Shown piece by piece: positions 1 through 64,000 of a stretch of DNA of 64,000 bases; within the stretch, counting starts at the first letter, position 1; every line of letters begins with the position of its first letter. Under the pieces are notes generated by a model that was given only the letters and a program-made list of their open reading frames with translations, was not told the DNA's origin and did no database searches. The DNA is taken from positions 422,040 to 486,039 of the forward strand of contig CAJTOY010000001.1 in NCBI GenBank assembly GCA_910578195.1, written 5' to 3'. A program made the translations under genes and the position numbers. This DNA comes from an uncultured Christensenella sp. Lineage in GTDB: Bacteria; Bacillota; Clostridia; Christensenellales; Borkfalkiaceae.

Positions 1-518
1 TTGCGTGCTGTTCTTTATTCCTATTTTATAACCAACCACCGCTCTTGAATACAAATCTAAAATAACGCAGATATAAAAATTCTTTTCTTTTAATCTAAAC
101 ATCGTAATATCGCTTACCCATACTTGATTGGGCTTTAAAGGATTAAACTGTTGCTGTAACAAATTGCGGTTTCTTTTCTTCTCTTTATCATAAAGCTCTT
201 CGCTTCCTGCCGAATGCTTTTAATGCCCATATCCCGCATTAAGAGTCTTACTGTTTTTTCGCCTGCTTTTACCCCTTGTTCTTTTAAAACAGCCATTATT
301 TTACCTGCTCCAAATATCTGATGGCTGTCGTCGTAAATTTTTTGTATTTTCTCTCTCAATTCTTCTTTCCGCTGAACATAAACCGTGTTTTGCTTTTTGT
401 TTCTTAAAACGTGGTTATAGAAAGTTCCCCTTGACACGTTTAACGCCTCGCACAAAATATGTACGCTATGCTGTCCGTACAATTCCTCTAATGCGTACAA
501 TTTTTCTTTCAACGGCAA
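1..518 (-). pseudogene. IS3-family transposase OrfB (HTH_21-like N-terminus plus DDE core), disrupted
   Basis: The 135..518 ORF (..LCEALNVSRGTFYNH..IFGAGKIMAVLKEQG..RLLMRDMGIKSIRQ) stops at TAA 135-137. The expected continuation ELYDKEKKRNRNLLQQQFNPLKPNQVWVSDIT is open in the -1 frame, which implies a 1-nt indel near 195-205. The window edge truncates it. Confidence 0.7.
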
Positions 519-560
519 ACTGTAACTGCAGTTTACCGTTTTAAAGATTTGAATAATTTC

Positions 561-767
561 TTATAAACGCTTAACTTTGCCCTGCAATCTTTTATAACTT
601 ACTATGCTTATAACATTTCCCTTATCCTTTTGTACTTCACGAAACTGCTTAACCCACAAATACAGCGCACTACGAGATATGCCTATTTCGCTAATTACTG
701 CCGTTGCACTTTCGCCCGATAAATACCTCTTTACGGCAAGTTCTTTTTGTTCTTTTGTTTTTCTCAT
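561..767 (-). CDS. IS3-family transposase OrfA (helix-turn-helix)
   Basis: MRKTKEQKELAVKRYLSGESATAVISEIGISRSALYLWVKQFRE is a typical IS3/IS150 OrfA HTH. ATG at 767 is preceded by TGGAGG. The ORF ends at TAA 561-563. Confidence 0.75.
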   Translation of the reverse strand: MRKTKEQKELAVKRYLSGESATAVISEIGISRSALYLWVKQFREVQKDKGNVISIVSYKRLQGKVKRL

Positions 768-915
768 TATTAAACCTCCAAAAATAAAAATATAACCGAG
801 CACGTTTTTCCGATGCTCGGCTATATTTTAACTTAAAAGTACTCTTTTTAATAACCAAACTTGCCTTCGACTATTGATTCCTTATTTGTTCTTAACATTT
901 TAAATTGGCTGATCA

Positions 916-1158
916 TTAAATAAATGGGACTTTAATAATAAATTTGTTTAAGTATTCACCCAATTTCAACAACTGATCACTTAAATCCTCGCTAATTTCA
1001 TTAATGGGTTTATTAAAAATCCTCTCAAAAACCTCAACAACAGGATCGCTTTCCCAATCTTTTTCTAAGAATCCATAGTGAGCACAATATCGACGCAGTG
1101 GATTGAGACAATAAAACTTATCAATACGGTATACAAATCTTTTAAACTCATCATCCAT
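916..1158 (-). CDS. hypothetical protein (80 aa) in the AT-rich islet
   Basis: ATG-initiated ORF. I recognise no family. The call rests on ORF length in AT-rich DNA only. Confidence 0.3.
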   Translation of the reverse strand: MDDEFKRFVYRIDKFYCLNPLRRYCAHYGFLEKDWESDPVVEVFERIFNKPINEISEDLSDQLLKLGEYLNKFIIKVPFI

Positions 1159-1560
1159 ATTAATATTTATCCTTGACCTATCACAAAACTCAATTACTTT
1201 TTAATACCCATTACACTTTCAAAAAGGACTAAAAATTTCACTTTCAAATCTAACCTTTCATCTATATTCACTTTGGTGAATACTTCATTGTAAGAATTAA
1301 CAATACATGAAATATCCATAAAAGCCATCAGAATTGTCTAAATATGATCCAATTTCACAATCAAATATACCGCTACTTAGGTGATAGTTATCAATAGGCT
1401 TATTAATGATACTTGCAATATAATAATTTTTAACATCTTGAGTTAGTATGCAGTTTGATTTTGGATATTTCTTATCAAAAAACTTAAAATATTCCTCTCT
1501 ATTGAAATCGTTTAGACTTTTACAAGTTTTTGGCTTTAAGTCTGCGTATTGTTTAAGAAA

Positions 1561-1797
1561 TTATGACCTTATTTTTTCAACTTTCTCTTTGAACTTTTTA
1601 TCATAAATTTTTAATAAATTATTATTCTCCAAATATTCAATCCCAGAATGAACAAAAACGCATAAATAGGGATTAAATACTTGTAAAATTGCTGATTCAA
1701 AATTGTTATGTATACAAATCTGATAGCAATCCATAATTGCCTTAAAATCATTGATTATTTCAGTTATTGAAGCCTCGTGCAACTGTTTTTCTGTCAT
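1561..1797 (-). CDS. hypothetical protein (78 aa); the reading frame continues past an in-frame TAA to 1297
   Basis: ATG at 1797 is preceded by AGGAAAAA. After TAA (1561-1563) the same frame stays open for 87 more codons (FLKQYADLKPKTCKSLNDFNREEYFKFF...GFYGYFMYC) with no internal ATG. I recognise no family. Confidence 0.35.
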   Translation of the reverse strand: MTEKQLHEASITEIINDFKAIMDCYQICIHNNFESAILQVFNPYLCVFVHSGIEYLENNNLLKIYDKKFKEKVEKIRS

Positions 1798-1966
1798 ATT
1801 TTTCCTATAATATCCTTTAGATTTTAAAAATAGCGCATAGCTGGTACGCTATGCGCTAAATGCTTTATCCACTTCGTGAAGCTATTCCGTTATTTTTTAT
1901 AAAGATAGCATATATAATATTTTTTGTCAAGCAATTTTGTTGGAGTTTATACTGAAATAAACTTAT

Positions 1967-2041
1967 TTAGGGTTCAATCCCTGTGTCTGTCTGCTCCCAT
2001 TTTCGGCGTTTTACTACGCTACTTATCATTCATCATTGACA
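1967..2041 (+). repeat. Copy 1 of a 73-75 nt intergenic repeat, followed by its own hairpin
   Basis: TTAGGGTTCAATCCCTGTGTCTGTCTGCTCCCATTTTCGGCGTTTTACTACGCTACTTATCATTCATCATTGACA. It is followed by the 15-bp stem AATGTCGTATTTTGT/ACAAAATACGACATT (2048-2083) and a T-rich run. Confidence 0.85.
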
Positions 2042-2086
2042 AGAATAATGTCGTATTTTGTCGAAAAACAAAATACGACATTTCTT

Positions 2087-2494
2087 TTATTTCTTTTTAT
2101 AAATTAAATATGACAGTGTTTGATTTACAGATATATAAATATGAACTTCGTTGTTTACAAATTTAGCCCCTTTAATAATAAATGTTGGCACTTCCGAAAA
2201 TCTTATATTGATATCATTTTCAGATATTGTCGCCTTAACGTTTTTTGTTTCTTTGCCGTTCAAAATTACCTTGTCGTCGTTTATAATAATTTTATCACCT
2301 ATACAGTCAATTCCGTTGGCAACGTGCGGGTAGTCGGATAGCGTTTTATCGTTAATATCCAATAAAATACAATCGCCGTTCACGTCTATAACAACTTGTT
2401 TAACGACATAAGTTTCTCCGCTTTCCAAACAACCCGCAAGAATTATACATATCATACTGCATAAAAGTAGTAATATACTAACCGCCTTTTTCAT
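2087..2494 (-). CDS. putative small lipoprotein, unknown function
   Basis: MKKAVSILLLLCSMICIILAGC is a signal peptide with lipobox LAGC. I preferred the ATG at 2494 because the upstream ATG at 2515 has its only AGG directly abutting the start codon. Confidence 0.5.
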   Translation of the reverse strand: MKKAVSILLLLCSMICIILAGCLESGETYVVKQVVIDVNGDCILLDINDKTLSDYPHVANGIDCIGDKIIINDDKVILNGKETKNVKATISENDINIRFSEVPTFIIKGAKFVNNEVHIYISVNQTLSYLIYKKK

Positions 2495-2548
2495 TTCAAT
2501 CTCAATCTTATTCATCCTATGCGTAGCTTGGATAAAACGATATAATAA

Positions 2549-2621
2549 TAAGGTTCAACCCTTGGTCTGTCCGCTACCCATCTCGGCAGTTGAGTACACT
2601 ATTTATCATTCATCATTGACA
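2549..2621 (+). repeat. Copy 2 of the 73-75 nt intergenic repeat, followed by its own hairpin
   Basis: TAAGGTTCAACCCTTGGTCTGTCCGCTACCCATCTCGGCAGTTGAGTACACTATTTATCATTCATCATTGACA. It is followed by the stem AAAGACACACGC/GCGTGTGTCTTT (2624-2670) and TT. Confidence 0.85.
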
Positions 2622-2782
2622 CAAAGACACACGCAAAAAGAGCTTATAAAACTCCGCTGCGTGTGTCTTTTTCCATGCAAAACATCCTTTTTGCGCAAGT
2701 TGAAGCTTGCCATGACAGGATATGATTTTCTTTATCTTGCATTTCCCTGTTTCTGAGTCAGACACAACAAAAAGAGCTTAAT

Positions 2783-2810
2783 AAAAAAACGGACTTCTGT
2801 CCGCTTTTTT
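2783..2810. terminator. Short hairpin flanked by an A-run and a T-run, just downstream of queF
   Basis: AAAAAAACGGACTTCTGTCCGCTTTTTT has a 5-bp CGGAC/GTCCG stem. The A/T flanks make it usable in both directions. Confidence 0.5.
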
Positions 2811-2811
2811 A

Positions 2812-3303
2812 TTATCTGTTATCGACTTTTTCGGGATACATATCATGGTGCGAAAGCCTGTCCCAGGCCACCTGTTCCCACTTGGTCCCCTTTTTGCCAT
2901 AGTTGCAATAGGGGTCTATGGAAATTCCGCCACGGGGCAAAAACTTGCCCCATACCTCTATGTATGCAGGGTCCATCAATTCAATAAGGTCGTTCATTAT
3001 AACGTTCACGCAGTCTTCGTGAAAATCACCGCGGTTTCTGAACCCGAAAAGATACAGTTTTAAAGACTTACTTTCAACCATCTTTTCGCGCGGTACATAC
3101 GAAATATAGACCGTGGCAAAATCGGGCTGCCCCGTTATTGGACAAAGGCTTGTGAATTCGGGACAGTTGAACTTTACGAAGTAATCCCTTCCGGGGTGTT
3201 TATTTACAAACGTTTCCAAAACGGACGGGTCGTAAGTCTGCGGATATTTCGTGTTATTGTTACCGAGCAAGGTTATACCTTCGTTCTGTTTTTCTCTTGG
3301 CAT
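2812..3303 (-). CDS. queF: NADPH-dependent 7-cyano-7-deazaguanine reductase QueF (unimodular type)
   Basis: Shows the QueF motif ESKSLKLYL and the catalytic-Cys context [13 protein letters not shown]. 163 aa, last gene of the que operon. Confidence 0.9.
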
Positions 3304-3304
3304 A

Positions 3305-3991
3305 TCATTCTCCTTTTACTGCCGGATCTTCTATTCCGTTGGCTTTAAATGCCGCGGCGCGGTCGCGGCATGTAGCGCATACGCCGCAAGGTTTTTCGCC
3401 GCCCGAATAACAGCTCCAGGTATATTTATAAGGAACGCCGAGTTCCAGTCCCGTTTTTACAACCTGAGATTTGTTTAAGTTTACAAACGGTGCAATAATT
3501 CTAAGCTGTCCGCCGCTGCCCGTATAAATAGCATCGCCCATAGCGGAATTGAACTTTTCACTGCAATCGGGATAAGCGTTGCCCGCTGCGTCGTCGCTGT
3601 GCGCGCCGTAATATATCACCTCGCAACCGTAAGAAAGAGCCACGCTTGCCGCCGCCGAAAGAAACAGTCCGTTCCTGAAAGGAACGTAGGTTGAAACGGG
3701 TTTGCCGCCCGTTACAGAAATCTGTTCGGCATAGCTTTGCAGAGGTATATCATTGGACGAATCCGCCAAGAGCGAACAGTCCGAACCTTCGAATATGACC
3801 GAAAGGTCAAGCCGCTTTAAATCAACGCCGTAAAAGCCGGCAACTTTTTGCGCCGCATCAAGCTCTTTGCTGTGTGTCTGTCCGTAGTAAACGGAAAGGG
3901 CGCAAACTTCCGCCGCGCCGTATTTTTGAACCGCCAGCCCAAGGCAAGTTGCGCTGTCCACGCCGCCGCTCAATAAAACAAGTGCTTTCAT
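3305..3991 (-). CDS. queC: 7-cyano-7-deazaguanine synthase QueC
   Basis: Has the N-terminal PP-loop [11 protein letters not shown] and the C-terminal zinc cluster [14 protein letters not shown] overlap with folE. Confidence 0.9.
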
Positions 3992-4560
3992 ACCCTGTCC
4001 CCCAAAAGATTTTGCAAAGAAACGTCATCTTTAAACGCGCCGAAATAAGTTTTGGTGACCGTTTTTGACGATACGTTTTTTATCCCACGCGAAGTCATAC
4101 AGCTGTGACAGCCTTCTATTCTGACGCCGACGTCGGGCGATAAAGCCGCAAGCGAAATTATTTCGGCAATGTCCCGCCCCAGTCGCTCCTGCAATTGCAG
4201 CCGTTTTGCCGCCATATCGCAAATACGCGCTATTTTACTCAATCCCAGAACTCTTCCGCGCGGAACGTACGCCACGTCGACTTTCATATCGTACATAAGC
4301 GCCATATGATGCTCGCAATAGCTGAATACGCTTATGTCCTTTATTACCACTGCACCGCCCGAATTCGTGTCGGTCGGAATTTCAAACGTTTTTCCGAACA
4401 TTTCCGCAATTTCGCGGTTGGTGTATCTAATCCCCTCAAACGCTTCTTCGTACATTCGCGCTACGCGTGCGGGCGTTTCCCGCAAACCTTCCCTGTCGGG
4501 GTCTTCGCCTATGGCGACCAATAACCCGCGGATATGTTTTTCGATTTCTTTAATATCCAT
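3988..4560 (-). CDS. folE: GTP cyclohydrolase I FolE
   Basis: FSYCEHHMALMY, GLSKIARI and RLQLQERL are typical FolE (type IA) blocks. 190 aa. Confidence 0.9.
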   Translation of the reverse strand: MDIKEIEKHIRGLLVAIGEDPDREGLRETPARVARMYEEAFEGIRYTNREIAEMFGKTFEIPTDTNSGGAVVIKDISVFSYCEHHMALMYDMKVDVAYVPRGRVLGLSKIARICDMAAKRLQLQERLGRDIAEIISLAALSPDVGVRIEGCHSCMTSRGIKNVSSKTVTKTYFGAFKDDVSLQNLLGDRV

Positions 4561-4568
4561 ACTTTCTC

Positions 4569-5234
4569 CTATACCCCGCGCTTATCGGGTTCCCAGATAA
4601 TTTTATGCAATTGTAATTGCAAGCGTACGCCGTTAAGCTTGCGCTCTTTCATAAACTCCGCTATTTCTACCGGTTTGATTTTTCCGAAAACGGGGCTGAA
4701 ATAAACGCGGCATCTGTCTGTAAGTCCGTACTCGTTTATAATCTCTTCCGCACGCAACAAATCGCACTTATCCCCGACGACAAACTTAACCGCGTCCCGC
4801 AACGTAAGATAAGAAAAGTTTTCCGTCAGCATAAGTTTTTCCATTCCGCTTGAAGGAAGTTTATAATCGGCGGTAACGGCGGGGCGTGGTGCAATTGAAA
4901 CGATATTTTTCAACGGCATGCTTCCGTTGGTTTCTATTTCGACTTCCGCGCCGGACGCGCCCAGCAGTTTTATAAGATACGTAATATCCGTCTGTAAAAG
5001 CGGCTCGCCGCCCGTCAGGGTAACGTTTTTTACTCCCGTTGATTTCACGTATGCAACAAGCTCTTCCGCAGAAACAAATTCGCATTTTACGTCGGCGGTA
5101 TTTGCCCAGCGCGTGTCGCAGTAGCCGCAATTTAAATTGCAGCCGCAAAACCGAAGAAATACGGCAAGCTCGCCCGCGCGCGGACCTTCGCCGTTTATGC
5201 TTACAAATTTTTCGGCAACTTTAAAACCCGACAT
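4569..5234 (-). CDS. queE: 7-carboxy-7-deazaguanine synthase QueE (radical SAM)
   Basis: Shows FVSINGEGPRAG and the cluster motif CGCNLNCGYCDT. The ORF track starts at GTG 5255. I prefer ATG 5234, which is preceded by GGTGAGTGAT and removes the overlap with queD. Confidence 0.85.
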   Translation of the reverse strand: MSGFKVAEKFVSINGEGPRAGELAVFLRFCGCNLNCGYCDTRWANTADVKCEFVSAEELVAYVKSTGVKNVTLTGGEPLLQTDITYLIKLLGASGAEVEIETNGSMPLKNIVSIAPRPAVTADYKLPSSGMEKLMLTENFSYLTLRDAVKFVVGDKCDLLRAEEIINEYGLTDRCRVYFSPVFGKIKPVEIAEFMKERKLNGVRLQLQLHKIIWEPDKRGV

Positions 5235-5235
5235 A

Positions 5236-5655
5236 TCACTCACCGTATACCGCACAGTTTTCTGGCGATTCGTACACTGTCACGCTGAAAACAGGCATGC
5301 CCTTTTTATTAAGGTCGGCATATATGTACGCGGCAAAGTTTTCGGCGGTGGGTCTGAAATCCGTTTCAACCAATGAAAACCCTTCTTCTTCGAGCGCGGC
5401 AATGGTTACAGGTTTAAGGGTGTTCTTTTCGTAAATAAGCGTATGGTCAAAACTTTCCGCAAGTTCTTTAACCGCCTTCTTAAAATCGCCGAAGTCAAGA
5501 AGCATACCGCGCTTTTCGCCGCTTTCCTGCAATTTGCCGCCGCTTATCTTTACTTCTACAATCCAGTGGTGACCGTGAATATTTGCGCACTTACCGTTGT
5601 ATCCGTGAAGAAAGTGCGCGCTGTCAAAACAAGCCGAAGTTTTTAAATAATACAT
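5236..5655 (-). CDS. queD: 6-carboxy-5,6,7,8-tetrahydropterin synthase QueD
   Basis: FDSAHFLHGYNGKCANIHGHHW shows the PTPS-family zinc His motifs. The start is moved to ATG 5655 (MYYLKTS), preceded by GGGAGAG. The upstream part of the track ORF lies inside the leader terminator. Confidence 0.85.
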   Translation of the reverse strand: MYYLKTSACFDSAHFLHGYNGKCANIHGHHWIVEVKISGGKLQESGEKRGMLLDFGDFKKAVKELAESFDHTLIYEKNTLKPVTIAALEEEGFSLVETDFRPTAENFAAYIYADLNKKGMPVFSVTVYESPENCAVYGE

Positions 5656-5671
5656 TTCTCTCCCTTTGCGT

Positions 5672-5704
5672 AAAAAAGTACAGCCGCGACAAAACGACTG
5701 CACC
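5672..5704 (-). terminator. Leader (attenuator) terminator between the preQ1 aptamer and queD
   Basis: On the minus strand: GGTGCAGTCGTTTTGTCGCGGCTGTACTTTTTT. The 9-bp stem includes two G-U pairs and is followed by T6, 17 nt upstream of the queD start. Confidence 0.65.
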
Positions 5705-5729
5705 TAAAAAGACTATTCCCATTCAGATG

Positions 5730-5772
5730 CCCTGGTTTTGTTTAACGACAGGATGGCGCAAACGAACTGTCC
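5730..5772 (-). promoter_or_regulatory. preQ1-I-like riboswitch aptamer
   Basis: On the minus strand: GGACAGUUCGUUUGCGCCAUCCUGUCGUUAAACAAAACCAGGG. It has a 5-bp P1 (GACAG/CUGUC), UUCG right after the 5' arm, a C just before the 3' arm, and the A-rich tail UAAACAAAAC..GG, as in the T. tengcongensis aptamer tail UUAACAAAACAAGG. The loop is longer than in the Bsu/Tte aptamers as I recall them. It sits directly upstream of a que operon. Confidence 0.6.
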
Positions 5773-5786
5773 GTTTAATTTGTTAT

Positions 5787-5815
5787 ATAATACCACGCCT
5801 CAATGCGTTTGTCAA
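5787..5815 (-). promoter_or_regulatory. Sigma-A-type promoter of the que operon
   Basis: On the minus strand: TTGACA (5815-5810), 17-nt spacer, TATTAT (5792-5787), with TG two nt upstream of the -10 box. Confidence 0.6.
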
Positions 5816-5862
5816 CTCAACCGAAGCGCTTTCACGCCGCTTAGTTTCAAAATAGCGGCTAA

Positions 5863-5936
5863 TTAGGTTCAATCCCTGTGTCTGACTGCTACCCTGTTCG
5901 GTGTTTAAATACGCTACTTATCATTCATCATTGACA
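5863..5936 (+). repeat. Copy 3 of the 73-75 nt intergenic repeat, followed by its own hairpin
   Basis: TTAGGTTCAATCCCTGTGTCTGACTGCTACCCTGTTCGGTGTTTAAATACGCTACTTATCATTCATCATTGACA. It is followed by AAAAGAAAAGG-GATT-CCTTTTCTTTT and a T-run (5938-5970). Confidence 0.85.
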
Positions 5937-6003
5937 AAAAAAAGAAAAGGGATTCCTTTTCTTTTTTTGTGGCAAAAATTGGAAAAATTCATAGGAGAAG
6001 CAA

Positions 6004-6666
6004 ATGACTAACGCCGAAGTTCAACAGATAGCAAAGCAAACAATGGACTTTATCAAATTGCAAATAAAGGTTGGAATGAGCTTGCAAGAATTAAGACAAA
6101 TAGCCGAAAGTAAAATGCTTTCTCTCGGCGCAACTTCTTTTTGGTATTGGGATATAGGCGCATTTGTTTTTTCTGACGACGATACATCGCTGTCCGTGTC
6201 GGGGAAACACTATCAGACTGCCAACACACTTATTAAAGTAAACGATATAATTACAATAGATTTAAGTCCGCAAGTCGGAAATATTTGGGGCGACTACGCA
6301 AGAACTATCATTATTGAAAACGGCGTCGTCGTGGACGATATAAATAAAATAAGCAAAGCCGAATGAAAAAACGGCTTGCTTATGGAAGAAAAGCTGCATT
6401 GTGAATTGTTATCATACGCTAAACCCGAAACGACATTTGAAGAATTGTATTCACATATAAATGAATTTATCGCGGCGAGCGGATATGTAAATTTAGATTT
6501 TTTAGGCAACTTAGGACATTCGATTGTAACTCATAAAGACGACAGAATTTATATTGAAAAAGGCAACACAGCAACCCTTGGAAGCGTGAAATGCTTTACA
6601 TTCGAGCCGCATATTGCAGTTAAAGGCTCAAAGTACGGTTTTAAAAAAGAAAATATATTGCTTTGA
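6004..6666 (+). pseudogene. M24-family metallopeptidase (catalytic domain only), split by one in-frame TGA
   Basis: ORFs 6004..6366 and 6376..6666 share a frame and are separated only by TGA 6364-6366. Together they carry the M24 metal-ligand blocks IDLS..GDYART, GHSI, FTFEPH and GFKKEN. Confidence 0.7.
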
Positions 6667-6801
6667 AAATTCTATTTTGAAAGAGACATGAATTAAACGT
6701 AACTGTTACGCTTGACATCGGATAAAACCTAAAACATTATTGTTTCGGGTTTTATCTTTTTTTGTTTGATTTTTTTATCACAAGGCGATATAATCTTTAA
6801 A

Positions 6802-8190
6802 ATGACAAACACCACCGAACAGCTCGCAAACGGCAAAATTTTGCCGTTGATATTCAAACTGACTATTCCCGCCGTAATCGCACAGCTTATCACTTTTCTA
6901 TATAATATTGTCGACAGAATGTTTGTCGCAAAAATAGAAGGTTCGGGCATGGACGCGCTTGCGGCGCTAGGAATAGTTTTACCCATTACTCTTATTATTC
7001 AGGCTTTCGCCAACCTAGTCGGAATGGGCGGTTCTCCGCGAGCGAGCATTAAGCTCGGGGAAAACGATAATATCGAAGCGAATAAAATTTTTAATACATC
7101 GGTAATTTTACTTACTATAATATCCGTTGTTTTGAGCTTGCTGACTCTGTTCCTTGCAAAACCGCTTGTAATTTTTTTCGGTTGTCCGCCGAGCGCCGTG
7201 GAATTCGCCGCCGCGTACCTTAAAGTCTACTCTCTGGGAACGTTCTTCGTTTTGCTTGCGCAAGGACTTAATCCTTTTATCACGGCGCAAGGGCACTCTT
7301 TCACTGCAATGTTTTCGGTACTGATAGGCGCAATAATAAATATCGCGCTCGACCCGCTGTTCATATTCGTATTCGGGCTCGGCGTAAAGGGCGCAAGCCT
7401 TGCAACCGTCGTTTCGCAAGCCGTTTCGTTCGTATGGATAACCGTGTTTCTGTGCTCGAAAAAAAGTCTGTTCAAGTTGAGCTTCAAGGACATGAAGCTC
7501 AGCGCAAAACGAATTTTCAGCATATTTTCGCTCGGATTTACGCCGTTTATTATGATTTCCACCGAGTGCGCGATACAGATTGTGTTCAATATCAATCTGA
7601 ATAATTCCACGGGAGGAAACAAGGATTATACGGCGGCGCTCACGATTATGCTGAGCGCACTGCAACTTATTTCGTTACCGCTCAACGGATTAGGCAGCGG
7701 AATGCAACCGTTCGTAAGTTATAATTACGGCACGGGCAACGCCGAGCGTCTTAAAAAAGGTATAAAATACGTTACGATAATCGCATTCATTTTCGCCGTG
7801 GTTATCTGGACGGTTTCAATGGCGGCGCCTTCCCTTTACGCTTATTTATTTTCCGCAAGCGACAGCGTAACGCAAATAGTCAAAGACTACTCCCCTCTGT
7901 TTTTGATGGGGTCGATTATGTTTTTCGTGCAGATGACCTTACAAAACGTCAACGTCGCGTTGGGACAAGCCAAATCGGCGCTGATACTTGCCGTTTTGAG
8001 AAAGGTTATAATTCTTATCCCCCTCTGCTTTGCGCTTACGCATTTTCTCGGGTTTAAAGGCGTGTATATGTCGGAAGGCATAGCCGACTTTATTGCCGGC
8101 GCGATAACCTCGGTAGTAATATTCGTTACCTTCCCGAGGGTGTTTAAAAAACGTGAAAACGAAGTCAAGCTGAAAAACGCCGAAAAATGA
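6802..8190 (+). CDS. MATE-family efflux transporter
   Basis: About 460 aa and 12-TM-like. The N-terminus GKILPLIFKLTIPAVIAQL and the internal duplication are typical of MATE/NorM. The track ORF begins at TTG 6766; the first ATG is at 6802. Confidence 0.85.
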   Translation: MTNTTEQLANGKILPLIFKLTIPAVIAQLITFLYNIVDRMFVAKIEGSGMDALAALGIVLPITLIIQAFANLVGMGGSPRASIKLGENDNIEANKIFNTSVILLTIISVVLSLLTLFLAKPLVIFFGCPPSAVEFAAAYLKVYSLGTFFVLLAQGLNPFITAQGHSFTAMFSVLIGAIINIALDPLFIFVFGLGVKGASLATVVSQAVSFVWITVFLCSKKSLFKLSFKDMKLSAKRIFSIFSLGFTPFIMISTECAIQIVFNINLNNSTGGNKDYTAALTIMLSALQLISLPLNGLGSGMQPFVSYNYGTGNAERLKKGIKYVTIIAFIFAVVIWTVSMAAPSLYAYLFSASDSVTQIVKDYSPLFLMGSIMFFVQMTLQNVNVALGQAKSALILAVLRKVIILIPLCFALTHFLGFKGVYMSEGIADFIAGAITSVVIFVTFPRVFKKRENEVKLKNAEK

Positions 8191-8220
8191 AATCTCCGCG
8201 TAATTACGCGGAGATTTTTA
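8191..8220. terminator. Bidirectional intrinsic terminator between convergent genes
   Basis: AATCTCCGCGTAATTACGCGGAGATTTTT has a perfect 10-bp stem and A/T flanks. Confidence 0.8.
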
Positions 8221-9060
8221 ATGTGTTCTCAATTTTCTGTGATATATTGCAACCGCCGTTATTGGCAAGATATAAAGCAATAAGCTAAGAAAAGCCCATT
8301 TCGACACAAAAATCATATTCACAGCCAAAACTGGCAGAGTTGTTGCAACCAGAAAAACGCTTGCGAATCCGTTAATCTTTTTCCATACAACAATGTTTTC
8401 CAGCGTAAGAGAAGTTCTCAATCCAAACACTCCGTTAGGCGGTGTAATAGACGGCGACATAGCCGCAAACAGCGAAAGAAAAAAAGCGAGCGTAACACAA
8501 ACCGCAAACGACGGCAAATATTCCGCGGAAATGCTTTGAGAATGTATTGCCAAAACGAACACTTCATATGCAACCGCAAAAACGGAAATTACAGTGTGCA
8601 ATACGATAGCCGACCTTTTCTCTCTGTTGCGTTTGCACACCAAAAAGAAACTCAAATCCAGAACTTCGATAACTAAAAAGGTTATAAGATGCAATAATAT
8701 TTCATATTTTTTTCCGTAACGGTCAACTTGTCCGTGCGTAAAATGAGCGGGTATCTTTTCGGGTAAAAATCTGAGCAAGATAAAAACCGATAAAACGCAG
8801 AAGCAAACAAAAATCAAATTATATAAAAGAAAGGTCTTGTTAAGATTAAAACCGCTATTTTCGTTCGGGCGATCGGAAAGCAAAGCTTCGAGATTTATTT
8901 CAAGTACCGAGCACAGCTTTTTCAAGGTTTCGATATCGGGCTCGTTAATACCTTGTTCCCACTTCGATACGCTTTGTCTTGTAACGAACAGCTTTGATGC
9001 AAGTTCTTTCTGTGTCATACCTTTTTTGATACGGTAAAACCGTAAATTGTCTTTAAACAT
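8218..9060 (-). CDS. XRE-family HTH domain fused to a multi-pass membrane domain
   Basis: MFKDNLRFYRIKKGMTQKELASKLFVTRQSVSKWEQGINEPDIETLKKLCSVL is a canonical XRE HTH. It is followed by about 5 hydrophobic helices (DUF1648/SdpI-like by recollection only). The start is moved to ATG 9060. Confidence 0.7.
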   Translation of the reverse strand: MFKDNLRFYRIKKGMTQKELASKLFVTRQSVSKWEQGINEPDIETLKKLCSVLEINLEALLSDRPNENSGFNLNKTFLLYNLIFVCFCVLSVFILLRFLPEKIPAHFTHGQVDRYGKKYEILLHLITFLVIEVLDLSFFLVCKRNREKRSAIVLHTVISVFAVAYEVFVLAIHSQSISAEYLPSFAVCVTLAFFLSLFAAMSPSITPPNGVFGLRTSLTLENIVVWKKINGFASVFLVATTLPVLAVNMIFVSKWAFLSLLLYILPITAVAIYHRKLRTH

Positions 9061-9215
9061 ATACCCATTATAAATTATAATTACATTGAAAGCAAGATAT
9101 CGCCGCGCACCTTTTGGTTGCGCGGCAAAAAACATTTTTCCAAAACGATTTAATAAATAATTCCGTTGACAAATCAATATTATAATATTATAATTATTTA
9201 ACAAAGGAGAAAATT

Positions 9216-10088
9216 ATGAAAACAGCGATTGTTACAGACAGCAACAGCGGCATTACTCAGCAAATGGCAAAGGAGCTTGGCATATCGGTTATACCCATGC
9301 CCGTATTGATAAACGGCGAGCAATTCTATGAAGATTTGACCCTTTCGCAGGAACAATTCTATGAAAAGCTGAAAGGCGACGCTCAGGTGTCCACCTCCCA
9401 GCCTAACCCTATCGACGTGGGCGACGTATGGGACAACGTTCTTAAAGAATACGACGAATTAGTCTATATCCCTATGTCCAGCGGACTTTCCGAAACTTGC
9501 CACACCCTTCAACACTTCGCCGAAACCGAAGAACGTTTCAAGGGCAAGGTTTACGTTGTGGACAACCAGCGTATTTCAATCACTCAAAGACAGAGTGTTT
9601 TAGACGGATTAAAAATGGCAAGCGAGGGCAAAAGCGCAAAAGAAATTTCAGAGTGGTTGATTTCAAGCAAATCTCAGTCGAGTATTTACATTATGGTCGG
9701 CACTTTAAAGTATCTTAAAAAAGGCGGCAGGCTTACCCCCGCCGTCGCTATGATAGGCGAACTTCTCAAAATCAAGCCCGTCTTGCAAATTCAAGGTTTT
9801 AAGCTTGACCAGTACGCCAAAGTCAGAAAGCTTGCCGACGCAAAAACCACTATGATTAACGCAATCAAAAAAGACTTTGAAACAAGGTTTAAGGACTTGG
9901 TTGCCGCGGGTAAAATGACGCTTGCCGTCGCGCATACCGAAAATTTCGAAGAAGCCGAAAGATTCAGCCAGGAAATCAAGGAAGCTTTCCCCAACGTCAA
10001 ATTCACCTTTATCGACCCCCTCTCGCTCAGCGTTTCGTGCCATATCGGTCCCGGCGCGCTTGCGGTTGCCTGCTCGGTTGAATATTAA
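9216..10088 (+). CDS. DegV-family fatty-acid-binding protein
   Basis: AIVTDSNSGI, the LKYLKKGGRL block and a length of 290 aa are typical of DegV. AAAGGAGA RBS. Confidence 0.85.
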   Translation: MKTAIVTDSNSGITQQMAKELGISVIPMPVLINGEQFYEDLTLSQEQFYEKLKGDAQVSTSQPNPIDVGDVWDNVLKEYDELVYIPMSSGLSETCHTLQHFAETEERFKGKVYVVDNQRISITQRQSVLDGLKMASEGKSAKEISEWLISSKSQSSIYIMVGTLKYLKKGGRLTPAVAMIGELLKIKPVLQIQGFKLDQYAKVRKLADAKTTMINAIKKDFETRFKDLVAAGKMTLAVAHTENFEEAERFSQEIKEAFPNVKFTFIDPLSLSVSCHIGPGALAVACSVEY

Positions 10089-10095
10089 AACGAAA

Positions 10096-10158
10096 TACCG
10101 CTCCGCGCACTTTGCGCGGAGCGGTAAAAATTACGCGCCCCGACAACTGTCGGGGCGC
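10096..10158. terminator. Two adjacent hairpins between convergent degV-family gene and gap
   Basis: TACCGCTCCGCGCACTTTGCGCGGAGCGGTA (10096-10126) and GCGCCCCGACAACTGTCGGGGCGC (10135-10158). Each has a T-rich run on at least one side. Confidence 0.75.
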
Positions 10159-10171
10159 ACTATTTTATTTA

Positions 10172-11185
10172 TTAAAGTTCTGCGAAGTACTTGATTGTTC
10201 TTACCATCTGGGATGTGTAAGAATTCTCGTTGTCGTACCACGAAACAACCTTTACAAGCGTCGTGCCGTCGCCGAGAGGCATGCACTTAGTCTGGGTCGC
10301 GTCGAACAGCGAGCCGTAGGTCATACCTATAACGTCCGAAGATACAATCTCTTCCTCGGTATAGCCGTAGGAAGCGGAAGCGGATTTCTTCATTGCTTCG
10401 TTTACAGCCTTAGCATCAACGTCGCCTTCGCAAACCGCGATAAGCTGGGTAAGCGAACCGGTGGGAACGGGAACGCGCTGTGCGCAGCCGTCGAGCACGC
10501 CGTTGAGCTCGGGAATAACAAGACCTATTGCCTTTGCAGCGCCCGTCGAGTTGGGAACGATATTAACCGCAGCAGCTCTTGCTCTTCTCAAATCGCCCTT
10601 TCTGTGAGGTCCGTCGAGAACCATCTGGTCGCCGGTGTATGCGTGAATGGTCGTCATATAACCCTTCTTGATTTTGCAAAGCTTGTTGAGCGAATTTGCC
10701 ATAGGCGCAAGGCAGTTCGTCGTGCAGCTTGCCGCGGAGATAACAGTATCGTCCTTTTTAAGAATGTTTTCGTTAACGCTGTATACTACGGTAGGAAGGT
10801 CATTGCCCGCGGGTGCGGAAATAACGCACTTCTTCGCGCCCGCTTTAATGTGAGCGGAAGCCTTTTCCTTCGAGCAGTAGAAGCCCGTACATTCGAGAAC
10901 GACGTCAACCTTGTGCGCCTTCCAGGGAAGGTTTGCCGCGTCTTTTTCTGCGTAAATTTTAATCGTTTTGCCGTTTACTGTGATGCTGTCCTCTCCTGCG
11001 ACGACCGAATCACAGTACTTATATCTGCCCTGAGCCGAATCGTACTTCAAAAGGTGAGCAAGCATTTTAGGGCTTGTCAAGTCGTTGATAGCAACGATTT
11101 CATATCCGTCGGCGTCGAACATCTGTCTGAATGCAAGACGTCCTATTCTTCCGAAACCATTGATTGCTACTTTTACATTTGCCAT
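10172..11185 (-). CDS. gap: Type I glyceraldehyde-3-phosphate dehydrogenase
   Basis: [11 protein letters not shown] and the active-site block [12 protein letters not shown]. 337 aa. Confidence 0.95.
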
Positions 11186-11353
11186 AAATTTAATTCCTCC
11201 GAATTTTAATTACTTTTGGATAAGTATACCAAAGTTTTCCATACAAGTCAATTAATTGATAGAAATATACTTATTTTATGTCTTAATTATACTCTTTAAT
11301 GTGAGCTTTGAAAAGTATTTTAACCATGATTTTTAAAATATTTTTAAAATGAC

Positions 11354-11382
11354 TTGAATTTTGCGCCGTTATGAATTATACT
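11354..11382 (+). promoter_or_regulatory. Candidate sigma-A promoter of fba
   Basis: TTGAAT (11354-11359), 17-nt spacer, TATACT (11377-11382), about 30 nt upstream of the fba start codon. Confidence 0.5.
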
Positions 11383-11413
11383 TAATTAAGAATAAAAAAT
11401 ATCGGAGGATATA

Positions 11414-12280
11414 ATGGCATTAGTTTCAGCAAAAGAAATGCTTGAAAAAGCAAGAAACGGCAAGTACGCCGTAGGTCAGTTCAATATTAACAATCTTGAA
11501 TGGACGAAGTCGATTTTACAGACCGCGGAAGAACTTAAATCACCTGTAATTCTCGGAGTTTCCGAGGGCGCGGGCAAATATATGACGGGCTTCAAAACCG
11601 TTGCAGCTATGGTTAAAGCTATGATCGAGGAATTGAAAATCACCGTTCCCGTCGCGCTTCACCTTGACCACGGCTCGTACGAGGGCTGCTATAAATGTAT
11701 CGAAGCGGGATTCTCGTCGATAATGTTCGACGGCTCGCACTTCCCTATTGAAGAAAACGTTGCAAAGACGAAAGAACTTGTCAAGGTTTGCGCGGAAAAG
11801 GGTTTGAGCCTCGAAGCGGAAGTCGGTTCAATCGGCGGCGAGGAAGACGGCGTTGTCGGTCTCGGCGAGTGTGCCGACCCCGACGAGTGCAAGAGGATCG
11901 CCGACCTCGGCGTGACAATTCTTGCCGCGGGCATAGGCAATATTCACGGCAAATATCCCGCTAACTGGCCCGGGCTCAGATTTGACGTGCTCGAAAAGAT
12001 TAAGGCAAAAACCGGCGATATGCCCCTCGTCCTCCACGGCGGAACGGGTATCCCCACCGATATGATTAAAAAGGCAATTTCGCTCGGCGTTGCGAAAATC
12101 AACGTAAACACCGAATGTCAGTTATCCTTCCAGGAAGCAACCAGAAAATACATAGAAGACGGCAAAGACCTCGTCGGCAAGGGCTTCGACCCCAGAAAGC
12201 TGCTTGCGCCCGGCTGTGAAGCAATCAAAGCTACCGTAAAAGAAAAAATGGAAATTTTCGGAAGCATCGGCAAAGCATAA
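11414..12280 (+). CDS. fba: Class II fructose-1,6-bisphosphate aldolase
   Basis: VGQFNINNLEWT, LHLDHG, NIHG and LVLHGGTG blocks. 288 aa, GGAGGA RBS. Confidence 0.95.
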   Translation: MALVSAKEMLEKARNGKYAVGQFNINNLEWTKSILQTAEELKSPVILGVSEGAGKYMTGFKTVAAMVKAMIEELKITVPVALHLDHGSYEGCYKCIEAGFSSIMFDGSHFPIEENVAKTKELVKVCAEKGLSLEAEVGSIGGEEDGVVGLGECADPDECKRIADLGVTILAAGIGNIHGKYPANWPGLRFDVLEKIKAKTGDMPLVLHGGTGIPTDMIKKAISLGVAKINVNTECQLSFQEATRKYIEDGKDLVGKGFDPRKLLAPGCEAIKATVKEKMEIFGSIGKA

Positions 12281-12286
12281 AAATTT

Positions 12287-12318
12287 TAACCTCTGTTTTT
12301 ACAGAGGTTTATTTTTTT
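12287..12318 (+). terminator. Intrinsic terminator of fba
   Basis: AACCTCTGTTTTTACAGAGGTT followed by ATTTTTTTATT. Confidence 0.8.
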
Positions 12319-12341
12319 ATTAAATGCTCAAACTGTTGAGT

Positions 12342-12755
12342 ATGAAAAGAAAATTTACTTTTATTGCCGTTATTATTACTCTTATACTTACTCTGCTTCC
12401 CGCTTGCGACGCGCGCGAAACGGGCTCGTTAAAGGCGCTGACTAAGCCGTATATCGCGCATTACGAATGCTACGAAGGGTCTTTCGGCGGCGAGGACTTA
12501 ATGGAAAAATTCGACTACGTCGAAATTATCCTTCAAGACAAAGAAAATCTGCTGCTTTCCTACAAGTTCAAGGACGGCGAAAAACAAAAGGTCGAAAGCA
12601 AATACAAGTTCAACAACGAAACGCACGAGATGACCGCAGACATAGGGATTTTCGGTTTCAGATTTAAAGAATCGGTCATTGTGGAAAACGGTAAATTCAC
12701 TGTTTCAAAGCCCATAGGCACAAAACAACTGATTATGAAATTCAAAACGAAATAA
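12342..12755 (+). CDS. putative lipoprotein, unknown function
   Basis: MKRKFTFIAVIITLILTLLPAC has lipobox LPAC. An alternative ATG lies at 12324. Confidence 0.5.
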   Translation: MKRKFTFIAVIITLILTLLPACDARETGSLKALTKPYIAHYECYEGSFGGEDLMEKFDYVEIILQDKENLLLSYKFKDGEKQKVESKYKFNNETHEMTADIGIFGFRFKESVIVENGKFTVSKPIGTKQLIMKFKTK

Positions 12756-12759
12756 TTTA

Positions 12760-12790
12760 AAAAGAGGAGCATTGCGCTCCTCTTCTTTTT
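12760..12790. terminator. Bidirectional intrinsic terminator
   Basis: AAAAGAGGAGCATTGCGCTCCTCTTCTTTTT lies between convergent genes. Confidence 0.8.
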
Positions 12791-13124
12791 ACGGTTTATA
12801 GTTACCCGTTATTTCTTCTATGCCATCTTTTTCCATTTTGCCGTAAACCTCGTCGATTTGAAGCTGCTGCTCCTCTTGCTCGGCGTGTCTTGCGACGGCA
12901 AGCTCCGCAATCGCGGAAACGCGCCCTTCGATTATCGGCGGAGCGTTTTCGTCAACGGCGTCATAGTTGAATTTAATCAGATTTTTTTCAGAATATGCCT
13001 CGTGAAGGTACATTTGAAGCTTGGCTTCCATATTCCTTCTGTAAGCCAGCATCATAAAAAATATTAAAAACAGTACGGCGAACAAGCCGACCGCAACGAT
13101 TGCAACTATGTATTTGGATTCCAT
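12789..13124 (-). CDS. small single-pass membrane protein, unknown function
   Basis: An N-terminal TM helix (IVAIVAVGLFAVLFLIFFMMLA) is followed by an acidic tail. I recognise no family. Confidence 0.45.
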   Translation of the reverse strand: MESKYIVAIVAVGLFAVLFLIFFMMLAYRRNMEAKLQMYLHEAYSEKNLIKFNYDAVDENAPPIIEGRVSAIAELAVARHAEQEEQQLQIDEVYGKMEKDGIEEITGNYKP

Positions 13125-13210
13125 AGCTTTATTTTACTACTCTTTTTCGATTATGTCAAGATTTATTCTGATTTATAATTTTCATAATTTCAGGCAATAT
13201 TTAGTATATT

Positions 13211-14251
13211 ATGGGTATGAAAAAAATTATGTTCTGCGGCGGCGGCAGCGCCGGTCACGTTATTCCGAATATTTCTCTGATAGAAAACCTCGAAGGCTAT
13301 GAAATTTGCTATGCGGGCACGGGCGGTATCGAGCAAAGCATATGCGACACAAACGGTATACGCTTTTACAAATTCGATACGGTGAAGCTTGTTCGCGGAA
13401 AAATACTATGCAACCTTCTTATTCCATTCAAGCTTTTAAAGGCGGTAAAACAAGCGGGGCAGACGATTGACAAGGTCAAGCCCGATTTGGTTTTCTGCAA
13501 GGGCGGCTACGTCTGCCTGCCGCCCGCAATCGCCGCGCATAAAAGGCATATTCCCGTAATCACGCACGAATCGGATTTAAGCCCGGGGCTCGCGAATAAG
13601 CTGATTGCGGGCAAGTGCGAAAAGGTTCTGACCTCTTTCCCCTCCACCGCGCAAAAATTCAAAAACGGCGTCTATACGGGCACTCCTATGCGCAATATTC
13701 TTTTTAACCGTGACAAGGCGGAAGCAAAAAAGGCGTTCGGGTTGGACGACCGCCCCACATTGATTGTGTTCGGCGGCGGCAGCGGGTCAAAGATTATTAA
13801 CGATAATATGAGAAAAATTCTCTTCGATTTGTGCAAAAAATATAATGTTTTGCATGTATGCGGAAAAGGCAATCTGACAAAAACAAATATCGGCGGGTAC
13901 AAACAGATAGAATTTGCCGACGACATGGGGCTTGTATACGCTTGCGCCGACGCAGCCGTCGCAAGGTGCGGCTCGAACTCGGCAAACGAGTTAATAGCGC
14001 TTAAAATTCCCACGCTGTTTATACCGCTCGGAAATAAGCGAAGCCGCGGCGACCAGATAAAAAACGCCGAATACTTTTTAAACGAAGGACTTTGCAGAGT
14101 GCTTAACGAACAAGATTTGACCACCGAAAAACTGAAAACCGAGATTTTCAATCTTTTCGACGACGAAAATTTAAAAACCGCGCTGACGAAAAGCAACGTC
14201 AGACGCGGTAACGAAAAAATTATAAACGAAATTAAATTAAGCCTTCGATAA
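13211..14251 (+). CDS. murG: MurG-type undecaprenyldiphospho-muramoylpentapeptide beta-N-acetylglucosaminyltransferase
   Basis: GT28-like. It has the N-terminal G-loop FCGGGSAGHVIPN, the mid-protein FGGGSGS and the C-terminal GSNSANELIALKIPTLFIP, as in clostridial MurG. The start could also be ATG 13217. Confidence 0.75.
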   Translation: MGMKKIMFCGGGSAGHVIPNISLIENLEGYEICYAGTGGIEQSICDTNGIRFYKFDTVKLVRGKILCNLLIPFKLLKAVKQAGQTIDKVKPDLVFCKGGYVCLPPAIAAHKRHIPVITHESDLSPGLANKLIAGKCEKVLTSFPSTAQKFKNGVYTGTPMRNILFNRDKAEAKKAFGLDDRPTLIVFGGGSGSKIINDNMRKILFDLCKKYNVLHVCGKGNLTKTNIGGYKQIEFADDMGLVYACADAAVARCGSNSANELIALKIPTLFIPLGNKRSRGDQIKNAEYFLNEGLCRVLNEQDLTTEKLKTEIFNLFDDENLKTALTKSNVRRGNEKIINEIKLSLR

Positions 14252-14852
14252 GAATTTTAAGACCTATACCTATCAAGACAAGACCGCCTATAAGCTCGGT
14301 AATGCCCGCTTTGTTTTTGAGTATATTTCCGAACTTGACGCCCACCAGAAGCCCCGCAAGGCTTATTATAAAGGTCGTACAGCCGATTATAATTACGCTT
14401 ATAAACATGTTCGGGATACTGTTTTTCAGCTCGTCGTAAGCCATAAAAGAAACGCCTACGAAAAGCGCGTCAATGCTTGTGGCGACGCCTTGAATTAAAA
14501 CCTCGGGGAAAGAGAATTTTTTCTCTTTAACTTCCTCTTCCTTTGCGCGGAATTCTTTTATGGCGTCTATAATCATTTTACCCCCGATAATGGTAAGCAA
14601 CGCGAAACCTATCCAGTGGTCAAAGGTATCGAAAACGCTTTGGAACGCCACGCCCAGTCCGTAGGCGACGAAAAAGCCTATAACGGGCATCACCGCTTGA
14701 AAAACCCCGAACGTCAGCGGTATGGTTACGCCTTTACGTTTGGTAAGGTTGCGGTAGCAAAGCCCGTCCGTTACCGAAACCGCCAGCGCGTCCATAGAAA
14801 GCGAAACGCCCATTAAAAAAACTTCTAATACGAGTACCCAAGTCAGTGACAT
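14232..14852 (-). CDS. mntP: Manganese efflux pump MntP
   Basis: SLSMDALAVSV and the repeated second-half motif ATSIDALFVGV. 206 aa, 6-TM pattern. Confidence 0.85.
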   Translation of the reverse strand: MSLTWVLVLEVFLMGVSLSMDALAVSVTDGLCYRNLTKRKGVTIPLTFGVFQAVMPVIGFFVAYGLGVAFQSVFDTFDHWIGFALLTIIGGKMIIDAIKEFRAKEEEVKEKKFSFPEVLIQGVATSIDALFVGVSFMAYDELKNSIPNMFISVIIIGCTTFIISLAGLLVGVKFGNILKNKAGITELIGGLVLIGIGLKILIEGLI

Positions 14853-14940
14853 AAATTTATTATATCATATGGGGCAATAATTGTAAATGCAATATTTTAA
14901 ATTTGTTTGTAAAAAAAATGTTAAAATATATAAAAAGAGC

Positions 14941-14968
14941 TTGCATTTTTAATTATTTTAAGTATAAT
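14941..14968 (+). promoter_or_regulatory. Candidate sigma-A promoter upstream of the tRNA locus
   Basis: TTGCAT (14941-14946), 16-nt spacer, TATAAT (14963-14968), about 20 nt upstream of the first tRNA-like unit. Confidence 0.5.
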
Positions 14969-14989
14969 ATTATTGTTATTTAAGTTCAC

Positions 14990-15123
14990 TGAGGTGTAGC
15001 GCAGTTTGGTAGCGCGTCTCGGTTAGGTCGAAGGCTGTGGGTTCAAGTTCATATATTGAGGTGTAGCGCAGTTTGGTAGCGCGTCTCGGTTAGGTCGAAG
15101 GCTGTGGGTTCAAGTTCATATAT
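14990..15123 (+). repeat. Two perfect 67-bp tandem copies of a 3'-truncated tRNA-Pro-like sequence
   Basis: TGAGGTGTAGCGCAGTTTGGTAGCGCGTCTCGGTTAGGTCGAAGGCTGTGGGTTCAAGTTCATATAT occurs at 14990-15056 and again at 15057-15123. The acceptor 5' strand and D-arm are identical to the downstream tRNA. The anticodon arm is divergent and imperfect. The T-stem 3' strand, acceptor 3' strand and CCA are missing. Confidence 0.85.
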
Positions 15124-15200
15124 TGAGGTGTAGCGCAGTTTGGTAGCGCGTCTGGTTAGGGACCAGAAGGTCGTGGGTTCAAGTCCCGTCACCTCAACCA
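15124..15200 (+). tRNA. tRNA-Pro-like gene with apparent anticodon AGG (A34), U1-A72, A73, encoded CCA
   Basis: Hand-folded cloverleaf: acceptor TGAGGTG/CACCTCA (7 bp), D-arm GCGC/GCGC, anticodon arm TCTGG-TTAGGGA-CCAGA, variable loop AGGTC, T-arm GTGGG-TTCAAGT-CCCGT, then A-CCA. It aligns arm for arm with the B. subtilis and E. coli tRNA-Pro sequences as I recall them (TTTGGGA / TTCGGGA loops). Confidence 0.8.
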
Positions 15201-15205
15201 AATAA

Positions 15206-15242
15206 AACTCCGAATACGCAAGTTGCGTGTTCGGAGTTTTTG
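15206..15242. terminator. Intrinsic terminator after the tRNA, also positioned after the convergent GH32 gene
   Basis: AACTCCGAATACGCAAGTTGCGTGTTCGGAGTTTTTG. Confidence 0.8.
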
Positions 15243-15245
15243 TAT

Positions 15246-16595
15246 TTATGATAAAACATCAAAACGTTGTACCGTACAATTGTCCGCGTTTACTTCGAGT
15301 TCAAGTCCGTCAGCGTCATAATCGGGATAAATGGTTGCGGAAAGAACTTTACCGTTTACGAATATTTCCGCTGAAAATTCGTCCAAAACAACGGTTATTT
15401 CCGTATCAACGCTATTATCGGTAAAAGGCATGCGGCGAATACCTGCCAGACTGTCGCCGTCGCGTTCTTTCCCTTCGATTTTTTCTCCGGAATGCGAACG
15501 GTCAAATACCCACTCTCCGTTTTTAAGGCAAAAGCTTGTATACATCTCACCCTTCTTACGCAGACGCAAGTTGAAATTTTTTATATTTTTTGCTTTGAAG
15601 TTTAATACGCCGATTTTTATATTATCGGAATATATACCGTTTATATCCTTTTCAAACACCTTTCGGGCGGATACCACGGGCGATTGCCACAGCTCCCCGT
15701 TTTTAATTTCAAGTTTTCGCGGTACAGTAAGCATACCCGCAAAACCGTACTTTTGCGAGGGAATATTTCTATCCCACATATTCAGCCATCCTATCATAAC
15801 GGGCTCATCGGCAAAGGACTGCGCGGCATAAAAATCAAAGCCGTAATCGATTATTTCGCTTTCGCCGAAATCCGCCTTGCCTTTTTCAATGTCAATCTTG
15901 CCCAAGCGGTAGAATGTGCTGTGAATATTTAAGTGCTTCGAGCCTTGCGCAGGTTGAAACTGCTCGCAATAAGTAAGCAATCCAAGCTCGCTATTATAGT
16001 CGGGGCACTCAATCATTATACCGCCGCTGTCACGGTCAAGCACGTCACATTCAAATTTCCAGTTGAATATATCTTTTGAAGAATACAACAATATTCTGCC
16101 TCTGCCGTCAATCTTGCGCGCGGCGACAAGGCAATATAAAACTCCGTTTTCTTCGAATATCTTCGGGTCGCGGAAGTCGCACGGCGAATATTCGGGCGGC
16201 AAATCTTTTTCACCTATAACAATTCCGTGCTTCGTAAAGTTAATACCGTCATCGGATGAAGCAAGAGCTTGAAGTTGCCTTATATTTTCTCCTCCGCCGT
16301 TTTCCTTAAAGCTTGTATATAGAAGCCACAGCTTATTATTCCAGACGATTGCGGTTCCCGAGAAGCAACCGTCGTCCTGACTGTCGGGAGCGATAGCTAT
16401 CGGCATTTGCTCCCACTTAGTCAAATCACGACTGACAACATGCCCCCAGTGCATTGGCCCCCAATATACGTTTTTAGAGTAATACTGAAAAAAGACGTGG
16501 TATTGTCCTTTGAATTTAACAAGCCCGTTCGGGTCGTTTATCCACCCGTTGCTTCCTGTTATATGAAATTTCGGTCTCAAATTTAAGTCTGACAT
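15246..16595 (-). CDS. Cytoplasmic GH32 beta-fructofuranosidase / sucrose-6-phosphate hydrolase-like enzyme
   Basis: No signal peptide. GH32 motifs are present: WINDPNG (nucleophile), FRDPKIF (RDP), IECPDY (acid/base). 449 aa. Confidence 0.9.
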   Translation of the reverse strand: MSDLNLRPKFHITGSNGWINDPNGLVKFKGQYHVFFQYYSKNVYWGPMHWGHVVSRDLTKWEQMPIAIAPDSQDDGCFSGTAIVWNNKLWLLYTSFKENGGGENIRQLQALASSDDGINFTKHGIVIGEKDLPPEYSPCDFRDPKIFEENGVLYCLVAARKIDGRGRILLYSSKDIFNWKFECDVLDRDSGGIMIECPDYNSELGLLTYCEQFQPAQGSKHLNIHSTFYRLGKIDIEKGKADFGESEIIDYGFDFYAAQSFADEPVMIGWLNMWDRNIPSQKYGFAGMLTVPRKLEIKNGELWQSPVVSARKVFEKDINGIYSDNIKIGVLNFKAKNIKNFNLRLRKKGEMYTSFCLKNGEWVFDRSHSGEKIEGKERDGDSLAGIRRMPFTDNSVDTEITVVLDEFSAEIFVNGKVLSATIYPDYDADGLELEVNADNCTVQRFDVLS

Positions 16596-16663
16596 TTAAT
16601 ATTCCTTAATGTACATTACTTTCACGCAGTTTTAAACTGCGTGAAAGTTTTGTTCAAATCAAT

Positions 16664-19600
16664 TTATTTTATTTTATCGCTGCCCAAAACCGCGCCTTCC
16701 GGTACGGAGTCGAGATTTGCACGGAAATCGTCCATTACTATACAACCGTAATCTTTCGTTGCGTTATCGACAACCTCAAAATAGCAAGACAATTCTTCGG
16801 TATTATCAAACTGATAATAGTAATGCACCATTACGGTATTCTGCGTATAGGCGTTATTGCGGAAAGTGGCAAGACACCGTCCGCCCGTTGCATATACTTT
16901 AATATAAACTTCGCTGTTATGCGCCGCACCGAATCGGAAAGATATTATACCGTTCTTTCTGAGAATAAATGCGCTTGAACGGACAATGCCGGTATTACCT
17001 TCCACGTTTACATTTTCCGATCCGTTATTGTAATGGAAAGTAAATAAGTATTTCCCGTCCTTTGTCGTTTCGTTAGTCTGATACCAATCTTCGGGAATTT
17101 CGTTTTCTACAACTTCACCGATTTCGCCAATCTTAGTCCAGCCGTCGAGATTTCCGGTTTCAAAGCTTCCGTTTTCCACAGAAAGGTATTCGTTTATATG
17201 ATTTACGGCGTTTGCGCTTCCTTCGGGAGCGGAGTCGAGATTTACTCTGAAATCGTCTGCGGTAAAGCAGCCCCAGACTTTTATCGCATTATCTACCACA
17301 CGGAAATAGCACAGCGTATCTTTCGTAAGTCCGTCAAGCTGATAACTGTAAGATTTGAGCTTACCGCCTTCTATATTGTCGTTGCGGAAAATTGCAATTA
17401 TAGAACCGTTTTCGGCATTTACAAGTTCCATAAATACGTTGCGGTTTCCTCCGCCGCCGAATTTGAACGACACATATTTACCTGCTTTGAGCACAAACAT
17501 ATTGCTCGTAAGCGTACCGATATTGCCCTCGCGGTTGATTTCGCCGTTATTCCAACTCCACCAGGAGAATAACTTTTCCCCTTCTTTACCGTATTCGTTG
17601 GCAGTATTGTCGGGATTACCGTTATTCCAATAACCCTTATCGGACGTAACAGCGCCTATATCGCCTAATACCGTCCAACCCGTCATATCTTTCTCAAAGC
17701 CGCCGTTTAAGATATCGTAAATTGTTGCGGGGCGTTCGGTTACCAATTCGGCAACGGTTAATTCGCTTTCGGGCGCTTCGGGATAATAGGTAACAAAACT
17801 GTCAACAAAGAACAGACCGTAATCGTTCACGCCGTTATCGACCAAACGTATATAAACCGTTTTGCCGATAAACTGCGAGAGGTCAGCCTTGTAGGCGAGC
17901 AACGTACAACCCCTTACATCCGTCTGCGAACTATCGTCCGAGAACGCGTTATTGTAATATCTTGCAAGTATATTACCCGTTTCCTTTTCTATAACGTCGA
18001 TGAATACCTTATCCGCATTTTTTGCACCGCCGAGTTTATAGGTTATCCAGCCAGAACCGCCGATTTTGAACGCGGAGCTTGTAAGGGTGCCCATCGCGCT
18101 TTCTTTTGCATTTCCGTTGAAATTGTATGCATTAAAGAAATTGCCGTCGTTATTGAAAGGAATATTTTCGTTCCAATACGTTTCATTGCTATTGACGCCG
18201 CCGAGGTCGGGATTGCTTAAAATCCAGCCGTCAAGACCGTTGTCAAAACCGCCGTTTGTAATGCGGTATGCGCGCGTATCTTTAATTTTCAATGTATAGT
18301 TATAGCTGAGCGACTTATCTTCGCCGTTGTGACTGAACGAAACCGTTACCGCAAAAACGACCTCGGTTGCCGTGTCCGTGTAGCTTTCATAATAATAGTT
18401 ATAAGAAGTTACGTCAAGCGTTATAGATTCGCCGTCCATAGTTACGGAATAACTTAATTCAAGTCCGCCTACGTTTTCGACATTGCTTGCAAAATCGATA
18501 ACAATATTTTCTTTGTTGTTTTCGGTAAACAAGTCGATACTTTTTTCTACCGCACCTTCCTTTAACGCAGGCGCCGTTTCCGTCGTGACCGTGACGGCGA
18601 TTTCAACCGTAAGCACAAGTTCGCCGTTATACTTGACAACAATAGAAACTTTTGCGCCGGTTACCTCTTTACTGCCTGCCGTCACCGTGAATTTACCCTC
18701 GGCAATTGCGCTTAAAGTAATTTCTTCGTTTTCGGTAGCGATTTCATAAGTTAAGTTACTTAAATTTTTGTCATCAACATAATCGGCAATCGTCAGCTCC
18801 TTACTGTTGCCTGCAAGCAGACGGAACGATTTTTCCGAATCTGCCTTTTCTTCGGGAATACGAACTTTAAGTTCGGCAAAAGCGCTTTCGATAGCGGTTT
18901 TTGCGTTGTCCACCTCCGCCTGCGTCGCGTAAACGTCATTAAGAATTGCTTTCGCAGCTTCTACTTTTGCGGTATAAGCGTTAAAGCTTTCTTCGGTGTA
19001 ATCGCCTTGTTCAGTCAAAGCGTTGTCGACAGCGGCTTTCAGCGCCGTTTTATCTGCTATCTGATTTTCGGCGGTATATGCGTTTGCGGGAAGCTCGGCT
19101 TCGTCTGCGTAGTACGTCACCAGCTCGTCGAAGTTGAAGAATCCGAATCCGTTTATGGCATTGTCGTGAAGTACGATTTTTAACGTTTCGCCCTCATACG
19201 CGCTAAGGTCTGCCACATACGTTACGAGATTGCACGCAAACTGCGATTTGCCTATCTCTTCCATTTGCCAGTTGCCGACATCCTCGAACTTAGTATTGCG
19301 CCAGATTGCAAGCACCGTGCCGTCCGCTTTTTCAAGCGTTATATAGCAATCTTTATTGCCCGCCGCGCCCAGCATGAAAGATATCTTGTTTATTCCGCCG
19401 ACCACAAACTCAGACGACGCAAGCGTTCCTTTTCCGCTTTCCTTATTAACGCCGGAGAAATATTTTCCTACGTTGAAGATAGGGAAGTTTTGCTCCCAGA
19501 ACGTACTCTGTTCGGTTATTTCACCGATTTCGCCTTCCATTGTCCAGCCTTCAAGTCCGCTGTCGAAATTACCGTTTACAGCCCTGTTAGCAGTCGTATC

Positions 19601-21592
19601 GCAAATTTTTAAGGTATAAGTGTAACCGACGCTTTTTTCGTTACCGTAACCTATAACGACGTCGAACACGGTTTCTATTGCGGTTTCGTCATAATCACCG
19701 TCAAGCTTATAAACCAGACGATTATCCGCGTCAAGCGTTACCGCTTCACCTTTCGAGGTAACGGTGTAAACGAGATTTTCAATTCCGTTGCTTTCAATAT
19801 TTTCTGTGAAGTCTATTGTCAGCTCGTCCTTATTTTCACATGTGTAAATATCCACAAAATGCGTTAACTGCGGCTGCTTGACAGTGGGTTGAAGCTCGCA
19901 TTTTACTTGCATCGTCAGCGTAACCGTAAGCTTGCTTTCGCCCTTGTATTTAACGGTTATAATTACGTTGACATCAACGTCCACTTCCGTTTCGCCTGCG
20001 GTAACAGTGAATTTACCGTTCTCTATTTCGCCGACTGTTATAAGCGCATTATCGGAAGTTATTTCATATGTGATTTCCGAAAGATTTTTCGAATCGATAT
20101 AATCGGAAATTGTCAGATTTTTCGAAAATCCCGTAAGAACTGGAATATTTTTAACTGCGCCGCCGACTTCTTCGGGAGTACGCAAAGTAAGATTTGCGAA
20201 AGCGCTTTCGATAGCGGTTTTTGCGCTATCCGCATCTGCCTGCGTCGCATAAACGTCATTAAGAATTGCTTTCGCCGCTTCTACTTTTTCGGTATAAGCG
20301 TTAAAGCTCTCTTCGGTGTAATCGCCTTGCGCTGTTAAAGCGTTGTCGACAGCGGTTTTCAGCGCCGTTTTATCGGCAAGCTGATTTTCGGCGGTATATG
20401 CGTTTTCGGGAAGCCCGTTTTCGTCTGCGTAGTACGTCACCAGCTCGTCGAAGTTGAAGAATCCGAATCCGTTTTCGGCATTGTCGTGAAGCACGATTTT
20501 TAACGTTTCGCCCTCATACGCGCTAAGGTCTGCCACATACGTTACGAGATTGCACGCAAACTGCGTTTTGCCTATCTCTTCCATTTGCCAGTTGCCGACA
20601 TCCTCGAACTTAGTATTGCGCCAGATTGCAAGCACCGTGCCGTCCGCCTTTTCAAGCGTTATATAGCAATCTTTATTGCCCGCCGCGCCCAGCATGAAAG
20701 ATATCTTGTTTATTCCGCCGACCACAAACTCAGACGACGCAAGCGTTCCTTTTCCACCCTCTTTATTAGCTCCTGAAAAATATTTTCCTACGTTGAAGAT
20801 AGGGAAGTTTTGCTCCCAGAAAGTATTTTTCTCGGTTATTTCGCCTATTTCGCCTTCCATTGTCCAGCCTTCAAGTCCGTTGTCAAAGTTGCCGTTTACA
20901 ACCTTGTATTGTGCGTTCAAGTCGGGTTCTTCGCGCGTATCGGTAACTTTTATATTCAACTTAAACTCTACCGTTTTGGCTGCGGCTGAAGGAGTTTCGC
21001 TATCCGTGTAAGAGGCGACTAACGTCAACTGTTTTTCGACGGGTTCTCCGTAAGAGACCGTAAGTTTGTTGCCTTCTATGGTAACCTTGTCGTCCTCTTC
21101 TTTCAATGAGAAGGTATAGATGAACGTGTTCGAGCCGGTTTTGGGCGAAAGGGTAACAGATTTGCTGTTGACGTTCACCAAATCATACTCTATATTCACG
21201 TCCTTAAATTCGGGCGCGGGCTTCTCCTCAGGTTGTTGTTTTTCGTTTACGGTAACCGCAAAGTTTATGGAAATTTCGTCGGCGCTTGCCGTAACGGTTG
21301 CATTTCCCTTTGAAACCGCCGTCACCGTTGCCGTGTTACCGTCAACCGTTGCCGTTGCTATACTGTCGTCCGAAGAATAAACCGTATAAGCAAATTCGGT
21401 ACCCTCTATCGAAATGTACTCCGATAAATCAATATTTTGACTTTCGCCCTCGGTAATCGTCAAAGCGATACCGTCCTTGATTTTTTCGGGTTTTTTCGTT
21501 TCGTCGTCATCTTTCTGATGATTGCACGCCGCGCATATAACAACGATGCTGCTAACCAATACAGAGAATAACGTCACTAAAAATTTTTTCAT
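16664..21592 (-). CDS. 1642-aa secreted or lipid-anchored non-catalytic surface protein with Ig-like domains, FIVAR-like linkers and five CBM-like beta-sandwich modules
   Basis: The signal peptide ends in ..VICAAC. It has a Big_2-like segment (SIATATVDGNTATVTAVSKGNATVTA) and two FIVAR-like helices (DKTALK..YTEESFNAYT..AKAILND..ATQA..AKTAIESAF). Five modules begin NG(N/G/S)F(D/E)..L(E/D)GW and contain GTL(A/T)SS.F..GG....F.LG. I recognise no catalytic motif and no LPXTG. Confidence 0.75.
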   Translation of the reverse strand: MKKFLVTLFSVLVSSIVVICAACNHQKDDDETKKPEKIKDGIALTITEGESQNIDLSEYISIEGTEFAYTVYSSDDSIATATVDGNTATVTAVSKGNATVTASADEISINFAVTVNEKQQPEEKPAPEFKDVNIEYDLVNVNSKSVTLSPKTGSNTFIYTFSLKEEDDKVTIEGNKLTVSYGEPVEKQLTLVASYTDSETPSAAAKTVEFKLNIKVTDTREEPDLNAQYKVVNGNFDNGLEGWTMEGEIGEITEKNTFWEQNFPIFNVGKYFSGANKEGGKGTLASSEFVVGGINKISFMLGAAGNKDCYITLEKADGTVLAIWRNTKFEDVGNWQMEEIGKTQFACNLVTYVADLSAYEGETLKIVLHDNAENGFGFFNFDELVTYYADENGLPENAYTAENQLADKTALKTAVDNALTAQGDYTEESFNAYTEKVEAAKAILNDVYATQADADSAKTAIESAFANLTLRTPEEVGGAVKNIPVLTGFSKNLTISDYIDSKNLSEITYEITSDNALITVGEIENGKFTVTAGETEVDVDVNVIITVKYKGESKLTVTLTMQVKCELQPTVKQPQLTHFVDIYTCENKDELTIDFTENIESNGIENLVYTVTSKGEAVTLDADNRLVYKLDGDYDETAIETVFDVVIGYGNEKSVGYTYTLKICDTTANRAVNGNFDSGLEGWTMEGEIGEITEQSTFWEQNFPIFNVGKYFSGVNKESGKGTLASSEFVVGGINKISFMLGAAGNKDCYITLEKADGTVLAIWRNTKFEDVGNWQMEEIGKSQFACNLVTYVADLSAYEGETLKIVLHDNAINGFGFFNFDELVTYYADEAELPANAYTAENQIADKTALKAAVDNALTEQGDYTEESFNAYTAKVEAAKAILNDVYATQAEVDNAKTAIESAFAELKVRIPEEKADSEKSFRLLAGNSKELTIADYVDDKNLSNLTYEIATENEEITLSAIAEGKFTVTAGSKEVTGAKVSIVVKYNGELVLTVEIAVTVTTETAPALKEGAVEKSIDLFTENNKENIVIDFASNVENVGGLELSYSVTMDGESITLDVTSYNYYYESYTDTATEVVFAVTVSFSHNGEDKSLSYNYTLKIKDTRAYRITNGGFDNGLDGWILSNPDLGGVNSNETYWNENIPFNNDGNFFNAYNFNGNAKESAMGTLTSSAFKIGGSGWITYKLGGAKNADKVFIDVIEKETGNILARYYNNAFSDDSSQTDVRGCTLLAYKADLSQFIGKTVYIRLVDNGVNDYGLFFVDSFVTYYPEAPESELTVAELVTERPATIYDILNGGFEKDMTGWTVLGDIGAVTSDKGYWNNGNPDNTANEYGKEGEKLFSWWSWNNGEINREGNIGTLTSNMFVLKAGKYVSFKFGGGGNRNVFMELVNAENGSIIAIFRNDNIEGGKLKSYSYQLDGLTKDTLCYFRVVDNAIKVWGCFTADDFRVNLDSAPEGSANAVNHINEYLSVENGSFETGNLDGWTKIGEIGEVVENEIPEDWYQTNETTKDGKYLFTFHYNNGSENVNVEGNTGIVRSSAFILRKNGIISFRFGAAHNSEVYIKVYATGGRCLATFRNNAYTQNTVMVHYYYQFDNTEELSCYFEVVDNATKDYGCIVMDDFRANLDSVPEGAVLGSDKIK

Positions 21593-21611
21593 TTTTTCCT
21601 CCCTAAAAATT

Positions 21612-24035
21612 TTATATCAGATTATCTGCAAGAACCGCATTTTCAGCAAGCTCGGGTTCAGATTCGTAATAGGTTATAAAGCTGTCGGCAAATATCAGCC
21701 CCCAATCTTTAACCGCATTATCGACAATTCGGATAACAAGCTCGTCTCCTAAATAATCGGATAAATCGGCCTTGTACTGCACCATATTTGCAAGACAACT
21801 GCCTTTTAAATCGTTTATATCTATACCGTTATCTTTGAATTCGGTATTGCCGAATTTAGCCACAACATTGTTTTGGGTCTTGTCGAAAATCTCTATATAG
21901 CAAAGTTCGGTGTTTGCGCCGCCGCCCAGCTTGAACGTAATCCAACCGCTGCCGCCGAGCGTAAAACTGCCGCTTTCCAAAGTGCCCGTCTGACTTTCTT
22001 CCCCTTTCCAGCCGTTGAAGAAATATTCGCCGTCCTTGTTAAACGGAAGCCCCTCGTTCCACCAAACGCTGTCGCTTGAAATTCCGCCTATGTTGCCGTT
22101 TAACGTCCAGCCTAATAAATCGCCTGTCTCGAAGTCTCCGTTATTAACCTGATAAATGTTGTCTTTACCGAGATATTCGAGTGTAAGCAAATCATTTGCG
22201 GTTATAGCTTTTTTAGGAACTGACTTTTCGGATTGGTAATAAGTGATAAAGCTGTCGGCAACCAAAAGCCCCCAATTATCCGTTGCGTTATCGGTAAGTT
22301 TCAGTTTTACCGTTCTGCCGATAAATTCGGAGAGGTCCGCTTTATACAAATTCATCGAGCCTTCGTTAAACGCGCTGTTATAATAACGCGTGAGCTCTTC
22401 GCCCGTTGCCGCGTCTATGACCGAAAGATAGCAAAGCTTCGAATTTTTTCCGCCGCCCAGCATATAAGTTATCCAGCCCGAGCCGCCGACTTCGAATTCC
22501 GAACTCGTCAATGTTCCCGTATTGCCTTCAAGCTTCTGTCCGTCGTGTTCAAAACCCGTAAACAGATAATTGCCTTTTTTGTTATAAGGTCTGTCAAGCC
22601 ACCAGCTTTCGCTTACGACTCTTCCTATATTGCCCGTTATATCCCAGTCTGTTAAGTCGCCCGTTTCAAAACCGCCGTTCTTGACCTGATATATACTGTC
22701 GGGCATAATATCGGCTTCGTTATCGTTGACAGCCGCATAAGATTCCTTGTCATACCACACGGGCTTTTCTTCCCAATACGTCTTTACGCTGTCCAGAGTT
22801 ATGCAACCAAGTTCGTCGCCCGAATTATTCTTATCTACGACCTCGATATACATCGTCTGTCCCAGATATTTGGAAAAATCCGCGTAGTACTGCACCATAT
22901 TCAAAAGACGCATACCGTTTGCAACGAACGGAAACTGGAAATTCCAATATTTAAAGTTGGAAAATCTTGCGACTTCTATATCGTTGCCCGTATTTTTCAA
23001 CATAAATCTGAGATACGTTTTACTGTTGTCGGAACAACCGCCCAGCTTCCAGCTTATATATCCCGAACCGCCGAGGACAAATTCAGACGAACGCATTACC
23101 CCCGTCGCCGACGGACGGTATTTTCCGTAGTGAAAATCGCCGTCGCGGGAATATGTGATATTTTCGTTCCACCAAACGCTTTCGGAATTGACTCCGTCAT
23201 GAGAAAATGCGTCGCCTTCGACTATCGTCCAACCGGCAAGCGAACCCGTTTCGAAACCGCCGTTCTTTATTTCATACTGCGAAGGCGCGTCCGTATCCGA
23301 AACGTAATCGCGCACTTTCGTGAAGAATTCGCCCTCTTGCTGGGCGTCAGCGTATTCGCCTACTCTGATATCGTCCACGGCGAAATAACCGTAATAATAG
23401 CTTTCGTCGTTATCGACTATGCGGATATATACCCTTTCGCCCGCATAAGCGGATAAATCCAGTGTGTATGCGCTGAAATTATCGGTATTGTATACTCCCG
23501 CGGCGTATTTGTCGGGATTGACGTAATCTTCCGTATGCTCGATAAAATATTCGTTTGTCTGCTTTGCAAGAAGTTTGTCGTCCGACGAACGGTATATTCC
23601 CACGAAGCACAGCTTTTCTTTACTCTTTAATGCGGCATTTTCGCCCTTCCCTATCGTGAGCGCACCGCCGGCAAGCTTCATGCTGACCATGCCGTCCTCG
23701 GGAAGCACAAACTCGGTGGAACGTATCGCGCCGGTACGCGCGCCCGAATAAGCGCCGTCAAAGCCTTTTCCGCTGAGATACCAGTTCCCCGTTGCGTTGA
23801 CGGGCAGTTGATTATGGTTGGCGTCGTTTTCATAGGTGAAAGTTCTGTCGGACATAACGCAATTGTCGTCGAACGCATTGCCGTATTCCACAGTCCAGCC
23901 GCTTAAATCCGCGCTTTCGAAGCCGCCGTTGACGGGACCTGCGGGAACTTCGCGCGGCGTGCTTGCACAAGCCGTACCTGCAACCGCAGCGCCAAAACAT
24001 AATAAACTCAGCAAAGTTATAAGTGTTTTTCGCAT
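21612..24035 (-). CDS. 807-aa secreted non-catalytic protein built from four CBM-like beta-sandwich modules
   Basis: Signal peptide MRKTLITLLSLLCFGAAVAGTAC. The four modules start VNGGFESADLSGWT, IKNGGFETGSLAGWT, VKNGGFETGDLTDWD and VNNGDFETGDLLGWT. They are the same family as in the 1642-aa neighbour. AAGGGGGG RBS. Confidence 0.75.
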   Translation of the reverse strand: MRKTLITLLSLLCFGAAVAGTACASTPREVPAGPVNGGFESADLSGWTVEYGNAFDDNCVMSDRTFTYENDANHNQLPVNATGNWYLSGKGFDGAYSGARTGAIRSTEFVLPEDGMVSMKLAGGALTIGKGENAALKSKEKLCFVGIYRSSDDKLLAKQTNEYFIEHTEDYVNPDKYAAGVYNTDNFSAYTLDLSAYAGERVYIRIVDNDESYYYGYFAVDDIRVGEYADAQQEGEFFTKVRDYVSDTDAPSQYEIKNGGFETGSLAGWTIVEGDAFSHDGVNSESVWWNENITYSRDGDFHYGKYRPSATGVMRSSEFVLGGSGYISWKLGGCSDNSKTYLRFMLKNTGNDIEVARFSNFKYWNFQFPFVANGMRLLNMVQYYADFSKYLGQTMYIEVVDKNNSGDELGCITLDSVKTYWEEKPVWYDKESYAAVNDNEADIMPDSIYQVKNGGFETGDLTDWDITGNIGRVVSESWWLDRPYNKKGNYLFTGFEHDGQKLEGNTGTLTSSEFEVGGSGWITYMLGGGKNSKLCYLSVIDAATGEELTRYYNSAFNEGSMNLYKADLSEFIGRTVKLKLTDNATDNWGLLVADSFITYYQSEKSVPKKAITANDLLTLEYLGKDNIYQVNNGDFETGDLLGWTLNGNIGGISSDSVWWNEGLPFNKDGEYFFNGWKGEESQTGTLESGSFTLGGSGWITFKLGGGANTELCYIEIFDKTQNNVVAKFGNTEFKDNGIDINDLKGSCLANMVQYKADLSDYLGDELVIRIVDNAVKDWGLIFADSFITYYESEPELAENAVLADNLI

Positions 24036-24045
24036 ATTGCCCCCC

Positions 24046-26535
24046 TTAATCCCCTAAATTTCCGACATTGCCGTAATATGGCGGCGTTACCGTTTCCGAG
24101 TACGCGCTGCCCATTCGGTAAACTTCAAACGAGGTAAAACGTATTCCCGAATTGTTGTCGAATACTCTTAAATAATCCGAGTCGCCGTATTTTGGATAAA
24201 CTCTTGTGGTAAAACTCATTACTCCGTTTACATACACTTCAAGCATCGAGCGGTCCAGAAGAATTATTACGCTGAATTCGCGCGATGTGTTTTTCCAGGT
24301 ATGGCTCGGAGTTTTTGAAACGTAATCCAAAAGGGAAGCCTTATTTCTCTCTATATATACTCCTTTTTCTGAAAAGCAAATATCCGTGCGCTCGGTCATA
24401 GTATCCACTGTATTGGGATTGTAGCGGACGCTTATTCCGCCCGAATAAACTTCTGCGTTCGGTTCAAGCGTAAACGTTGCCCTTATTTCCAGCAAATCGC
24501 CCCGTATAGACGATATTTCCGAATTGAGCGCGTCCGCCGTTTTACCGTCGCCCGAATAGCTGTAAAGGGTTTCTTCTCTTACGCTTTCCAGCTCCTTTAT
24601 GGGTTCGCGGATAACTTCGTTTCCGTTGTCCGCAAGCCACAGTTCGAGCGGAATTGCAAAGTTATGCGCCCAACCGGCGTCGTAATTTTGCGCCGTGCCC
24701 GCGTCCTTACCTTGCGCTATGGCGTAAATAACCGTTCTGCCTTGCTCGTATGCGGTTTTACCGGCGGCAATATCTTCTTCCGTAAGGAAGCAGAAACCGT
24801 TCTGACCCGTGTAGACTCCGCGCCCCATATCAAACAAGCGGGGCTTATGGTCGTCGGGAATGAAACGGCAGGTTTCTTTGTCAAACGTACCTATCCAGTA
24901 ATAGCACTCCACGACGTATCCGTCCACAGTGTATTGAGGACAGTCGAAAAGTATATATTTCGTCTTTGAACCGTCCTTTGTTGAAATGGGAAGCATTACA
25001 ACACATTCCCAGTGCGCGCCTTGTTCGGGATAAAGTCCGTAATCGCACTCGTACAGATAGCCTCTGTATTCCCACTCGCGCATATCGGCGGACGTATACA
25101 CGTTTGCAGACCCGCCTTTGCCCGGAATTGACGTGGAAACCATCATATAATATGTGCCGTCGTCGTACCATACGAAGGGGTCGCGGAACTGGTCGCGTTC
25201 GCCCTGCGAGTCGTCGGAGGGCTGAGTAATCACAACTTTATCTTCTACAATCCACTCTGTAAGATACGGGTCGTCGGGGTTTGCCGCATGGGCAAACGCC
25301 ACATTCTGACCGCTCCACGAGCTCGTGTTGGTTCCCGCCGTTATTACAAGCCACGGCGTGCCGTCGGGACCGATACAAGCGCCGCCCGTCCATACGCCTT
25401 CGGGGCATATGCCCGCCGTAGGAACGACGGCGTCCTTAACGTATTCCCAATGAATCATATCGTCGCTGACTATATGTCCCCAGCGTATTTGCGACCAATA
25501 CGGTCCCGCGGGGTTATGCTGGTAAAACACATGGTATTTGCCCTTGTAATAAAACGGCGAATGAGGTTCGTTCATCCAAACCGCGGGAGGCAATCCGTGA
25601 TATTGCGGGCGGTATCTGTCGCCCTCGTAAACGGAGCTGTCAAGCGCAATATCCTTCCAGTCGAGCGCGGGATGCCCTTCAACTGCGTCGGTATCCGAAT
25701 ATATTTCTTTTATCTCTTTGGGTGAAAGCGAAGTATCGTAAACGTTAACTTCGTCCAGCAGTCCGCTTACAAGCTGACGGCTTATGCCGAATTCTTGTAC
25801 GGGGTTTGTAAACCTGCCGATATATAAAGGGTCTTCCGAAGCGACTATACGGGTTTCCGCAAGCTCGGGAATAATAGACTCGTAAGAAGGCACGCCGTTA
25901 TAAAACAGACCTATGTATCCGGTTTTGCTGTCGAAGCTGACGGCTATGTGCGACCATTGGTACAGAGGGAGCGTGTTTACGGGGTCATAAAAAGCCCAAA
26001 CGTAATCTTCGTCGGTTTCATTGTTGTGCAAAGCAAGCTGAATTCCCCAAAGTCCCAGTCTGCCGTAACCCAAAAGAAAACCTTCGCCCGCCTCCACGTT
26101 GCCTTTATTCATTACGGAAGTTAGTCTGGGATTGCCCGCCGCGTCCGAAACATCGCCGTAATTGGGAAGATTTTCAAACACCCTCGGAGCTACCCACGCC
26201 GAAAGCGTAATTGCCGAAGCGGGAGTTTTGAAATCTTTATTGGTTATGCTGTTTGAAAAGCCGTCCATATACAGCGCTTTTCCTTTTACGCCGGTTTTCC
26301 TTAAAGGGTCTGACGGCGCTTTGAAAATTTTGTCTGCGTTTTCCTCATTGAAAACGTAATTGATTTTATATTCTTTATTGCTTACGGCGTCTTTCGTCAT
26401 GCTTCCGCTTTCTTCTTCGAATGAATAAGATAAAACCAGATTGTCGGCTTTTTCGGAATTTTTACAAGCGGTAGCCATTCCCAAACTGCTCAGGCACAAC
26501 GCCGTAACGACTGCTATTGCTTTTTTGAATTTCAT
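24046..26535 (-). CDS. Extracellular lipoprotein: LamG/ConA-like domain plus GH32 domain with a variant nucleophile motif
   Basis: The start is moved to ATG 26535 (MKFKKAIAVVTALCLSSLGMATAC, GTGAGG RBS). LamG_3-like block: ALYMDG..TLSAWV..LLDEVNVYDTSLSPKEI. GH32 blocks: YRPQYHGLPPAVWMNEPHSPFYYKGKYHVFYQHNP, FRDPFVW, HWECVVM. Confidence 0.8.
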   Translation of the reverse strand: MKFKKAIAVVTALCLSSLGMATACKNSEKADNLVLSYSFEEESGSMTKDAVSNKEYKINYVFNEENADKIFKAPSDPLRKTGVKGKALYMDGFSNSITNKDFKTPASAITLSAWVAPRVFENLPNYGDVSDAAGNPRLTSVMNKGNVEAGEGFLLGYGRLGLWGIQLALHNNETDEDYVWAFYDPVNTLPLYQWSHIAVSFDSKTGYIGLFYNGVPSYESIIPELAETRIVASEDPLYIGRFTNPVQEFGISRQLVSGLLDEVNVYDTSLSPKEIKEIYSDTDAVEGHPALDWKDIALDSSVYEGDRYRPQYHGLPPAVWMNEPHSPFYYKGKYHVFYQHNPAGPYWSQIRWGHIVSDDMIHWEYVKDAVVPTAGICPEGVWTGGACIGPDGTPWLVITAGTNTSSWSGQNVAFAHAANPDDPYLTEWIVEDKVVITQPSDDSQGERDQFRDPFVWYDDGTYYMMVSTSIPGKGGSANVYTSADMREWEYRGYLYECDYGLYPEQGAHWECVVMLPISTKDGSKTKYILFDCPQYTVDGYVVECYYWIGTFDKETCRFIPDDHKPRLFDMGRGVYTGQNGFCFLTEEDIAAGKTAYEQGRTVIYAIAQGKDAGTAQNYDAGWAHNFAIPLELWLADNGNEVIREPIKELESVREETLYSYSGDGKTADALNSEISSIRGDLLEIRATFTLEPNAEVYSGGISVRYNPNTVDTMTERTDICFSEKGVYIERNKASLLDYVSKTPSHTWKNTSREFSVIILLDRSMLEVYVNGVMSFTTRVYPKYGDSDYLRVFDNNSGIRFTSFEVYRMGSAYSETVTPPYYGNVGNLGD

Positions 26536-26542
26536 ATTAACC

Positions 26543-27469
26543 TCACATTTTAAGTCCCGCAGAACCGAAACCCTGAACAATGTATTTTTGCGCCGCAACG
26601 TAAATAATGAATATGGGTATACTCGTAATTACAAGCGAAGCCATTATTTCGCCCGTCGTGATGCCCTCCATGCTTTGAATTGTAGTCAAAGCGGCTTGTA
26701 TGGGCATTAAGGGCCACTCCCCCTCGCTTGCCTGAGGCAAAATCATTGACGGCCAGAGATAGTCGTTCCAAACTCCTATAAAGCAGAACACCGCAACGGT
26801 TGCGACAATTGGCTTTGAAAGCGGGAGTATAACTTTAAAGAAAATACCTAACGTACTCGACCCGTCCATGCGCGCCGCCTCCTCGTATTCCTTGGGGATA
26901 CTCTGAAAAAACTGCATGAACAGAAAAATATTGAATATGCTTATAGCCGACGGAAGTATTATGCCGAGTATCGATGCGGTTTGTTTGAGCCCGAGCATTA
27001 TTTTAACTATCGAATACAAAGGTATTATAGAGGTTTCCACGGGTACGATAATCAAAAAGATTATCAGCGCTGAAAACAGTCTTTTACCGGGGAAGTTCAT
27101 TTTCGCCATAACGTATCCGGCTAAACCGTTCACGAGCACGTTAAGAACTATTACTATTACCGCATACAAAAAGCTGTTTAACGCGTATTTCCATATACTG
27201 TAATTCGTTAAAACACTTCCGTAGTTATCGAACATTGTGCCGAGATGCGCAAAATCGGGCAGAAACATCGCAAGACTGCCTGCGCTTTCCGCATACGCGG
27301 ACTCGCTTTTTGTCGAAGTTGCAAGCATGTAAATTATAGGAAACAAAAATAACAGCGAAAGAACTATACCGCATAAGTAGTAAATAACTTCTTTGGTTAT
27401 CCTTTTTCCCGTCATGCGATTGTTTAACGGGATTGTCTTACCGTCTACCGTCAATGTCTTTTCTTTCAT
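26543..27469 (-). CDS. Carbohydrate ABC transporter permease (MalG-like)
   Basis: 6-TM binding-protein-dependent permease with the EAA loop EYEEAARMDGSSTLGIFFKVILP. Confidence 0.9.
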   Translation of the reverse strand: MKEKTLTVDGKTIPLNNRMTGKRITKEVIYYLCGIVLSLLFLFPIIYMLATSTKSESAYAESAGSLAMFLPDFAHLGTMFDNYGSVLTNYSIWKYALNSFLYAVIVIVLNVLVNGLAGYVMAKMNFPGKRLFSALIIFLIIVPVETSIIPLYSIVKIMLGLKQTASILGIILPSAISIFNIFLFMQFFQSIPKEYEEAARMDGSSTLGIFFKVILPLSKPIVATVAVFCFIGVWNDYLWPSMILPQASEGEWPLMPIQAALTTIQSMEGITTGEIMASLVITSIPIFIIYVAAQKYIVQGFGSAGLKM

Positions 27470-27470
27470 T

Positions 27471-28442
27471 TTATTTCTCCCTGAACGCCCGACGCTGAAT
27501 TAACGTAATGGTTCCTATGACGATAGTCATAATGAGCGCTACCGCCGAAGAATAACCGACCCAGCGATATGTGTAGCCTTGCGTATACATATAATAGCTT
27601 AAAGTCACGGTATGGTCCTGATAGCCCGTCATTAACATAGGCTGCGTCATAATTCTGCACGCACCGATAAATACCGTAATTATTATGTATACGAAAGTCG
27701 AACGCAGTCCCGGCCAAGTTACGGTTTTAAATTTTTGCCATGCGTTTGCTCCGTCGAGAGACGCCGCTTCGTATAAATCGTTGCGTATATTCGATAAGCC
27801 CGACGTGAATATAAGCATCTGAAAACCGCAACCCTGCCATGCGCTTAAAATTATAATGCAAAGCATTGCCGTTTTCGGGTCGCGCAGCCAGTCGTGCGGC
27901 TCCGCCCCGAACAGACCTAAAAACGAGTTCAGAAGTCCCGTTTCGGAAGGCGAGAGAATTTGCAGCCACAAAAACGAAGTTACGCTCAGCGATATTACAA
28001 CGGGCGCAAAAAAGCAAACCTTAAATATTTTTACTCCGCGGACTTTTCTGTTTGTAAACAGCGCAAGCCCCAACGCCATGCATATCTGCAAGGGCACTAC
28101 GCCTACCACGAAAATAAGTGTATTTATTATTGCGTGATATAAAGTTCCTTTTTCGCCTATTTCCTTGAAAACGTTTGCAAAGTTATCTAAGCCGATAAAA
28201 TTTATATCGTTCGGCGTCAACAGATAATAATCGGTAAACGCATAACCGAGCGAGTATAAAATAGGCAACAATATAAACAGAAATGCCAGCAGCACCGCGG
28301 GCAACAGCATTAAATATGCTGTTGCCGACGAACGTATACGGTACTTTTGGTTTTTCTTTTTTGCCCTGACTATATCCCATACCGCAAGCCCTGCAAAGCC
28401 GGCGGCGAATATTGCCAGAATTATGAGAGTAGACCCCGTCAT
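27471..28442 (-). CDS. Carbohydrate ABC transporter permease (MalF-like)
   Basis: EAA loop DLYEAASLDGANAWQKFKTVTWP. 323 aa, multi-TM. Confidence 0.9.
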   Translation of the reverse strand: MTGSTLIILAIFAAGFAGLAVWDIVRAKKKNQKYRIRSSATAYLMLLPAVLLAFLFILLPILYSLGYAFTDYYLLTPNDINFIGLDNFANVFKEIGEKGTLYHAIINTLIFVVGVVPLQICMALGLALFTNRKVRGVKIFKVCFFAPVVISLSVTSFLWLQILSPSETGLLNSFLGLFGAEPHDWLRDPKTAMLCIIILSAWQGCGFQMLIFTSGLSNIRNDLYEAASLDGANAWQKFKTVTWPGLRSTFVYIIITVFIGACRIMTQPMLMTGYQDHTVTLSYYMYTQGYTYRWVGYSSAVALIMTIVIGTITLIQRRAFREK

Positions 28443-28454
28443 ATTTGCTCCCCC

Positions 28455-29762
28455 TTAACTTCTGTGAAGCTTGTTCATTTCCGATTGTAAAGTATTTGTC
28501 TGCGTATTGATAATTTCGGTCAGATTGCCGTCTTTGAGGCTGTAAATAATCTGATTGAAACAGGTCGAGAAAGTCGGATAAGCTACCGTTGCGGGACGGG
28601 CTTTGCCCGTTAACTGCAACTGTTTCAAAAGTACTTCTTCGGGTGAACCCGCAGCATAGTTCTTGTTCACGGATTTGCGCGCGGCAATCATACCCGTCGC
28701 GGTGGTTATCGCGTCCGAACTTTCAGTCGAAGTGAGCCAAAGCAACAACTCCTTTGCCGCCGATTTATCTTTGTGATGATTGTTGGTTATACCGTAACAC
28801 CAGCTTCCGGTTGCGCTTGCCTTTGCCGTGCCCTGCGGATAGGGTAACAGTCCCCAGTCGTCGCGGCTTGCAAACGTTTCCTTATACTTATTTTCGATTT
28901 CGGGTATCGTCCAGCCCGAGGAAAGAAACATTCCCACTTTACCGGTGTAGAAATCGGTAGCACCTATGGAGTACGACGTGTAGCCTTCCGACACAAGGTC
29001 TTTCAAAAACTGAAAACCGCTTTGCGTTGCGGAAGAATTGAAGTAACCCGTAGCGGTAAAGCCGTCCTCCGACGTAAACGAGCCGCCCGCCGCATAAATG
29101 AACGGATACAACAAATATGTTGCGGTTTCGTCTTTGGTTGCGTCGAGGCGCATATCCACCGCGGTAGTACCTGCGTTTTTGAGCTTTGCGCAGACTTGCT
29201 TGAACTGGTCGAAAGTCCAGGGATTTTCCACCGTGTAAGAAGATACGTCTATATTCGCCGCCCTGAATATCTTTTTATTGTAATAGAAACCCGCGCTGGA
29301 CTCCTGTATGGGCAGTCCGTAAAGCTTGCCGTCATACTTGTTGAGCGACAAAAAGTCGTCCTGAACGTCTTGCGAAACAAGCGAAGAAATATCGTAAAGC
29401 AATTTGGAATTTGCATATGAAGCGCAATTAGGAGCGTCGAACGTTATTATATCCGGCAAAGTACCTTCAATCTGCTTGTTCAAAAGCTCCGTTTCATAGC
29501 CCGCCGCACCGGTCGTACGCGCCTGATATGTAGCCGAGGCCTTGATTTTCTTGTCTTTGTAAGCGGTGTTAAAAGCGTCTATTCTCTTTTTGTAAGCCTG
29601 CCCCTCGGTTGATTTTTCGTCAACATGGAACATAATCTTTACGATTGTATTGCCCGAGCTGTCGACTTCTCCGTTATCGCCGCCGCCACCGCAAGCTGCA
29701 AATCCGCAAGCCATAACCGTAGAAACTGCGAGCATTGAAATTGCCTTGAATAATTTTTTCAT
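28455..29762 (-). CDS. Extracellular sugar-binding lipoprotein of the ABC transporter
   Basis: Signal peptide with lipobox (..GFAACGGGG). Family-1 SBP size (435 aa) and composition. Sits next to the two permeases. TAAGGAG RBS. Confidence 0.85.
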   Translation of the reverse strand: MKKLFKAISMLAVSTVMACGFAACGGGGDNGEVDSSGNTIVKIMFHVDEKSTEGQAYKKRIDAFNTAYKDKKIKASATYQARTTGAAGYETELLNKQIEGTLPDIITFDAPNCASYANSKLLYDISSLVSQDVQDDFLSLNKYDGKLYGLPIQESSAGFYYNKKIFRAANIDVSSYTVENPWTFDQFKQVCAKLKNAGTTAVDMRLDATKDETATYLLYPFIYAAGGSFTSEDGFTATGYFNSSATQSGFQFLKDLVSEGYTSYSIGATDFYTGKVGMFLSSGWTIPEIENKYKETFASRDDWGLLPYPQGTAKASATGSWCYGITNNHHKDKSAAKELLLWLTSTESSDAITTATGMIAARKSVNKNYAAGSPEEVLLKQLQLTGKARPATVAYPTFSTCFNQIIYSLKDGNLTEIINTQTNTLQSEMNKLHRS

Positions 29763-29865
29763 ATTTTTTACTCCTTATCACGGCAACCGCCGTTATTTAC
29801 TATTAAATGTTTTTGTATAGAGGGGACCTCTATACACGGGGGCATTGAAAATGCCCGAAAATTTT

Positions 29866-30837
29866 TTATTTTGTGGTTGCGCCTTTTACGAACGCAGTTT
29901 TAAGTTCAGTTCTTACTTTCACATTTTCGCCCTTGATTTTTTTTATCAAAAGTCTGACAACCTCGCGCGCCATCTCCTCAATGGGTTGCTCGACGCAGGT
30001 AAGCAAGCGGTTGTTGTTCCATTGTTTGAAGGCGCCGTCGTAAGATACAATCTGAATATCTTCCGGAATACGTTTACCTCTTTGCAACAATGCTTCATAC
30101 AGCACCTGCGCCAGCGAATAACCCGAAGCAAAAACTCCGTCAAGGTCGGAATAATTATCCAAAAATGCCGAAACAACAGCATTTTCTTCACCGTGCAGAA
30201 TAACTTCGTTAACGGACCGAACGGGCAAACCGTGTTTTTCCATTGTGTCTTTATACGCCCTTTCTCTTTCTAAAACCTCGGACGATACAATGGGTTTGGA
30301 ACCTATATATCCTATATTTTTACAACCCGCTTGAAGTAAGTACTCTATTGCGTTGCAAGTCGAATTATAGTTATCCGAAGTTACATAAGGAATTTCTTCG
30401 CTGAAACAGCGGTCTATCGAAACTATGGGACAATCTTTAAGTTCCTTGCTGTCGTGCGCAAAATGCGTAACGAACACTGCCCCGTCAACCTCTCTGCGGT
30501 GAATTCTGTCTATTATGTCCGTTTCTTTCTGAACGCGCTGCTGGGAAGATACCAAAATCACGGAATAGCCGTATTTGTCCGCCTCGTCCTCTACATAGTA
30601 AGCTAATTTCGCAAAAAACGGGTGGTTAATGACGGGAACGAGCAACGCTATTATACGCGTCTCGTTCTTACGCAGCTTTGCCGCCATTTTGTTAGGTGAA
30701 AACTGTAAAGTCGTCATTGCGCTTTTTACTTTCTCGCGTGTAGCGGGTTTAACCGATTTCTCGTCGTTTATAACCCTTGAAACAGTGCCTATGCCGACGC
30801 CGGCAAACTCCGCCACGTCTTTAATCGTCGACGCCAT
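29866..30837 (-). CDS. LacI-family transcriptional regulator
   Basis: N-terminal HTH TIKDVAEFAGVGIGTVSRVIN plus a periplasmic-binding-protein-like core. 323 aa. Overlaps the upstream GH32 gene by 17 nt. Confidence 0.9.
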   Translation of the reverse strand: MASTIKDVAEFAGVGIGTVSRVINDEKSVKPATREKVKSAMTTLQFSPNKMAAKLRKNETRIIALLVPVINHPFFAKLAYYVEDEADKYGYSVILVSSQQRVQKETDIIDRIHRREVDGAVFVTHFAHDSKELKDCPIVSIDRCFSEEIPYVTSDNYNSTCNAIEYLLQAGCKNIGYIGSKPIVSSEVLERERAYKDTMEKHGLPVRSVNEVILHGEENAVVSAFLDNYSDLDGVFASGYSLAQVLYEALLQRGKRIPEDIQIVSYDGAFKQWNNNRLLTCVEQPIEEMAREVVRLLIKKIKGENVKVRTELKTAFVKGATTK

Positions 30838-33800
30838 TTTTCTTTTTTCTCCTTAATATCAATACAGTTACAACCGCTGCAATACCGCCGAGTACAAGCA
30901 CGCCGCCGACAACCGAAAGCGAGATTATAAGCGCTTTATTGTTACTTTCGGGTTTTACGCTTGTGGTAGCCTGCGCCGTGACGGTGACCGTAATATTCGC
31001 GTCGTTTATCTGCACGGCGTTTTCGCCTACCGAAAGTTTATCGCCGTCGATAGTGAGCATGCCGTCTTTAACCGTATATCCGTCGGTAAGTTTAACTCCG
31101 TTAAGCGAAACGGTCTTTACGGAAATATTGCCGACGTGAATAACCGCATTACAGCCGTATTCGATTGTAACGTCGCCGATATCGGTCAAAGGAACTTGCA
31201 AAACGTTCACCGAGAAACCGAAGGACGCTTTTGCGCCTGCCACGGCAAATTCGTAAACTCCGCCGTCTTTCAGGGTCTTGAAATAGTCCTCGGAAATCTC
31301 AATGCTTCTGCCGCTTACGGTATAGAATGACGGGTGAATTTTAACGTTGCCGCAAGTGCGGTTATAAATCGCCGTCACCGCCTGATTGGTGTCGCCCTTT
31401 ATATTCAGGCTGCCTCCCGAATAATCGTAGCTTTCGTTCAAAAGCACTATCGATTTAAAAGTCGTGCGTGCCGCGCAAGTGTTAAGTCCGAAGAGACCTT
31501 CCGTCGGCTCGCTTTCGGGAAGAGTTACGTTTATTACTTCAACTCCGTTAATGTAAACGATTATTCTTTTGTCCAAAGCTTTCACTTTGAGAGTGACGTC
31601 GTTTACGTTTACTCCCTCTGCATCCGCCCTGCCGAGTTCGCCCCGAGGCGACCATAATTTTACTATCTTGCCGTTGTCGTCGTAATTTGCTATAAGATAA
31701 TCCGACATATCCGCTTCCGCACGGAAAACGATTGCGGCTGCCGCACCCGAAAGGCTGAAATTTGCCGAATAAGTAAAATTCGCCGCACTGTCTGACGAAA
31801 GTATAAATCCGTCACCCGACGATTGAGCCCCTACAAGCCCCTCTTCGGAAACAAACCATTCACCCGAAACTTTTCCTTCCTGTTCGAAGTTCAAATCGCT
31901 GTCTGCTTTTCCGTCGTGAACGGTTACGTCTATTTTTTTAACCGTGTTGCCGCAAGTTACCGTTACGACAGCCGAACCCGCGTTAAGCGCTGTAATTTTG
32001 GCGCCGTACTCGGTTTTTTCAACGGAAACCGCGTCCGCACCGCTTTCTACCGCCCAAACGAATTCTGTTTCGGAAGTCGAATAAACCATAACCTCTTTAA
32101 ACGAAGTAAGTGTTTTATCAAGCTCTACGCTTTGCGTGTCCACATAAATGACGCTTTCGCCTTCCTGCGTTTCGTCGCGCCATACCGAAGATATTTCGTT
32201 TACCTTTATGCTGGCGGTAACTTCGCTTTCCGCAATAAACTGCGCTTTATTCGCATACGGCGAAGAGAATGTCAAGACATAGAAAGGAATTTTAAATTCG
32301 TCGCAATATACCTCAACGCCGCCGTTATCCGAAAGAATATAGAAAGAAAGATTTTTTCCGTCTACCGCGCCGGAGGTGTGACGGCTGCGATATTTGTCTA
32401 AATTCAGCCCCGCGTCGCCCGTATGCTCGCGGCTGACGTAATAGCCCTCTTCCGCATTCCAGCCGATTTCCGTGTATTCGTCCGCATTCATATTGATACG
32501 GAAATATACGGGAGTTTCTTCGGGATTGTTTATCTGGGCTTCGAGCTCGAAACAATGAGTGTTGACGCCCGCTAAAATATTTTCGCCCGCAGGTGCAATC
32601 TTTTCGTTTGTGCAGGAATATATCTCGGTTTTGCCGAAAGCGTTTGAGGTTTTAACCAAAGGCGTCTGGGTTAAAACATAACTGTTTCCCGCCCTGACCA
32701 ATCCGTATTCGACGGGTATGGTCATTCCGCTTCCGTTCCAGCCCTTTCTCACTGCGCCGAGCGCCCCCGAATTTATAGAAGCAGGACCGTCCGGCACGCC
32801 GCTGAACCAGCTTATAGCAATTGTTTTGCCTTTGTTTGCGCCGTCGTCGATATAAAACGACTGCGTCGCATAAGAGTCGGGACCGTAGTCCATAGTCCGG
32901 AACGGAATTTCTTCCATCCGCATTTCGCTGAAAGATTTACCGTTTAAATCCGAATAAATTATATGTCCGCTTGCTATGTCGTAACTTATAGTACCTACAA
33001 GATACTGTCTGCCCGTAAACGTCATTACCGTGTAAGCATTTCCGTCGTCCGCTGTCAGCGTAACAACGTCCGGACACTCGGGTCTGTAAGCTTCGAATTC
33101 GCCCGCGTACTCCCAGTCGTACAAGTTGCCGGATTTAAAAAACCAAACCCGATTAGTTTCCTGACCCGTTACCGCCATACCCCATAACGTGACTTTGTCA
33201 CCGCTTTTTTCTACGGGAAATACTTTGGGGTCGCGGCAGGAAACTTTGCGATCCGCAATCCCCGTCGTCGACTGGGGAATGGTTTTACGCTTTGTCCACG
33301 TCAATCCGCCGTCGTCGCTCGACATAATCACCTGGTCCTGTCTTGCGCCGTCGCGGGTATAAAACCCGATTAATCCCTCGCCGTCGGAATACCAGTGCTC
33401 ACCGTCTATTTTTTCGCTCATGCCGGCATGGTAAACCATCGCCGAACCCGACCACATATAACCGTTTCCTCCGCCCCAGCCGTCGGCTGCCGTATCGGGG
33501 AAAAGGGCTATCGGCAAATGCTCCCAGTGCACCAAATCCTTGCTTCTTGCGTGCCCCCAGTACATGTCGCCCCAGCCTTCCGCGCCGTTGTCGTGCGTGT
33601 ACGGATAAGTCTGGTAATACAAATGGTAATAGCCTTTGTAATAAACAAGACCGTTAGGGTCGTTATTCCAGTGCGCAAACTGAGAAAAATGGTATTGCTG
33701 ACGGTACAGCTCGGTATAATACGAATAATCGCTGACCCCCGAATAAATATCGTTGAAAACTACTTTTGCATTGAAACAGTTATATCCCGTCTGACCGCCG

Positions 33801-34351
33801 TTATATGTAAGTCCTTCCTTTAAACTGTCAAGGTCGATAGTCAAATCGTTTCCCTTGTCGTCAAACGCGAAACGGCGGATATTGTCGGCGTAAAACTCGG
33901 CATATGTCTTGTCGCCTTCGGGCGTTATAATTACCTTTAACTGCACCCAACGCGCGTTGGCAACCCTCGGATTGACAAGCGAAGCTTCGCCTTCGGTAAT
34001 CTTATTGTTGCCTATAAACCAATCCTCGCGCAAAACGTCAACGCCGCCTTCCGAAAAAAATAGCAGTTTGACGCGGTTTTCCGCCCTGTCCACGTTGAAA
34101 ACCCATTTGGAATTTTCGTCCGCACCGAAAACAAGTCCAGCGGCATTACCGCTTTCAAAGGTAACCGTCGCGGTATAGACAAATTTTTCGGTTTTGCCGT
34201 ACGACTTCTCGGAAAGCAGAAATCTATCGCCTTCTCCCTCCAAAGCCACTCCTTGCGCTCGTGAATACAGTACGGGAACTACCCAAGCGAGAATACAGCA
34301 TATTGCCGCAAGTATTGCCAAAAACGAAATCTTAATATATTTTGCTTTCAT
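30821..34351 (-). CDS. 1176-aa extracellular multidomain GH32 fructanase with a C-terminal membrane anchor
   Basis: N-terminal signal or anchor, then a ConA-like jelly-roll. GH32 motifs: HWNNDPNG, CRDPKVF, ECPDVV. It also has a Big_2-like domain (SGADAVSVEKTEYGAKITALNAGSAVVTVT), a second ConA-like domain, and a C-terminal TM helix plus RRKKKNGVDD. Confidence 0.85.
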   Translation of the reverse strand: MKAKYIKISFLAILAAICCILAWVVPVLYSRAQGVALEGEGDRFLLSEKSYGKTEKFVYTATVTFESGNAAGLVFGADENSKWVFNVDRAENRVKLLFFSEGGVDVLREDWFIGNNKITEGEASLVNPRVANARWVQLKVIITPEGDKTYAEFYADNIRRFAFDDKGNDLTIDLDSLKEGLTYNGGQTGYNCFNAKVVFNDIYSGVSDYSYYTELYRQQYHFSQFAHWNNDPNGLVYYKGYYHLYYQTYPYTHDNGAEGWGDMYWGHARSKDLVHWEHLPIALFPDTAADGWGGGNGYMWSGSAMVYHAGMSEKIDGEHWYSDGEGLIGFYTRDGARQDQVIMSSDDGGLTWTKRKTIPQSTTGIADRKVSCRDPKVFPVEKSGDKVTLWGMAVTGQETNRVWFFKSGNLYDWEYAGEFEAYRPECPDVVTLTADDGNAYTVMTFTGRQYLVGTISYDIASGHIIYSDLNGKSFSEMRMEEIPFRTMDYGPDSYATQSFYIDDGANKGKTIAISWFSGVPDGPASINSGALGAVRKGWNGSGMTIPVEYGLVRAGNSYVLTQTPLVKTSNAFGKTEIYSCTNEKIAPAGENILAGVNTHCFELEAQINNPEETPVYFRINMNADEYTEIGWNAEEGYYVSREHTGDAGLNLDKYRSRHTSGAVDGKNLSFYILSDNGGVEVYCDEFKIPFYVLTFSSPYANKAQFIAESEVTASIKVNEISSVWRDETQEGESVIYVDTQSVELDKTLTSFKEVMVYSTSETEFVWAVESGADAVSVEKTEYGAKITALNAGSAVVTVTCGNTVKKIDVTVHDGKADSDLNFEQEGKVSGEWFVSEEGLVGAQSSGDGFILSSDSAANFTYSANFSLSGAAAAIVFRAEADMSDYLIANYDDNGKIVKLWSPRGELGRADAEGVNVNDVTLKVKALDKRIIVYINGVEVINVTLPESEPTEGLFGLNTCAARTTFKSIVLLNESYDYSGGSLNIKGDTNQAVTAIYNRTCGNVKIHPSFYTVSGRSIEISEDYFKTLKDGGVYEFAVAGAKASFGFSVNVLQVPLTDIGDVTIEYGCNAVIHVGNISVKTVSLNGVKLTDGYTVKDGMLTIDGDKLSVGENAVQINDANITVTVTAQATTSVKPESNNKALIISLSVVGGVLVLGGIAAVVTVLILRRKKKNGVDD

Positions 34352-35268
34352 TTTATATCCCCTTTATTGATTGCTCGGTTTATTGCGTCCAAATCGGGCA
34401 GACAGTCTATCGCACCCCTTCCGAGAGTATTGAGCGCCCCGCACACGTTTGCGAAAGAAAAAATTTCGTTAAGCTTTTCCTCAGTCCACTGCGACGGCGG
34501 AATTCTGTCGAGCCCGGAAAGTATACCGCCGTAAAACGCGTCGCCCGCGCCCGTTGTGTCAACGGGTTTTACTTTTATGGAAGGAACAATGTTCGATTTG
34601 CCTTTGAAGCGCCATTTACTGCCGTTTCCGCCGAGACTTATGCAAACAAGCTTGTCGCAAAGTTCGTTTTCGATATAACTTTCCGTAAATACTTTAACTT
34701 CGTCGTCGGAAAACTTTACAACGTCCGCATATTTAATAATTTCTTTATATACCTTGACGGCGCTTTCCTTGTCTTTGAAAATGTCCGTTCTGTAATTGAT
34801 ATCGAAACTAATCAGTTTGCCTTGCGAACGCGCAAGCTCAATAATTCTTTTTGCGTAATCGAACCCCTCTTTTTCCGAAAGCATAAGCGAACCGATATGA
34901 ACTATTTTCGCTTCCGCTATTTGGTTTTCCGAAAGATAAGGCAAATTGTAATCGGCAGTGTTTTTTCTGTAAAAGCAGAAAGACCTTTCTCCGTTTTCGT
35001 CAAGCTCGACAAAGGCAAGCGTTGTGTTGCGGTTGTTGTCGCGTTCAATCAATACGCCGTCCAGTTTCCGGGCGTTAGCGAAATTTATTAAAAAATCACC
35101 TATCAAATCATTTCCGACACTGCCTGCAAATTTGACCTCGGCGCCGAATTTTTTCGCGGCGCAAGCCACGTTAAAGGGCGCGCCGCCCGCTTTACGTTCG
35201 TACCATAACGAACCGTCTTTTACCGTTCCTATCATGTCGGCTAAAATTTCGCCAATGCAAAGTATCAT
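34348..35268 (-). CDS. PfkB-family fructokinase
   Basis: The N-terminal ILCIGEILADMIG and C-terminal DTTGAGDAF motifs are typical of PfkB sugar kinases of the fructokinase type. ATGA-type overlap with the downstream GH32 gene. Confidence 0.8.
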   Translation of the reverse strand: MILCIGEILADMIGTVKDGSLWYERKAGGAPFNVACAAKKFGAEVKFAGSVGNDLIGDFLINFANARKLDGVLIERDNNRNTTLAFVELDENGERSFCFYRKNTADYNLPYLSENQIAEAKIVHIGSLMLSEKEGFDYAKRIIELARSQGKLISFDINYRTDIFKDKESAVKVYKEIIKYADVVKFSDDEVKVFTESYIENELCDKLVCISLGGNGSKWRFKGKSNIVPSIKVKPVDTTGAGDAFYGGILSGLDRIPPSQWTEEKLNEIFSFANVCGALNTLGRGAIDCLPDLDAINRAINKGDIK

Positions 35269-36485
35269 GTTTTTGTCTCCGGATTGTTAACGGATTTTTT
35301 TACAGTCACAAATTCCAAACTTAAAAAAATTACCGTTCTTATTAGCAATATTAAAAATAAAGTCAGGATTGCCGCAATCAATAAACTGCTTCTCGGCACA
35401 AAGTAGCCGCATACGAACGTTATAAGCGCCGAAAGCAATGAGCCGACAAGTAAGTAAGAACCTAAAATCCTGATACAACCGCCGAATGTTTTGGCGGTAT
35501 CCGATTTTATAAGTCTTAAAACACAGTAAGAAATCAGCGCCGTAATTATCGGCATCAGAACAATAAACGGCAATAGCCTTATTATGTTCATTAAATATAC
35601 ATATACGCTCAAAGGCGCAGTGGCGCCGAAAGAATTTTTGATTAAGAAGTCCGCATTTTCGGCAGTTGAAAAATTCGTGCCGTCGGCAAAATTTTTATAA
35701 AAGCCGTAAAAACTTACTTTCATTCCCCCTTTCGTTTCAAAGGCGCCTACGCATGAATCGTCGAATATGAAAAGATATTTTTCAGCTCCGTCTTTAACGT
35801 AAGTCTGATAATAATTGCGCAAAAGCGGCGCGCTTTGGTCAGAGGGAAAATCGGTATAATATTCTTTTATAAACAAATTATATACTTGCCTTTGATATTC
35901 TTCCCGCGAAAGCTCGGTTTGCTTTTTCTGCAATTCGGCAAAGCCTTCGCTTTCTATATCAAGCAAGAAGCTTTCATGTTCGGCGGTAACCTCAGAGGTA
36001 AGAATAAGCTCGTTCGGCGTATAACGTATTTTAAAATCAAAATTGCGTTTAGCCGCGTCGGAAAGGGCTTTATATTCCTCCACGGTAATTTTTTGCCCGC
36101 TTCCGTCGTTAGAGAGGTAATATGCCTCGAAATCGTCGAACGCGCCTGCGGGGCGCGTGTCGACCACAAGATTATAACCGTTTAAACAATATTCACCGCC
36201 GTCCGAAAAAGTATCGACAATGCTTGCCGCCGTCATTTTTTTTGAATTAACTTCAAGATTCAAAGCTTTGCTTGTAACCGCGTTGCGCACAAAGGCTTTG
36301 AAATCGGGAGAATTGTTATAATGCGTCGGGAAAGGCAGCATATCGGCAGCCAGAACGCCGCAAAACAGAAAGATGAGCATAAAAACATTACCCAAAACCA
36401 AATTCAGGTATCCGCGTTTTAACGCTTGTTTTGAAATTTTATCGGAGAAAAAACTCAACCCGATAAATTTAAGCCATTTTATCAT
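35265..36485 (-). CDS. Multi-pass membrane protein with a large extracytoplasmic domain, unknown function (possibly DUF1189/MalA-like)
   Basis: One N-terminal TM, a soluble segment of about 230 aa, then about 4 C-terminal TMs. The track start is GTG 36491. ATG 36485 is preceded by AAGGG at 7 nt. The family assignment is from recollection of N-terminal topology only. Confidence 0.55.
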   Translation of the reverse strand: MIKWLKFIGLSFFSDKISKQALKRGYLNLVLGNVFMLIFLFCGVLAADMLPFPTHYNNSPDFKAFVRNAVTSKALNLEVNSKKMTAASIVDTFSDGGEYCLNGYNLVVDTRPAGAFDDFEAYYLSNDGSGQKITVEEYKALSDAAKRNFDFKIRYTPNELILTSEVTAEHESFLLDIESEGFAELQKKQTELSREEYQRQVYNLFIKEYYTDFPSDQSAPLLRNYYQTYVKDGAEKYLFIFDDSCVGAFETKGGMKVSFYGFYKNFADGTNFSTAENADFLIKNSFGATAPLSVYVYLMNIIRLLPFIVLMPIITALISYCVLRLIKSDTAKTFGGCIRILGSYLLVGSLLSALITFVCGYFVPRSSLLIAAILTLFLILLIRTVIFLSLEFVTVKKSVNNPETKT

Positions 36486-36506
36486 TTTCACGCCCTTAAA
36501 CGCTTT

Positions 36507-37952
36507 TTACTTGTTTGAGAACTCTCTGCCCATTAACGACTGTTCGGTTTCCGCGTCGAATAAGTGAATACTTTTTTCATTGAATGAAATATATATGTCG
36601 TCGCCCACACAATACCCGCTGCGTTCGGGGACGCTTAATATATAATCGGCGCCGCAATCTTCAAGCTTGACAAAAAGTTGCGTTGTGTTGCCGAGTACTT
36701 CCTTTACGGACAGCTTGACGGGCACGCTGTTTTCTTTCTTCTTTGCAGATACCGCAATACTTTCCCCGCGTACGCCGAGCGTTACGCTGTGAGACTTGCC
36801 GTCAAGATATTGCCCGTCTATTTTGCGGAGTTTATCAAGGCTGAAATATATTTTGTTGCCGTTTGAGAATGTTACCGTAAGTTTGTCGTCCTTTTTCGCT
36901 ATTTCAACGTCGAAGAAATTCATTTGCGGCGTGCCTATAAAGCCGGCGACAAACTTATTTTCGGGATAATCGTACAGATTTGTAGGCGTATCGATTTGTT
37001 GAACAACACCCAGCTTCATTACGACTATTCGCGTGCCCATAGTCATGGCTTCTATCTGGTCGTGAGTAACGTAAATGAAAGTCGTCTTTAATTCGTTATG
37101 TAATTTGACGATTTCCGACCGCATCGTAGTACGAAGCTTTGCGTCAAGGTTTGAAAGCGGTTCGTCGAGCAGGAAAACTTTGGGGTCGCGGACCATTGCT
37201 CTTCCCAACGCTATACGCTGTCTTTGTCCGCCGGACATTTCGGCAGGCTTATTGTCGAGAAGTTCTTCTATATTAAGAATTTTTGCCGCCCACGTCACTT
37301 TTTCGCTTATTTCTTCCTTTGTCATGTGGCGGTAATTATAAGCTTGAACGGGCGTTTCCGAATAATAAAGCAAATCTTTTTCCAACGATTGCTTGCGCTG
37401 TAAAAGTCCTTTTTTGTATTCCTCGTCGTCCGCGCTTTGCAAATCGATATCGACAGTCTTGATTTTTTCTTTTAACTCTTTAATTTTCTTTTTGTCGATT
37501 TTGAGCACGGGGGTTCCGTCCTCATTTTTCTTCGCTTCGGGAATTTTGCGAAGCTTTAAAGCAAATTCTATAATTTGTTGAGCCGTCATATGCGGATAAA
37601 GCGCGTAGCTTTGAAATACCATGGCGATATCTCTGTCCTTGGGGTCAACGTCGTTTACAAGCTTTCCGTCAATATAAAGTTCGCCGCTTGAAATATCTTC
37701 AAGTCCCGCTATCATGCGAAGAGTCGTGGACTTGCCGCAACCGGAAGGTCCTACGAAAACGATAAATTCACCATCCTCGATTTCCATATTAAAATCTTTG
37801 ACGGCAACGAAATTACCCGAACGCTTTTCAACACCCGCAGTTTTTTGCTCCGATTTTTTTATTAAGTTCTTGACTGTTTTTATAAGTCCCTTTTTTTGCG
37901 TATTTCTGCCCGCATATACCTTATAAATATGTTTCAGCGATAATCCTGCCAT
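36507..37952 (-). CDS. MsmK/MalK-type sugar ABC transporter ATPase with two insertions
   Basis: Walker [11 protein letters not shown]-loop [13 protein letters not shown], signature MSGGQRQR, Walker B VFLLDEP and a C-terminal MalK-like regulatory domain. At 481 aa it is clearly longer than the canonical MalK/MsmK proteins I recall. AAGGGGG RBS. Confidence 0.85.
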
Positions 37953-38008
37953 TTTGCCCCCTTAGCGAAAATTTTTTTCTCAAAATGTTATATTCTCACT
38001 TTTATTGC

Positions 38009-38037
38009 ATTATACTACACGATTTTTATAAACGCAA
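38009..38037 (-). promoter_or_regulatory. Candidate sigma-A promoter of the fructan locus
   Basis: On the minus strand: TTGCGT (38037-38032), 17-nt spacer, TATAAT (38014-38009), about 55 nt upstream of the ATPase start. Confidence 0.55.
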
Positions 38038-38041
38038 GAAA

Positions 38042-38061
38042 TTTTGGAAACGTTTCCAAAA
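38042..38061. promoter_or_regulatory. Perfect 20-bp palindrome matching the cre / LacI-family operator consensus
   Basis: TTTTGGAAACGTTTCCAAAA. The core TTGGAAACGTTTCCA fits WTGNAANCGNWNNCW at every defined position. It lies 4 nt upstream of the -35 box. Confidence 0.65.
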
Positions 38062-38116
38062 ATAATTACAAATTATCATTTTCACAAAATTTATAACAAA
38101 AATTTAACAGACCGCT

Positions 38117-38185
38117 ACAAAAGAAGTACCTTTCGGTACTTCTTTTGTAAAAAAAATAAGCGATGCGGAGCATCGCTTATTTTTA
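38117..38185 (-). terminator. Two tandem intrinsic terminators after the CE8 giant gene
   Basis: ACAAAAGAAGTACCTTTCGGTACTTCTTTTGT (38117-38148) and AATAAGCGATGCGGAGCATCGCTTATT (38155-38181). Both have A/T-run flanks. Confidence 0.8.
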
Positions 38186-38190
38186 TTTGT

Positions 38191-41100
38191 TTAAGCTGCA
38201 AAGCTGACTTCGATAGACTGCAAATAAACCGCTTGATTATGGGTTTCGTCGTTAAGTATTGAAATGACCACCTCGCCGCCTTCCGCCATTTCAATGACCA
38301 AAGGCGTGTTGTTTGTCAATCCGCTCTTCTCTACGCCGTTTACTACAATATAATTATTGTTACCCCAATAACTACAATTCAAAGTAATTTTAGCCCCGGC
38401 TGCAACCTTGAACTTAATCGTTGCTTCATTTTTGAACAACCAGTGGCTACCTTGATGGTTTTGTACGCCGTTTAACTCGAAATACTCGTTGCCGTCTATA
38501 CCGTCAGCGGAAATGCTGTGGGTCATGTCGGTGGTAATTTCTTTTACGCCGTAGGATACAGCAATATTGTAGAAATAGTTGTTATTGTTTGTACTCATGA
38601 ACGAAATCATGCAATCTTTTTCTGCCGTATACTCCCACGAAGTACCCGTCTGAGTTTCGCCGAGTTTTACGCCGTCGATTTTTACGTCATAGTTCGTGTA
38701 ACCGTTATACGAAGACACCGCTACTTTTGCGCCCGCCTTAACCTTTATGTTAAGCGTGGTGCCCGAAAGTTGAGAATTGTTTCCGCCGTTATCTCTTATA
38801 TTGCCGCCGCTTGTGAATTCAGCAACGAGATTATTTTCGCTCATAGCTGTTTTATAGTTGCCAGACGAACCGAACGAAATCGTGACGTTTTTGTCAATTA
38901 CGTTCAAGGTTAGTGCAGAGGTTTCAGCGGTGAAGGATACGGTTTCGCCGTCGAGCTCGATTGTGTAGGTGCCCGTGCCCGCCGCCGTCAAGGTTGCGGT
39001 GTTATTCGTGATTACATATCTGCTGTCCGTAAGCGCGGGAAGCGCGAGTTCGAGCAAGCCGCCGCAACCGTCTCCGCCCGAGCATGTTCTCGTAGCCTTG
39101 CCCGTAGCTTCCGCCGTAGGCATATTTTCTTCGGTTACAGTCCAGTCGGAGTAGCTATGAACGTGCACGCCCGCCAGAGAATCGGCTTCGAACGAAATGG
39201 AAGGTTCTTCCTTTAACGTGAAGATTGACTTGCCCTCGGTCGCTCCGGGTGCGATATCGTACTTCTCGGCGGACAATGCGGGAAGAGTCACGGTCTGGGT
39301 TTCGTTTGCAACGCCGCAGTTTTCAACCACGCACGACCTTACAGCCGTACCGTAATTTTCGCCCTCTTCCGCAACCGTTATTTTCCAATCGCCGAAGGTA
39401 TGTCTGTGCTCGTAAGCGAGGTCGATTTCAACGGAAATAGATTTAAGGTATGCCGTTCCGGTTGCGGTTATTACAGTGTAACCCGATAAAGTTACCAGAT
39501 ACTCTACTTCTGCTCCGTTACCGGCAGTTTGCTCAACTCCGTTGATTAAAATTTTTGCACTCGCCTCAAATCCGGAACGCGTGAATCTGAGAGTTGCGCC
39601 TTCGGGAAGATTGAGTGTTATCGAGCTGCCTGCGCCGCCGTATTTAAGCCAGTCGCCGTTTTTAGCACAATTCGTAAATAAAATTTTATCAGTGCTTACA
39701 AGGTCGACATTCTGGTCATAGGTATAGGTATAATCCTCAGTAATACGGGTAAGCGTAAGTTTGGGAGTTTCCGCCTCGAAGGAAACCTCGACGCCGTCAA
39801 CGGTTATGGTATATGTACCCGTACCGCCGGCTTCCAAAGTCGCGGTGTTGTCGGTTACAACGTAATTCGCGTCGGTAAGCGCGGGGATATTTACGACAAC
39901 GGTCTTAGTGTCGTCGTTGTTGCAGCTTTCTGAGGTACAAACCTTAGTCGCCGTGCCTGCCGCTTCGAGCGTAGCCGTTACCGTCCACGCGCCGTAGCTA
40001 TGAACGTGCTGACCTTCGAGCTCGGGAGCTTCGAACGAAATTTTGCCGAATTCGCTTTCATAGGTGTACGTTGCCATGCCGCTTGTAGCGCTTGCCGAAA
40101 TAGTATAATCTTCCGTGGAAAGCGCGGGAAGGGTTACGGACTGGGAATGAGCGGTTTCAAGCTCGCAATCGTCGCAAGTTCTTACCGCGGTGCCGTAATT
40201 GTCGCCGCTTTCTGCGGGAGTGACAACCCATTCGCTGTATTCGTGGGTATGAACGCCCTCTTCCGCTTTGTTGAGCATTATCGAGGTGACATAACAGCCG
40301 TTGGTAATAGGCGAAGCCGCGGTCGCTTTGATTTTAATCACCGCGAAACCGTTCTTATAATTGATAGAAACGTTTTCGGGCTTGCCGTAGTCACCTCCGT
40401 ATGTAGCTACGGATACAGTACCTTCAACGTTCATTTTAATAACGCAACCGGCGTTGAACTGAGCCTGATTTTTACTCGATTCAGCGCGCCATTTCGCGCC
40501 GTCAACCGCGATAACGGTCATGTCGCCGCCGAAAATTGTTTCGCCTTCGAGTGCGGTTTCGTGCAATGCTGCTTCTTCAATAACGTCAGCCGTAAATCTG
40601 TAAGTTTTTTCGGTTATGGTAACGCCTTTGCCGCCGTCCCACGCCGTCGAATAAGTTACGCCGCCATTCGTCGTGCCGAATATTACGGACATATCGGTGT
40701 AATTTTTTACGGTTTCTGCCATAAGGAACTTCATACCCGCAACTTCCGCGGTTATCGCACCGTCGCCCGTATTGTTGTACTCGAAGAATTTCGCGGTTTC
40801 AACCGTAGGCGCAACGCCGCTCATGCTGACGTATCTCGTTCCCGAAGTGCCGCCGTTGTAGCCCGCCTTGGAAATATGCTTGTCGAGTCTGGAATTGATT
40901 ACCGCAACCGCAGCATAAGCGCCCCAAGGACGTCCGATTGCCGTCGTGCCTTCTTCTACTCCCTCTTTATAGGTGAACTCACAGCCGTCGAAAATCGCAC
41001 CGTAGGTTATCGCGTCGTCCTTGTTCTTGTTCATACCCTTGAACGCCGTGATATAGCCCTTGGAATCTATACTTTCGATTTCGCAGTTCTGGAAGTAGGT

Positions 41101-43392
41101 TGTATTGTTTGTACCGAATATGAAGTCGGTTCTGCCGTTTATGTACGAGTTTTTGATTACCTGACGACCCGTGAAGAGTTCGAGGGTGTCCTGATAGCCG
41201 AGCATACGGCAGTTATCTACGACGACCTTATCCGCCTGAATAAGCACTGCAAGCGCGCGGTGTTCGCCGTATTTGGGTCCGAATACCTCGTCGAAGTGCT
41301 CAACCGAGTTGAACCAGTTGGAAATGGTCACGTTTTCGATTACGAAACCGACGGCTTTTTCTCTGACGTTGAGGGTCGCGGTCGAATCGGTCGTATGAAG
41401 GAAGCCGCCTTCGTCCTCTATGCCGTACAGCGAATCCCATTCGATTACGGTATTGCTTGCGTCGGTGTTCGCACCCTTGATTGTGAGGTTGGGAATATTG
41501 ATTTCAAGTTTTTCTTTGTACAGCCCGTCGGCAAGGTTAATAACCTTTTTGGTGTTCTCGCCGAATTCTAATACGTTAAGGAAATCGAGCGCTTGCTGAA
41601 TTGTTTTAAATCTGTAAGCGCCGTCCGCAAGGGTGCCGATATCCGCGTCGGCAAGGGCGCCGTTTACATTAATCGTGACGCTTTCAGCCGTGGTTTCGAT
41701 TGACGAAGCCGCATAATCTGCGACGTATACCTTAAATTCTTTGAAGATTTCGGGGTTCTCAGTCCAGGTTACCTTTATTGTCTGCATACCGGCGGTATTC
41801 TTGTCGTAGCCCGAAACGGTAAAGCCTTCTGTTACTATGAAGGTCTGCTTGCCGCCGTTGAATACCGTTCTTACGGTAAGTCCGTCGAGGTCAAGCTCCT
41901 GTCCCTTGAAGTAGAATTGCTGTACGGCGTGGTTGACGTATGTTCCGTTGCCCGCCGAGGTATTGCCGCCCTGAATTATCGCGTTGAAGCCGAGCTGTAA
42001 CGCCTCTACTTCGTAAACGGTTACGTCGTAGGAAGCCCGGAATTCCTTTTCGTTTTCGTCTTTATACTTGACGACGATTGTATACGTTCCGCCCCTCGTC
42101 TTATCGTACGCGGAGAAATCGATTGTCAAATCCGACATTAAAACGGGTTCAATCATGCCCGTAATTTCACGGACAATCTGGACTTGAAGCATTGACAAAT
42201 CCAAATCCTGCCCGACGATATATTCTACTTTGCCCTTGTTCGAAATCTCGATTTTTTCGACTGCCGTTACGGGAACGGTTGTGTCGAACTTAGCGTAATA
42301 TACGTCCGTAGTGCTGTTTGTTGCGCCGCGGGTAATCGTGTATAAGCCGACCTGGTCAAGGTTGACCGTTACCGCACGGATACCCTTGCCGAGATAGGAA
42401 AGTTCCTCCGTGGTGCCGTCGGGTTTGGTAAGAATAACCTTCTGGTATTGGTCTTCCTTAATCGCGCTCGACCCGTTTTCTGCGTAGAACGTGAGCACGC
42501 CGGGCGAAATCGCGTTGACGGAGAAGCCCCTGTTCGTGCCGTCCATCTGTACGGACTTACCGCCGAAAAGAAGAGTGCCGTTATCGTCGTAAATAGTGTT
42601 GCTGAACGATTCAACCACAACTTCGTCGGAATTATGCTTCAAAACGGGTTTGTCAAGACGCTCACGCGTGCGGACTTTGCCGCCGGGCACGACCCCGAAT
42701 ATACCGCTCGTGATGCCGTTTTCGTGCTGTCCCGCAGTCAGTCTCGTGGGTTCGAAAACATAGGAAACGTCCTTTACCTCTGCGCCGCAGACAACGCACT
42801 TGCCGTCGTCGCCGAAGGTGTGCGCAGAAACGTCGGTGCGCTCGTTACAGCCGTCGACCTTGCAAGTATGGAAGTGATTTATACCGTCGAACATCCATTT
42901 CGTGGTGTCGAAATCGTGATTGTGCTCCCAAAGCGCGTAGAGGCTGAAATTGCCTGTTACCGCCGTTTCGAAATCGTAGGCTTGCGTGCACTCCTCGTCG
43001 GTGAACCAGCCCCCGAACGTCCAGCCTTCGGCTGTGGGGTCGGCAGGTTTAGAAAGCTTGCCGTTTTCATCGACCTTGACCGCCTCTATCTGCGCGCCGT
43101 GGTCGTTCATGACGAACGTAACGGTGAACTGCGTAGCCGCGGGGGTTAAATTTCTTACGTAACCGCAGACGTTACAATCGACGTCGCTGTCGTTGTCGTA
43201 AATGTGGGGCGCTTTGGCGTCAACCTCGTCCTTATGGTCGCAAGTCGCCTCGTGCCAGTGGCTGGTTTCGTCACTTTTCCACTCTTCGGAAAATTTGTGT
43301 TTGTGCGAGCAGCCAAACAATGTGAGGCAGCTTACAGCAGCCGCGCCGAGCGTGAGCGCGGCAATGGCCCTTAAAATTTTTTTGTTCTTCAT
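38191..43392 (-). CDS. Giant lipoprotein with a CE8 pectin methylesterase domain, a Listeria-Bacteroides-type repeat, Ig-like domains and His/Cys-rich modules
   Basis: The start is moved to ATG 43392 (GGAGG RBS); lipobox LFGC. CE8 blocks: HRALAVLIQADK, LGYQDTL, GRTDFIFG. Flg_new-like repeat: FTVTFVMNDHG..GWTFGGWFTDEE..FSLYALW. The C-terminal half contains a twice-repeated unit of about 170 aa (H.H.(Y/F)..W..T..C...). Confidence 0.8.
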   Translation of the reverse strand: MKNKKILRAIAALTLGAAAVSCLTLFGCSHKHKFSEEWKSDETSHWHEATCDHKDEVDAKAPHIYDNDSDVDCNVCGYVRNLTPAATQFTVTFVMNDHGAQIEAVKVDENGKLSKPADPTAEGWTFGGWFTDEECTQAYDFETAVTGNFSLYALWEHNHDFDTTKWMFDGINHFHTCKVDGCNERTDVSAHTFGDDGKCVVCGAEVKDVSYVFEPTRLTAGQHENGITSGIFGVVPGGKVRTRERLDKPVLKHNSDEVVVESFSNTIYDDNGTLLFGGKSVQMDGTNRGFSVNAISPGVLTFYAENGSSAIKEDQYQKVILTKPDGTTEELSYLGKGIRAVTVNLDQVGLYTITRGATNSTTDVYYAKFDTTVPVTAVEKIEISNKGKVEYIVGQDLDLSMLQVQIVREITGMIEPVLMSDLTIDFSAYDKTRGGTYTIVVKYKDENEKEFRASYDVTVYEVEALQLGFNAIIQGGNTSAGNGTYVNHAVQQFYFKGQELDLDGLTVRTVFNGGKQTFIVTEGFTVSGYDKNTAGMQTIKVTWTENPEIFKEFKVYVADYAASSIETTAESVTINVNGALADADIGTLADGAYRFKTIQQALDFLNVLEFGENTKKVINLADGLYKEKLEINIPNLTIKGANTDASNTVIEWDSLYGIEDEGGFLHTTDSTATLNVREKAVGFVIENVTISNWFNSVEHFDEVFGPKYGEHRALAVLIQADKVVVDNCRMLGYQDTLELFTGRQVIKNSYINGRTDFIFGTNNTTYFQNCEIESIDSKGYITAFKGMNKNKDDAITYGAIFDGCEFTYKEGVEEGTTAIGRPWGAYAAVAVINSRLDKHISKAGYNGGTSGTRYVSMSGVAPTVETAKFFEYNNTGDGAITAEVAGMKFLMAETVKNYTDMSVIFGTTNGGVTYSTAWDGGKGVTITEKTYRFTADVIEEAALHETALEGETIFGGDMTVIAVDGAKWRAESSKNQAQFNAGCVIKMNVEGTVSVATYGGDYGKPENVSINYKNGFAVIKIKATAASPITNGCYVTSIMLNKAEEGVHTHEYSEWVVTPAESGDNYGTAVRTCDDCELETAHSQSVTLPALSTEDYTISASATSGMATYTYESEFGKISFEAPELEGQHVHSYGAWTVTATLEAAGTATKVCTSESCNNDDTKTVVVNIPALTDANYVVTDNTATLEAGGTGTYTITVDGVEVSFEAETPKLTLTRITEDYTYTYDQNVDLVSTDKILFTNCAKNGDWLKYGGAGSSITLNLPEGATLRFTRSGFEASAKILINGVEQTAGNGAEVEYLVTLSGYTVITATGTAYLKSISVEIDLAYEHRHTFGDWKITVAEEGENYGTAVRSCVVENCGVANETQTVTLPALSAEKYDIAPGATEGKSIFTLKEEPSISFEADSLAGVHVHSYSDWTVTEENMPTAEATGKATRTCSGGDGCGGLLELALPALTDSRYVITNNTATLTAAGTGTYTIELDGETVSFTAETSALTLNVIDKNVTISFGSSGNYKTAMSENNLVAEFTSGGNIRDNGGNNSQLSGTTLNIKVKAGAKVAVSSYNGYTNYDVKIDGVKLGETQTGTSWEYTAEKDCMISFMSTNNNNYFYNIAVSYGVKEITTDMTHSISADGIDGNEYFELNGVQNHQGSHWLFKNEATIKFKVAAGAKITLNCSYWGNNNYIVVNGVEKSGLTNNTPLVIEMAEGGEVVISILNDETHNQAVYLQSIEVSFAA

Positions 43393-43453
43393 TATTCCTC
43401 CAAAAATATTTATTTTAAGCACCCCAGAAATGCGGGGGTGCCATGAAGATTAG

Positions 43454-45208
43454 TTATGCACCCTGAGAGTCGCCCGTGATTGCGAATTGTACGTCGGAGA
43501 ATTCGACGGTTATGCCTCTGTTTGCAAATAAGCAAAGATACATATAGTCGTTATCTACCGAATATACATCAAAATCGGGGTAGGATTCAGTATAGGTGTT
43601 TTCGCCGTCGACAAACGTTACGGTGAACGAATTGTCCGTCTTGGAAATCGAAACCGTATACGTCGAACCTTCGGCAACGGTAACCGGATTCTTGGGGTTA
43701 GCCATTTTACCCGCCGTATAGCTGAATATTGCGCCTTTGTCGATAACCGCGCCCGCCATTAAGCAGTCGCTTTTAATCGTGGCGTCGCTGGTATTTATGT
43801 AGATATCGTCGCGAATCATCATACCGAAGCCGGTCTGGTTGTTTGCCGACGTAGTCTTTGTAACTATTTTTACGGTCGCGCTTGCAGTAAAGTTTTTGTT
43901 AGCGTCAATCTGGATAAACGCGCCGGCAAAGCCATAAGACGCGCCAGCAAACTTACCGTTGTTCGCGCCGTTGCTTACGGTGAACTTGCCGTCGGCGTTG
44001 GTTACCGAGAATTTTTCTATTTTGTCTTTGCCGCCGACGTCGCCCATAACCGTCTTATACCAGCTTTGCCCCGCAACCGAGCCGATGTACTGTTCTTCGT
44101 GCGCCGTGGGGTCGAACTGAGTGTATGCGGCTTTTACGAAATCCGCTTTTATGGCGTTGGGCAATTCGGTCGCCTTGTCGGGCTTCGCGATATCTGCCTT
44201 GACATAATTTTTGAGGGAGCAATCGGTCGCTTTGAGCGCGTTGGCAAGCTCGTACGCGACAGTCTTTGCGCCGAAATAATTGAGGTGGGTCGTGTCCTCG
44301 CCGGTGGGAGTTTTAACGCCTTCCGCTTCGTTATACGAGGTGTGCGCGTGATAATTGAGCGCTTCCGCGCCGAGTGAAATATAGTCCGCTTTGGTTATCG
44401 AGGTCAAATCGATAACCGTAGTGTTCGTCGCCGCGCCGAGCGTCTTTATTGCGCCCGCATAGTCGCCGTCAGCCGTTATGTGTCCGTTTGCCGCGTCGTA
44501 TTTGGCGGTATCGGCGCTGTATCTTACAATCGGGGTACAGAGTACGGGCGTAGCCTTTTTCTCGACAGCAAGCTTAACGTAATTTTCATATAACGTATAC
44601 TGGAACGAGGGCCCCTTTGCCGAGGTCGCCGTATTGTGGTCGGGCGCGGGGTCGGTAAAGCGCGCCGCTTCGTTTTTCTGGTCGTTGTGACCGAAACCGA
44701 TTATGAGATAATCGCCCTCGGTTATGCTGTTTTGAAGGGTTGTATAATTTGCCTCGGTGAGGAAGCTTAACGAACTTCTGCCCGAAAGCGCGAGGTTTAC
44801 AATCTGATCCTCGGAGCAGTTTATGTAATTGTAAAGCTGAGTGCCGTAGCCGTAGCGGGGCATATAATAATTGTCGGTAAACGAGCAAACCGTGGAATCG
44901 CCAACTAAATAAATTTTACCCGAAAGGGTTTCGGGTGCGATTTCCCTCGTGTAACCGCATACGTTGCAATCGGGGTCGCGGTCGTTGTCGAACTCGTGCG
45001 CCGCTAAACCGTCTTTTAAATCGGTGTGCTCGCAAGTAGCTTCGTGCCAGTGGTTGGTTGCATCGCTCTTCCAATCGCTGCCGTAAGTGTGCTTATGCAC
45101 TTCTTCTTCGGGCTTGTCGCCATTACACGCCGCCATGCCGAAGCAGCCGAAGGCTGCAACTCCGCTCATTACCGTTGCTAATAAAGAGTGAATTACTTTT
45201 TTTCTCAT
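43454..45208 (-). CDS. Lipoprotein SGNH/CE12-type (rhamnogalacturonan acetylesterase-like) esterase with a C-terminal beta-sandwich domain
   Basis: The start is moved to ATG 45208 (AGGAGA RBS); lipobox MAAC. SGNH blocks: YLVGDSTV, ALSGRSS, IGFGHNDQ, DTTHLN. The N-terminal His/Cys module is shared with the CE8 protein. Confidence 0.8.
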   Translation of the reverse strand: MRKKVIHSLLATVMSGVAAFGCFGMAACNGDKPEEEVHKHTYGSDWKSDATNHWHEATCEHTDLKDGLAAHEFDNDRDPDCNVCGYTREIAPETLSGKIYLVGDSTVCSFTDNYYMPRYGYGTQLYNYINCSEDQIVNLALSGRSSLSFLTEANYTTLQNSITEGDYLIIGFGHNDQKNEAARFTDPAPDHNTATSAKGPSFQYTLYENYVKLAVEKKATPVLCTPIVRYSADTAKYDAANGHITADGDYAGAIKTLGAATNTTVIDLTSITKADYISLGAEALNYHAHTSYNEAEGVKTPTGEDTTHLNYFGAKTVAYELANALKATDCSLKNYVKADIAKPDKATELPNAIKADFVKAAYTQFDPTAHEEQYIGSVAGQSWYKTVMGDVGGKDKIEKFSVTNADGKFTVSNGANNGKFAGASYGFAGAFIQIDANKNFTASATVKIVTKTTSANNQTGFGMMIRDDIYINTSDATIKSDCLMAGAVIDKGAIFSYTAGKMANPKNPVTVAEGSTYTVSISKTDNSFTVTFVDGENTYTESYPDFDVYSVDNDYMYLCLFANRGITVEFSDVQFAITGDSQGA

Positions 45209-45365
45209 AGATATTCTCCTATATGTGTTTGCATTGCGAAGCAATGCAAACAGACCCATGGGTCTGAAAAAAATTTTTTGTCGATAGTTATTATAGCACA
45301 TTTATTATGTCATATCAAGACATTTTTTGATAATTTTTATAAATTATGTAACTTTTTTATATGAC

Positions 45366-45395
45366 AAAAGCCGCACGGTCACCCGTGCGGCTTTT
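45366..45395. terminator. Intrinsic terminator hairpin
   Basis: AAAAGCCGCACGGTCACCCGTGCGGCTTTT lies downstream of the PII-like genes on the minus strand. Confidence 0.8.
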
Positions 45396-45410
45396 ATTTG
45401 TAAAAATATG

Positions 45411-45746
45411 TTAATTCTGGCTTTCGGGCGGCGAGGCGGGCTCGGACGAAAGTCCTACGACGTTGCTTACCGCCATTGAAAAGGCAATGCCCTGCCCCTC
45501 GGTTTTAAGCCCCGCGGACTTGTACAGCGCGTGCAAAACGTCGTCCTTGATATTCTCGGGTACGAGAATCATTACCATTTCCTTATCGGGCTGGATTGTT
45601 ATTTTGAAAAACTGCTCCGCCTCTTTGTTCGCGGTGCCCTTGGCGTGGATAACCGTACCGCCTCGCGCGCCGACTTCCTTTGCGGCGTCCATAACCAGCT
45701 CGGAATAGCCCGCATTGACTATACAGATAATTACCTCGTAGTTCAT
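45411..45746 (-). CDS. PII-like (GlnB-fold) small signalling protein
   Basis: 111 aa. It shows a beta-alpha-beta-beta-alpha-beta pattern with a T-loop-like segment HAKGTANKEAEQFF. Its start overlaps the upstream stop (TAATG). Confidence 0.65.
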   Translation of the reverse strand: MNYEVIICIVNAGYSELVMDAAKEVGARGGTVIHAKGTANKEAEQFFKITIQPDKEMVMILVPENIKDDVLHALYKSAGLKTEGQGIAFSMAVSNVVGLSSEPASPPESQN

Positions 45747-46174
45747 TATTTTTCCTCCTTACCGGTCATTTTGGCGTTACTTAAAAATCTGAAAATAAGC
45801 GAACCGATTACGCTTGTAAACGGCACTGTGAACGCGACGCCCTTGCCGTCCTTTATAGTCCTGAATTTTTCATCGAGCATATTAATTGCGTCTTTGATTT
45901 TGTCCTGACGTATGATGCTGAAAATCACGGCTTTATCCGATTCCGCAAGTCCGAGATAAACGAGCATTTTCGCGTCGGCGGTGCCGTGACCGAACGCCGT
46001 CACCTGCATATTGACTTCGAGCGACTGGATTAAGTCGGCGTAGTACTCCGCTTTCTTTCTGTCGACGATTGTAATCAGCAGTTCGAGCTTCATGGAAGTG
46101 ACGGTGTGCGCCGCCGCACCCTTCTTTTCGGGCTTTCTGCGCGGTGCGCGTTTTTCTGTGTTTTTATCAGCCAT
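45746..46174 (-). CDS. PII-like small signalling protein with a basic N-terminal extension
   Basis: 142 aa. The core LELLITIVDRKKAEYYADLIQSLEVNMQVTAFGHGTA.. resembles the neighbour and PII-family proteins. AGGAG RBS. Confidence 0.6.
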   Translation of the reverse strand: MADKNTEKRAPRRKPEKKGAAAHTVTSMKLELLITIVDRKKAEYYADLIQSLEVNMQVTAFGHGTADAKMLVYLGLAESDKAVIFSIIRQDKIKDAINMLDEKFRTIKDGKGVAFTVPFTSVIGSLIFRFLSNAKMTGKEEK

Positions 46175-46182
46175 AAAAGCTC

Positions 46183-47715
46183 CTACTTAAAATAAATGAT
46201 TTGTTCGTCGTCGGCGGCAAGGATACGCTTCATTGCAAGCTTGTTGCGCACTTTCGACAGCATTACCGCCTTGAAGCCTAAAATCTGTATCATAATCAAA
46301 GGGGTCATTGCGACCATTGCAACCACGCCGAAGGCGTTGTTTAAAATCGCGTCGGTGTCGCCCCCGAGTGCGACGCATGCGCCTATCACGAGCGGGAGAA
46401 TAAAGCTCGACGTCAGCGGGCCGCTCGCAACGCCGCCCGAATCGAACGCTATCGCCGTGTAAATCTTCGGCACGAAGAACGAAAGCCCCAACGATATCAG
46501 ATAGCCGGGTATAAGATAATACAAAATCGAGAAACCGAAAATCGTCCTCAGCATAGAAAGCCCGATTGAAATTCCGACCGCTATCGAAAGCGCAATCAGC
46601 ATTTCGAGCTTTTTGACGCCGCCGCCCGTTATTTCCTCTACCTGCTTGTTGAGAACGTGCACGGCGGGTTCGGCGAGGACGACAACCATACCGAGCACAA
46701 GCCCGAACACGACCAGCACGGGCTGGCTGAATTCTGCGATTTTCATTCCGAGTTTGAAGCCTATCGGCATAAACCCGACCTCGACCGCGACAAGGAAAAT
46801 TACAAGCCCCAAAAAGGTGTAAGCTATGCCTATTCCTATCTGGATTAATTTCTGTTTGGGAAGCTTCAAGATTATAAACTGCAATATGAAGAAAAACGCA
46901 ACTACAAGCCCGAGCGCGATTGCAACGTCCTTTAATTTGTTTAGCACTATCCGTCCGAATTCGCCGAGACTTTCCGAAACCGTGACGTATTCGTCAAGCC
47001 CGCTCATCGAGCTTGTGTCGCCGTTCGAAAACAGCATAAGCATCATGACCGCTATCATGGGACCTATCGAGCAAAGCGCGATAAGTCCGAAGGAGTTTTC
47101 GTTGGCGTTGCGCCCGCCTATCGTCGTGGATATACCAACGCCGAGCGCCATGATAAACGGAACGGTTATCGGACCGGTGGTCACGCCGCCCGAGTCGAAC
47201 GATAAAGGTATAAAAGAAATTTTGCCGTTTTCTATCAGTATCGCGCAGACCGCGAAAAGCATCAGATAGAAAAACATCAAAAGCATCGATAAATTCAAGT
47301 GAAAGACGATTTTCGCAACCGCCACCACCAGAAACAAACCCACGCCTATGCCGACGGTGATTACAAGCAGCATTTTGGGGCTAATTACGCTTTCGACCTG
47401 CCCCGCAAGCACGGACAAATCGGGCTCGGCAATGGTTATCAGAACGCCCATAACAAAGCATACCGAAAGCAGAATTGCAAGCTTTTTCGACTTGGTAAGA
47501 CCCGAGCCCACATAGCTGCCCATGGGCGTCATTGCCAAATCCGCGCCGAGGTTGAAAAGCCCTATACCCAGCACCAGAAACAAAGCGGAAACTGCGAAAA
47601 CGACCATTTCCTGCACCGTAAAGCCCATAAAAGGCAACAGTATAAGCACTATTGCCGTGACGGGTAAAACGGATATTAACGATTCTTTTAATTTGGCAAA
47701 CAATATTTTTCGCAT
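46183..47715 (-). CDS. DUF1538-family polytopic membrane protein (internally duplicated)
   Basis: 510 aa and highly hydrophobic. Its two halves each contain FDSGGV(T/A)(T/S)GP(I/L)T. From recollection, this architecture is annotated as DUF1538 and usually sits next to PII-like genes. Confidence 0.65.
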   Translation of the reverse strand: MRKILFAKLKESLISVLPVTAIVLILLPFMGFTVQEMVVFAVSALFLVLGIGLFNLGADLAMTPMGSYVGSGLTKSKKLAILLSVCFVMGVLITIAEPDLSVLAGQVESVISPKMLLVITVGIGVGLFLVVAVAKIVFHLNLSMLLMFFYLMLFAVCAILIENGKISFIPLSFDSGGVTTGPITVPFIMALGVGISTTIGGRNANENSFGLIALCSIGPMIAVMMLMLFSNGDTSSMSGLDEYVTVSESLGEFGRIVLNKLKDVAIALGLVVAFFFILQFIILKLPKQKLIQIGIGIAYTFLGLVIFLVAVEVGFMPIGFKLGMKIAEFSQPVLVVFGLVLGMVVVLAEPAVHVLNKQVEEITGGGVKKLEMLIALSIAVGISIGLSMLRTIFGFSILYYLIPGYLISLGLSFFVPKIYTAIAFDSGGVASGPLTSSFILPLVIGACVALGGDTDAILNNAFGVVAMVAMTPLIMIQILGFKAVMLSKVRNKLAMKRILAADDEQIIYFK

Positions 47716-47760
47716 ATATTTATATCATATCATATGAAAATTGATTTTTCAAAATAATTT

Positions 47761-49239
47761 TCAAGCCCTGAAAAGAAAATATTTATTTAAATGTATATTT
47801 GTCAGCATTTCCGCCGCCGAGGAGGTTATTTCGGTTTCCGACACCTCGGCGATTTTAACCCCGCCCGCATTGTAGAACGCCCAGCCCTCGGGAACGGCAA
47901 ACTCAACTTCTTTGAGATTTTCACAGCCGTCGAAGGCGTATTGACCGATTTCGGTCACGCTTGCGGGTATGAATATTTTCTCCAACCCGATCAAGCCGCG
48001 GAACGCTTCGCTTATAATCGCTGTCACGGGCTTGCCCCTATAAGTTTCTGGAATTATAATTTCGGGTACGCCGTTTTCTATACCGAGCACGGCGTAGGAA
48101 TTTCCGTCCGACAACAGCCCGAAAACAAGCCCTTTCGTCGCGGCTGCGTCCAGCCCGCAATATATGCAGATGTCGTCGGCGAAATTATGCCCGTGCGCGG
48201 ACACAACCTCGGTTTCGAGCACTTTTTCGCAGACCGTGCACTCGGTATGCTTTGCCCCGTCGCTTTCGCAATCCTCTTCAACGTCGGTAATCCACCCGCC
48301 CGCAACGTGACCCGCGGCGGGAATTATTTCGCTTTCTATGCGGATTTTACAAAAAGCGCACTCTCTGAACTTTAACCCGTCTTTCTCGCAAGAGGGTTGA
48401 ATTTCAGTTATCCACTCGCTCAAAGCGTGCGGCAGCTTCTCGACCGTCCGCGTTTCGGTATGTGTTTCGTCGTTTTTGCAGACGCGCGTTTCAAGCCCTT
48501 CCTGCGTGCACATCGGCTCGGTCACAGTCGTCCATTCGGAAAAGTTGTGACCCATCGCGGGAATTGTCTCACTATCCGAACGCAAGCCGCAAACGCTACA
48601 CTCTCTATACTTTAAGCCGTCCGTCTCGCACGTTTCCTGTGTTATAAAATCTTTTATAACGTGATTGATTTTCTCTGTCGTGCGGGTTTCCGTATGGCTT
48701 TCGTCGTGCGCGCAGACCCGCCTTTCCTCGCCGTGCTCGGTGCAAGTGGCGCTTTTCACTTCTTCCCATTCGCCGAACGCGTGACCGAGCGGCGGTATTT
48801 CTACAAACGTGCTGTAATTACAGCGCGTACAATATTCATATTCCGCGTGCCCCGCTTCCGTGCAGGTTGCGTTTTCTGCCACGACATTTTCCAAGGCGTG
48901 GTTCAGCGCGGGTATTGTTATCTTTTCGGTACCCTCGCCGCAACGCCTGCACTGTCTGTATGCTTCGTGTCCTTCTTCGGTGCATGTTGCGGGCTTTTCT
49001 TCGTATTCGATATAATCGTGACCGAGCGAAGCCATAACCCCCGTCTGTTTTTCGCCGCACGAACAATAGCGTTCGCGTTCGCCGTCCTCGGTACAAGTTC
49101 TGTTTTTCGTAATAACCCATTCATCGTACATATGGCGATGAACGGGTTCGTGTAAGACAAAATATTCACAGCCCGCAAAGAGGGCGGCACAAAATACGGT
49201 ACAAAATACTATCAAAAATATTAACGGAAGTTTTTTCAT
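47761..49239 (-). CDS. Lipoprotein with eight tandem repeats of about 38-40 aa rich in His/Cys, plus a C-terminal BspA-type leucine-rich repeat region
   Basis: Lipobox FAGC. The repeats look like H.(F/Y).EW.....TC(T/E).(E/D)G....R.C..C. The C-terminus IIIPETYRGKPVTAIISEAFRGLIGLEKIFIPASVTEIGQYAFDGCENLKEV is LRR_5-like. Confidence 0.7.
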   Translation of the reverse strand: MKKLPLIFLIVFCTVFCAALFAGCEYFVLHEPVHRHMYDEWVITKNRTCTEDGERERYCSCGEKQTGVMASLGHDYIEYEEKPATCTEEGHEAYRQCRRCGEGTEKITIPALNHALENVVAENATCTEAGHAEYEYCTRCNYSTFVEIPPLGHAFGEWEEVKSATCTEHGEERRVCAHDESHTETRTTEKINHVIKDFITQETCETDGLKYRECSVCGLRSDSETIPAMGHNFSEWTTVTEPMCTQEGLETRVCKNDETHTETRTVEKLPHALSEWITEIQPSCEKDGLKFRECAFCKIRIESEIIPAAGHVAGGWITDVEEDCESDGAKHTECTVCEKVLETEVVSAHGHNFADDICIYCGLDAAATKGLVFGLLSDGNSYAVLGIENGVPEIIIPETYRGKPVTAIISEAFRGLIGLEKIFIPASVTEIGQYAFDGCENLKEVEFAVPEGWAFYNAGGVKIAEVSETEITSSAAEMLTNIHLNKYFLFRA

Positions 49240-49970
49240 TCGTGTTTATAATTTTTGCGATATTGTAAGGGTGTGATTTTATATTTTTTCTTGAATTTTT
49301 GCTGGAAATGGCTTTGCGACGCGAACTTGAACAGCGAGGAAATTTCCGCTATGCTTTTATCCGAAAATCTCAGCATCGCCGCCGCGGCTTTCAGCCGCTC
49401 GTCCTGAATAAAGGTTTTTATGCTCACGCCGTAAACCTGCTTGAATTTTCTGCTCAGATACGACGGGTTGTAGCCGCAGTGCTCGGCTACGTCGGGAAGG
49501 GTGATTGCCGATTTTAAGTTGGAGGCGATATAGTCGGTACAGTTCGACAGCTCGTCATAGCGGTCGGCGCCGTTATCGGTTTCCCCGCCGAAACGGTTGC
49601 AAAAATCGCGGAACGCCGTGACGAACAAATGATATACGTCGTCGCCGTCCGAACAGTTTTCGACAAGGCGCATATACATATTTTCAAGCATAATCACCGC
49701 CGAACTCTTGTTTCTGCTCATGACCGTGGCGCGCATATAGCCTAAAATGACTATGAACCCGTTCTTCTGTCTGCGAAGGCTGTCGGTGACGGACACGGCG
49801 AAACAACTATGGCTGTATTCGCCTGTATACCACTCTTTTGCGAGCTCCTCGTCTTTGAGTAAAACCGCACCGCACAGCTTTTCGAAGTCGCACAGTCTGT
49901 AAACCGTTTCGTCGTTGCTCATAACTGCGCCGTACAGTTTTTCTATTTCTTCTTTTTTACCGTCGGACAT
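49236..49970 (-). CDS. AraC-family transcriptional regulator
   Basis: C-terminal double HTH (ITLPDVAEHCGYNPSYLSRKFKQVYG...IAEISSLFKFASQSHFQQKFKKKY). ATGA overlap with the downstream repeat protein. Confidence 0.85.
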   Translation of the reverse strand: MSDGKKEEIEKLYGAVMSNDETVYRLCDFEKLCGAVLLKDEELAKEWYTGEYSHSCFAVSVTDSLRRQKNGFIVILGYMRATVMSRNKSSAVIMLENMYMRLVENCSDGDDVYHLFVTAFRDFCNRFGGETDNGADRYDELSNCTDYIASNLKSAITLPDVAEHCGYNPSYLSRKFKQVYGVSIKTFIQDERLKAAAAMLRFSDKSIAEISSLFKFASQSHFQQKFKKKYKITPLQYRKNYKHE

Positions 49971-50024
49971 TTTTTCCTTTTAAAATAGGGCAAAGCGGTG
50001 TTGCTTTGCCCTTACAATGTTAAT

Positions 50025-50456
50025 TTATATCTTTCTTCTTGCAACTGCTATTCTGATTTTACGTTTGACAGGCGCCTCCGCGCGAACCTCGGCGGGTTTT
50101 ACCTCCGTCGGGAGCGGCTCGGGTTTCACTTCCGCGGCGACGATGACTTCGGGCTCGGCAGCAGCCGCAACTTCCTCTTGTACTTCTTCCACGGCTTCGA
50201 CGGGCCTCGCGTCGATTTCGATATCCATACCGCCCGCTTTCAGCATATTTATGTACGCAACCGCGCACGGGTAAATGCTTGTCTTTTTACAGCCGCGGCA
50301 GAAAGGCGCGTACATTCCGCAGAGGTCAAAGCCGCTTAAAAGACTGTTTTTATATTTGTCTGCGTCGATTACAAGCTGCAATCTTTGCAGATTTTCCTTT
50401 GTAAGCTTCTTCGGCATTGTATTTAAAAGCTGTAAAGGCGAATTGCTGTCCCACAT
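50025..50456 (-). CDS. hypothetical protein with a Cys-rich N-domain, acidic/Pro-rich linker and basic C-terminus
   Basis: ATG at 50456 is preceded by GGGAG at 9 nt. It contains CGMYAPFCRGCKKTSIYPCAVAY, then an E/V/A/P-rich segment, then KRKIRIAVARRKI. I recognise no family. Confidence 0.5.
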   Translation of the reverse strand: MWDSNSPLQLLNTMPKKLTKENLQRLQLVIDADKYKNSLLSGFDLCGMYAPFCRGCKKTSIYPCAVAYINMLKAGGMDIEIDARPVEAVEEVQEEVAAAAEPEVIVAAEVKPEPLPTEVKPAEVRAEAPVKRKIRIAVARRKI

Positions 50457-50522
50457 AACGTTTTACTCCCGTATGATTTATTTGATTATACAATATGAAA
50501 TGCAAAATTTCAAGTATTATCG

Positions 50523-51446
50523 TTATATTTTTTGAACTGTCAGCGAGGAAAGTATTTCCTCGTACTTGTCTTTGCTGAACGAAATGCTGTCGGGCAAGGT
50601 GACCGAAGCCGTTCCGCCCGCGACGCCGCAACGGAGCACTTCCTCCAACGAGCCGCCCTTAATCAGCGCGTTCGACGCCGCCGCGACCATACCGTCGCCC
50701 GCGCCTATCGTGGAATTCATAGCCACGTTTACGCTTTTGCAATAAAAGCTTTTGCTTCCGTCGGTTATCACCGCGCCGTGCTTGCCGAGCGATAAAAGCA
50801 CACGTTCCGCGCCTTTGTCTAAAATTTTGCGGCATGCAATAAGCATTTCCTCTTTCGATTTAATTTCGGTTTTTAAGGTTTTTTCAAGCTCGGACAAATT
50901 CGGCTTGACGAGGTTTACTCCGCACTTTAACGCGTGTTCGAGCCTCTCGCCGTCCGTATCCGCGATTTTAAACGCAGTTTTCGGCGCGGCGCTTAATGCC
51001 TTGTAATAAAAATCTATTTCCGTACCCTTCGCAAGCCCGCCGGAAATTATTATGCCCTCGCATGTTTTGGAGATATTTGCAATAAGATTCAAAAGCTCGT
51101 CTTGCTTTTCAAGGCTCACCTCCGGGCTGGATTCGTCTACTTCGGTGAGCATCGAGCGGTGGTCGATAAACTGGTATTTTTCACGGACTCTGCCCTTGTT
51201 CCAGACGAATTTATAGGGCACTCCCTCGCGGTGAAGCTCGTGCTCGAACATGTTGCCGTTTTGTTCGTACATGAAGCCCGTCGCGAATACGTCTGCTTTC
51301 AGCCGCGCAAGACCGGTTGCCACGTTCAGCGCTTTGCCGGTGTAAAAAATTCTTTTGCTTTTTATCTTGTTGGACATTCCCACCCTTAAATAATCGATTT
51401 CCATATTGACTTCGATACAAGGGTTCGGGCAAACGGTTAATATCAT
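50523..51446 (-). CDS. PfkB-family 1-phosphofructokinase / tagatose-6-phosphate kinase-like enzyme
   Basis: The N-terminus MILTVCPNPCIE and the C-terminal GAGDGMVAA are typical of the FruK/LacC subfamily. 307 aa. Confidence 0.75.
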   Translation of the reverse strand: MILTVCPNPCIEVNMEIDYLRVGMSNKIKSKRIFYTGKALNVATGLARLKADVFATGFMYEQNGNMFEHELHREGVPYKFVWNKGRVREKYQFIDHRSMLTEVDESSPEVSLEKQDELLNLIANISKTCEGIIISGGLAKGTEIDFYYKALSAAPKTAFKIADTDGERLEHALKCGVNLVKPNLSELEKTLKTEIKSKEEMLIACRKILDKGAERVLLSLGKHGAVITDGSKSFYCKSVNVAMNSTIGAGDGMVAAASNALIKGGSLEEVLRCGVAGGTASVTLPDSISFSKDKYEEILSSLTVQKI

Positions 51447-51502
51447 TTATTCAATTCCTTAAAATTATTAAAAGCCGCAAACGGTGCGGCTTTACGGAAT
51501 AC

Positions 51503-52465
51503 TTACATTGAAATCATTTGAAGGGTTTCATACAGCTCGTAATTGAATTTCTTTTTCATATTTACGGCTTCTATGATGTCCATATCGATAATTTCGTTTT
51601 TGCGTATACCCACCACTCTGTTGCCGATACCTTCGTTCAGAAGCCTTACGGCTTTGTTTCCGAACTGGGCGGCCAACATTCTGTCCGCCATGGAGGGCGA
51701 ACCGCCGCGCTGGATATGACCTATAGTCGTAGGACGAACCGAATAGGTGGTTACCGATTGAAGCTGCTTTGCAAACTCTTCCGCAGTGCAAACGCCCTCG
51801 GCGACTACCACTATATTCGAGTGTTTGCCGTTCGCGCGCGAACGGTTAATCTTCATGACTATATCGTCCAAATCGAACACGACTTCGGGCACGACTATAA
51901 TTTCCGCGCCGCTCGCAATTCCCGCAAAAAGCGCTATATCGCCGCAGCGTCTGCCCATTACTTCAACAACCGAAATTCTCTCGTGAGAGGTCATGGTGTC
52001 GCGAAGCTTGTTGATAACGTCGATACAGGTATTTACCGCCGTATCGAAGCCGAGCGTATAGTCCGTATATTCGAGGTCGTTATCGATAGTTCCGGGAATA
52101 CCTATCGTAGGAATTCCGTACTCCTCGGAAAGGCACTTTGCGCCTCTGAACGAACCGTCGCCGCCTATAACCACAAGCCCCTCGATACCTCTCGCTTCGA
52201 GCGTTTTAACCGCCTTTCTCTGCCCCGCTTTCGTGAGCATTTCAAGGCACCTTGCAGTCCTCAGCTTCGTGCCGCCGCTTTGCACGATATTCGAAACGGT
52301 ACGCATTTCCATCTGTATCATTTCATCGTCTATAAGACCCTGATACCCGCGTTCGATACCGTATACTTCCATACCGTAATAAAGCGCCGTACGGACAACC
52401 GCCCTTATGCATGCGTTCATACCGGGAGCGTCGCCGCCGCTGGTTAACAAGCCTATTCTTTTCAT
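51503..52465 (-). CDS. pfkA: ATP-dependent 6-phosphofructokinase
   Basis: RIGLLTSGGDAPGMNA, GGDGS, PGTIDND and MGR blocks. 320 aa, GGAGGA RBS. Confidence 0.95.
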   Translation of the reverse strand: MKRIGLLTSGGDAPGMNACIRAVVRTALYYGMEVYGIERGYQGLIDDEMIQMEMRTVSNIVQSGGTKLRTARCLEMLTKAGQRKAVKTLEARGIEGLVVIGGDGSFRGAKCLSEEYGIPTIGIPGTIDNDLEYTDYTLGFDTAVNTCIDVINKLRDTMTSHERISVVEVMGRRCGDIALFAGIASGAEIIVVPEVVFDLDDIVMKINRSRANGKHSNIVVVAEGVCTAEEFAKQLQSVTTYSVRPTTIGHIQRGGSPSMADRMLAAQFGNKAVRLLNEGIGNRVVGIRKNEIIDMDIIEAVNMKKKFNYELYETLQMISM

Positions 52466-52591
52466 AAAAATTCCTCCGCTTGATTTCCGCGGTTCACGCT
52501 TGCCCCTCTGCCGCTATGAACCTATTTTACATCATTCCCAAATTATATTATATCATATTACAAATAAAAATCAACAGTTTTTCGGAAAATT

Positions 52592-55500
52592 TTATGTTTT
52601 ATCTACAAACTTAATATCTTCCGTGTCGATAAACGCCGACAATTCGGCAAGAAGCCCTCTGCAATAGTTCACGCCGTTTGGCATTTTGTAGCGTTTGCTG
52701 CCGCGGACTATCTTGCAGACCGTGTTGCCCTCGTAGCCCGAAATCATATTAACAAACTCGTCGAAGGTCTCGTCGTCGAGCTTGCCCGCGTTCAGCCAGA
52801 GTACGGGTTCGCTTTTTTTAACCTCCGCACTTTCGCTCCGAATTCCCTCCGCCTCGACGGTTTCTATCTCGTCGACAATAAGTGAAATTCCTTTCTCCGC
52901 GTCCACGTCGAGCTTACCCTTGACCTTGATTATTTTATCGTTTGCGATATCGCCTTTGCATTTTTCATACACCGCGGGGAAGCACACGCAATCCATACTG
53001 CCGTACACGTCCTCGACGTTTAAAAACGCCATAAAGCTGCCCGTGCGTTTTGTGGTCGTGCGCCTGAACGAAGCGATTATGCCCGCCATGGATACGCGCA
53101 TACCGTCGGTAATGCGGTTATAAGTCCGGTTTCCCTCTTCGTCCTCGACGTAATCGTCGAGATACGAGCAGTCGAAAGTACAGTCGGGGAAAGCGTGCAT
53201 AAATTTCTCGAACGGGTGACCCGAAACGTAAACCCCCAGAACCTGCTTCTCTTTCGAAAGCTTTTCGTTCAGCTCGTATTCGGGTATATCGGGATACGTT
53301 ACTTCGAGGCTTTCCTCTTCGAGCACGTCGCCGAACAAGCTCATTTGCGCGCTGTTGCGCTGCTTGCTTATTGACTTTGCGCGGTTGCAAAGCTGTTCGT
53401 AGACCAGCGCGAGACGTGAACGGCTCACGCCCATGTCGTCGAACGCACCCGCAAAGATAAGTCCCTCGACAAGCCGCGAATTCAAAACGTTGATACAGCG
53501 CGAAATAAAATCGGGGAAATCCTTGAAGTTTCCGTTTTTGGTTCTCTCCTCGATAATCGTATCGATTACCGCCTGACCCGCGCCTTTTAGCGCGGAAAGC
53601 CCGAAACGCACGCCGTCGTTTTCGACTGTGAAGACGGTTTTACTCTTATTTATGTCGGGCGGAAAAACTTTGTATCCTTTTTCCCTCAAATAGAGTACGT
53701 ATTTGGTTATTTCGTCAATTTTGCTTAAACGGTTATTTAAAAGCGCGCAAATAAATTCCTTGCAATAGTACTTTTTCAACCACGCCGTCTGGTACGCAAG
53801 CACGGCGTAAGCAGCGGCGTGGGATTTGTTGAACGCATACGAAGCAAACCCCTCCATATCGCCGAAAATCTTGTTCGCGACGTCCGCGGCAATGCCGTTG
53901 TGCACGCAGCCCTTTATCTCGCTTCCGTTGGTATCGCTTATGCCGCCGTTGATAAATTTCTCTTTCTGCGCCATAAGGGTCTTTTTGTCCTTTTTACCCA
54001 TGGCGCGCCTTACGAGGTCAGCTTCACCGAGCGAGAAGCCCGCAAGGAACTGGAAAATCTGCATTACCTGTTCCTGATATACGGGAATACCGTAAGTGAC
54101 TTCCAGAATTTGTTTTTCCGCCTCGCAGTCGTAAGCTATCGGCTCGATGCCGTGCTTGCGGTTACAGAACGAATCTATAAACTTCATGGGACCGGGGCGG
54201 TACAGCGAAACGCCCGCTATCAAGTCCTCCAAACGGTCGGGCTTCAACTGCTTCATGAAGCGCTTCATGCCGCCCGCTTCGAGCTGGAACACGCCGTCGG
54301 TGTCGCCCTCGGAAATAAGTCCGTACGCGCCCGCGTCCTCATAGCCTATCACGTTGAAATCTATTTCTCTGTTGAAATCTTCGCGAATATAGTCGATACA
54401 CTTCTTGATATCTGTCAACGTCACGAGCGCGAGGAAGTCCATTTTGAGCATGCCGAGCGACTCTATTTCCTTTGCGACGAACTGCGTCGTAATGTCGTCT
54501 CCGTTTCTGGAAAGAGGAACGTTGTCCGCAATTCTCTTCTGACAGATAACTACGCCCGCGGCGTGAATACCCGTCTGGCGGGGCATGCCCTCAATTTTCA
54601 GCGCCATATCGATAACGCGGCGCAACGCGTCGTCGGTCTCGTAAATGTCGCAAAACTCGCTGTTTCTCGCTGCTTTAAGCTCGCCGAGCTTGCCCTCCAA
54701 GTCCGCCTTTTTGTCCTCGTCGGTCTCCGCGTCGAATTTGGACTGAACGCCCGCAATTCTCCGACCTAAAAGGTCGCCTATCGAGGTCTTGCCGTCCATT
54801 ATCTTGGTAAGCCTGTCGGTCTCGGAATAGGGCACGCGCATGACCCTTCCGACGTCCTTGATAGAGTTTTTTGCCGCCATTGTGCCGAACGTGACTATCT
54901 GACAAACGTTTTCAAATCCGTACTTGCGGCGGACGTATTCTATCGTTTCCTCGCGGCGGTCGGTACAGAAGTCGATATCGAAGTCGGGCATGGAAACGCG
55001 GTCGGGGTTCAAAAATCTTTCGAAAAGCAAGTCGTATTGCAGGGGCTCGACGTCGGTTATTCCTATCGAGTACGCGACAATCGAGCTTACGCCCGAGCCT
55101 CTACCGGGTCCAACGGGTATGCCCTGCTCCTTAGACCAGTTAATGAAGTCCCAGACTACGAGATAATAATCGGCATATCCCATGCCGCAGATTATGCCGA
55201 GCTCGTACTCGGCGCGGTCGAGCTCGCGCCGTGTGGGCGTGCCGTAGCGCTTTTTAAGCCCCTCCGCAGTGAGCTTTCTGAGGTATTCCACCGCCGTGCT
55301 TCCGTCGGGCGGGGTGTACGTCGGGATAAGTGTATTGTCCTTTTCGGGGTAGCCCTTTTTATTGAGGTTGAACGCAGGCTCGGTCACCTTGTCGGCAATA
55401 ACGCGGGTGTTCGAAATCGCCTTCGGAAGGTTAGGAAACAGCGCCGCCATTTCGTCGCCCGTCTTGAAATAAAATTCGTCGGTCGAGAATTTCATTCGTT

Positions 55501-56185
55501 TGGGGTCGTCGAGCTGCTTTTTCATCTGTATGCACATCAGAACGTCCTGCATTTCGGCGTCCTCGCGTTTCAGATAATGCACATCGTTGGTCGCGACAAG
55601 CTCGACCCCTATCTCGTTCGCTAGCTTTATCAAAAGGGGCAGAATTCGCCTTTCTTCCTCTATGCCGTGGTCTTGTATCTCTATGTAGAAGTCATCCTTG
55701 AAGATATCCTTCATGTAAAGCGCAAGTTCCTTCGCGCCGTCGTAGTCGCCCGCAAGCAGCCGTCTCGGAATTCCGCCCGCAAGACATGCGGAAAGGCAAA
55801 TCACACCTTCGGAGTGCTCCTTTAAAACCTTATAATCGATTTTCGGCTTATAGTAAAAACCGTCCACGAACGCCATCGAGTCGAGCTGAACGAGGTTTAT
55901 ATAGCCCTTTCTGTTCTTGGCGAGCAAAATCAAATGCTCGGCAGTGTTCGAAGATTTGTCGTTCATATCTCTGGTAAGATAGAATTCGCAGCCGATTATG
56001 TATTTCAGCCCCGCAACCGCCGCTTTTTCGGCGAGCTGTAAAGTGCCGTACATGTTGCCGTGGTCGGTAATACAGACGGTATCGATATCGTTCGCCTTGC
56101 AGTGCGCTATTAAATTGTCTATCTTGCACGCGCCGTCAAGCAGCGAGTATTCGGTGTGCAAATGCAAATGTATAAAATCAGTCAT
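52592..56185 (-). CDS. dnaE: DNA polymerase III alpha subunit DnaE
   Basis: N-terminal PHP domain (FIHLHLHTEYSLLDG), the polymerase core block PDFDIDF, and a C-terminal OB fold. 1197 aa. Shows the dnaE-pfkA synteny typical of Firmicutes. Confidence 0.95.
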   Translation of the reverse strand: MTDFIHLHLHTEYSLLDGACKIDNLIAHCKANDIDTVCITDHGNMYGTLQLAEKAAVAGLKYIIGCEFYLTRDMNDKSSNTAEHLILLAKNRKGYINLVQLDSMAFVDGFYYKPKIDYKVLKEHSEGVICLSACLAGGIPRRLLAGDYDGAKELALYMKDIFKDDFYIEIQDHGIEEERRILPLLIKLANEIGVELVATNDVHYLKREDAEMQDVLMCIQMKKQLDDPKRMKFSTDEFYFKTGDEMAALFPNLPKAISNTRVIADKVTEPAFNLNKKGYPEKDNTLIPTYTPPDGSTAVEYLRKLTAEGLKKRYGTPTRRELDRAEYELGIICGMGYADYYLVVWDFINWSKEQGIPVGPGRGSGVSSIVAYSIGITDVEPLQYDLLFERFLNPDRVSMPDFDIDFCTDRREETIEYVRRKYGFENVCQIVTFGTMAAKNSIKDVGRVMRVPYSETDRLTKIMDGKTSIGDLLGRRIAGVQSKFDAETDEDKKADLEGKLGELKAARNSEFCDIYETDDALRRVIDMALKIEGMPRQTGIHAAGVVICQKRIADNVPLSRNGDDITTQFVAKEIESLGMLKMDFLALVTLTDIKKCIDYIREDFNREIDFNVIGYEDAGAYGLISEGDTDGVFQLEAGGMKRFMKQLKPDRLEDLIAGVSLYRPGPMKFIDSFCNRKHGIEPIAYDCEAEKQILEVTYGIPVYQEQVMQIFQFLAGFSLGEADLVRRAMGKKDKKTLMAQKEKFINGGISDTNGSEIKGCVHNGIAADVANKIFGDMEGFASYAFNKSHAAAYAVLAYQTAWLKKYYCKEFICALLNNRLSKIDEITKYVLYLREKGYKVFPPDINKSKTVFTVENDGVRFGLSALKGAGQAVIDTIIEERTKNGNFKDFPDFISRCINVLNSRLVEGLIFAGAFDDMGVSRSRLALVYEQLCNRAKSISKQRNSAQMSLFGDVLEEESLEVTYPDIPEYELNEKLSKEKQVLGVYVSGHPFEKFMHAFPDCTFDCSYLDDYVEDEEGNRTYNRITDGMRVSMAGIIASFRRTTTKRTGSFMAFLNVEDVYGSMDCVCFPAVYEKCKGDIANDKIIKVKGKLDVDAEKGISLIVDEIETVEAEGIRSESAEVKKSEPVLWLNAGKLDDETFDEFVNMISGYEGNTVCKIVRGSKRYKMPNGVNYCRGLLAELSAFIDTEDIKFVDKT

Positions 56186-56192
56186 GTATACC

Positions 56193-57149
56193 TCAATCCT
56201 TCCCCAGCGATTTAGCGAGTTCGAGAATTCTTCTCATTCTGTGGTTTAAACAGCTTTTCGAAAGGTTCAGTCTCTCCGCAAGCTCCTGCATGGACGCGTT
56301 TTTATCCGCAAGCCGCGCTTCGGCAACGTCGAAAAGCATTTTATCGAGGCTTTGAAGCCCGACCGTGCCCGAAATAATTTCTATTGCGCGGACCTGATTC
56401 ACCGAGGCCGTAACCGTCTTGTCTATGTTCGAAACCGAACAGTTGTTGACTCTGTTCGCGTTGTTCGTTCTGTCCTTGATTTCAACAATTTTATTCAGCT
56501 TTTCAAGACAGCCGTGCGCCGAAACAAGGTTTAAAACGTCGGAGATAACCTCCTTGCTTTTGACGTACACGACCGCCGAATCCTTGCGGGATACAAGCTT
56601 TGCGAGTATCTCGAAGTCGCATAAAAGACTGCAAAAATCGCTTGCGGCTATCTTGTTGGAAAACACTATTTCAAGGTGGTAGCCCGTGCGGCTGTAAACT
56701 CCCTCTTCGGGAAGTGTACAGCTTCCGCCGCCGAGGAACGCGCCCGAAACGTAAGCGGCTTTGCAGCACTCCTTTTCAAGCGGGGTTTCGTCTATGCCGA
56801 GGTTTAAAAATGTTTCGCCGTTTTCCTCGCGGATAATACCGGCTTCCGCCAGCAATTTTTTCGAAAGCGCGCCCACACACTCGAACGTAAGCTTGTCCCG
56901 CCCGCTCATTACATCGAATTTAGCGCCCGTCACGGTCAGTCTGAGCCCGAACGTGTTTTCGAGTATGTCCGAAATATATTCCGCAGTGCTTTCGTTTTCG
57001 GTAATTATTTCGAAGCCGAAATCGCCGCCGCGCGAAACGACGCTTCCGCTGGTGCGGATAAACGCCGATATAAGCGCAAGGCGGCAACACCTCTCTTCGG
57101 GAAGGGACGACGCTATTTCGTTTTTTATCTCTTCGGTAAAATTCTGCAT
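56193..57149 (-). CDS. whiA: DNA-binding protein WhiA
   Basis: FTEEIKNEI...CCRLALISAFIRTSG, LAGLIDADG-like central repeats and a C-terminal HTH (LNLSKSCLNHRMRRILELA). The track start is TTG 57179; I prefer ATG 57149. Confidence 0.85.
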   Translation of the reverse strand: MQNFTEEIKNEIASSLPEERCCRLALISAFIRTSGSVVSRGGDFGFEIITENESTAEYISDILENTFGLRLTVTGAKFDVMSGRDKLTFECVGALSKKLLAEAGIIREENGETFLNLGIDETPLEKECCKAAYVSGAFLGGGSCTLPEEGVYSRTGYHLEIVFSNKIAASDFCSLLCDFEILAKLVSRKDSAVVYVKSKEVISDVLNLVSAHGCLEKLNKIVEIKDRTNNANRVNNCSVSNIDKTVTASVNQVRAIEIISGTVGLQSLDKMLFDVAEARLADKNASMQELAERLNLSKSCLNHRMRRILELAKSLGKD

Positions 57150-57150
57150 A

Positions 57151-57927
57151 TTATAATTTTTCCGCTTTATATTCGGCAAATCTGAATTTGGGCAGTCTGC
57201 CGTCGATATTGTCTATCTGCTCCAAGGGCACGGAGGCTTGCGCAAGAATTTCTTCGGCAATCTTCGTGTCGCCCACTCTGCTTGCGGAATGCGCGTCGGA
57301 GTCAATCACGAACCGCACTCCCGTCGCCGCCATCATGTTCAGCTCCTCTGCGGAGACGTGGCGCTTTTTGGTGTTTATCTCTATATATGTGCCGTAGTCC
57401 GCGCAGCATTTCGCAACCTCTTCCAAGTTACAGCAGCATTTGAAATTTATGTGCGTGATTATGTCTATCGGGTTGTTTTTGATAATGTTGATATACGCCT
57501 TGGTGGTGTTCTCGATAACCTTGTCCGAAGGTCTGCGCCCGAGCTTGTACGCCGAGTAATTCTTGATAAGAATTTTGTACATATCCGAAAAACTTTTATA
57601 GCGCAAAACCTCGTGAATTCCGCAGAGGTAAATATCGAAAAACCGCAAGTCGCTTTGCTTCATATCGGTTTCGCCGTCAATGGAAATCAAGTTGCTTTCC
57701 ATACCCATTAAAACGTTTATGCCGGTAAGCTTTTTCGCCTCTTCTATCTCGGCGCGAAGCGAAGAAAGCTTCTTGCGTTTCAGCCCGAACAGAATATGAT
57801 TAAAGCCGTGGTCGGTAATCGCAATCTCTTTAAGCCCCTTCGCTTTCGCCGCCACAGCGTTTTCAAGAACGGTGTTTTTACCGTGCGAATAGGGCGTATG
57901 GGTATGATAATCCGCTGTAAGATACAT
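57151..57927 (-). CDS. PHP-domain (histidinol-phosphatase family) metal-dependent phosphoesterase
   Basis: ADYHTHTPYSHG...ITDHG...DSDAH motif series. 258 aa. Confidence 0.75.
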   Translation of the reverse strand: MYLTADYHTHTPYSHGKNTVLENAVAAKAKGLKEIAITDHGFNHILFGLKRKKLSSLRAEIEEAKKLTGINVLMGMESNLISIDGETDMKQSDLRFFDIYLCGIHEVLRYKSFSDMYKILIKNYSAYKLGRRPSDKVIENTTKAYINIIKNNPIDIITHINFKCCCNLEEVAKCCADYGTYIEINTKKRHVSAEELNMMAATGVRFVIDSDAHSASRVGDTKIAEEILAQASVPLEQIDNIDGRLPKFRFAEYKAEKL

Positions 57928-58791
57928 CTAAAAATCTCCTATGTAAACAACCTCTTCTTCAAGCATTATTCCCGAACACTCATTAACTATTCGCTTGACT
58001 TCCTTTATAAGCGAATAAATATCTTCGGGTCTTGCGCCGTTGTTCAAAATAAAATTCGCGTGCTCGCGGCTCACCTCGGCGCCGCCTATGTTGAAGCCCT
58101 TTAAGCCCGCATCGTCGATTAGCTTTCCCGCGCTCAGTCCCTCGGGGTTTTTGAACACGCAGCCGCAGCTTTTACCCTTGGGGTGCCACTTGCGTTTTTC
58201 CAGAAACTCGCCGACGTTTTTTCTGACAATTTCACTGTTTACGGGCTTTACTTCGAGCCGAACGCCCAAAATAAGGCTGTTTATGTCACGCATAGTACTG
58301 TATTTATATCCGAAATTGCACTGCTTGTTGGAAAAATTGCGGATTTTGCCGTCAAACAGCTTCACGCCGATAACGTTGTCGCAGATATATTTTCCGCCCG
58401 CACCGCCGTTCATATACACTAATCCTCCCACCGTCGCGGGTATCCCCGCAAGGTGTTCGAGCCCCGACAATCCGTTATCGATACAGTATTTTAACAGCGC
58501 GCCGACCTTCGTTCCCGCACGGCAAAAAATCGAATTCCCGTAACGGTATATTCCCTTCAAGCCCTTCGTGCAAATGACCGCGCCGTCAAAATGTTTGCCC
58601 GAAGCCAAAACGTTGGAGCCGTTTCCGAGAGTTACGAACTTTATTTTGTTTGCCGTCAGATAGTTATAGACGGCTTCCGCCTGTCTTATGCTTTTGGGGA
58701 AATACGCGATATCCGCGCTCCCTCCGCAGCCGTAGGTAGTGTTCAACGAGAAGTTAAAATTCTTTTCCGATGGAACGTTTTCGATAATCAA
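57928..58791 (-). CDS. murB: UDP-N-acetylenolpyruvoylglucosamine reductase MurB
   Basis: FAD-binding block LGNGSNVL, the GAGG.. block and the C-terminal GSVFKNP-like CGCVFKNP. The start codon is TTG at 58791, and there is no early in-frame ATG. Confidence 0.85.
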   Translation of the reverse strand: MIIENVPSEKNFNFSLNTTYGCGGSADIAYFPKSIRQAEAVYNYLTANKIKFVTLGNGSNVLASGKHFDGAVICTKGLKGIYRYGNSIFCRAGTKVGALLKYCIDNGLSGLEHLAGIPATVGGLVYMNGGAGGKYICDNVIGVKLFDGKIRNFSNKQCNFGYKYSTMRDINSLILGVRLEVKPVNSEIVRKNVGEFLEKRKWHPKGKSCGCVFKNPEGLSAGKLIDDAGLKGFNIGGAEVSREHANFILNNGARPEDIYSLIKEVKRIVNECSGIMLEEEVVYIGDF

Positions 58792-58834
58792 CAGTCACCG
58801 CCTATATAATAACATTTTATTTTATTTTTTTCAA

Positions 58835-59731
58835 TTATTTAAGGGAAGTTTTCAACATATTTATGTCGCCGTCAGTAACGTATTTTTTTAATGAATTGAA
58901 CGTTTCGGCGCTGACGGGCGAAGCGAGTTTATATTCGAAGGACACTCCCTCCATTTGCCGCATTTCGTCGTCGAAGGTCACGCCGTCCGAAATCATGCCG
59001 AGCTTTCCTACCTCGCCCGTTCTCGATAAAAGATAGCTTATATATTTTTGCGCAAACTCTTTTTTCGGACTGTTTGAAACTATTGAAATATTCTGATATA
59101 GGTCGTTGAACGAAGTCACGGGCTGAACCTTGAAAGATACGCCGCGCGTTTTTAATCTGTAAACGTCGCGCTGGGTGCCGAGCAAATATTTAAAGTTGCC
59201 GTTTATGAGTTTGACGTATGCTCCCGTCGACTTGCCGAACTCCGCGCCTTGCAATCCGCAGAAAAGCGCCGCCGCGCCCGCAAGGTTATCCTTGCCCTCG
59301 TTTACGACAGTGTTCTCGGCGGTTACATCCGAGAAATCGCCGTCCAGCGTCAAAAGGCAGTACCCTCCGCGGCACCAGCAATCGAAGCCATAAATATAGC
59401 TTTCAATGCCGTAAGTACCCGCGCCGTATGAAATAATATCGGGCGCGTTCCCCTCCTTTAAGTTCAGTCTGGCGGCGGCTGCCGACAGAGAGACCACGGT
59501 GACATAGCAGTCGTTATTCTTCGCGAAGTCCTTTCCGATATTCATTAAAAAGTCCGCGCGCGAGCCCTTGCCGCCCTCGAAGCTGTCTATTTGCCAGACG
59601 CTTAAAACGGCTTCGCTTTGGTCGGCTTCGACCTTGTTTCGGGTAAACGCCATGCACGGAAACGCGATGAGCGCGGCAAGGCATAAAAGCATACATATTA
59701 CAACTCTGAGCTTGGGCAAAAATTTTTTCAT
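58835..59731 (-). CDS. secreted or membrane-anchored hypothetical protein
   Basis: MKKFLPKLRVVICMLLCLAALIAFPC is signal-like. I recognise no family. The start is uncertain, since no candidate start has a clear SD. Confidence 0.45.
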   Translation of the reverse strand: MKKFLPKLRVVICMLLCLAALIAFPCMAFTRNKVEADQSEAVLSVWQIDSFEGGKGSRADFLMNIGKDFAKNNDCYVTVVSLSAAAARLNLKEGNAPDIISYGAGTYGIESYIYGFDCWCRGGYCLLTLDGDFSDVTAENTVVNEGKDNLAGAAALFCGLQGAEFGKSTGAYVKLINGNFKYLLGTQRDVYRLKTRGVSFKVQPVTSFNDLYQNISIVSNSPKKEFAQKYISYLLSRTGEVGKLGMISDGVTFDDEMRQMEGVSFEYKLASPVSAETFNSLKKYVTDGDINMLKTSLK

Positions 59732-59906
59732 ATAATATTGTACTGCTTTAAACTGCCGAAAATTCATAGGGGAGCAACCGTATTGCACAGTCGCTCCCCA
59801 CGCTTATCTGCAAAAACGAAGAAAATCAGCGTTTTAACGGATAAGCTATATAATCAAAGCGTTTCCGCTTGTAACGTTAATTTGCGTAAGTTCAAATTTT
59901 TTATAC

Positions 59907-59938
59907 AAAAAACTCCGAAATTTAATCGGAGTTTTTTT
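59907..59938. terminator. Intrinsic terminator hairpin
   Basis: AAAAAACTCCGAAATTTAATCGGAGTTTTTTT. Confidence 0.8.
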
Positions 59939-60800
59939 ATTCGTATACGAAGCCTGCCGACCACAGTTTCAGCCCGAACCTTTCGGCGATATGCCCGCAC
60001 TTGCAATTGAATGCGTAAAATGCGTGATATCCCTCGCCGTACAGCGTTTCGAGATTGCCGAGCCCCTTTGAAATCACCACGTCGCTTTCGGTTAAAAGCT
60101 TTATGACCTCGGGGGTAACTTCTTTGACGTAAGTGCCCGGAATTCCCGTACCGTTGCCGATAACATGTGCAAATTCGCTCAGCCCGACCTCTTCCGCGTC
60201 GAATAAAGTTACGTCGTTGATAATCGCCGAGCCGCGCACGACCGAAGTCACCGAAATTTGCGGATACAAATTTTTTATTACGCGAATTAGAATTTTATCG
60301 AGGACAATTTCGCCGCAATTGTCGTGCAGACAGCACAATGTTTTTGCGGTTTTCAGTTTATCATTGAATTTTGCAAGCGTTGCTTTGTCTATTAGTGCGC
60401 TTTCCGAAGCCTTAATAACCGTTTTGACGCTGTCCTCGGTAAGATTGCTGAGGCGCGCAAAATCAATATAATTTGCCGTCAAGGCAAACTTCAACCCCTC
60501 TTCAATCTGGTCTGCGGAGGAAATTATACGCGCGTACAGCGCCTGCTCCATATTCAAAAGCAGTTTGTTAAAAAGGGATTTTTCGCGCGAGTAGTCTATG
60601 CCGCACCCGAAAATTTCGTTATGGCATCTGTCGATATCGCGCATCAACAGCGGCGCGCAGTAACCATCGGGCGCAGTATCGCAAATTTCTCTGACTCTGT
60701 TTTTGAAAATTGCGAGCTTTGCGCCGTCCTTCTGTTCCCTTTCGACTTTTTTCAGCTGACTGTTGAAAAGACAGTCTCTGCACTCGATGTCAAGCTGCAT
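59937..60800 (-). CDS. DUF89-family (damage-control phosphatase ARMT1-like) protein
   Basis: The N-terminal C..C motif (IECRDCLFNS), the GNLE-type block KGLGNLETL and a length of 287 aa match DUF89 as I recall it. Confidence 0.6.
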   Translation of the reverse strand: MQLDIECRDCLFNSQLKKVEREQKDGAKLAIFKNRVREICDTAPDGYCAPLLMRDIDRCHNEIFGCGIDYSREKSLFNKLLLNMEQALYARIISSADQIEEGLKFALTANYIDFARLSNLTEDSVKTVIKASESALIDKATLAKFNDKLKTAKTLCCLHDNCGEIVLDKILIRVIKNLYPQISVTSVVRGSAIINDVTLFDAEEVGLSEFAHVIGNGTGIPGTYVKEVTPEVIKLLTESDVVISKGLGNLETLYGEGYHAFYAFNCKCGHIAERFGLKLWSAGFVYE

Positions 60801-60809
60801 TTTCCGCTT

Positions 60810-61547
60810 TTATTCTACCTCTTCCACGGGAAGCTCGACGTTATGGAAAATATCCTGAACGTCGTCGAGTTCTTCGAGCTTGTCGAGCATTTTGGTGAAC
60901 GTTGCAAGCTTGTCTCCGTCGAGAGTTATATAGTTTTGCGGTACCATTTTGACCGCCGCCTCCAAGAAAGTAACGCCCTTGCCCTCGAAGTACTGTCTTA
61001 CCGATGAGAAGCTTTCTTGGGTCGTATAAATCTCGTAAACGTCGTCCTCGGCGACGAAGTCCTCGGCTTCGGCTTCGAGGCAGTATTCCATCATTGTGTC
61101 CTCGTCGAGCGCGACCGTTCTCTCGATTACGATAACGCCCTTGTTGTCGAACATGTACGAAACGCAGCCCGTGTTACCCATCTGACCGCCGCACTTGGAC
61201 ATTGCCGAGCGGATATCGCCCGCCGTTCTGTTTACGTTGTCGGTCAAGGTCTTTATAATGACTGCCGAGCCCGCTATGCCGTAGCCCTCGTAGGTGAGCT
61301 CCTTATAGTCCTTATCGCCCAGCTCGCCCGCGGCTTTCGCAATCGAGCGCTTGATATTTTCATTGGGCATATTCGCCGCCTTGGCTTTTGCGATAACGTC
61401 GGCGAGCTTGGAGTTGGTATCGGGGTTAGGGTTGCCCTTTGCCGCGACGGCAAGCTCCCTTCCTATTTTTGTGAACATTGCGCCGCGCGCCGCGTCGGTT
61501 TTGCCTTTTTTGGCTTGTATATTGTGCCATTTAGAATGTCCTGACAT
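60810..61547 (-). CDS. yebC: YebC/PmpR-family DNA-binding regulator
   Basis: [32 protein letters not shown] is the invariant YebC N-terminus. 245 aa. Confidence 0.9.
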
Positions 61548-61549
61548 AT

Positions 61550-62287
61550 TTACACCTCACGATTTTTTATATTTTTTAGCGCGTACATCGCTATCCCCGC
61601 CGAAACCGCCGCGTTCAGGCTTTCGCACGTTTCGCGCATGGGGATTTTAACTGTGTAAGCCGCCTTCGATAATACTTCGTCGCTGATACCGCCGCCCTCG
61701 TTGCCTATGCAAAGGCAGTATTTTTCGGGCGGATTGAAGGCGAAAATGTTTTCGCCGTTCATGTCCGCGCAAATCAAGGGAACGTTGCCGAGCGCTTCGA
61801 AAACCTCTTCACGGGTGCCCGCAAAGAGTTTTACGAAAAATATCCCGCTCATGCTCGCGCGCACAGCCTTGGGCGAATACGGGTCGGCGCAATTTATGAG
61901 ATAAATTTCGCCGTAGCCCGCGGCGTTCGCCGTTCTGATTACCGTGCCTATGTTGCCCGGGTCTTGCAGACAGTCGAGCAAAAGGCAGTTCCCCTCGGGC
62001 GGTTTTAATTCGTTTTTCGGAATTTTGACCACCGCGAGCACGCCTTGCGGGGTCTTTTCGCACGAAATGCTTTTAAAAACCGCCTCGCTGACCACGACCG
62101 CGCCGTAAAAAGCGCCTTCGTTTTCGGGCGTGCAGATAATTTCGTCTATTTCACAGCCCGCGGCAATACATTCTTTAACGGACTTTATGCCCTCTACGAT
62201 GTACTTATTCAGCTGACGTCTGAATTTTTTATCCGCAAGCGAGGCAACGCTTTTGATAAGCTGATTGCTTTTTGAAGTTATTACCAT
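61550..62287 (-). CDS. TrmH/SpoU-family RNA 2'-O-methyltransferase
   Basis: SPOUT motifs [21 protein letters not shown] and [13 protein letters not shown]. 245 aa. Located downstream of rplT, as in many Firmicutes. Confidence 0.85.
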
Positions 62288-62299
62288 TTTTCAAACATA

Positions 62300-62337
62300 A
62301 AAAATTAAGCCCGTTAAAGGCTTAATTTTCGTTTTTT
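62300..62337. terminator. Terminator hairpin after rplT
   Basis: ATTAAGCC-CGTTAAA-GGCTTAAT flanked by A- and T-runs. Confidence 0.7.
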
Positions 62338-62686
62338 ATAAAGCTTGTTTAGCCTTTGCCGCAAGCTCCGCAAAAGCCTTTTCGTCGTTTACCGCAAGCT
62401 CGGCAAGCACCTTTCTGTTGAGCGTGATGCCCGCGGTTTTAAGACCGTGCATAAACTTGGAATACGAAAGTCCGTTAATTCTCGCAGCGGCGTTGATACG
62501 CGCAATCCAAAGGCTGCGCATGTCGCGCTTTCTGAGCCTTCTGCCGATATAGGCATAGTTTAAGGACTTCATAACAGCTTGACGAGCAATTCTGTATGAC
62601 TTCGATTTGTTGCCGAAATAGCCTTTTGCAAGGCGCATTATCTTTCTACGCTTCTTCAAAGCGTTAACACTTCTTTTAATACGCAT
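62336..62686 (-). CDS. rplT: 50S ribosomal protein L20
   Basis: [25 protein letters not shown]...ARINAAAR is canonical L20. Confidence 0.97.
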
Positions 62687-62703
62687 TATATCTTGTCCTC
62701 CTC

Positions 62704-62904
62704 TTAGTTCTTATAAGGAATCATAGCTTTTACGTTGGATTCCTGCGTAGTCGAAACAAGCGTATTCTGACGCAAATTTCTCTTTCTTTTTCTGTTTTTG
62801 GTTTCAGCCTTGTGGTTTTTTCCGCCGTGAGGTCTTTTAACCTTACCGGTCGAAGTAAGCCAGAAACGCTTTTTCGTGCCGCTGTGCGACTTCTGTTTAG
62901 GCAT
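62704..62904 (-). CDS. rpmI: 50S ribosomal protein L35
   Basis: [21 protein letters not shown] is canonical L35. 66 aa. Confidence 0.95.
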
Positions 62905-62940
62905 AATTTTTATCCTCCATTGAAATATTTTCTTTAATTT

Positions 62941-63459
62941 TTAAGATTTTACGGGGGAAAGCATCATTATGATATTTCTGCCTTCCGCGGTAGGTTTCTT
63001 ATCCTGAACCGCCTTTCCGTCTAAACCCGCAAAAAAGTCCTCCATGACCTTTACGCCCTGATAGGAACGCGCGTTTTCGCGCCCCTTCATTCTTATCGAA
63101 ACCTTGACCTTGTTGCCCGCCTCTAAGAATTTAAGGCACTGCTTTGTCTTGACCGCGATATCTCCGATATCGATTGTCATTGACAGACGGATTTCCTTAA
63201 TCTCGATAACCGTCTGATTTTTGCGGTTTTCCTTGTCCCTCTTCGCTTGCTCGTACTTGAATTTGGAATAGTCCATAATCTTGCATACGGGCGGGTTCGC
63301 GTTGGGGGAAATCTTAACCAAATCGAGCGCGGCTTCGTCGGCAAGACGCTGCGCGTCGCGGCTTGACATTACGCCGAGCATTGCGCCGTCGCTGCCGATT
63401 ACTCTGACTTCTCTATCGCGGATAGCTTCGTTGACGGAATATAAGTCCTTTATAATCAT
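62941..63459 (-). CDS. infC: Translation initiation factor IF-3
   Basis: INEAIRDREVRVIGSDGAMLGV...KEIRLSMTIDIGD...RMKGRE. The start is uncertain. ATG 63459 sits only 1 nt after GAGGTG, and the following ATT/ATA codons have better spacing. infC classically uses AUU. Confidence 0.9.
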   Translation of the reverse strand: MIIKDLYSVNEAIRDREVRVIGSDGAMLGVMSSRDAQRLADEAALDLVKISPNANPPVCKIMDYSKFKYEQAKRDKENRKNQTVIEIKEIRLSMTIDIGDIAVKTKQCLKFLEAGNKVKVSIRMKGRENARSYQGVKVMEDFFAGLDGKAVQDKKPTAEGRNIIMMLSPVKS

Positions 63460-63480
63460 ACACCTCTCAAAAATTTTCCC

Positions 63481-63593
63481 GAAAAAAATCGGGTTGCATT
63501 GCAACCCGAAATAATTCTAAGCCTTAAAAGCTTTTAATCATTATCTTGCCCGACGAACTTTCCGTGAGGCGAAAGGGGTTGCCTTTGCTTAAC
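63481..63593 (-). promoter_or_regulatory. infC-rpmI-rplT leader with an attenuator terminator (probable L20 leader)
   Basis: The leader is about 110 nt and ends in TCGGGTTGCAATGCAACCCGA plus T7 (63509-63481, minus strand), about 20 nt before the infC SD. Position and architecture match the Firmicutes L20-leader attenuation system. I did not verify the rRNA-mimic structure. Confidence 0.5.
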
Positions 63594-63599
63594 GATAAT

Positions 63600-63628
63600 A
63601 TATTAAACCTTTTTCAATTAAATGTCAA
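63600..63628 (-). promoter_or_regulatory. Candidate sigma-A promoter of the infC operon
   Basis: On the minus strand: TTGACA (63628-63623), 17-nt spacer, TAATAT (63605-63600). Confidence 0.55.
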
Positions 63629-63638
63629 ACGATTTTTA

Positions 63639-64000
63639 TTAAAAAATTATCTTTTTTGCATCTTCTTCTTTAACCTTTGCAACGAAGTCGGAAATTGAAA
63701 GCGTTTCCTTTTCCTCAACGCCGCGCTTGTTCACGTTGACCGTGCCGTCCTCCGCTTCCTTGTCGCCGACGACCAGAATATAAGGCACCTTTTCAAGCTT
63801 CGCTTCGCGGATTTTATAGCCGATTTTTTCACTGCGCTTGTCGACCTCGCAACGGATACCTTCGGCGGCAAGTTTGCTTGCAACACCCTCCGCATAGTCG
63901 AGCGTTCTGTCGGTTATGGGCAGAATTTTGACTTGTACGGGCGAAAGCCATACGGGGAATTTGCCCGCAAAATGCTCGATTAATATGCCGATAAACCTCT
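63639..64000 (-). CDS. thrS: Threonyl-tRNA synthetase, C-terminal (anticodon-binding) part; the 5' end lies outside the window
   Basis: The reverse-strand translation reads ..IGILIEHFAGKFPVWLSPVQVKILPITDRTLDYAEGVASKLAAEGIRCEVDKRSEKIGYKIREAKLEKVPYILVVGDKEAEDGTVNVNKRG..., ending at TAA 63639-63641. It is not in the ORF track because there is no start codon in the window. Confidence 0.85.
   Translation of the reverse strand, partial: RFIGILIEHFAGKFPVWLSPVQVKILPITDRTLDYAEGVASKLAAEGIRCEVDKRSEKIGYKIREAKLEKVPYILVVGDKEAEDGTVNVNKRGVEEKETLSISDFVAKVKEEDAKKIIF

Follow-up and report, generated by a model that had tools for sequence, protein, structure and literature searches.

Within the fructan-utilization locus of an uncultured gut Clostridia bacterium, most closely related to genomes with the label Christensenella or Christensenellaceae, two adjacent genes encode large proteins that public annotations list as 'hypothetical protein'. 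What are these proteins built from, and what would they do between genes for GH32 enzymes? The original prediction saw in them nine copies, five and four, of an unassigned β-sandwich module that would form a new fructan-binding CBM family. Here we analyze the stretch of DNA that carries both genes, 64,000 nucleotides long (the window, to which all coordinates refer); these and all other features described below lie on its minus strand.

Two proteins and their repeated module

Both ORFs have the coordinates and lengths originally given: protein A (1642 aa) extends over 16664..21592, and protein B (807 aa) over 21612..24035. Protein A opens with a signal peptide and a probable lipobox (..VICAA-C23), followed by an Ig-like N-terminal region with a Big_2 domain (aa 54-106; 21275..21433), by two units of 440 aa, each composed of a module, a FIVAR stretch and an Ig-like domain, and by three contiguous modules. 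The five modules, which we assign to CBM38, are A1 (aa 228-392; 20417..20911), A2 (aa 668-832; 19097..19591), A3 (aa 1108-1276; 17765..18271), A4 (aa 1291-1458; 17219..17722) and A5 (aa 1469-1633; 16694..17188); A2 is included in an internal duplication of 1320 nt and is 93% identical to A1. FIVAR (PF07554) is matched in two stretches, at 48.4 bits: one lies in the second spacer (aa 847-908; 18869..19054), and the other is placed by the 440-aa period, at ~aa 407-468, one period upstream. Protein B consists of a signal peptide that ends in a probable lipobox (..VAGTA-C23) and of four CBM38 modules: B1 (aa 31-230; 23346..23945), which carries two insertions and diverges most among the nine, B2 (aa 253-426; 22758..23279), B3 (aa 448-605; 22221..22694) and B4 (aa 627-795; 21651..22157). 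In Pfam scans, Big_2 and the two FIVAR stretches are the only matches of protein A, and protein B has no domain match at all; both proteins are thus free of a catalytic domain, as had been proposed. Lipidation and surface display would follow from their N-termini, lipidation being a prediction since the lipoboxes are non-canonical (C-A-A-C in protein A, G-T-A-C in protein B).

Exactly nine instances of the opening motif, NG[GNSD]F[ED], are present, five in protein A and four in protein B; the motif originally described holds, except that it lacked the D of NGDFE in B4. The repeated module is likewise real, with a wider range of lengths (158-200 aa) than the 170-180 aa expected. The nine copies are 22-49% identical to each other, apart from A1 and A2, and share 13 invariant columns (N, G, F, W, G, G, S, F, N, Y, D, G, D). 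An HMM built solely from them, run on the six-frame translation of the whole window, recovers these nine modules only, each with an E-value of 1e-54 to 1e-70. The repeat pattern is far beyond chance, and the count of five plus four is borne out by motif and HMM alike.

The AF2 model of B4 (pLDDT 91, pTM 0.88) is mainly β, with ~11 strands and three short helices, and its best Foldseek matches include CBM jelly-rolls (the porphyran CBM 8xmz, CBM27, CBM22, CBM6, CBM4), in agreement with the β-sandwich of CBM type that had been predicted. The TM scores to CBM jelly-rolls are ~0.5 (0.4-0.55 for the CBM4_9, CBM6 and CBM22 types), a likeness that is structural only, and gingipain adhesin and MAM domains score similarly. 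The best match, 8xmz (E=1e-5, TM 0.56/0.67), is a porphyran-binding CBM of a T9SS-secreted protein, which has the opening NGDFETGNLSGWT strand motif in common with the window modules but is 15% identical to them, resembles them in sequence in the first 30 residues only and binds another ligand; judged from the model, the kinship is one of fold only. No PDB chain matches the modules past the opening motif.

Assignment to CBM38

No Pfam or NCBIfam model scores above threshold on any of the nine modules. PF02018, which with its relatives represents CBM4_9, CBM6 and CBM22, scores 12 bits (cutoff 25.9) on an 18-residue stretch of the opening motif, and NTTRR-F1 (NF033675) scores 30.8 bits (cutoff 70) on 20 residues, again of the opening motif only. 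The original prediction had named two families for comparison, CBM66 and CBM38. CBM66, presumably the DUF1080/PF06439 type of Pfam, is the other fructan-binding β-sandwich module that is found appended to GH32, in the exo-levanase SacC of B. subtilis; it is a different family, and even at E<=10 PF06439 matches neither A nor B nor any module taken singly, while it does match the neighboring 1176-aa GH32.

For CBM38 the outcome is the opposite. CAZy families rest on sequence, and the criterion for CBM38 is significant full-length similarity to the repeats of characterized cycloinulo-oligosaccharide fructanotransferases (CFTases); such similarity is found for the window modules, both in the alignments of B4 and with the HMM. 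Stand-ins for the founding sequence, AAG47946.1, are the CFTases of P. polymyxa (1333 aa, which we take to be the length of the P. macerans CFTase as well) and B. circulans (BAA24360.1). Over its whole length, B4 is 51% identical to the P. polymyxa CFTase at residues 75-245 (172 alignment columns, E=6e-56), with weaker matches at the C-terminal repeat and at the second, degenerate one; it also aligns with the two N-terminal repeats of the enzyme from B. circulans (residues 57-227 and 243-413, 50-51% identity). The HMM, built from window modules only, finds these CFTases with domain E-values of 1e-46 to 3e-50, computed for a database of 1.8 billion sequences. All nine modules align with CFTase repeats, at 19-52% identity: B2, B3 and A3 reach 44-48% against the N-terminal repeats (A3 44-46%), whereas A1/A2, A4, A5 and B1 reach 29-36% against these validated repeats, for which the values of several modules span 19-36%.

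These repeats correspond to a region with an established name: CBM38, the inulin-binding module, was originally described from N-terminal repeats of the Paenibacillus (Bacillus) macerans CFTase. In that enzyme, AAG47946.1, CBM38 (formerly X39) spans residues 32-389, forms two β-sandwiches and binds inulin and levan with micromolar affinity (PMC10076258); an inulin-binding module has been located in the N-terminal region of the same enzyme (PMC8291819). On the P. polymyxa stand-in, the nine-module profile marks residues 75-246 and 260-397, within or adjacent to 32-389. It also marks residues 38-209, 222-393, 405-557 and, after GH32, 1330-1493 of the family member P0149, in the same order and at nearly the same coordinates as the published dbCAN string of a D. 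raffinosedens enzyme, CBM38(44-189)+CBM38(221-367)+CBM38(409-527)+GH32+CBM38(1313-1448). On sequence grounds, the nine modules are new members of a known family, CBM38; the claim of a new one does not hold, as the assignment is to a characterized CBM family, and one that had been named as a candidate.

The CFTases of P. macerans CFC1, P. polymyxa and B. circulans, all of GH32, share with the window locus the module family, including the columns N..F..GW, G, G..S..F, N, VD, G and D, the arrangement of modules in tandem and the link to GH32 fructan chemistry. The CFTases, however, are secreted enzymes of aerobic soil Bacillales in which the modules extend a GH32 catalytic core, and their second or third repeat is shortened and degenerate; in the gut anaerobe, four and five modules, all full-length, make up whole non-catalytic, putative lipoproteins, whose genes have independent GH32 genes and those of an ABC importer as neighbors.

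The locus and its relatives

The genes for A and B lie inside a tight same-strand operon, in which intergenic distances on the upstream side are 7-19 nt. A cytoplasmic GH32 of 449 aa without signal peptide (15246..16595) follows 68 nt downstream of protein A, and an extracellular GH32 that carries LamG at its N-terminus, is 829 aa long from its ATG and has a lipoprotein signal (MKFKK..LGMATAC) is encoded 10 nt upstream of protein B (24046..26535). Further upstream are an ABC importer (26543..29762), consisting of a solute-binding lipoprotein (28455-29762), which also starts with a Cys-containing, lipobox-like signal, and two permeases (27471-28442 and 26543-27469); a LacI-family regulator (29866..30837); a third GH32, of 1176 aa (30821..34351), which has a hydrophobic signal or anchor at its N-terminus and PF06439 (DUF1080) at its C-terminus; and, at the upstream edge, a PfkB-family sugar kinase, probably a fructokinase (34348..35268). 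The block between the outer GH32 genes contains no enzyme specific for another glycan, and the locus has no TonB-dependent transporter or SusD, its transporter being the ABC solute-binding protein with its two permeases. This is the GH32/ABC setting that had been described, completed by the kinase.

Among 22 species-level gut MAG loci, the order GH32-LacI-SBP-permeases-GH32-B-(A-like)-GH32 is kept wherever the contig extends far enough, and so is the position of A and B between two GH32 genes. The positions of B1 and B2 are retained in 22 of 22 orthologues (62-92% and 71-89% identity, respectively). The A-type partner is more variable: its module number shifts quickly between species, from none to five per gene, it is sometimes represented by two genes, and it has length alleles within one species. 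The exact sequence of protein B is present in 218 collection blocks, the named samples being mouse-gut metagenomes.

Fusion of CBM38 to GH32 is a feature of the family relatives and not of proteins A and B. GH32N/GH32C is present in five of the six scanned relatives with large non-module regions, and in CFTase-type enzymes one module always follows directly after the GH32 core; in the profile search, 13 of the 149 best family representatives carry GH32 and 136 do not, so that non-catalytic poly-CBM38 lipoproteins appear to be common. Two distant non-catalytic members, P0119 and P0036, are also found in GH32/ABC/LacI/PfkB loci. The proposed link to fructan use is thus borne out by module-GH32 fusions in relatives and by conserved synteny. 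A literature search returned no characterization or binding report for A, B or any non-catalytic CBM38 array.

Fructan capture and its alternatives

If the modules were a previously unassigned fructan-binding family, distinct from both CBM38 and CBM66, the lack of Pfam and NCBIfam matches at threshold, of PDB matches past the opening motif and of any label other than 'hypothetical protein' would be expected. The labels are, however, explained by the lack of a Pfam or NCBIfam model and of a PDB structure for CBM38 itself, a gap in Pfam and no sign of novelty, and the full-module identity of 50-51% to characterized N-terminal CFTase repeats, the equation of that region with CBM38 in the literature and the agreement between published dbCAN and profile layouts render this reading extremely improbable. 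Descent from CBM38 would still allow some or all modules to have been retargeted, to another glycan (host mucin, a plant or microbial polysaccharide) or to a role as adhesin or scaffold that docks the GH32s or the cell to particles. FIVAR and Ig-like domains, as present in protein A, are typical of Gram-positive adhesins, rapid change in module number between species, as in the A-type partner, is common in adhesins, gingipain adhesin and MAM domains are among the Foldseek matches, and the modules are highly divergent, from each other and, for several, from the validated repeats. We nevertheless consider retargeting unlikely: A and B are embedded in a tight fructan operon, keep their place between two GH32 genes in all MAG contigs that extend far enough downstream, have no enzyme for another glycan within their block, and both contain modules close to the validated inulin-binding repeats (B2, B3, B4 and A3; 44-52%).

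A role in GH32 chemistry itself, with the modules as accessory domains rather than capture devices (positioning chains for transfructosylation or processivity, for example) and A and B as trans cofactors of the neighboring GH32s, would fit the invariable module after the GH32 core of CFTase-type enzymes; this C-terminal repeat has reportedly been tied to cyclization by deletion studies, and a chain-positioning role is said to have been proposed for it. The window modules are nearer to the N-terminal binding repeats (up to 52% identity) than to the C-terminal one (23-32%), however, and nothing in this analysis points to protein-protein contacts, so we regard this role as very unlikely.

The best reading, and in our judgement quite probably the correct one, is that A and B are non-catalytic surface lipoproteins whose CBM38 arrays capture fructan for the neighboring GH32/ABC system. 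The surface glycan capture originally suggested is supported indirectly, by the GH32 fusions, the 22 MAG loci and the probable lipoprotein signals, and both proteins are probably fructan-capturing. The arrays would hold β-fructan chains (inulin and/or levan) multivalently at the cell surface; the polymer would be cut by the two secreted GH32s of the operon, the 829-aa LamG-GH32 lipoprotein and the 1176-aa enzyme; the oligosaccharides would be imported via the solute-binding lipoprotein and the two permeases; and breakdown would be completed by the PfkB kinase together with the cytoplasmic GH32 of 449 aa, under LacI control. Fructan binding and ligand preference are predictions for these modules, and the ligand of A1/A2, A4, A5 and B1 could differ, because of their low identity to the validated repeats.

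The comparison with SusE/SusF-type SGBPs of Bacteroidota PULs, such as BT1761 of the levan PUL, stands as a functional analogy: these, too, are non-catalytic lipoproteins of a glycan utilization locus, with tandem β-sandwich domains, presumed to tether polymer near surface enzymes and a transporter. It goes no further, as the A/B locus has an ABC transporter in place of a SusC/SusD pair, there is no outer membrane, and the modules belong to a defined CBM family that has neither the SusE/F fold nor a sequence relationship to it. More tentatively, and with somewhat less than even confidence, we propose that poly-CBM38 lipoproteins without catalytic domain are a widespread Gram-positive fructan counterpart of SGBPs, with a fixed four-module core, a partner that expands and contracts, and modules of differing specificity.

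CBM38 and its ligand class were already known and surface capture is the expected role, so the gain is incremental. The assignment turns two 'hypothetical proteins' and hundreds of relatives into predicted fructan-binding surface proteins, in a family for which Pfam and NCBIfam offer no model and no structure has been solved, and about nine in ten of its best representatives in the profile search are non-catalytic arrays rather than enzyme appendages. If the broader proposal is true, B would be the fixed core, with B1 and B2 keeping their positions in at least 22 species, specificity would differ among the divergent modules (between inulin and levan, or between chain ends and internal sites), and core and variable partner together would form a tunable, multivalent fructan 'net'. 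For gut ecology, the assignment to CBM38 points to a possible way for Christensenellaceae-like Clostridia to compete for inulin-type prebiotics.

The modules and their assignment to CBM38

Proteins A (1642 aa, 16664-21592) and B (807 aa, 21612-24035) are encoded by open reading frames on the minus strand, separated by 19 nt. Five copies of the opening motif NG[GNSD]F[ED] are present in A and four in B, nine in all, corresponding to modules A1 (residues 228-392), A2 (668-832), A3 (1108-1276), A4 (1291-1458) and A5 (1469-1633), and B1 (31-230), B2 (253-426), B3 (448-605) and B4 (627-795). They are 158-200 residues long, have 13 invariant columns in their alignment and share 22-49% pairwise identity, except for A1 and A2 (93%); when the 64-kb window is scanned in six frames, an HMM built from them matches exactly these nine, each with an E-value of 1e-54 to 1e-70. 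Pfam detects no catalytic domain in either protein, and indeed no domain at all in B; in A, it detects Big_2 and two FIVAR stretches. The reading frames, motif count, HMM scan and Pfam results thus bear out nine repeated modules, five plus four, in two proteins free of catalytic domains, as the original prediction had it. Both N-termini carry a signal peptide ending in a lipobox-like motif, with Cys23 in each.

With whole proteins and every single module as queries, no Pfam or NCBIfam model exceeds its threshold on any module. The sub-threshold matches (CBM_4_9, 12 bits; NTTRR-F1, 30.8 bits against a cutoff of 70; LTD; and, on one module, G7C_C) fall on the NGxFE..GW opening, and none of them assigns the modules to a family. 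Against PDB sequences, the module profile has a sole match, 8xmz, confined to the first 30 residues; a literature search on 8XMZ returned nothing. The AF2 model of B4, from an alignment of 36 sequences (pLDDT 91, pTM 0.88), is mainly β-strand with three short helices. A Foldseek search of this model against the PDB has CBM jelly-rolls among its best matches (the 8xmz porphyran CBM, CBM27, CBM22, CBM6 and CBM4), with TM-scores near 0.5 and identities of 17% or less, and also returns gingipain adhesin, MAM and ephrin-receptor domains. Model and search agree with the proposed β-sandwich nature of the module, and the predicted fold of B4 is that of a typical CBM without a close solved relative; the CBM matches are at the level of the fold, and these structural neighbors are not accepted as evidence of function.

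At E≤1e-3 an exhaustive profile search yields 1,850 cluster representatives, of which 315 remain at E≤1e-30; most are multi-module proteins. GH32N/GH32C is present in five of six relatives that have large non-module regions, and several of the GH32-bearing relatives share a recurrent layout of three to four N-terminal modules, LamG, GH32 and one C-terminal module. Because this layout recalls cycloinulo-oligosaccharide fructanotransferases (CFTases), these were tested directly; a search from one such relative returns the Bacillus circulans CFTase (BAA24360.1, O52973) and, as a cluster at 90% identity, P. polymyxa CFTases including AAL82574.1. An HMM built from the window modules alone, with E-values scaled to a database of 1.8 billion sequences, matches the B. 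circulans enzyme at residues 57-228 (1e-46), 242-413 (2e-47) and 1331-1491 (3e-17), and the P. polymyxa enzyme at 75-246 (3e-50), at a degenerate repeat around 260-397, and at 1168-1330 (3e-17). In pairwise comparison, B4 is 51% identical to residues 75-245 of the P. polymyxa CFTase (172 columns, E=6e-56) and 50-51% identical to both N-terminal repeats of the B. circulans CFTase; it is nearer to these repeats than to any other module of the window.

In the literature, the inulin-binding family CBM38 (once named X39) corresponds to residues 32-389 of the P. macerans CFTase AAG47946.1, which comprise two β-sandwiches and bind inulin and levan with low-micromolar affinity (PMC10076258); the inulin-binding module of this enzyme is its N-terminal region (PMC8291819). 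The repeat directly before the LamG/GH32 core of characterized CFTases (residues 260-397 of P0350 and 423-563 of P0311) is a shortened, degenerate CBM38. Neither the WW..N loop nor the GG motif is present in it, and its identity to the window modules is 19-31%; it follows that one intact and one degenerate copy would lie within the inulin-binding region published as 32-389. For a D. raffinosedens enzyme, dbCAN gives CBM38(44-189)+CBM38(221-367)+CBM38(409-527)+GH32(808-1121)+CBM38(1313-1448) (PMC7355431). The window profile finds the same layout, in what is a comparison of layouts and not of the same protein, in P0149, a relative from assembly GCA_900175155.1 (modules at 38-209, 222-393, 405-557 and 1330-1493; GH32 at 818-1304). 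From these comparisons, made with the P. polymyxa and B. circulans CFTases as stand-ins for AAG47946.1, the nine modules are almost certainly CBM38.

The original proposal of a new CBM family is refuted, given the closeness of B4 to characterized CFTase repeats from the region that is CBM38 in the literature: comparison with CBM38 leads to a family already characterized. The other named candidate, CBM66, is rejected, as PF06439 (DUF1080), which we take to be the CBM66 type, matches the neighboring 1176-aa GH32 and none of the nine modules. What remains are new, uncharacterized members of a known family, in an expected role.

The surrounding fructan locus

A and B lie inside a tight fructan operon, in which all genes from the PfkB kinase to a 449-aa GH32 are on the same strand as A and B (minus). 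These are the kinase (34348-35268), a GH32 of 1176 aa (30821-34351), a LacI regulator (29866-30837), a solute-binding protein (SBP) with a lipoprotein signal peptide (28455-29762), two permeases (27471-28442 and 26543-27469), a LamG-GH32 with a lipoprotein signal peptide (24046-26535) and, beyond B and A, the 449-aa GH32 without a signal peptide (15246-16595). At its N-terminus, the 1176-aa GH32 has a hydrophobic segment; it also has a C-terminal PF06439 domain and a weak Shr-like HID match. If PF06439 is indeed CBM66, fructan-binding modules of two different families are present in the locus, carried by separate proteins. For the LamG-GH32, the mechanical reading frame starts at a TTG and has 850 aa (24046-26598), overlapping the permease gene; in five metagenome contigs, the gene is called from the ATG at 26535, giving 829 aa and revealing the lipoprotein signal MKFKK...LGMATAC.

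A scan that played no part in defining the operon finds promoter-like sites about 2.5 standard deviations over the shuffle mean and terminator-like sites at shuffle level. Two long, perfect hairpins are present: one with a 14-bp stem (16618-16648) inside the 68-nt gap between A and the cytoplasmic 449-aa GH32, which may act as a terminator or attenuator, and one with a 17-bp stem (15204-15240) between the stop codon of this GH32 and a tRNA-Pro (15124-15200, plus strand), which could be a bidirectional terminator. Between the kinase and an ABC ATPase-like gene (36507-37952) is a 408-aa reading frame (35265-36491) with no Pfam match at E≤1e-5. Upstream of the fructan locus (38191-45301) is a separate pair of surface enzymes, a protein of 1743 aa in which Pectinesterase, Listeria-Bacteroides repeat and Big_3 domains are found and a 615-aa GDSL-like lipase/esterase; the pair suggests a pectin-deesterification module. 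G+C is 31% at positions 1-2000, compared with 41-52% across the remaining window.

Conservation across gut genomes

Protein B is unchanged in 218 collection blocks, the named samples being mouse-gut metagenomes. With B alone as the query, orthologues of 57-81% identity are found in 22 species-level MAGs, whose labels read Christensenella, Christensenellaceae or uncultured Clostridia and whose hosts include mouse, rabbit, roe deer and sheep. As far as each MAG contig reaches, the gene order is constant (GH32-LacI-SBP-permease-permease-GH32-B-(A-like)-GH32); the distant non-catalytic proteins P0119 (seven modules) and P0036 (one module) likewise lie within GH32/ABC/LacI/PfkB loci. All 22 orthologues have four modules, of which the first and second are orthologous to B1 (62-92%) and B2 (71-89%) in every species; the third and fourth evolve faster and sometimes change type. 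The identity of B1 to the validated CFTase N-terminal repeats (29-31%) is among the lowest of the modules, yet B1 is strongly kept among orthologues; this suggests a distinct, maintained role for it, possibly with a different ligand preference.

The A-type partner varies. Across the 22 loci L006-L027 (compared at positions of about 12400-19000), it has no gene in four (L019, L020, L022 and L027); elsewhere it has one to five modules, and it is split into two or three genes in L011, L015 and L017. A itself contains an internal duplication of 1320 nt (440 aa) at 18272-20911 (residues 228-1107), the unit being CBM38, FIVAR and an Ig-like part; the first 240 or so residues (module and FIVAR) are about 90% identical between the units, the Ig-like part being far more diverged. 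Other assemblies contain a 1202-aa allele (P0121 cluster) with the same N-terminus and one unit fewer; the duplication is therefore a copy-number polymorphism. Non-catalytic arrays dominate among the 149 best family representatives: 136 are without GH32, and a crude pattern picks out a lipobox-like N-terminus in at least 79 of these.

Proposed function and relation to known systems

A and B would be lipid-anchored at the cell surface, where their CBM38 arrays may bind β-fructan multivalently and keep the polymer beside the two secreted GH32s; the products would be imported by the ABC system, and catabolism completed by the cytoplasmic GH32 and the kinase. The closest known counterparts are the CBM38 repeats of CFTases, which belong to the same module family but differ in packaging: they are enzyme appendages in soil Bacillales, whereas A and B are whole, predicted non-catalytic lipoproteins in a gut anaerobe. 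The suggested comparison with SusE/F-type surface glycan-binding proteins holds as a functional analogy but no further, because the locus has no SusC/D.

Literature searches found no study of non-catalytic CBM38 arrays; every mention of CBM38 they returned concerns either CFTases or a label in an annotation. Three side findings are of modest value: CBM38 has neither a Pfam or NCBIfam model nor a solved structure, its strongest members in the profile search are mostly predicted non-catalytic lipoproteins, and the number of copies in the A-type partner array varies widely.

What the first reader, a model, noticed from the sequence alone, without database searches (positions are those of the whole stretch)
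47761..49239. Eight tandem extracellular His/Cys repeats (putative zinc-knuckle-like units) fused to LRRs and coupled to an AraC regulator
After the lipobox the protein consists of eight full repeats of 38-40 aa plus one partial repeat. The pattern is H-x-(F/Y/L)-x-(E/D)-W ... (T/S/M)C-(T/E)-x-(E/D/H)-G ... (R/E)-x-C-x-x-C.

Repeats 4 and 6 replace the second CxxC Cys with a His (VCAHDESH, VCKNDETH). So every unit keeps a four-ligand His/Cys set, which suggests one metal site per repeat. A BspA-type LRR domain follows.

Metal-knuckle arrays on the outside of a Gram-positive cell are unusual. The gene overlaps an AraC regulator by ATGA, so the pair probably forms a regulated unit.
Basis: partly seen in the sequence, partly recalled or inferred. 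Interest (0 to 1): 0.6.

Follow-up and report, generated by a model that had tools for sequence, protein, structure and literature searches.

The report
Zinc-stapled stalk repeats on a lipoprotein
This gene encodes a membrane-anchored surface protein whose long stalk is built from eight copies of a very common but uncurated His/Cys repeat, in which neighbouring repeats most likely share one zinc ion each, holding up a small leucine-rich binding head. It is an ordinary member of a large family that has barely been described.

Summary
Window 47761..49239 (-) encodes a 492-aa lipoprotein with eight 38-40-aa His/Cys repeats, a short H..CxxC cap, a BspA-type LRR and a 4-bp ATGA overlap with an AraC gene.

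The repeat is common rather than unusual. A profile of the eight copies hits 33,706 protein clusters, in arrays of up to 64 copies, and at least 9 other ORFs in this genome. No Pfam or NCBIfam model covers it. The only described relatives are the AlphaFold-predicted "ZBD1/ZBD2" or "CTD2/CTD4" zinc domains of the Thomasclavelia ramosa IgA protease (2025).

Statistics on 5,324 repeats show that each metal site is shared between neighbouring repeats: Cys1 of repeat i joins His and CxxC of repeat i+1. Loss of Cys1 is compensated by an extra His/Cys in the next repeat (73% vs 9.6%). Arrays end either with an H..CxxC cap or with a Cys1-less repeat. This predicts nine sites here. The genome has no Dsb/VKOR genes.

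The likely function is a rigid zinc-stapled stalk that presents the LRR head.

The AraC link is species-specific. Orthologues of the lipoprotein lack AraC, and AraC orthologues lack the lipoprotein.

Verdict: a new member of a known, poorly characterised kind; moderate interest.

The parts
49236..49970 (-). AraC-family regulator (244 aa). Its stop codon overlaps the lipoprotein start codon (ATGA).
   Evidence: HTH_AraC 3.7e-23 and HTH_18 1.2e-20. The overlap is read from the sequence. No orthologue was found in 40 related genomes. Orthologues in metagenomes sit next to DUF1538 or GDSL esterase genes.
49168..49239 (-). Signal peptide and lipobox (MKKLPLIFLIVFCTVFCAALFAG|C; Cys24).
   Evidence: Read from the sequence. 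Lgt and LspA are present in the genome. Orthologues P0002-5, P0010 and P0012 also have lipoboxes.
49021..49140 (-). Repeat 1 (residues 34-73). It starts with H34-x-H36 and has a CxC third-ligand spacing. Predicted site 1 is H34, H36, C59, C61.
   Evidence: HxH is conserved in 8 of the 9 orthologues aligned in A3, the exception being P0009. HxH is enriched in array-first repeats: 15% vs 3.7%.
48901..49020 (-). Repeat 2 (residues 74-113). Predicted site 2 is C49, H74, C97, C100.
48784..48900 (-). Repeat 3 (residues 114-152). Predicted site 3 is C86, H114, C137, C140.
   Evidence: The AF2 confidence is lower here (pLDDT 63-67).
48664..48783 (-). Repeat 4 (residues 153-192), the C-x5-H variant. 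Predicted site 4 is C126, H153, C176, H182.
   Evidence: The Cx5H class makes up 5% of 5,324 repeats, whereas His at that position occurs in 0.7% of CxxC repeats.
48550..48663 (-). Repeat 5 (residues 193-230). Predicted site 5 is C166, H193, C214, C217.
48430..48549 (-). Repeat 6 (residues 231-270), the C-x5-H variant. Predicted site 6 is C204, H231, C254, H260.
48310..48429 (-). Repeat 7 (residues 271-310). Predicted site 7 is C244, H271, C294, C297.
   Evidence: pLDDT is 94-96.
48190..48309 (-). Repeat 8 (residues 311-350). Predicted site 8 is C284, H311, C334, C337.
48154..48189 (-). Terminal cap HNFADDICIYCG (residues 351-362). Predicted site 9 is C324, H351, C358, C361.
   Evidence: Array-last repeats that keep Cys1 are followed by an H..CxxC cap in 294 of 471 cases. 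Those without Cys1 are followed by one in 4 of 174 cases.
47872..48144 (-). Short BspA-type leucine-rich repeat head (residues 366-456).
   Evidence: PF13306 at 1.4e-8. PDB sequence hits 4fs7, 4gt6 and 6mlx. Foldseek hit 6mlx at rmsd 1.0 A over 79 residues. pLDDT is about 90.
47761..47871 (-). C-terminal tail (residues 457-492) plus stop codon. The model confidence is low, but the segment aligns with the orthologues' tails.
45411..47715 (-). Downstream DUF1538 membrane protein (46183..47715), a 142-aa protein (45746..46174) and a P-II-like protein (45411..45746). This is the conserved neighbour of the lipoprotein in all orthologous loci.
   Evidence: Pfam. Synteny in L001-L009. A promoter-like site lies at 47752..47724 in the 45-bp gap.

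Best explanation
The gene encodes a lipid-anchored surface protein of a Christensenellaceae-like gut Clostridium. Between the N-terminal lipid anchor and a small C-terminal BspA-type LRR head lies a rod of eight small three-stranded beta-sheet modules.

Consecutive modules are joined by tetrahedral Cys/His metal sites, most likely Zn2+. The Cys in the beta1-beta2 loop of repeat i (TC-T-E-x-G) combines with three ligands of repeat i+1: the His that opens it, and the CxxC (or CxC, or C-x5-H) at its beta2-beta3 hairpin.

The first site uses H34-x-H36 in place of a preceding Cys. The last site is completed by the short cap H351..C358xxC361. This gives nine sites that use all 24 cysteines of residues 49-361.

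The metal makes the chain of sheets stiff and extended. By extrapolation from the IgA-protease domain, the rod would be roughly 25-30 nm long. The stalk therefore projects the LRR ligand-binding or adhesion head through or above the cell wall.

What is shown: the repeat anatomy, family membership, the compensatory ligand pattern, the beta-sheet modules, the LRR fold, and the absence of Dsb genes. What is inferred: the identity of the metal, the rigidity and length of the stalk, and the adhesive role of the head.

In this species the gene is probably co-transcribed and translationally coupled with an AraC gene, but that pairing is a local juxtaposition and not a conserved regulatory module.
For: Repeat and family:
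- define the repeats.
- Profile A1 hits 33,706 clusters at E<=1e-3 and 2,904 at E<=1e-30, with arrays of up to 64 copies.
- Partner domains are cohesin, SLH, dockerin, fn3, CAP, LRR_5 and others, all extracellular.
- Eight of the nine paralogues in the genome have signal peptides, lipoboxes or a transmembrane segment.

Metal ligands, from 5,324 repeats:
- His is present in 98%, Cys1 in 92% and Cys2 in 100%.
- The third ligand is CxxC in 84%, CxC in 5%, Cx5H in 5% and CxxxC in 1%.
- His at Cys2+6 occurs in 0.7% of CxxC repeats but 49% of repeats that lack the CxxC cysteine.

Inter-repeat site:
- After a repeat without Cys1, the next repeat has HxH in 109 of 216 cases, against 60 of 4,297 otherwise.
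- It has any extra Cys/His near its His in 157 of 216 cases, against 416 of 4,338 otherwise.
- The same-repeat control shows no positive link.
- Within proteins, the fraction is higher in 68 of 90 proteins, and the 109 HxH cases give 107 unique junction sequences in 50 proteins.
- Terminal caps follow 62% of last repeats that keep Cys1 and 2.3% of those that lack it.

Structure:
- AF2 with 121 sequences gives mean pLDDT 80 (88-96 in repeats 4-8), with three strands per repeat.
- Beta2 runs from Cys1+4 to Cys2, so Cys1 and Cys2 of one repeat lie at opposite ends of a strand.
- The LRR matches TpLRR at rmsd 1.0 A.

Literature:
- The same repeat in T. ramosa IgAse (PDB sequence hit 9qa6, E 5e-13 and 3e-14) is predicted to have Cys/His zinc sites at subdomain interfaces (PMC12237041).
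- Isolated CTD2 is a fully extended rod by SAXS (PMC12415215).

Redox context:
- No DSBA, Thioredoxin_4, DsbB or VKOR was found in a 98.75%-complete genome, and the control genomes gave the expected hits.
- Lgt and LspA are present.
Against: - No metal has been measured for any member of the family, and the IgAse domains are themselves only predicted.
- I could not read model coordinates, so the ligand geometry was not measured here.
- The repeats used in the statistics are related by duplication and descent, so the P-values are inflated. The effect sizes and the within-protein comparison are the meaningful figures.
- About 4% of repeats lack a recognisable third ligand, and 27% of Cys1-less junctions show no obvious compensation.
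- Repeats 2-3 of this protein are modelled with only moderate confidence (pLDDT 49-67).
- The stalk role is argued from architecture. The repeats might themselves bind ligands.
- The LRR head here is very short (about 2-3 units), so its binding capacity is uncertain.
Confidence: 0.72

Rival explanations
1. The cysteines form extracellular disulfides, as in EGF-like or other Cys-rich surface repeats, and no metal is bound.
For: The protein is extracellular and has 24 cysteines in the array, an even number. Cys-rich extracellular repeats are usually disulfide-bonded (general knowledge).
Against: There are three Cys per repeat plus a 98%-conserved His. Cys is replaced by His at a shifted position (Cx5H, 5% of repeats). 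Loss of Cys1 is compensated by an extra His in the next repeat, which makes no sense for disulfides. No DsbA, DsbB, VKOR or Thioredoxin_4 was found in the genome. The family is centred on strictly anaerobic gut Clostridia. The IgAse structures and models show no disulfides (PMC12237041).
Confidence: 0.07
2. The repeats do bind metal, but their purpose is metal handling, for example zinc capture, storage or sensing at the cell surface, or zinc-dependent cell-cell adhesion as in Aap/SasG. They would not be a passive structural stalk.
For: Nine predicted Zn sites per chain, and tens of sites in larger relatives. The PNAS authors speculate that zinc may regulate these domains.
Against: Each site has four protein ligands, so the coordination is saturated. 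That is typical of tight structural sites and leaves none free for bridging. The repeats are attached to very diverse heads and anchors (cohesin, dockerin, SLH, CAP, LRR, protease), as expected of a generic spacer. No zinc-uptake genes lie nearby.
Confidence: 0.1
3. AraC and the lipoprotein form a dedicated regulator-target cassette.
For: The 4-bp ATGA overlap implies co-transcription and translational coupling. The same arrangement occurs in a 95%-identical metagenome contig, L005. The best NCBIfam match of the AraC is TIGR04094, 'YSIRK-targeted surface antigen transcriptional regulator', at 5.8e-23 but far below the cut-off (81.5 vs 200 bits).
Against: Orthologous lipoprotein loci L002/3, L007/8 and L009 have no AraC, and upstream of the gene L001 and L006 have large genes with no Pfam hit on record, not an AraC. 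AraC orthologues (50-64% identity) sit directly before DUF1538 without the lipoprotein (L040, L045), or before GDSL esterases homologous to window 43454..45301 (L043/44, L046). No AraC orthologue was found in 24 same-genus genomes.
Confidence: 0.2

Closest known systems
ZBD1/ZBD2 (PLoS Pathog 2025, PMC12237041), also called CTD2/CTD4 (PNAS 2025, PMC12415215), of the Thomasclavelia ramosa M64 IgA protease (IgAse; PDB sequence 9qa6)
   Same: It is the same sequence repeat: profile hits of E 5e-13 (A1) and 3e-14 (A4) cover the whole 40-residue unit at chain residues 939-978, plus partial copies at 854-883 and 1107-1133. The modules are three-stranded antiparallel sheets placed end to end. Cys/His sites are predicted at the interfaces between sheets. 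The array lies between the functional domain and the cell anchor and was proposed to act as a stalk ('periscope' domain). SAXS shows an extended rod.
   Different: IgAse has only 2-3 divergent copies per domain. In the two copies that align best, Cys1 is replaced by Ala, and the sites are mostly 2His+2Cys. The array there is C-terminal to the enzyme and LPXTG-anchored. Here there are eight canonical Cys3His copies plus a cap, an N-terminal lipid anchor and an LRR head. In both cases the zinc sites are predictions only; that region is not resolved in the deposited maps.
Zinc ribbons and zinc knuckles (rubredoxin, ribosomal protein L32, TFIIB, C2H2 finger linkers)
   Same: The R-x-C-x-x-C-G beta-hairpin shows weak local similarity to rubredoxin, L32, TFIIB and C2H2 'TGEKPYxCxxCG' sequences (E 1e-6 to 0.5). 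One JGI record even names a family member 'ribosomal protein L32'.
Periscope/stalk proteins of Gram-positive bacteria (SasG/Aap G5-E repeats, Rib, SHIRT)
   Same: An elongated chain of single-layer beta-sheet modules lacking a classical hydrophobic core lies between the anchor and the functional head. The number of copies varies among orthologues, from about 4 to 11.
   Different: There is no sequence or fold relation. Canonical periscope proteins have near-identical DNA repeats that allow rapid length change, whereas these repeats share 24-38% identity and show no DNA-level tandem repeat. Rigidity here would come from intramolecular Cys/His metal sites. In Aap, zinc acts between molecules through His/Asp/Glu.
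BspA-type LRR surface proteins (Pfam LRR_5; TpLRR 6mlx, BACOVA_04585 4fs7)
   Same: The C-terminal 90 residues match LRR_5 by sequence and structure.
   Different: Only about 2-3 LRR units are present here, while most orthologues have more. No ligand is known.

Membership tests
IgAse ZBD / CTD2-CTD4-type His/Cys repeat (uncurated family) | Sequence motif H-x12/13-C-x3-G-x5/6-C-x2-C over about 39 residues, recognisable by a profile | tested here: met
   A leave-one-out profile finds 8 copies at i-E 1e-14 to 1e-18. Profiles A1 and A4 hit the IgAse chain 9qa6 at 5e-13 and 3e-14.
IgAse ZBD / CTD2-CTD4-type His/Cys repeat (uncurated family) | [quoted passage not shown] | tested here: met
   The AF2 secondary structure shows three strands per repeat, with pLDDT 88-96 in repeats 4-8.
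IgAse ZBD / CTD2-CTD4-type His/Cys repeat (uncurated family) | Four-ligand Cys/His sites are formed at the interfaces between modules | tested here: met
   Met at the sequence level: cross-repeat compensation (73% vs 9.6%) and the rule for terminal caps (62% vs 2.3%). The geometry itself was not measured.
IgAse ZBD / CTD2-CTD4-type His/Cys repeat (uncurated family) | Zinc is actually bound | not testable with these tools
   No metal analysis exists for any member. ICP-MS or anomalous scattering is needed.
Pfam LRR_5 (BspA-type LRR) | HMM score above the gathering cut-off and an LRR solenoid fold | tested here: met
   35.2 bits against a cut-off of 27.7. Foldseek probability 1.00 to 6mlx, 4oju, 4fs7 and 4gt6.
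Bacterial lipoprotein | Signal peptide ending in a lipobox [LVI..][ASTG][GAS]C, with Lgt and LspA in the genome | tested here: met
   The sequence is ...ALFAG|C24. Lgt scores 1.9e-29 and LspA 3.6e-24. The match to the PROSITE PS51257 pattern was judged from memory.
Canonical periscope proteins (length-variable, near-identical repeats) | Highly identical tandem DNA repeats that allow variation in copy number | tested here: not met
   TRF finds no array in the gene. The repeats are 24-38% identical to the first copy at the protein level. The 95%-identical relative P0001 has the same eight copies.
TIGR04094 (YSIRK-adjacent surface-antigen AraC regulator), for the upstream AraC | Score above the curated cut-off (200 bits) and adjacency to a YSIRK surface protein | tested here: not met
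   81.5 bits. The neighbour has a lipobox, not a YSIRK signal.
Zinc ribbon (Pfam Zn_Ribbon_TF, Zn_ribbon_3, rubredoxin-like) | Two CxxC knuckles within one small domain, and a score above the Pfam cut-off | tested here: not met
   Only sub-threshold local hits were found. There is one CxxC per repeat, and the ligand set spans two repeats.

The most novel reading that the evidence does not exclude
The repeat may define a large, uncurated and structurally unsolved class of extracellular 'zinc-stapled' beta-sheet rods. There are at least 33,706 protein clusters, with arrays of up to 64 copies. Each zinc would be shared between consecutive modules, so stalk stiffness, and with it the display of adhesins, enzymes and cellulosome parts on anaerobic Firmicutes, would depend on zinc availability in the gut (for example under calprotectin-mediated zinc withholding by the host). 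The cross-repeat ligand rule derived here gives a sequence grammar that predicts site composition in any member: Cys1(i) + His/CxxC(i+1), HxH at the start of an array, and H..CxxC caps at its end.
Probability: 0.3. Interest if true: 0.7.

Novelty: new member of a known kind. Interest (0 to 1): 0.42.

Why it matters
The protein itself is one ordinary member of its family. The family, however, is very large in gut and rumen Clostridia, is attached to many kinds of surface machinery, has no Pfam or NCBIfam model and has no experimental structure or metal analysis. Two 2025 papers on one IgA protease are the only descriptions, and both rest on AlphaFold models.

The comparative ligand analysis done here gives independent, sequence-based support for three points. 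The sites are real. They are metal sites rather than disulfides. They bridge neighbouring repeats.

This protein is a compact construct for testing that idea: 8 canonical repeats plus a cap in about 330 residues. Such a test would allow tens of thousands of 'hypothetical' surface proteins to be annotated.

Tried and rejected
- **Single-sequence AF2** was useless, with mean pLDDT 36. Only the run with an alignment was informative.
- **Model coordinates** are not exposed to the Python box, so ligand distances could not be measured.
- **Foldseek of the whole model against the PDB** matched only the LRR part. The 'hits' to complement C3 and similar proteins have rmsd of 27-43 A and are meaningless.
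- **The search for related loci with the 121-sequence alignment** failed because no stretch was conserved enough. The 10-sequence alignment returned only 4 loci.
- **Functional link between the lipoprotein and DUF1538/P-II.** The adjacency holds in all 6 orthologous loci, but 20 related genomes with DUF1538 at 44-76% identity have no repeat ORF within 4 kb upstream. It is therefore a sub-clade feature and was left as an aside.
- **Horizontal acquisition of the AraC gene.** Its GC content (0.479) does not differ from its neighbours at 0.48-0.53.
- **Phylum-wide genome draw with the single-repeat profile.** Only 6 of 401 genomes matched at E<=1e-6. The distribution is patchy, or the narrow 8-copy profile and the per-match threshold are too strict. 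This figure is not an estimate of prevalence.
- **Literature search for DUF1538 + P-II** was spoiled by word-start matching of 'P-III'.
- **The search of earlier findings by sequence** returned nothing.
Full report
**1. What is there**

The ORF at window 47761..49239 (minus strand) encodes 492 residues. It begins with a hydrophobic signal peptide that ends in the lipobox LFAG|C24. Genes for Lgt and LspA are present in the genome.

From residue 34 to 350 there are eight units of 38-40 residues:
- Each unit opens with His (residues 36, 74, 114, 153, 193, 231, 271, 311).
- Each usually has a Trp five residues later.
- Each has a T-C-T-E-x-G loop (Cys1 at 49, 86, 126, 166, 204, 244, 284, 324).
- Each has a second Cys 10-11 residues after Cys1 (59, 97, 137, 176, 214, 254, 294, 334).
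- Each has a third ligand: C-x2-C in five repeats, C-x-C in repeat 1, and C-x5-H in repeats 4 and 6.

A twelve-residue piece, H351-NFADDI-C358-IY-C361-G, follows. After it come a BspA-type LRR (PF13306, 1.4e-8) and a 36-residue tail.

A profile built only from repeats of other proteins recovers all eight copies at E 1e-14 to 1e-18 each. The copies are old: 24-38% identical to the first copy, and no DNA-level tandem repeat.

**2. The repeat is very common and uncurated**

- Neither Pfam (copy of 2025) nor NCBIfam covers it, in this protein or in four canonical relatives.
- A word-indexed search returned 671 relatives. In them the same repeat is joined to LRR_5, cohesin, SLH, dockerin, fn3, CAP, Ig-like, Flg_new, CHAP and other extracellular domains (the domain names for those accession numbers are partly from memory).
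- The 8-copy profile, scored against 1.84 billion cluster representatives, found 33,706 proteins at E<=1e-3, 15,334 at <=1e-10 and 2,904 at <=1e-30. Arrays reach 64 copies, in proteins of up to 7,000 residues.
- In the window's own genome (2.06 Mb, 48% GC, 98.75% complete) at least nine other ORFs carry the repeat. Eight of them have a signal peptide, a lipobox or a membrane segment.
- Related MAG records are titled 'uncultured Christensenellaceae bacterium', 'Clostridiales bacterium UBA11940' and 'uncultured Clostridia bacterium'.
- An even draw of 400 genomes of the phylum gave single-repeat matches in only a handful. The family is therefore patchy across the phylum and expanded in particular lineages.

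**3. What is already known about it**

The only significant match among PDB sequences is chain 9qa6_A, the Thomasclavelia ramosa IgA protease. The matching parts of that chain are two regions described in two papers.

- Tran and colleagues call them CTD2 and CTD4 (PMC12415215). They propose 'an uncharacterized periscope domain fold'. PDBeFold gives no hit. SAXS of isolated CTD2 fits a fully extended rod.

No metal analysis or experimental structure of the repeat exists. Foldseek with my own model found nothing real for the repeat region.

**4. Structure prediction**

AF2 with 121 homologues gave mean pLDDT 80.4, with 88-96 for repeats 4-8 and about 90 for the LRR. Each repeat is a three-stranded antiparallel sheet:
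- Beta1 follows the His.
- Beta2 runs from about Cys1+4 to Cys2.
- Beta3 follows the CxxC turn.

Cys1 and Cys2 of one repeat therefore sit at opposite ends of a 7-residue strand and cannot share an ion. His, Cys2 and Cys3 of one repeat lie at the same end, next to the Cys1 loop of the preceding repeat.

**5. Sequence test of the site architecture**

I aligned 5,324 repeats from 271 proteins to the profile. His is present 10-16 residues before Cys1 in 98% of repeats. Cys1 is present in 92%, the Gly at Cys1+4 in 98% and Cys2 in 100%.

- **(a) Third ligand.** It is CxxC in 84%, CxC in 5%, C-x5-H in 5% and CxxxC in 1%; none is recognisable in 4%. His at Cys2+6 occurs in 0.7% of CxxC repeats but in 49% of repeats that lack the CxxC cysteine. 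The ligand is conserved even when its chemistry and position change.
- **(b) Cross-repeat compensation.** When Cys1 of repeat i is missing, repeat i+1 carries H-x-H in 109 of 216 cases, against 60 of 4,297 otherwise. It carries any extra Cys/His beside its canonical His in 157 of 216 cases (73%), against 416 of 4,338 (9.6%). The control, which compares a repeat's own Cys1 with its own N-terminal segment, shows no positive association. The 109 cases give 107 distinct junction sequences in 50 proteins. Within proteins the effect goes the same way in 68 of 90.
- **(c) Array starts.** Array-first repeats, which have no preceding Cys1, are enriched in HxH (15% vs 3.7%). This protein and 8 of the 9 orthologues in alignment A3 (all but P0009) start with HxH.
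- **(d) Array ends.** Array-last repeats that keep Cys1 are followed by a short H..CxxC cap in 294 of 471 cases. Those without Cys1 are followed by one in 4 of 174 cases. Shuffled tails give 16%.

Repeats are not independent samples, so the Fisher P-values (1e-97 to 1e-112) overstate the significance. The effect sizes are large and consistent all the same.

The rule that follows is: site = Cys1(i) + His(i+1) + Cys2(i+1) + Cys3(i+1). Applied to this protein it gives nine sites:
1. H34, H36, C59, C61
2. C49, H74, C97, C100
3. C86, H114, C137, C140
4. C126, H153, C176, H182
5. C166, H193, C214, C217
6. C204, H231, C254, H260
7. C244, H271, C294, C297
8. C284, H311, C334, C337
9. C324, H351, C358, C361

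These sites use every cysteine between residues 49 and 361.

**6. Metal or disulfide**

His-for-Cys substitution and His-based compensation are expected for a metal site and not for disulfides. The genome has no recognisable DsbA, Thioredoxin_4, DsbB or VKOR, while the control genomes gave the expected hits. The organism belongs to strictly anaerobic gut Clostridia. The beta2-beta3 hairpin (R-x-C-x-x-C-G) shows weak local resemblance to rubredoxin, L32, TFIIB and C2H2 knuckles. Zinc is the most likely ion for a Cys3His or Cys2His2 tetrahedral structural site (general knowledge), but it has not been shown.

**7. Likely function**

The array lies between the lipid anchor and the LRR head. In IgAse it lies between the enzyme and the LPXTG anchor. 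In other relatives it lies next to SLH, cohesin or dockerin modules. That positioning, the SAXS rod and the saturated coordination all point to a stiff spacer.

ZBD1 is modelled as about 110 A long for three modules. Eight modules plus a cap would then span roughly 25-30 nm, which is enough to cross a Gram-positive wall. This is an extrapolation and not a measurement.

The head matches TpLRR and Bacteroides/Faecalibacterium LRR_5 proteins, which are generally considered adhesins or ligand binders. Here it is short, and several orthologues have more LRR units.

The protein evolves quickly. Its orthologues are 44-47% identical, whereas the neighbouring DUF1538 protein is 73-87% identical in the same loci. 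Whole repeats are gained and lost between orthologues. Both are typical of exposed surface proteins. It is not a canonical periscope protein, because its repeats are not near-identical at the DNA level.

**8. The AraC question**

The overlap is real and recurs in a 95%-identical metagenome contig (L005).

Orthologous lipoprotein loci:
- L002/3, L007/8 and L009 have no AraC: L002/3 and L007/8 show DnaE-PFK-PfkB-small Cys protein-lipoprotein-DUF1538-~145 aa-P-II, and in the shorter L009 a 187-aa ORF directly precedes the lipoprotein.
- L001 and L006 have large genes with no Pfam hit on record upstream, not an AraC.

AraC across related genomes:
- Forty related genomes hold no orthologue of this AraC. 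The best match is 31-32% identical.

AraC orthologues at 50-64% identity:
- They sit directly before DUF1538 without any lipoprotein (L040, L045).
- Or they sit before GDSL esterases (L043/44, L046), and the L046 esterase is visibly homologous to the esterase at window 43454..45301.

AraC and the lipoprotein are thus two independently optional inserts at one locus, and in this species they happen to abut. The DUF1538 gene has its own promoter-like site in the 45-bp gap. Co-transcription of the AraC and lipoprotein genes is likely here. A dedicated regulator-target relationship is not supported by comparison across genomes.

**9. Verdict**

The metal-site idea is supported and refined: the sites lie between repeats, there are nine of them, and they act as staples. 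The claims of unusualness and of an AraC module are not supported.

The protein is a new member of a kind that has been described only by prediction in one enzyme. The family is large, uncurated and experimentally untouched, which gives the finding moderate interest beyond this one gene.

Noticed in passing
window 45411..47715 (-); loci L001-L009: In all six orthologous loci the repeat lipoprotein gene lies immediately upstream of a DUF1538 membrane protein, a protein of about 145 aa and a P-II-like protein. In L001 and L006 the DUF1538 start codon follows the lipoprotein stop codon by one base. In contrast, 20 related genomes with DUF1538 at 44-76% identity have no such gene within 4 kb upstream. 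Whether there is a functional link is unknown.
   Followed up: partly
window 43454..45301 (-), residues about 66-115 of the product: The neighbouring GDSL (PaeY-like pectin acetylesterase) lipoprotein carries a His/Cys module of about 50 aa shortly after its lipobox: HKHTYGSDWKSDATNHWHEATCEHTDLKDGLAAHEFDNDRDPDCNVCGY. The same H..H..C..C/H ... H.[FW]...C..CG pattern lies between the last repeat and the LRR in orthologues P0002, P0003, P0005, P0006, P0009 and P0010. It appears to be a second, stand-alone type of putative metal module.
   Followed up: partly
window 49236..49970 (-); loci L040, L043-L046: Orthologues of the AraC regulator (50-64% identity) directly precede either the DUF1538 operon or GDSL esterase genes. 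In the window, a GDSL esterase and a 1,743-aa pectinesterase/Flg_new protein (38191..43422) lie a few genes downstream. The regulator may therefore belong to a pectin-type esterase regulon.
   Followed up: partly
window 50025..50456 (-): A conserved small protein (143 aa; 66-68% identical in L002 and L007) with a Cys cluster (CGMYAPFCRGCKKTSIYPCAVAY) and a low-complexity acidic/Ala-Pro tail always lies between PfkB and the AraC/lipoprotein slot. It has no Pfam family. A hairpin, GGCAAAGC-N6-GCTTTGCC followed by TATTTT, lies between it and the AraC start codon.
   Followed up: no
window 48430..48783 (-) and orthologues (alignment A3): The C-x5-H repeats (repeats 4 and 6) alternate with CxxC repeats. 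In the orthologues this looks like a double-repeat unit of about 80 aa that has been duplicated or deleted as a block.
   Followed up: no
protein P0033: One JGI record names a 780-aa multi-repeat family member 'ribosomal protein L32'. This is evidently a mis-annotation caused by the CxxC hairpin's resemblance to the L32 zinc ribbon.
   Followed up: no
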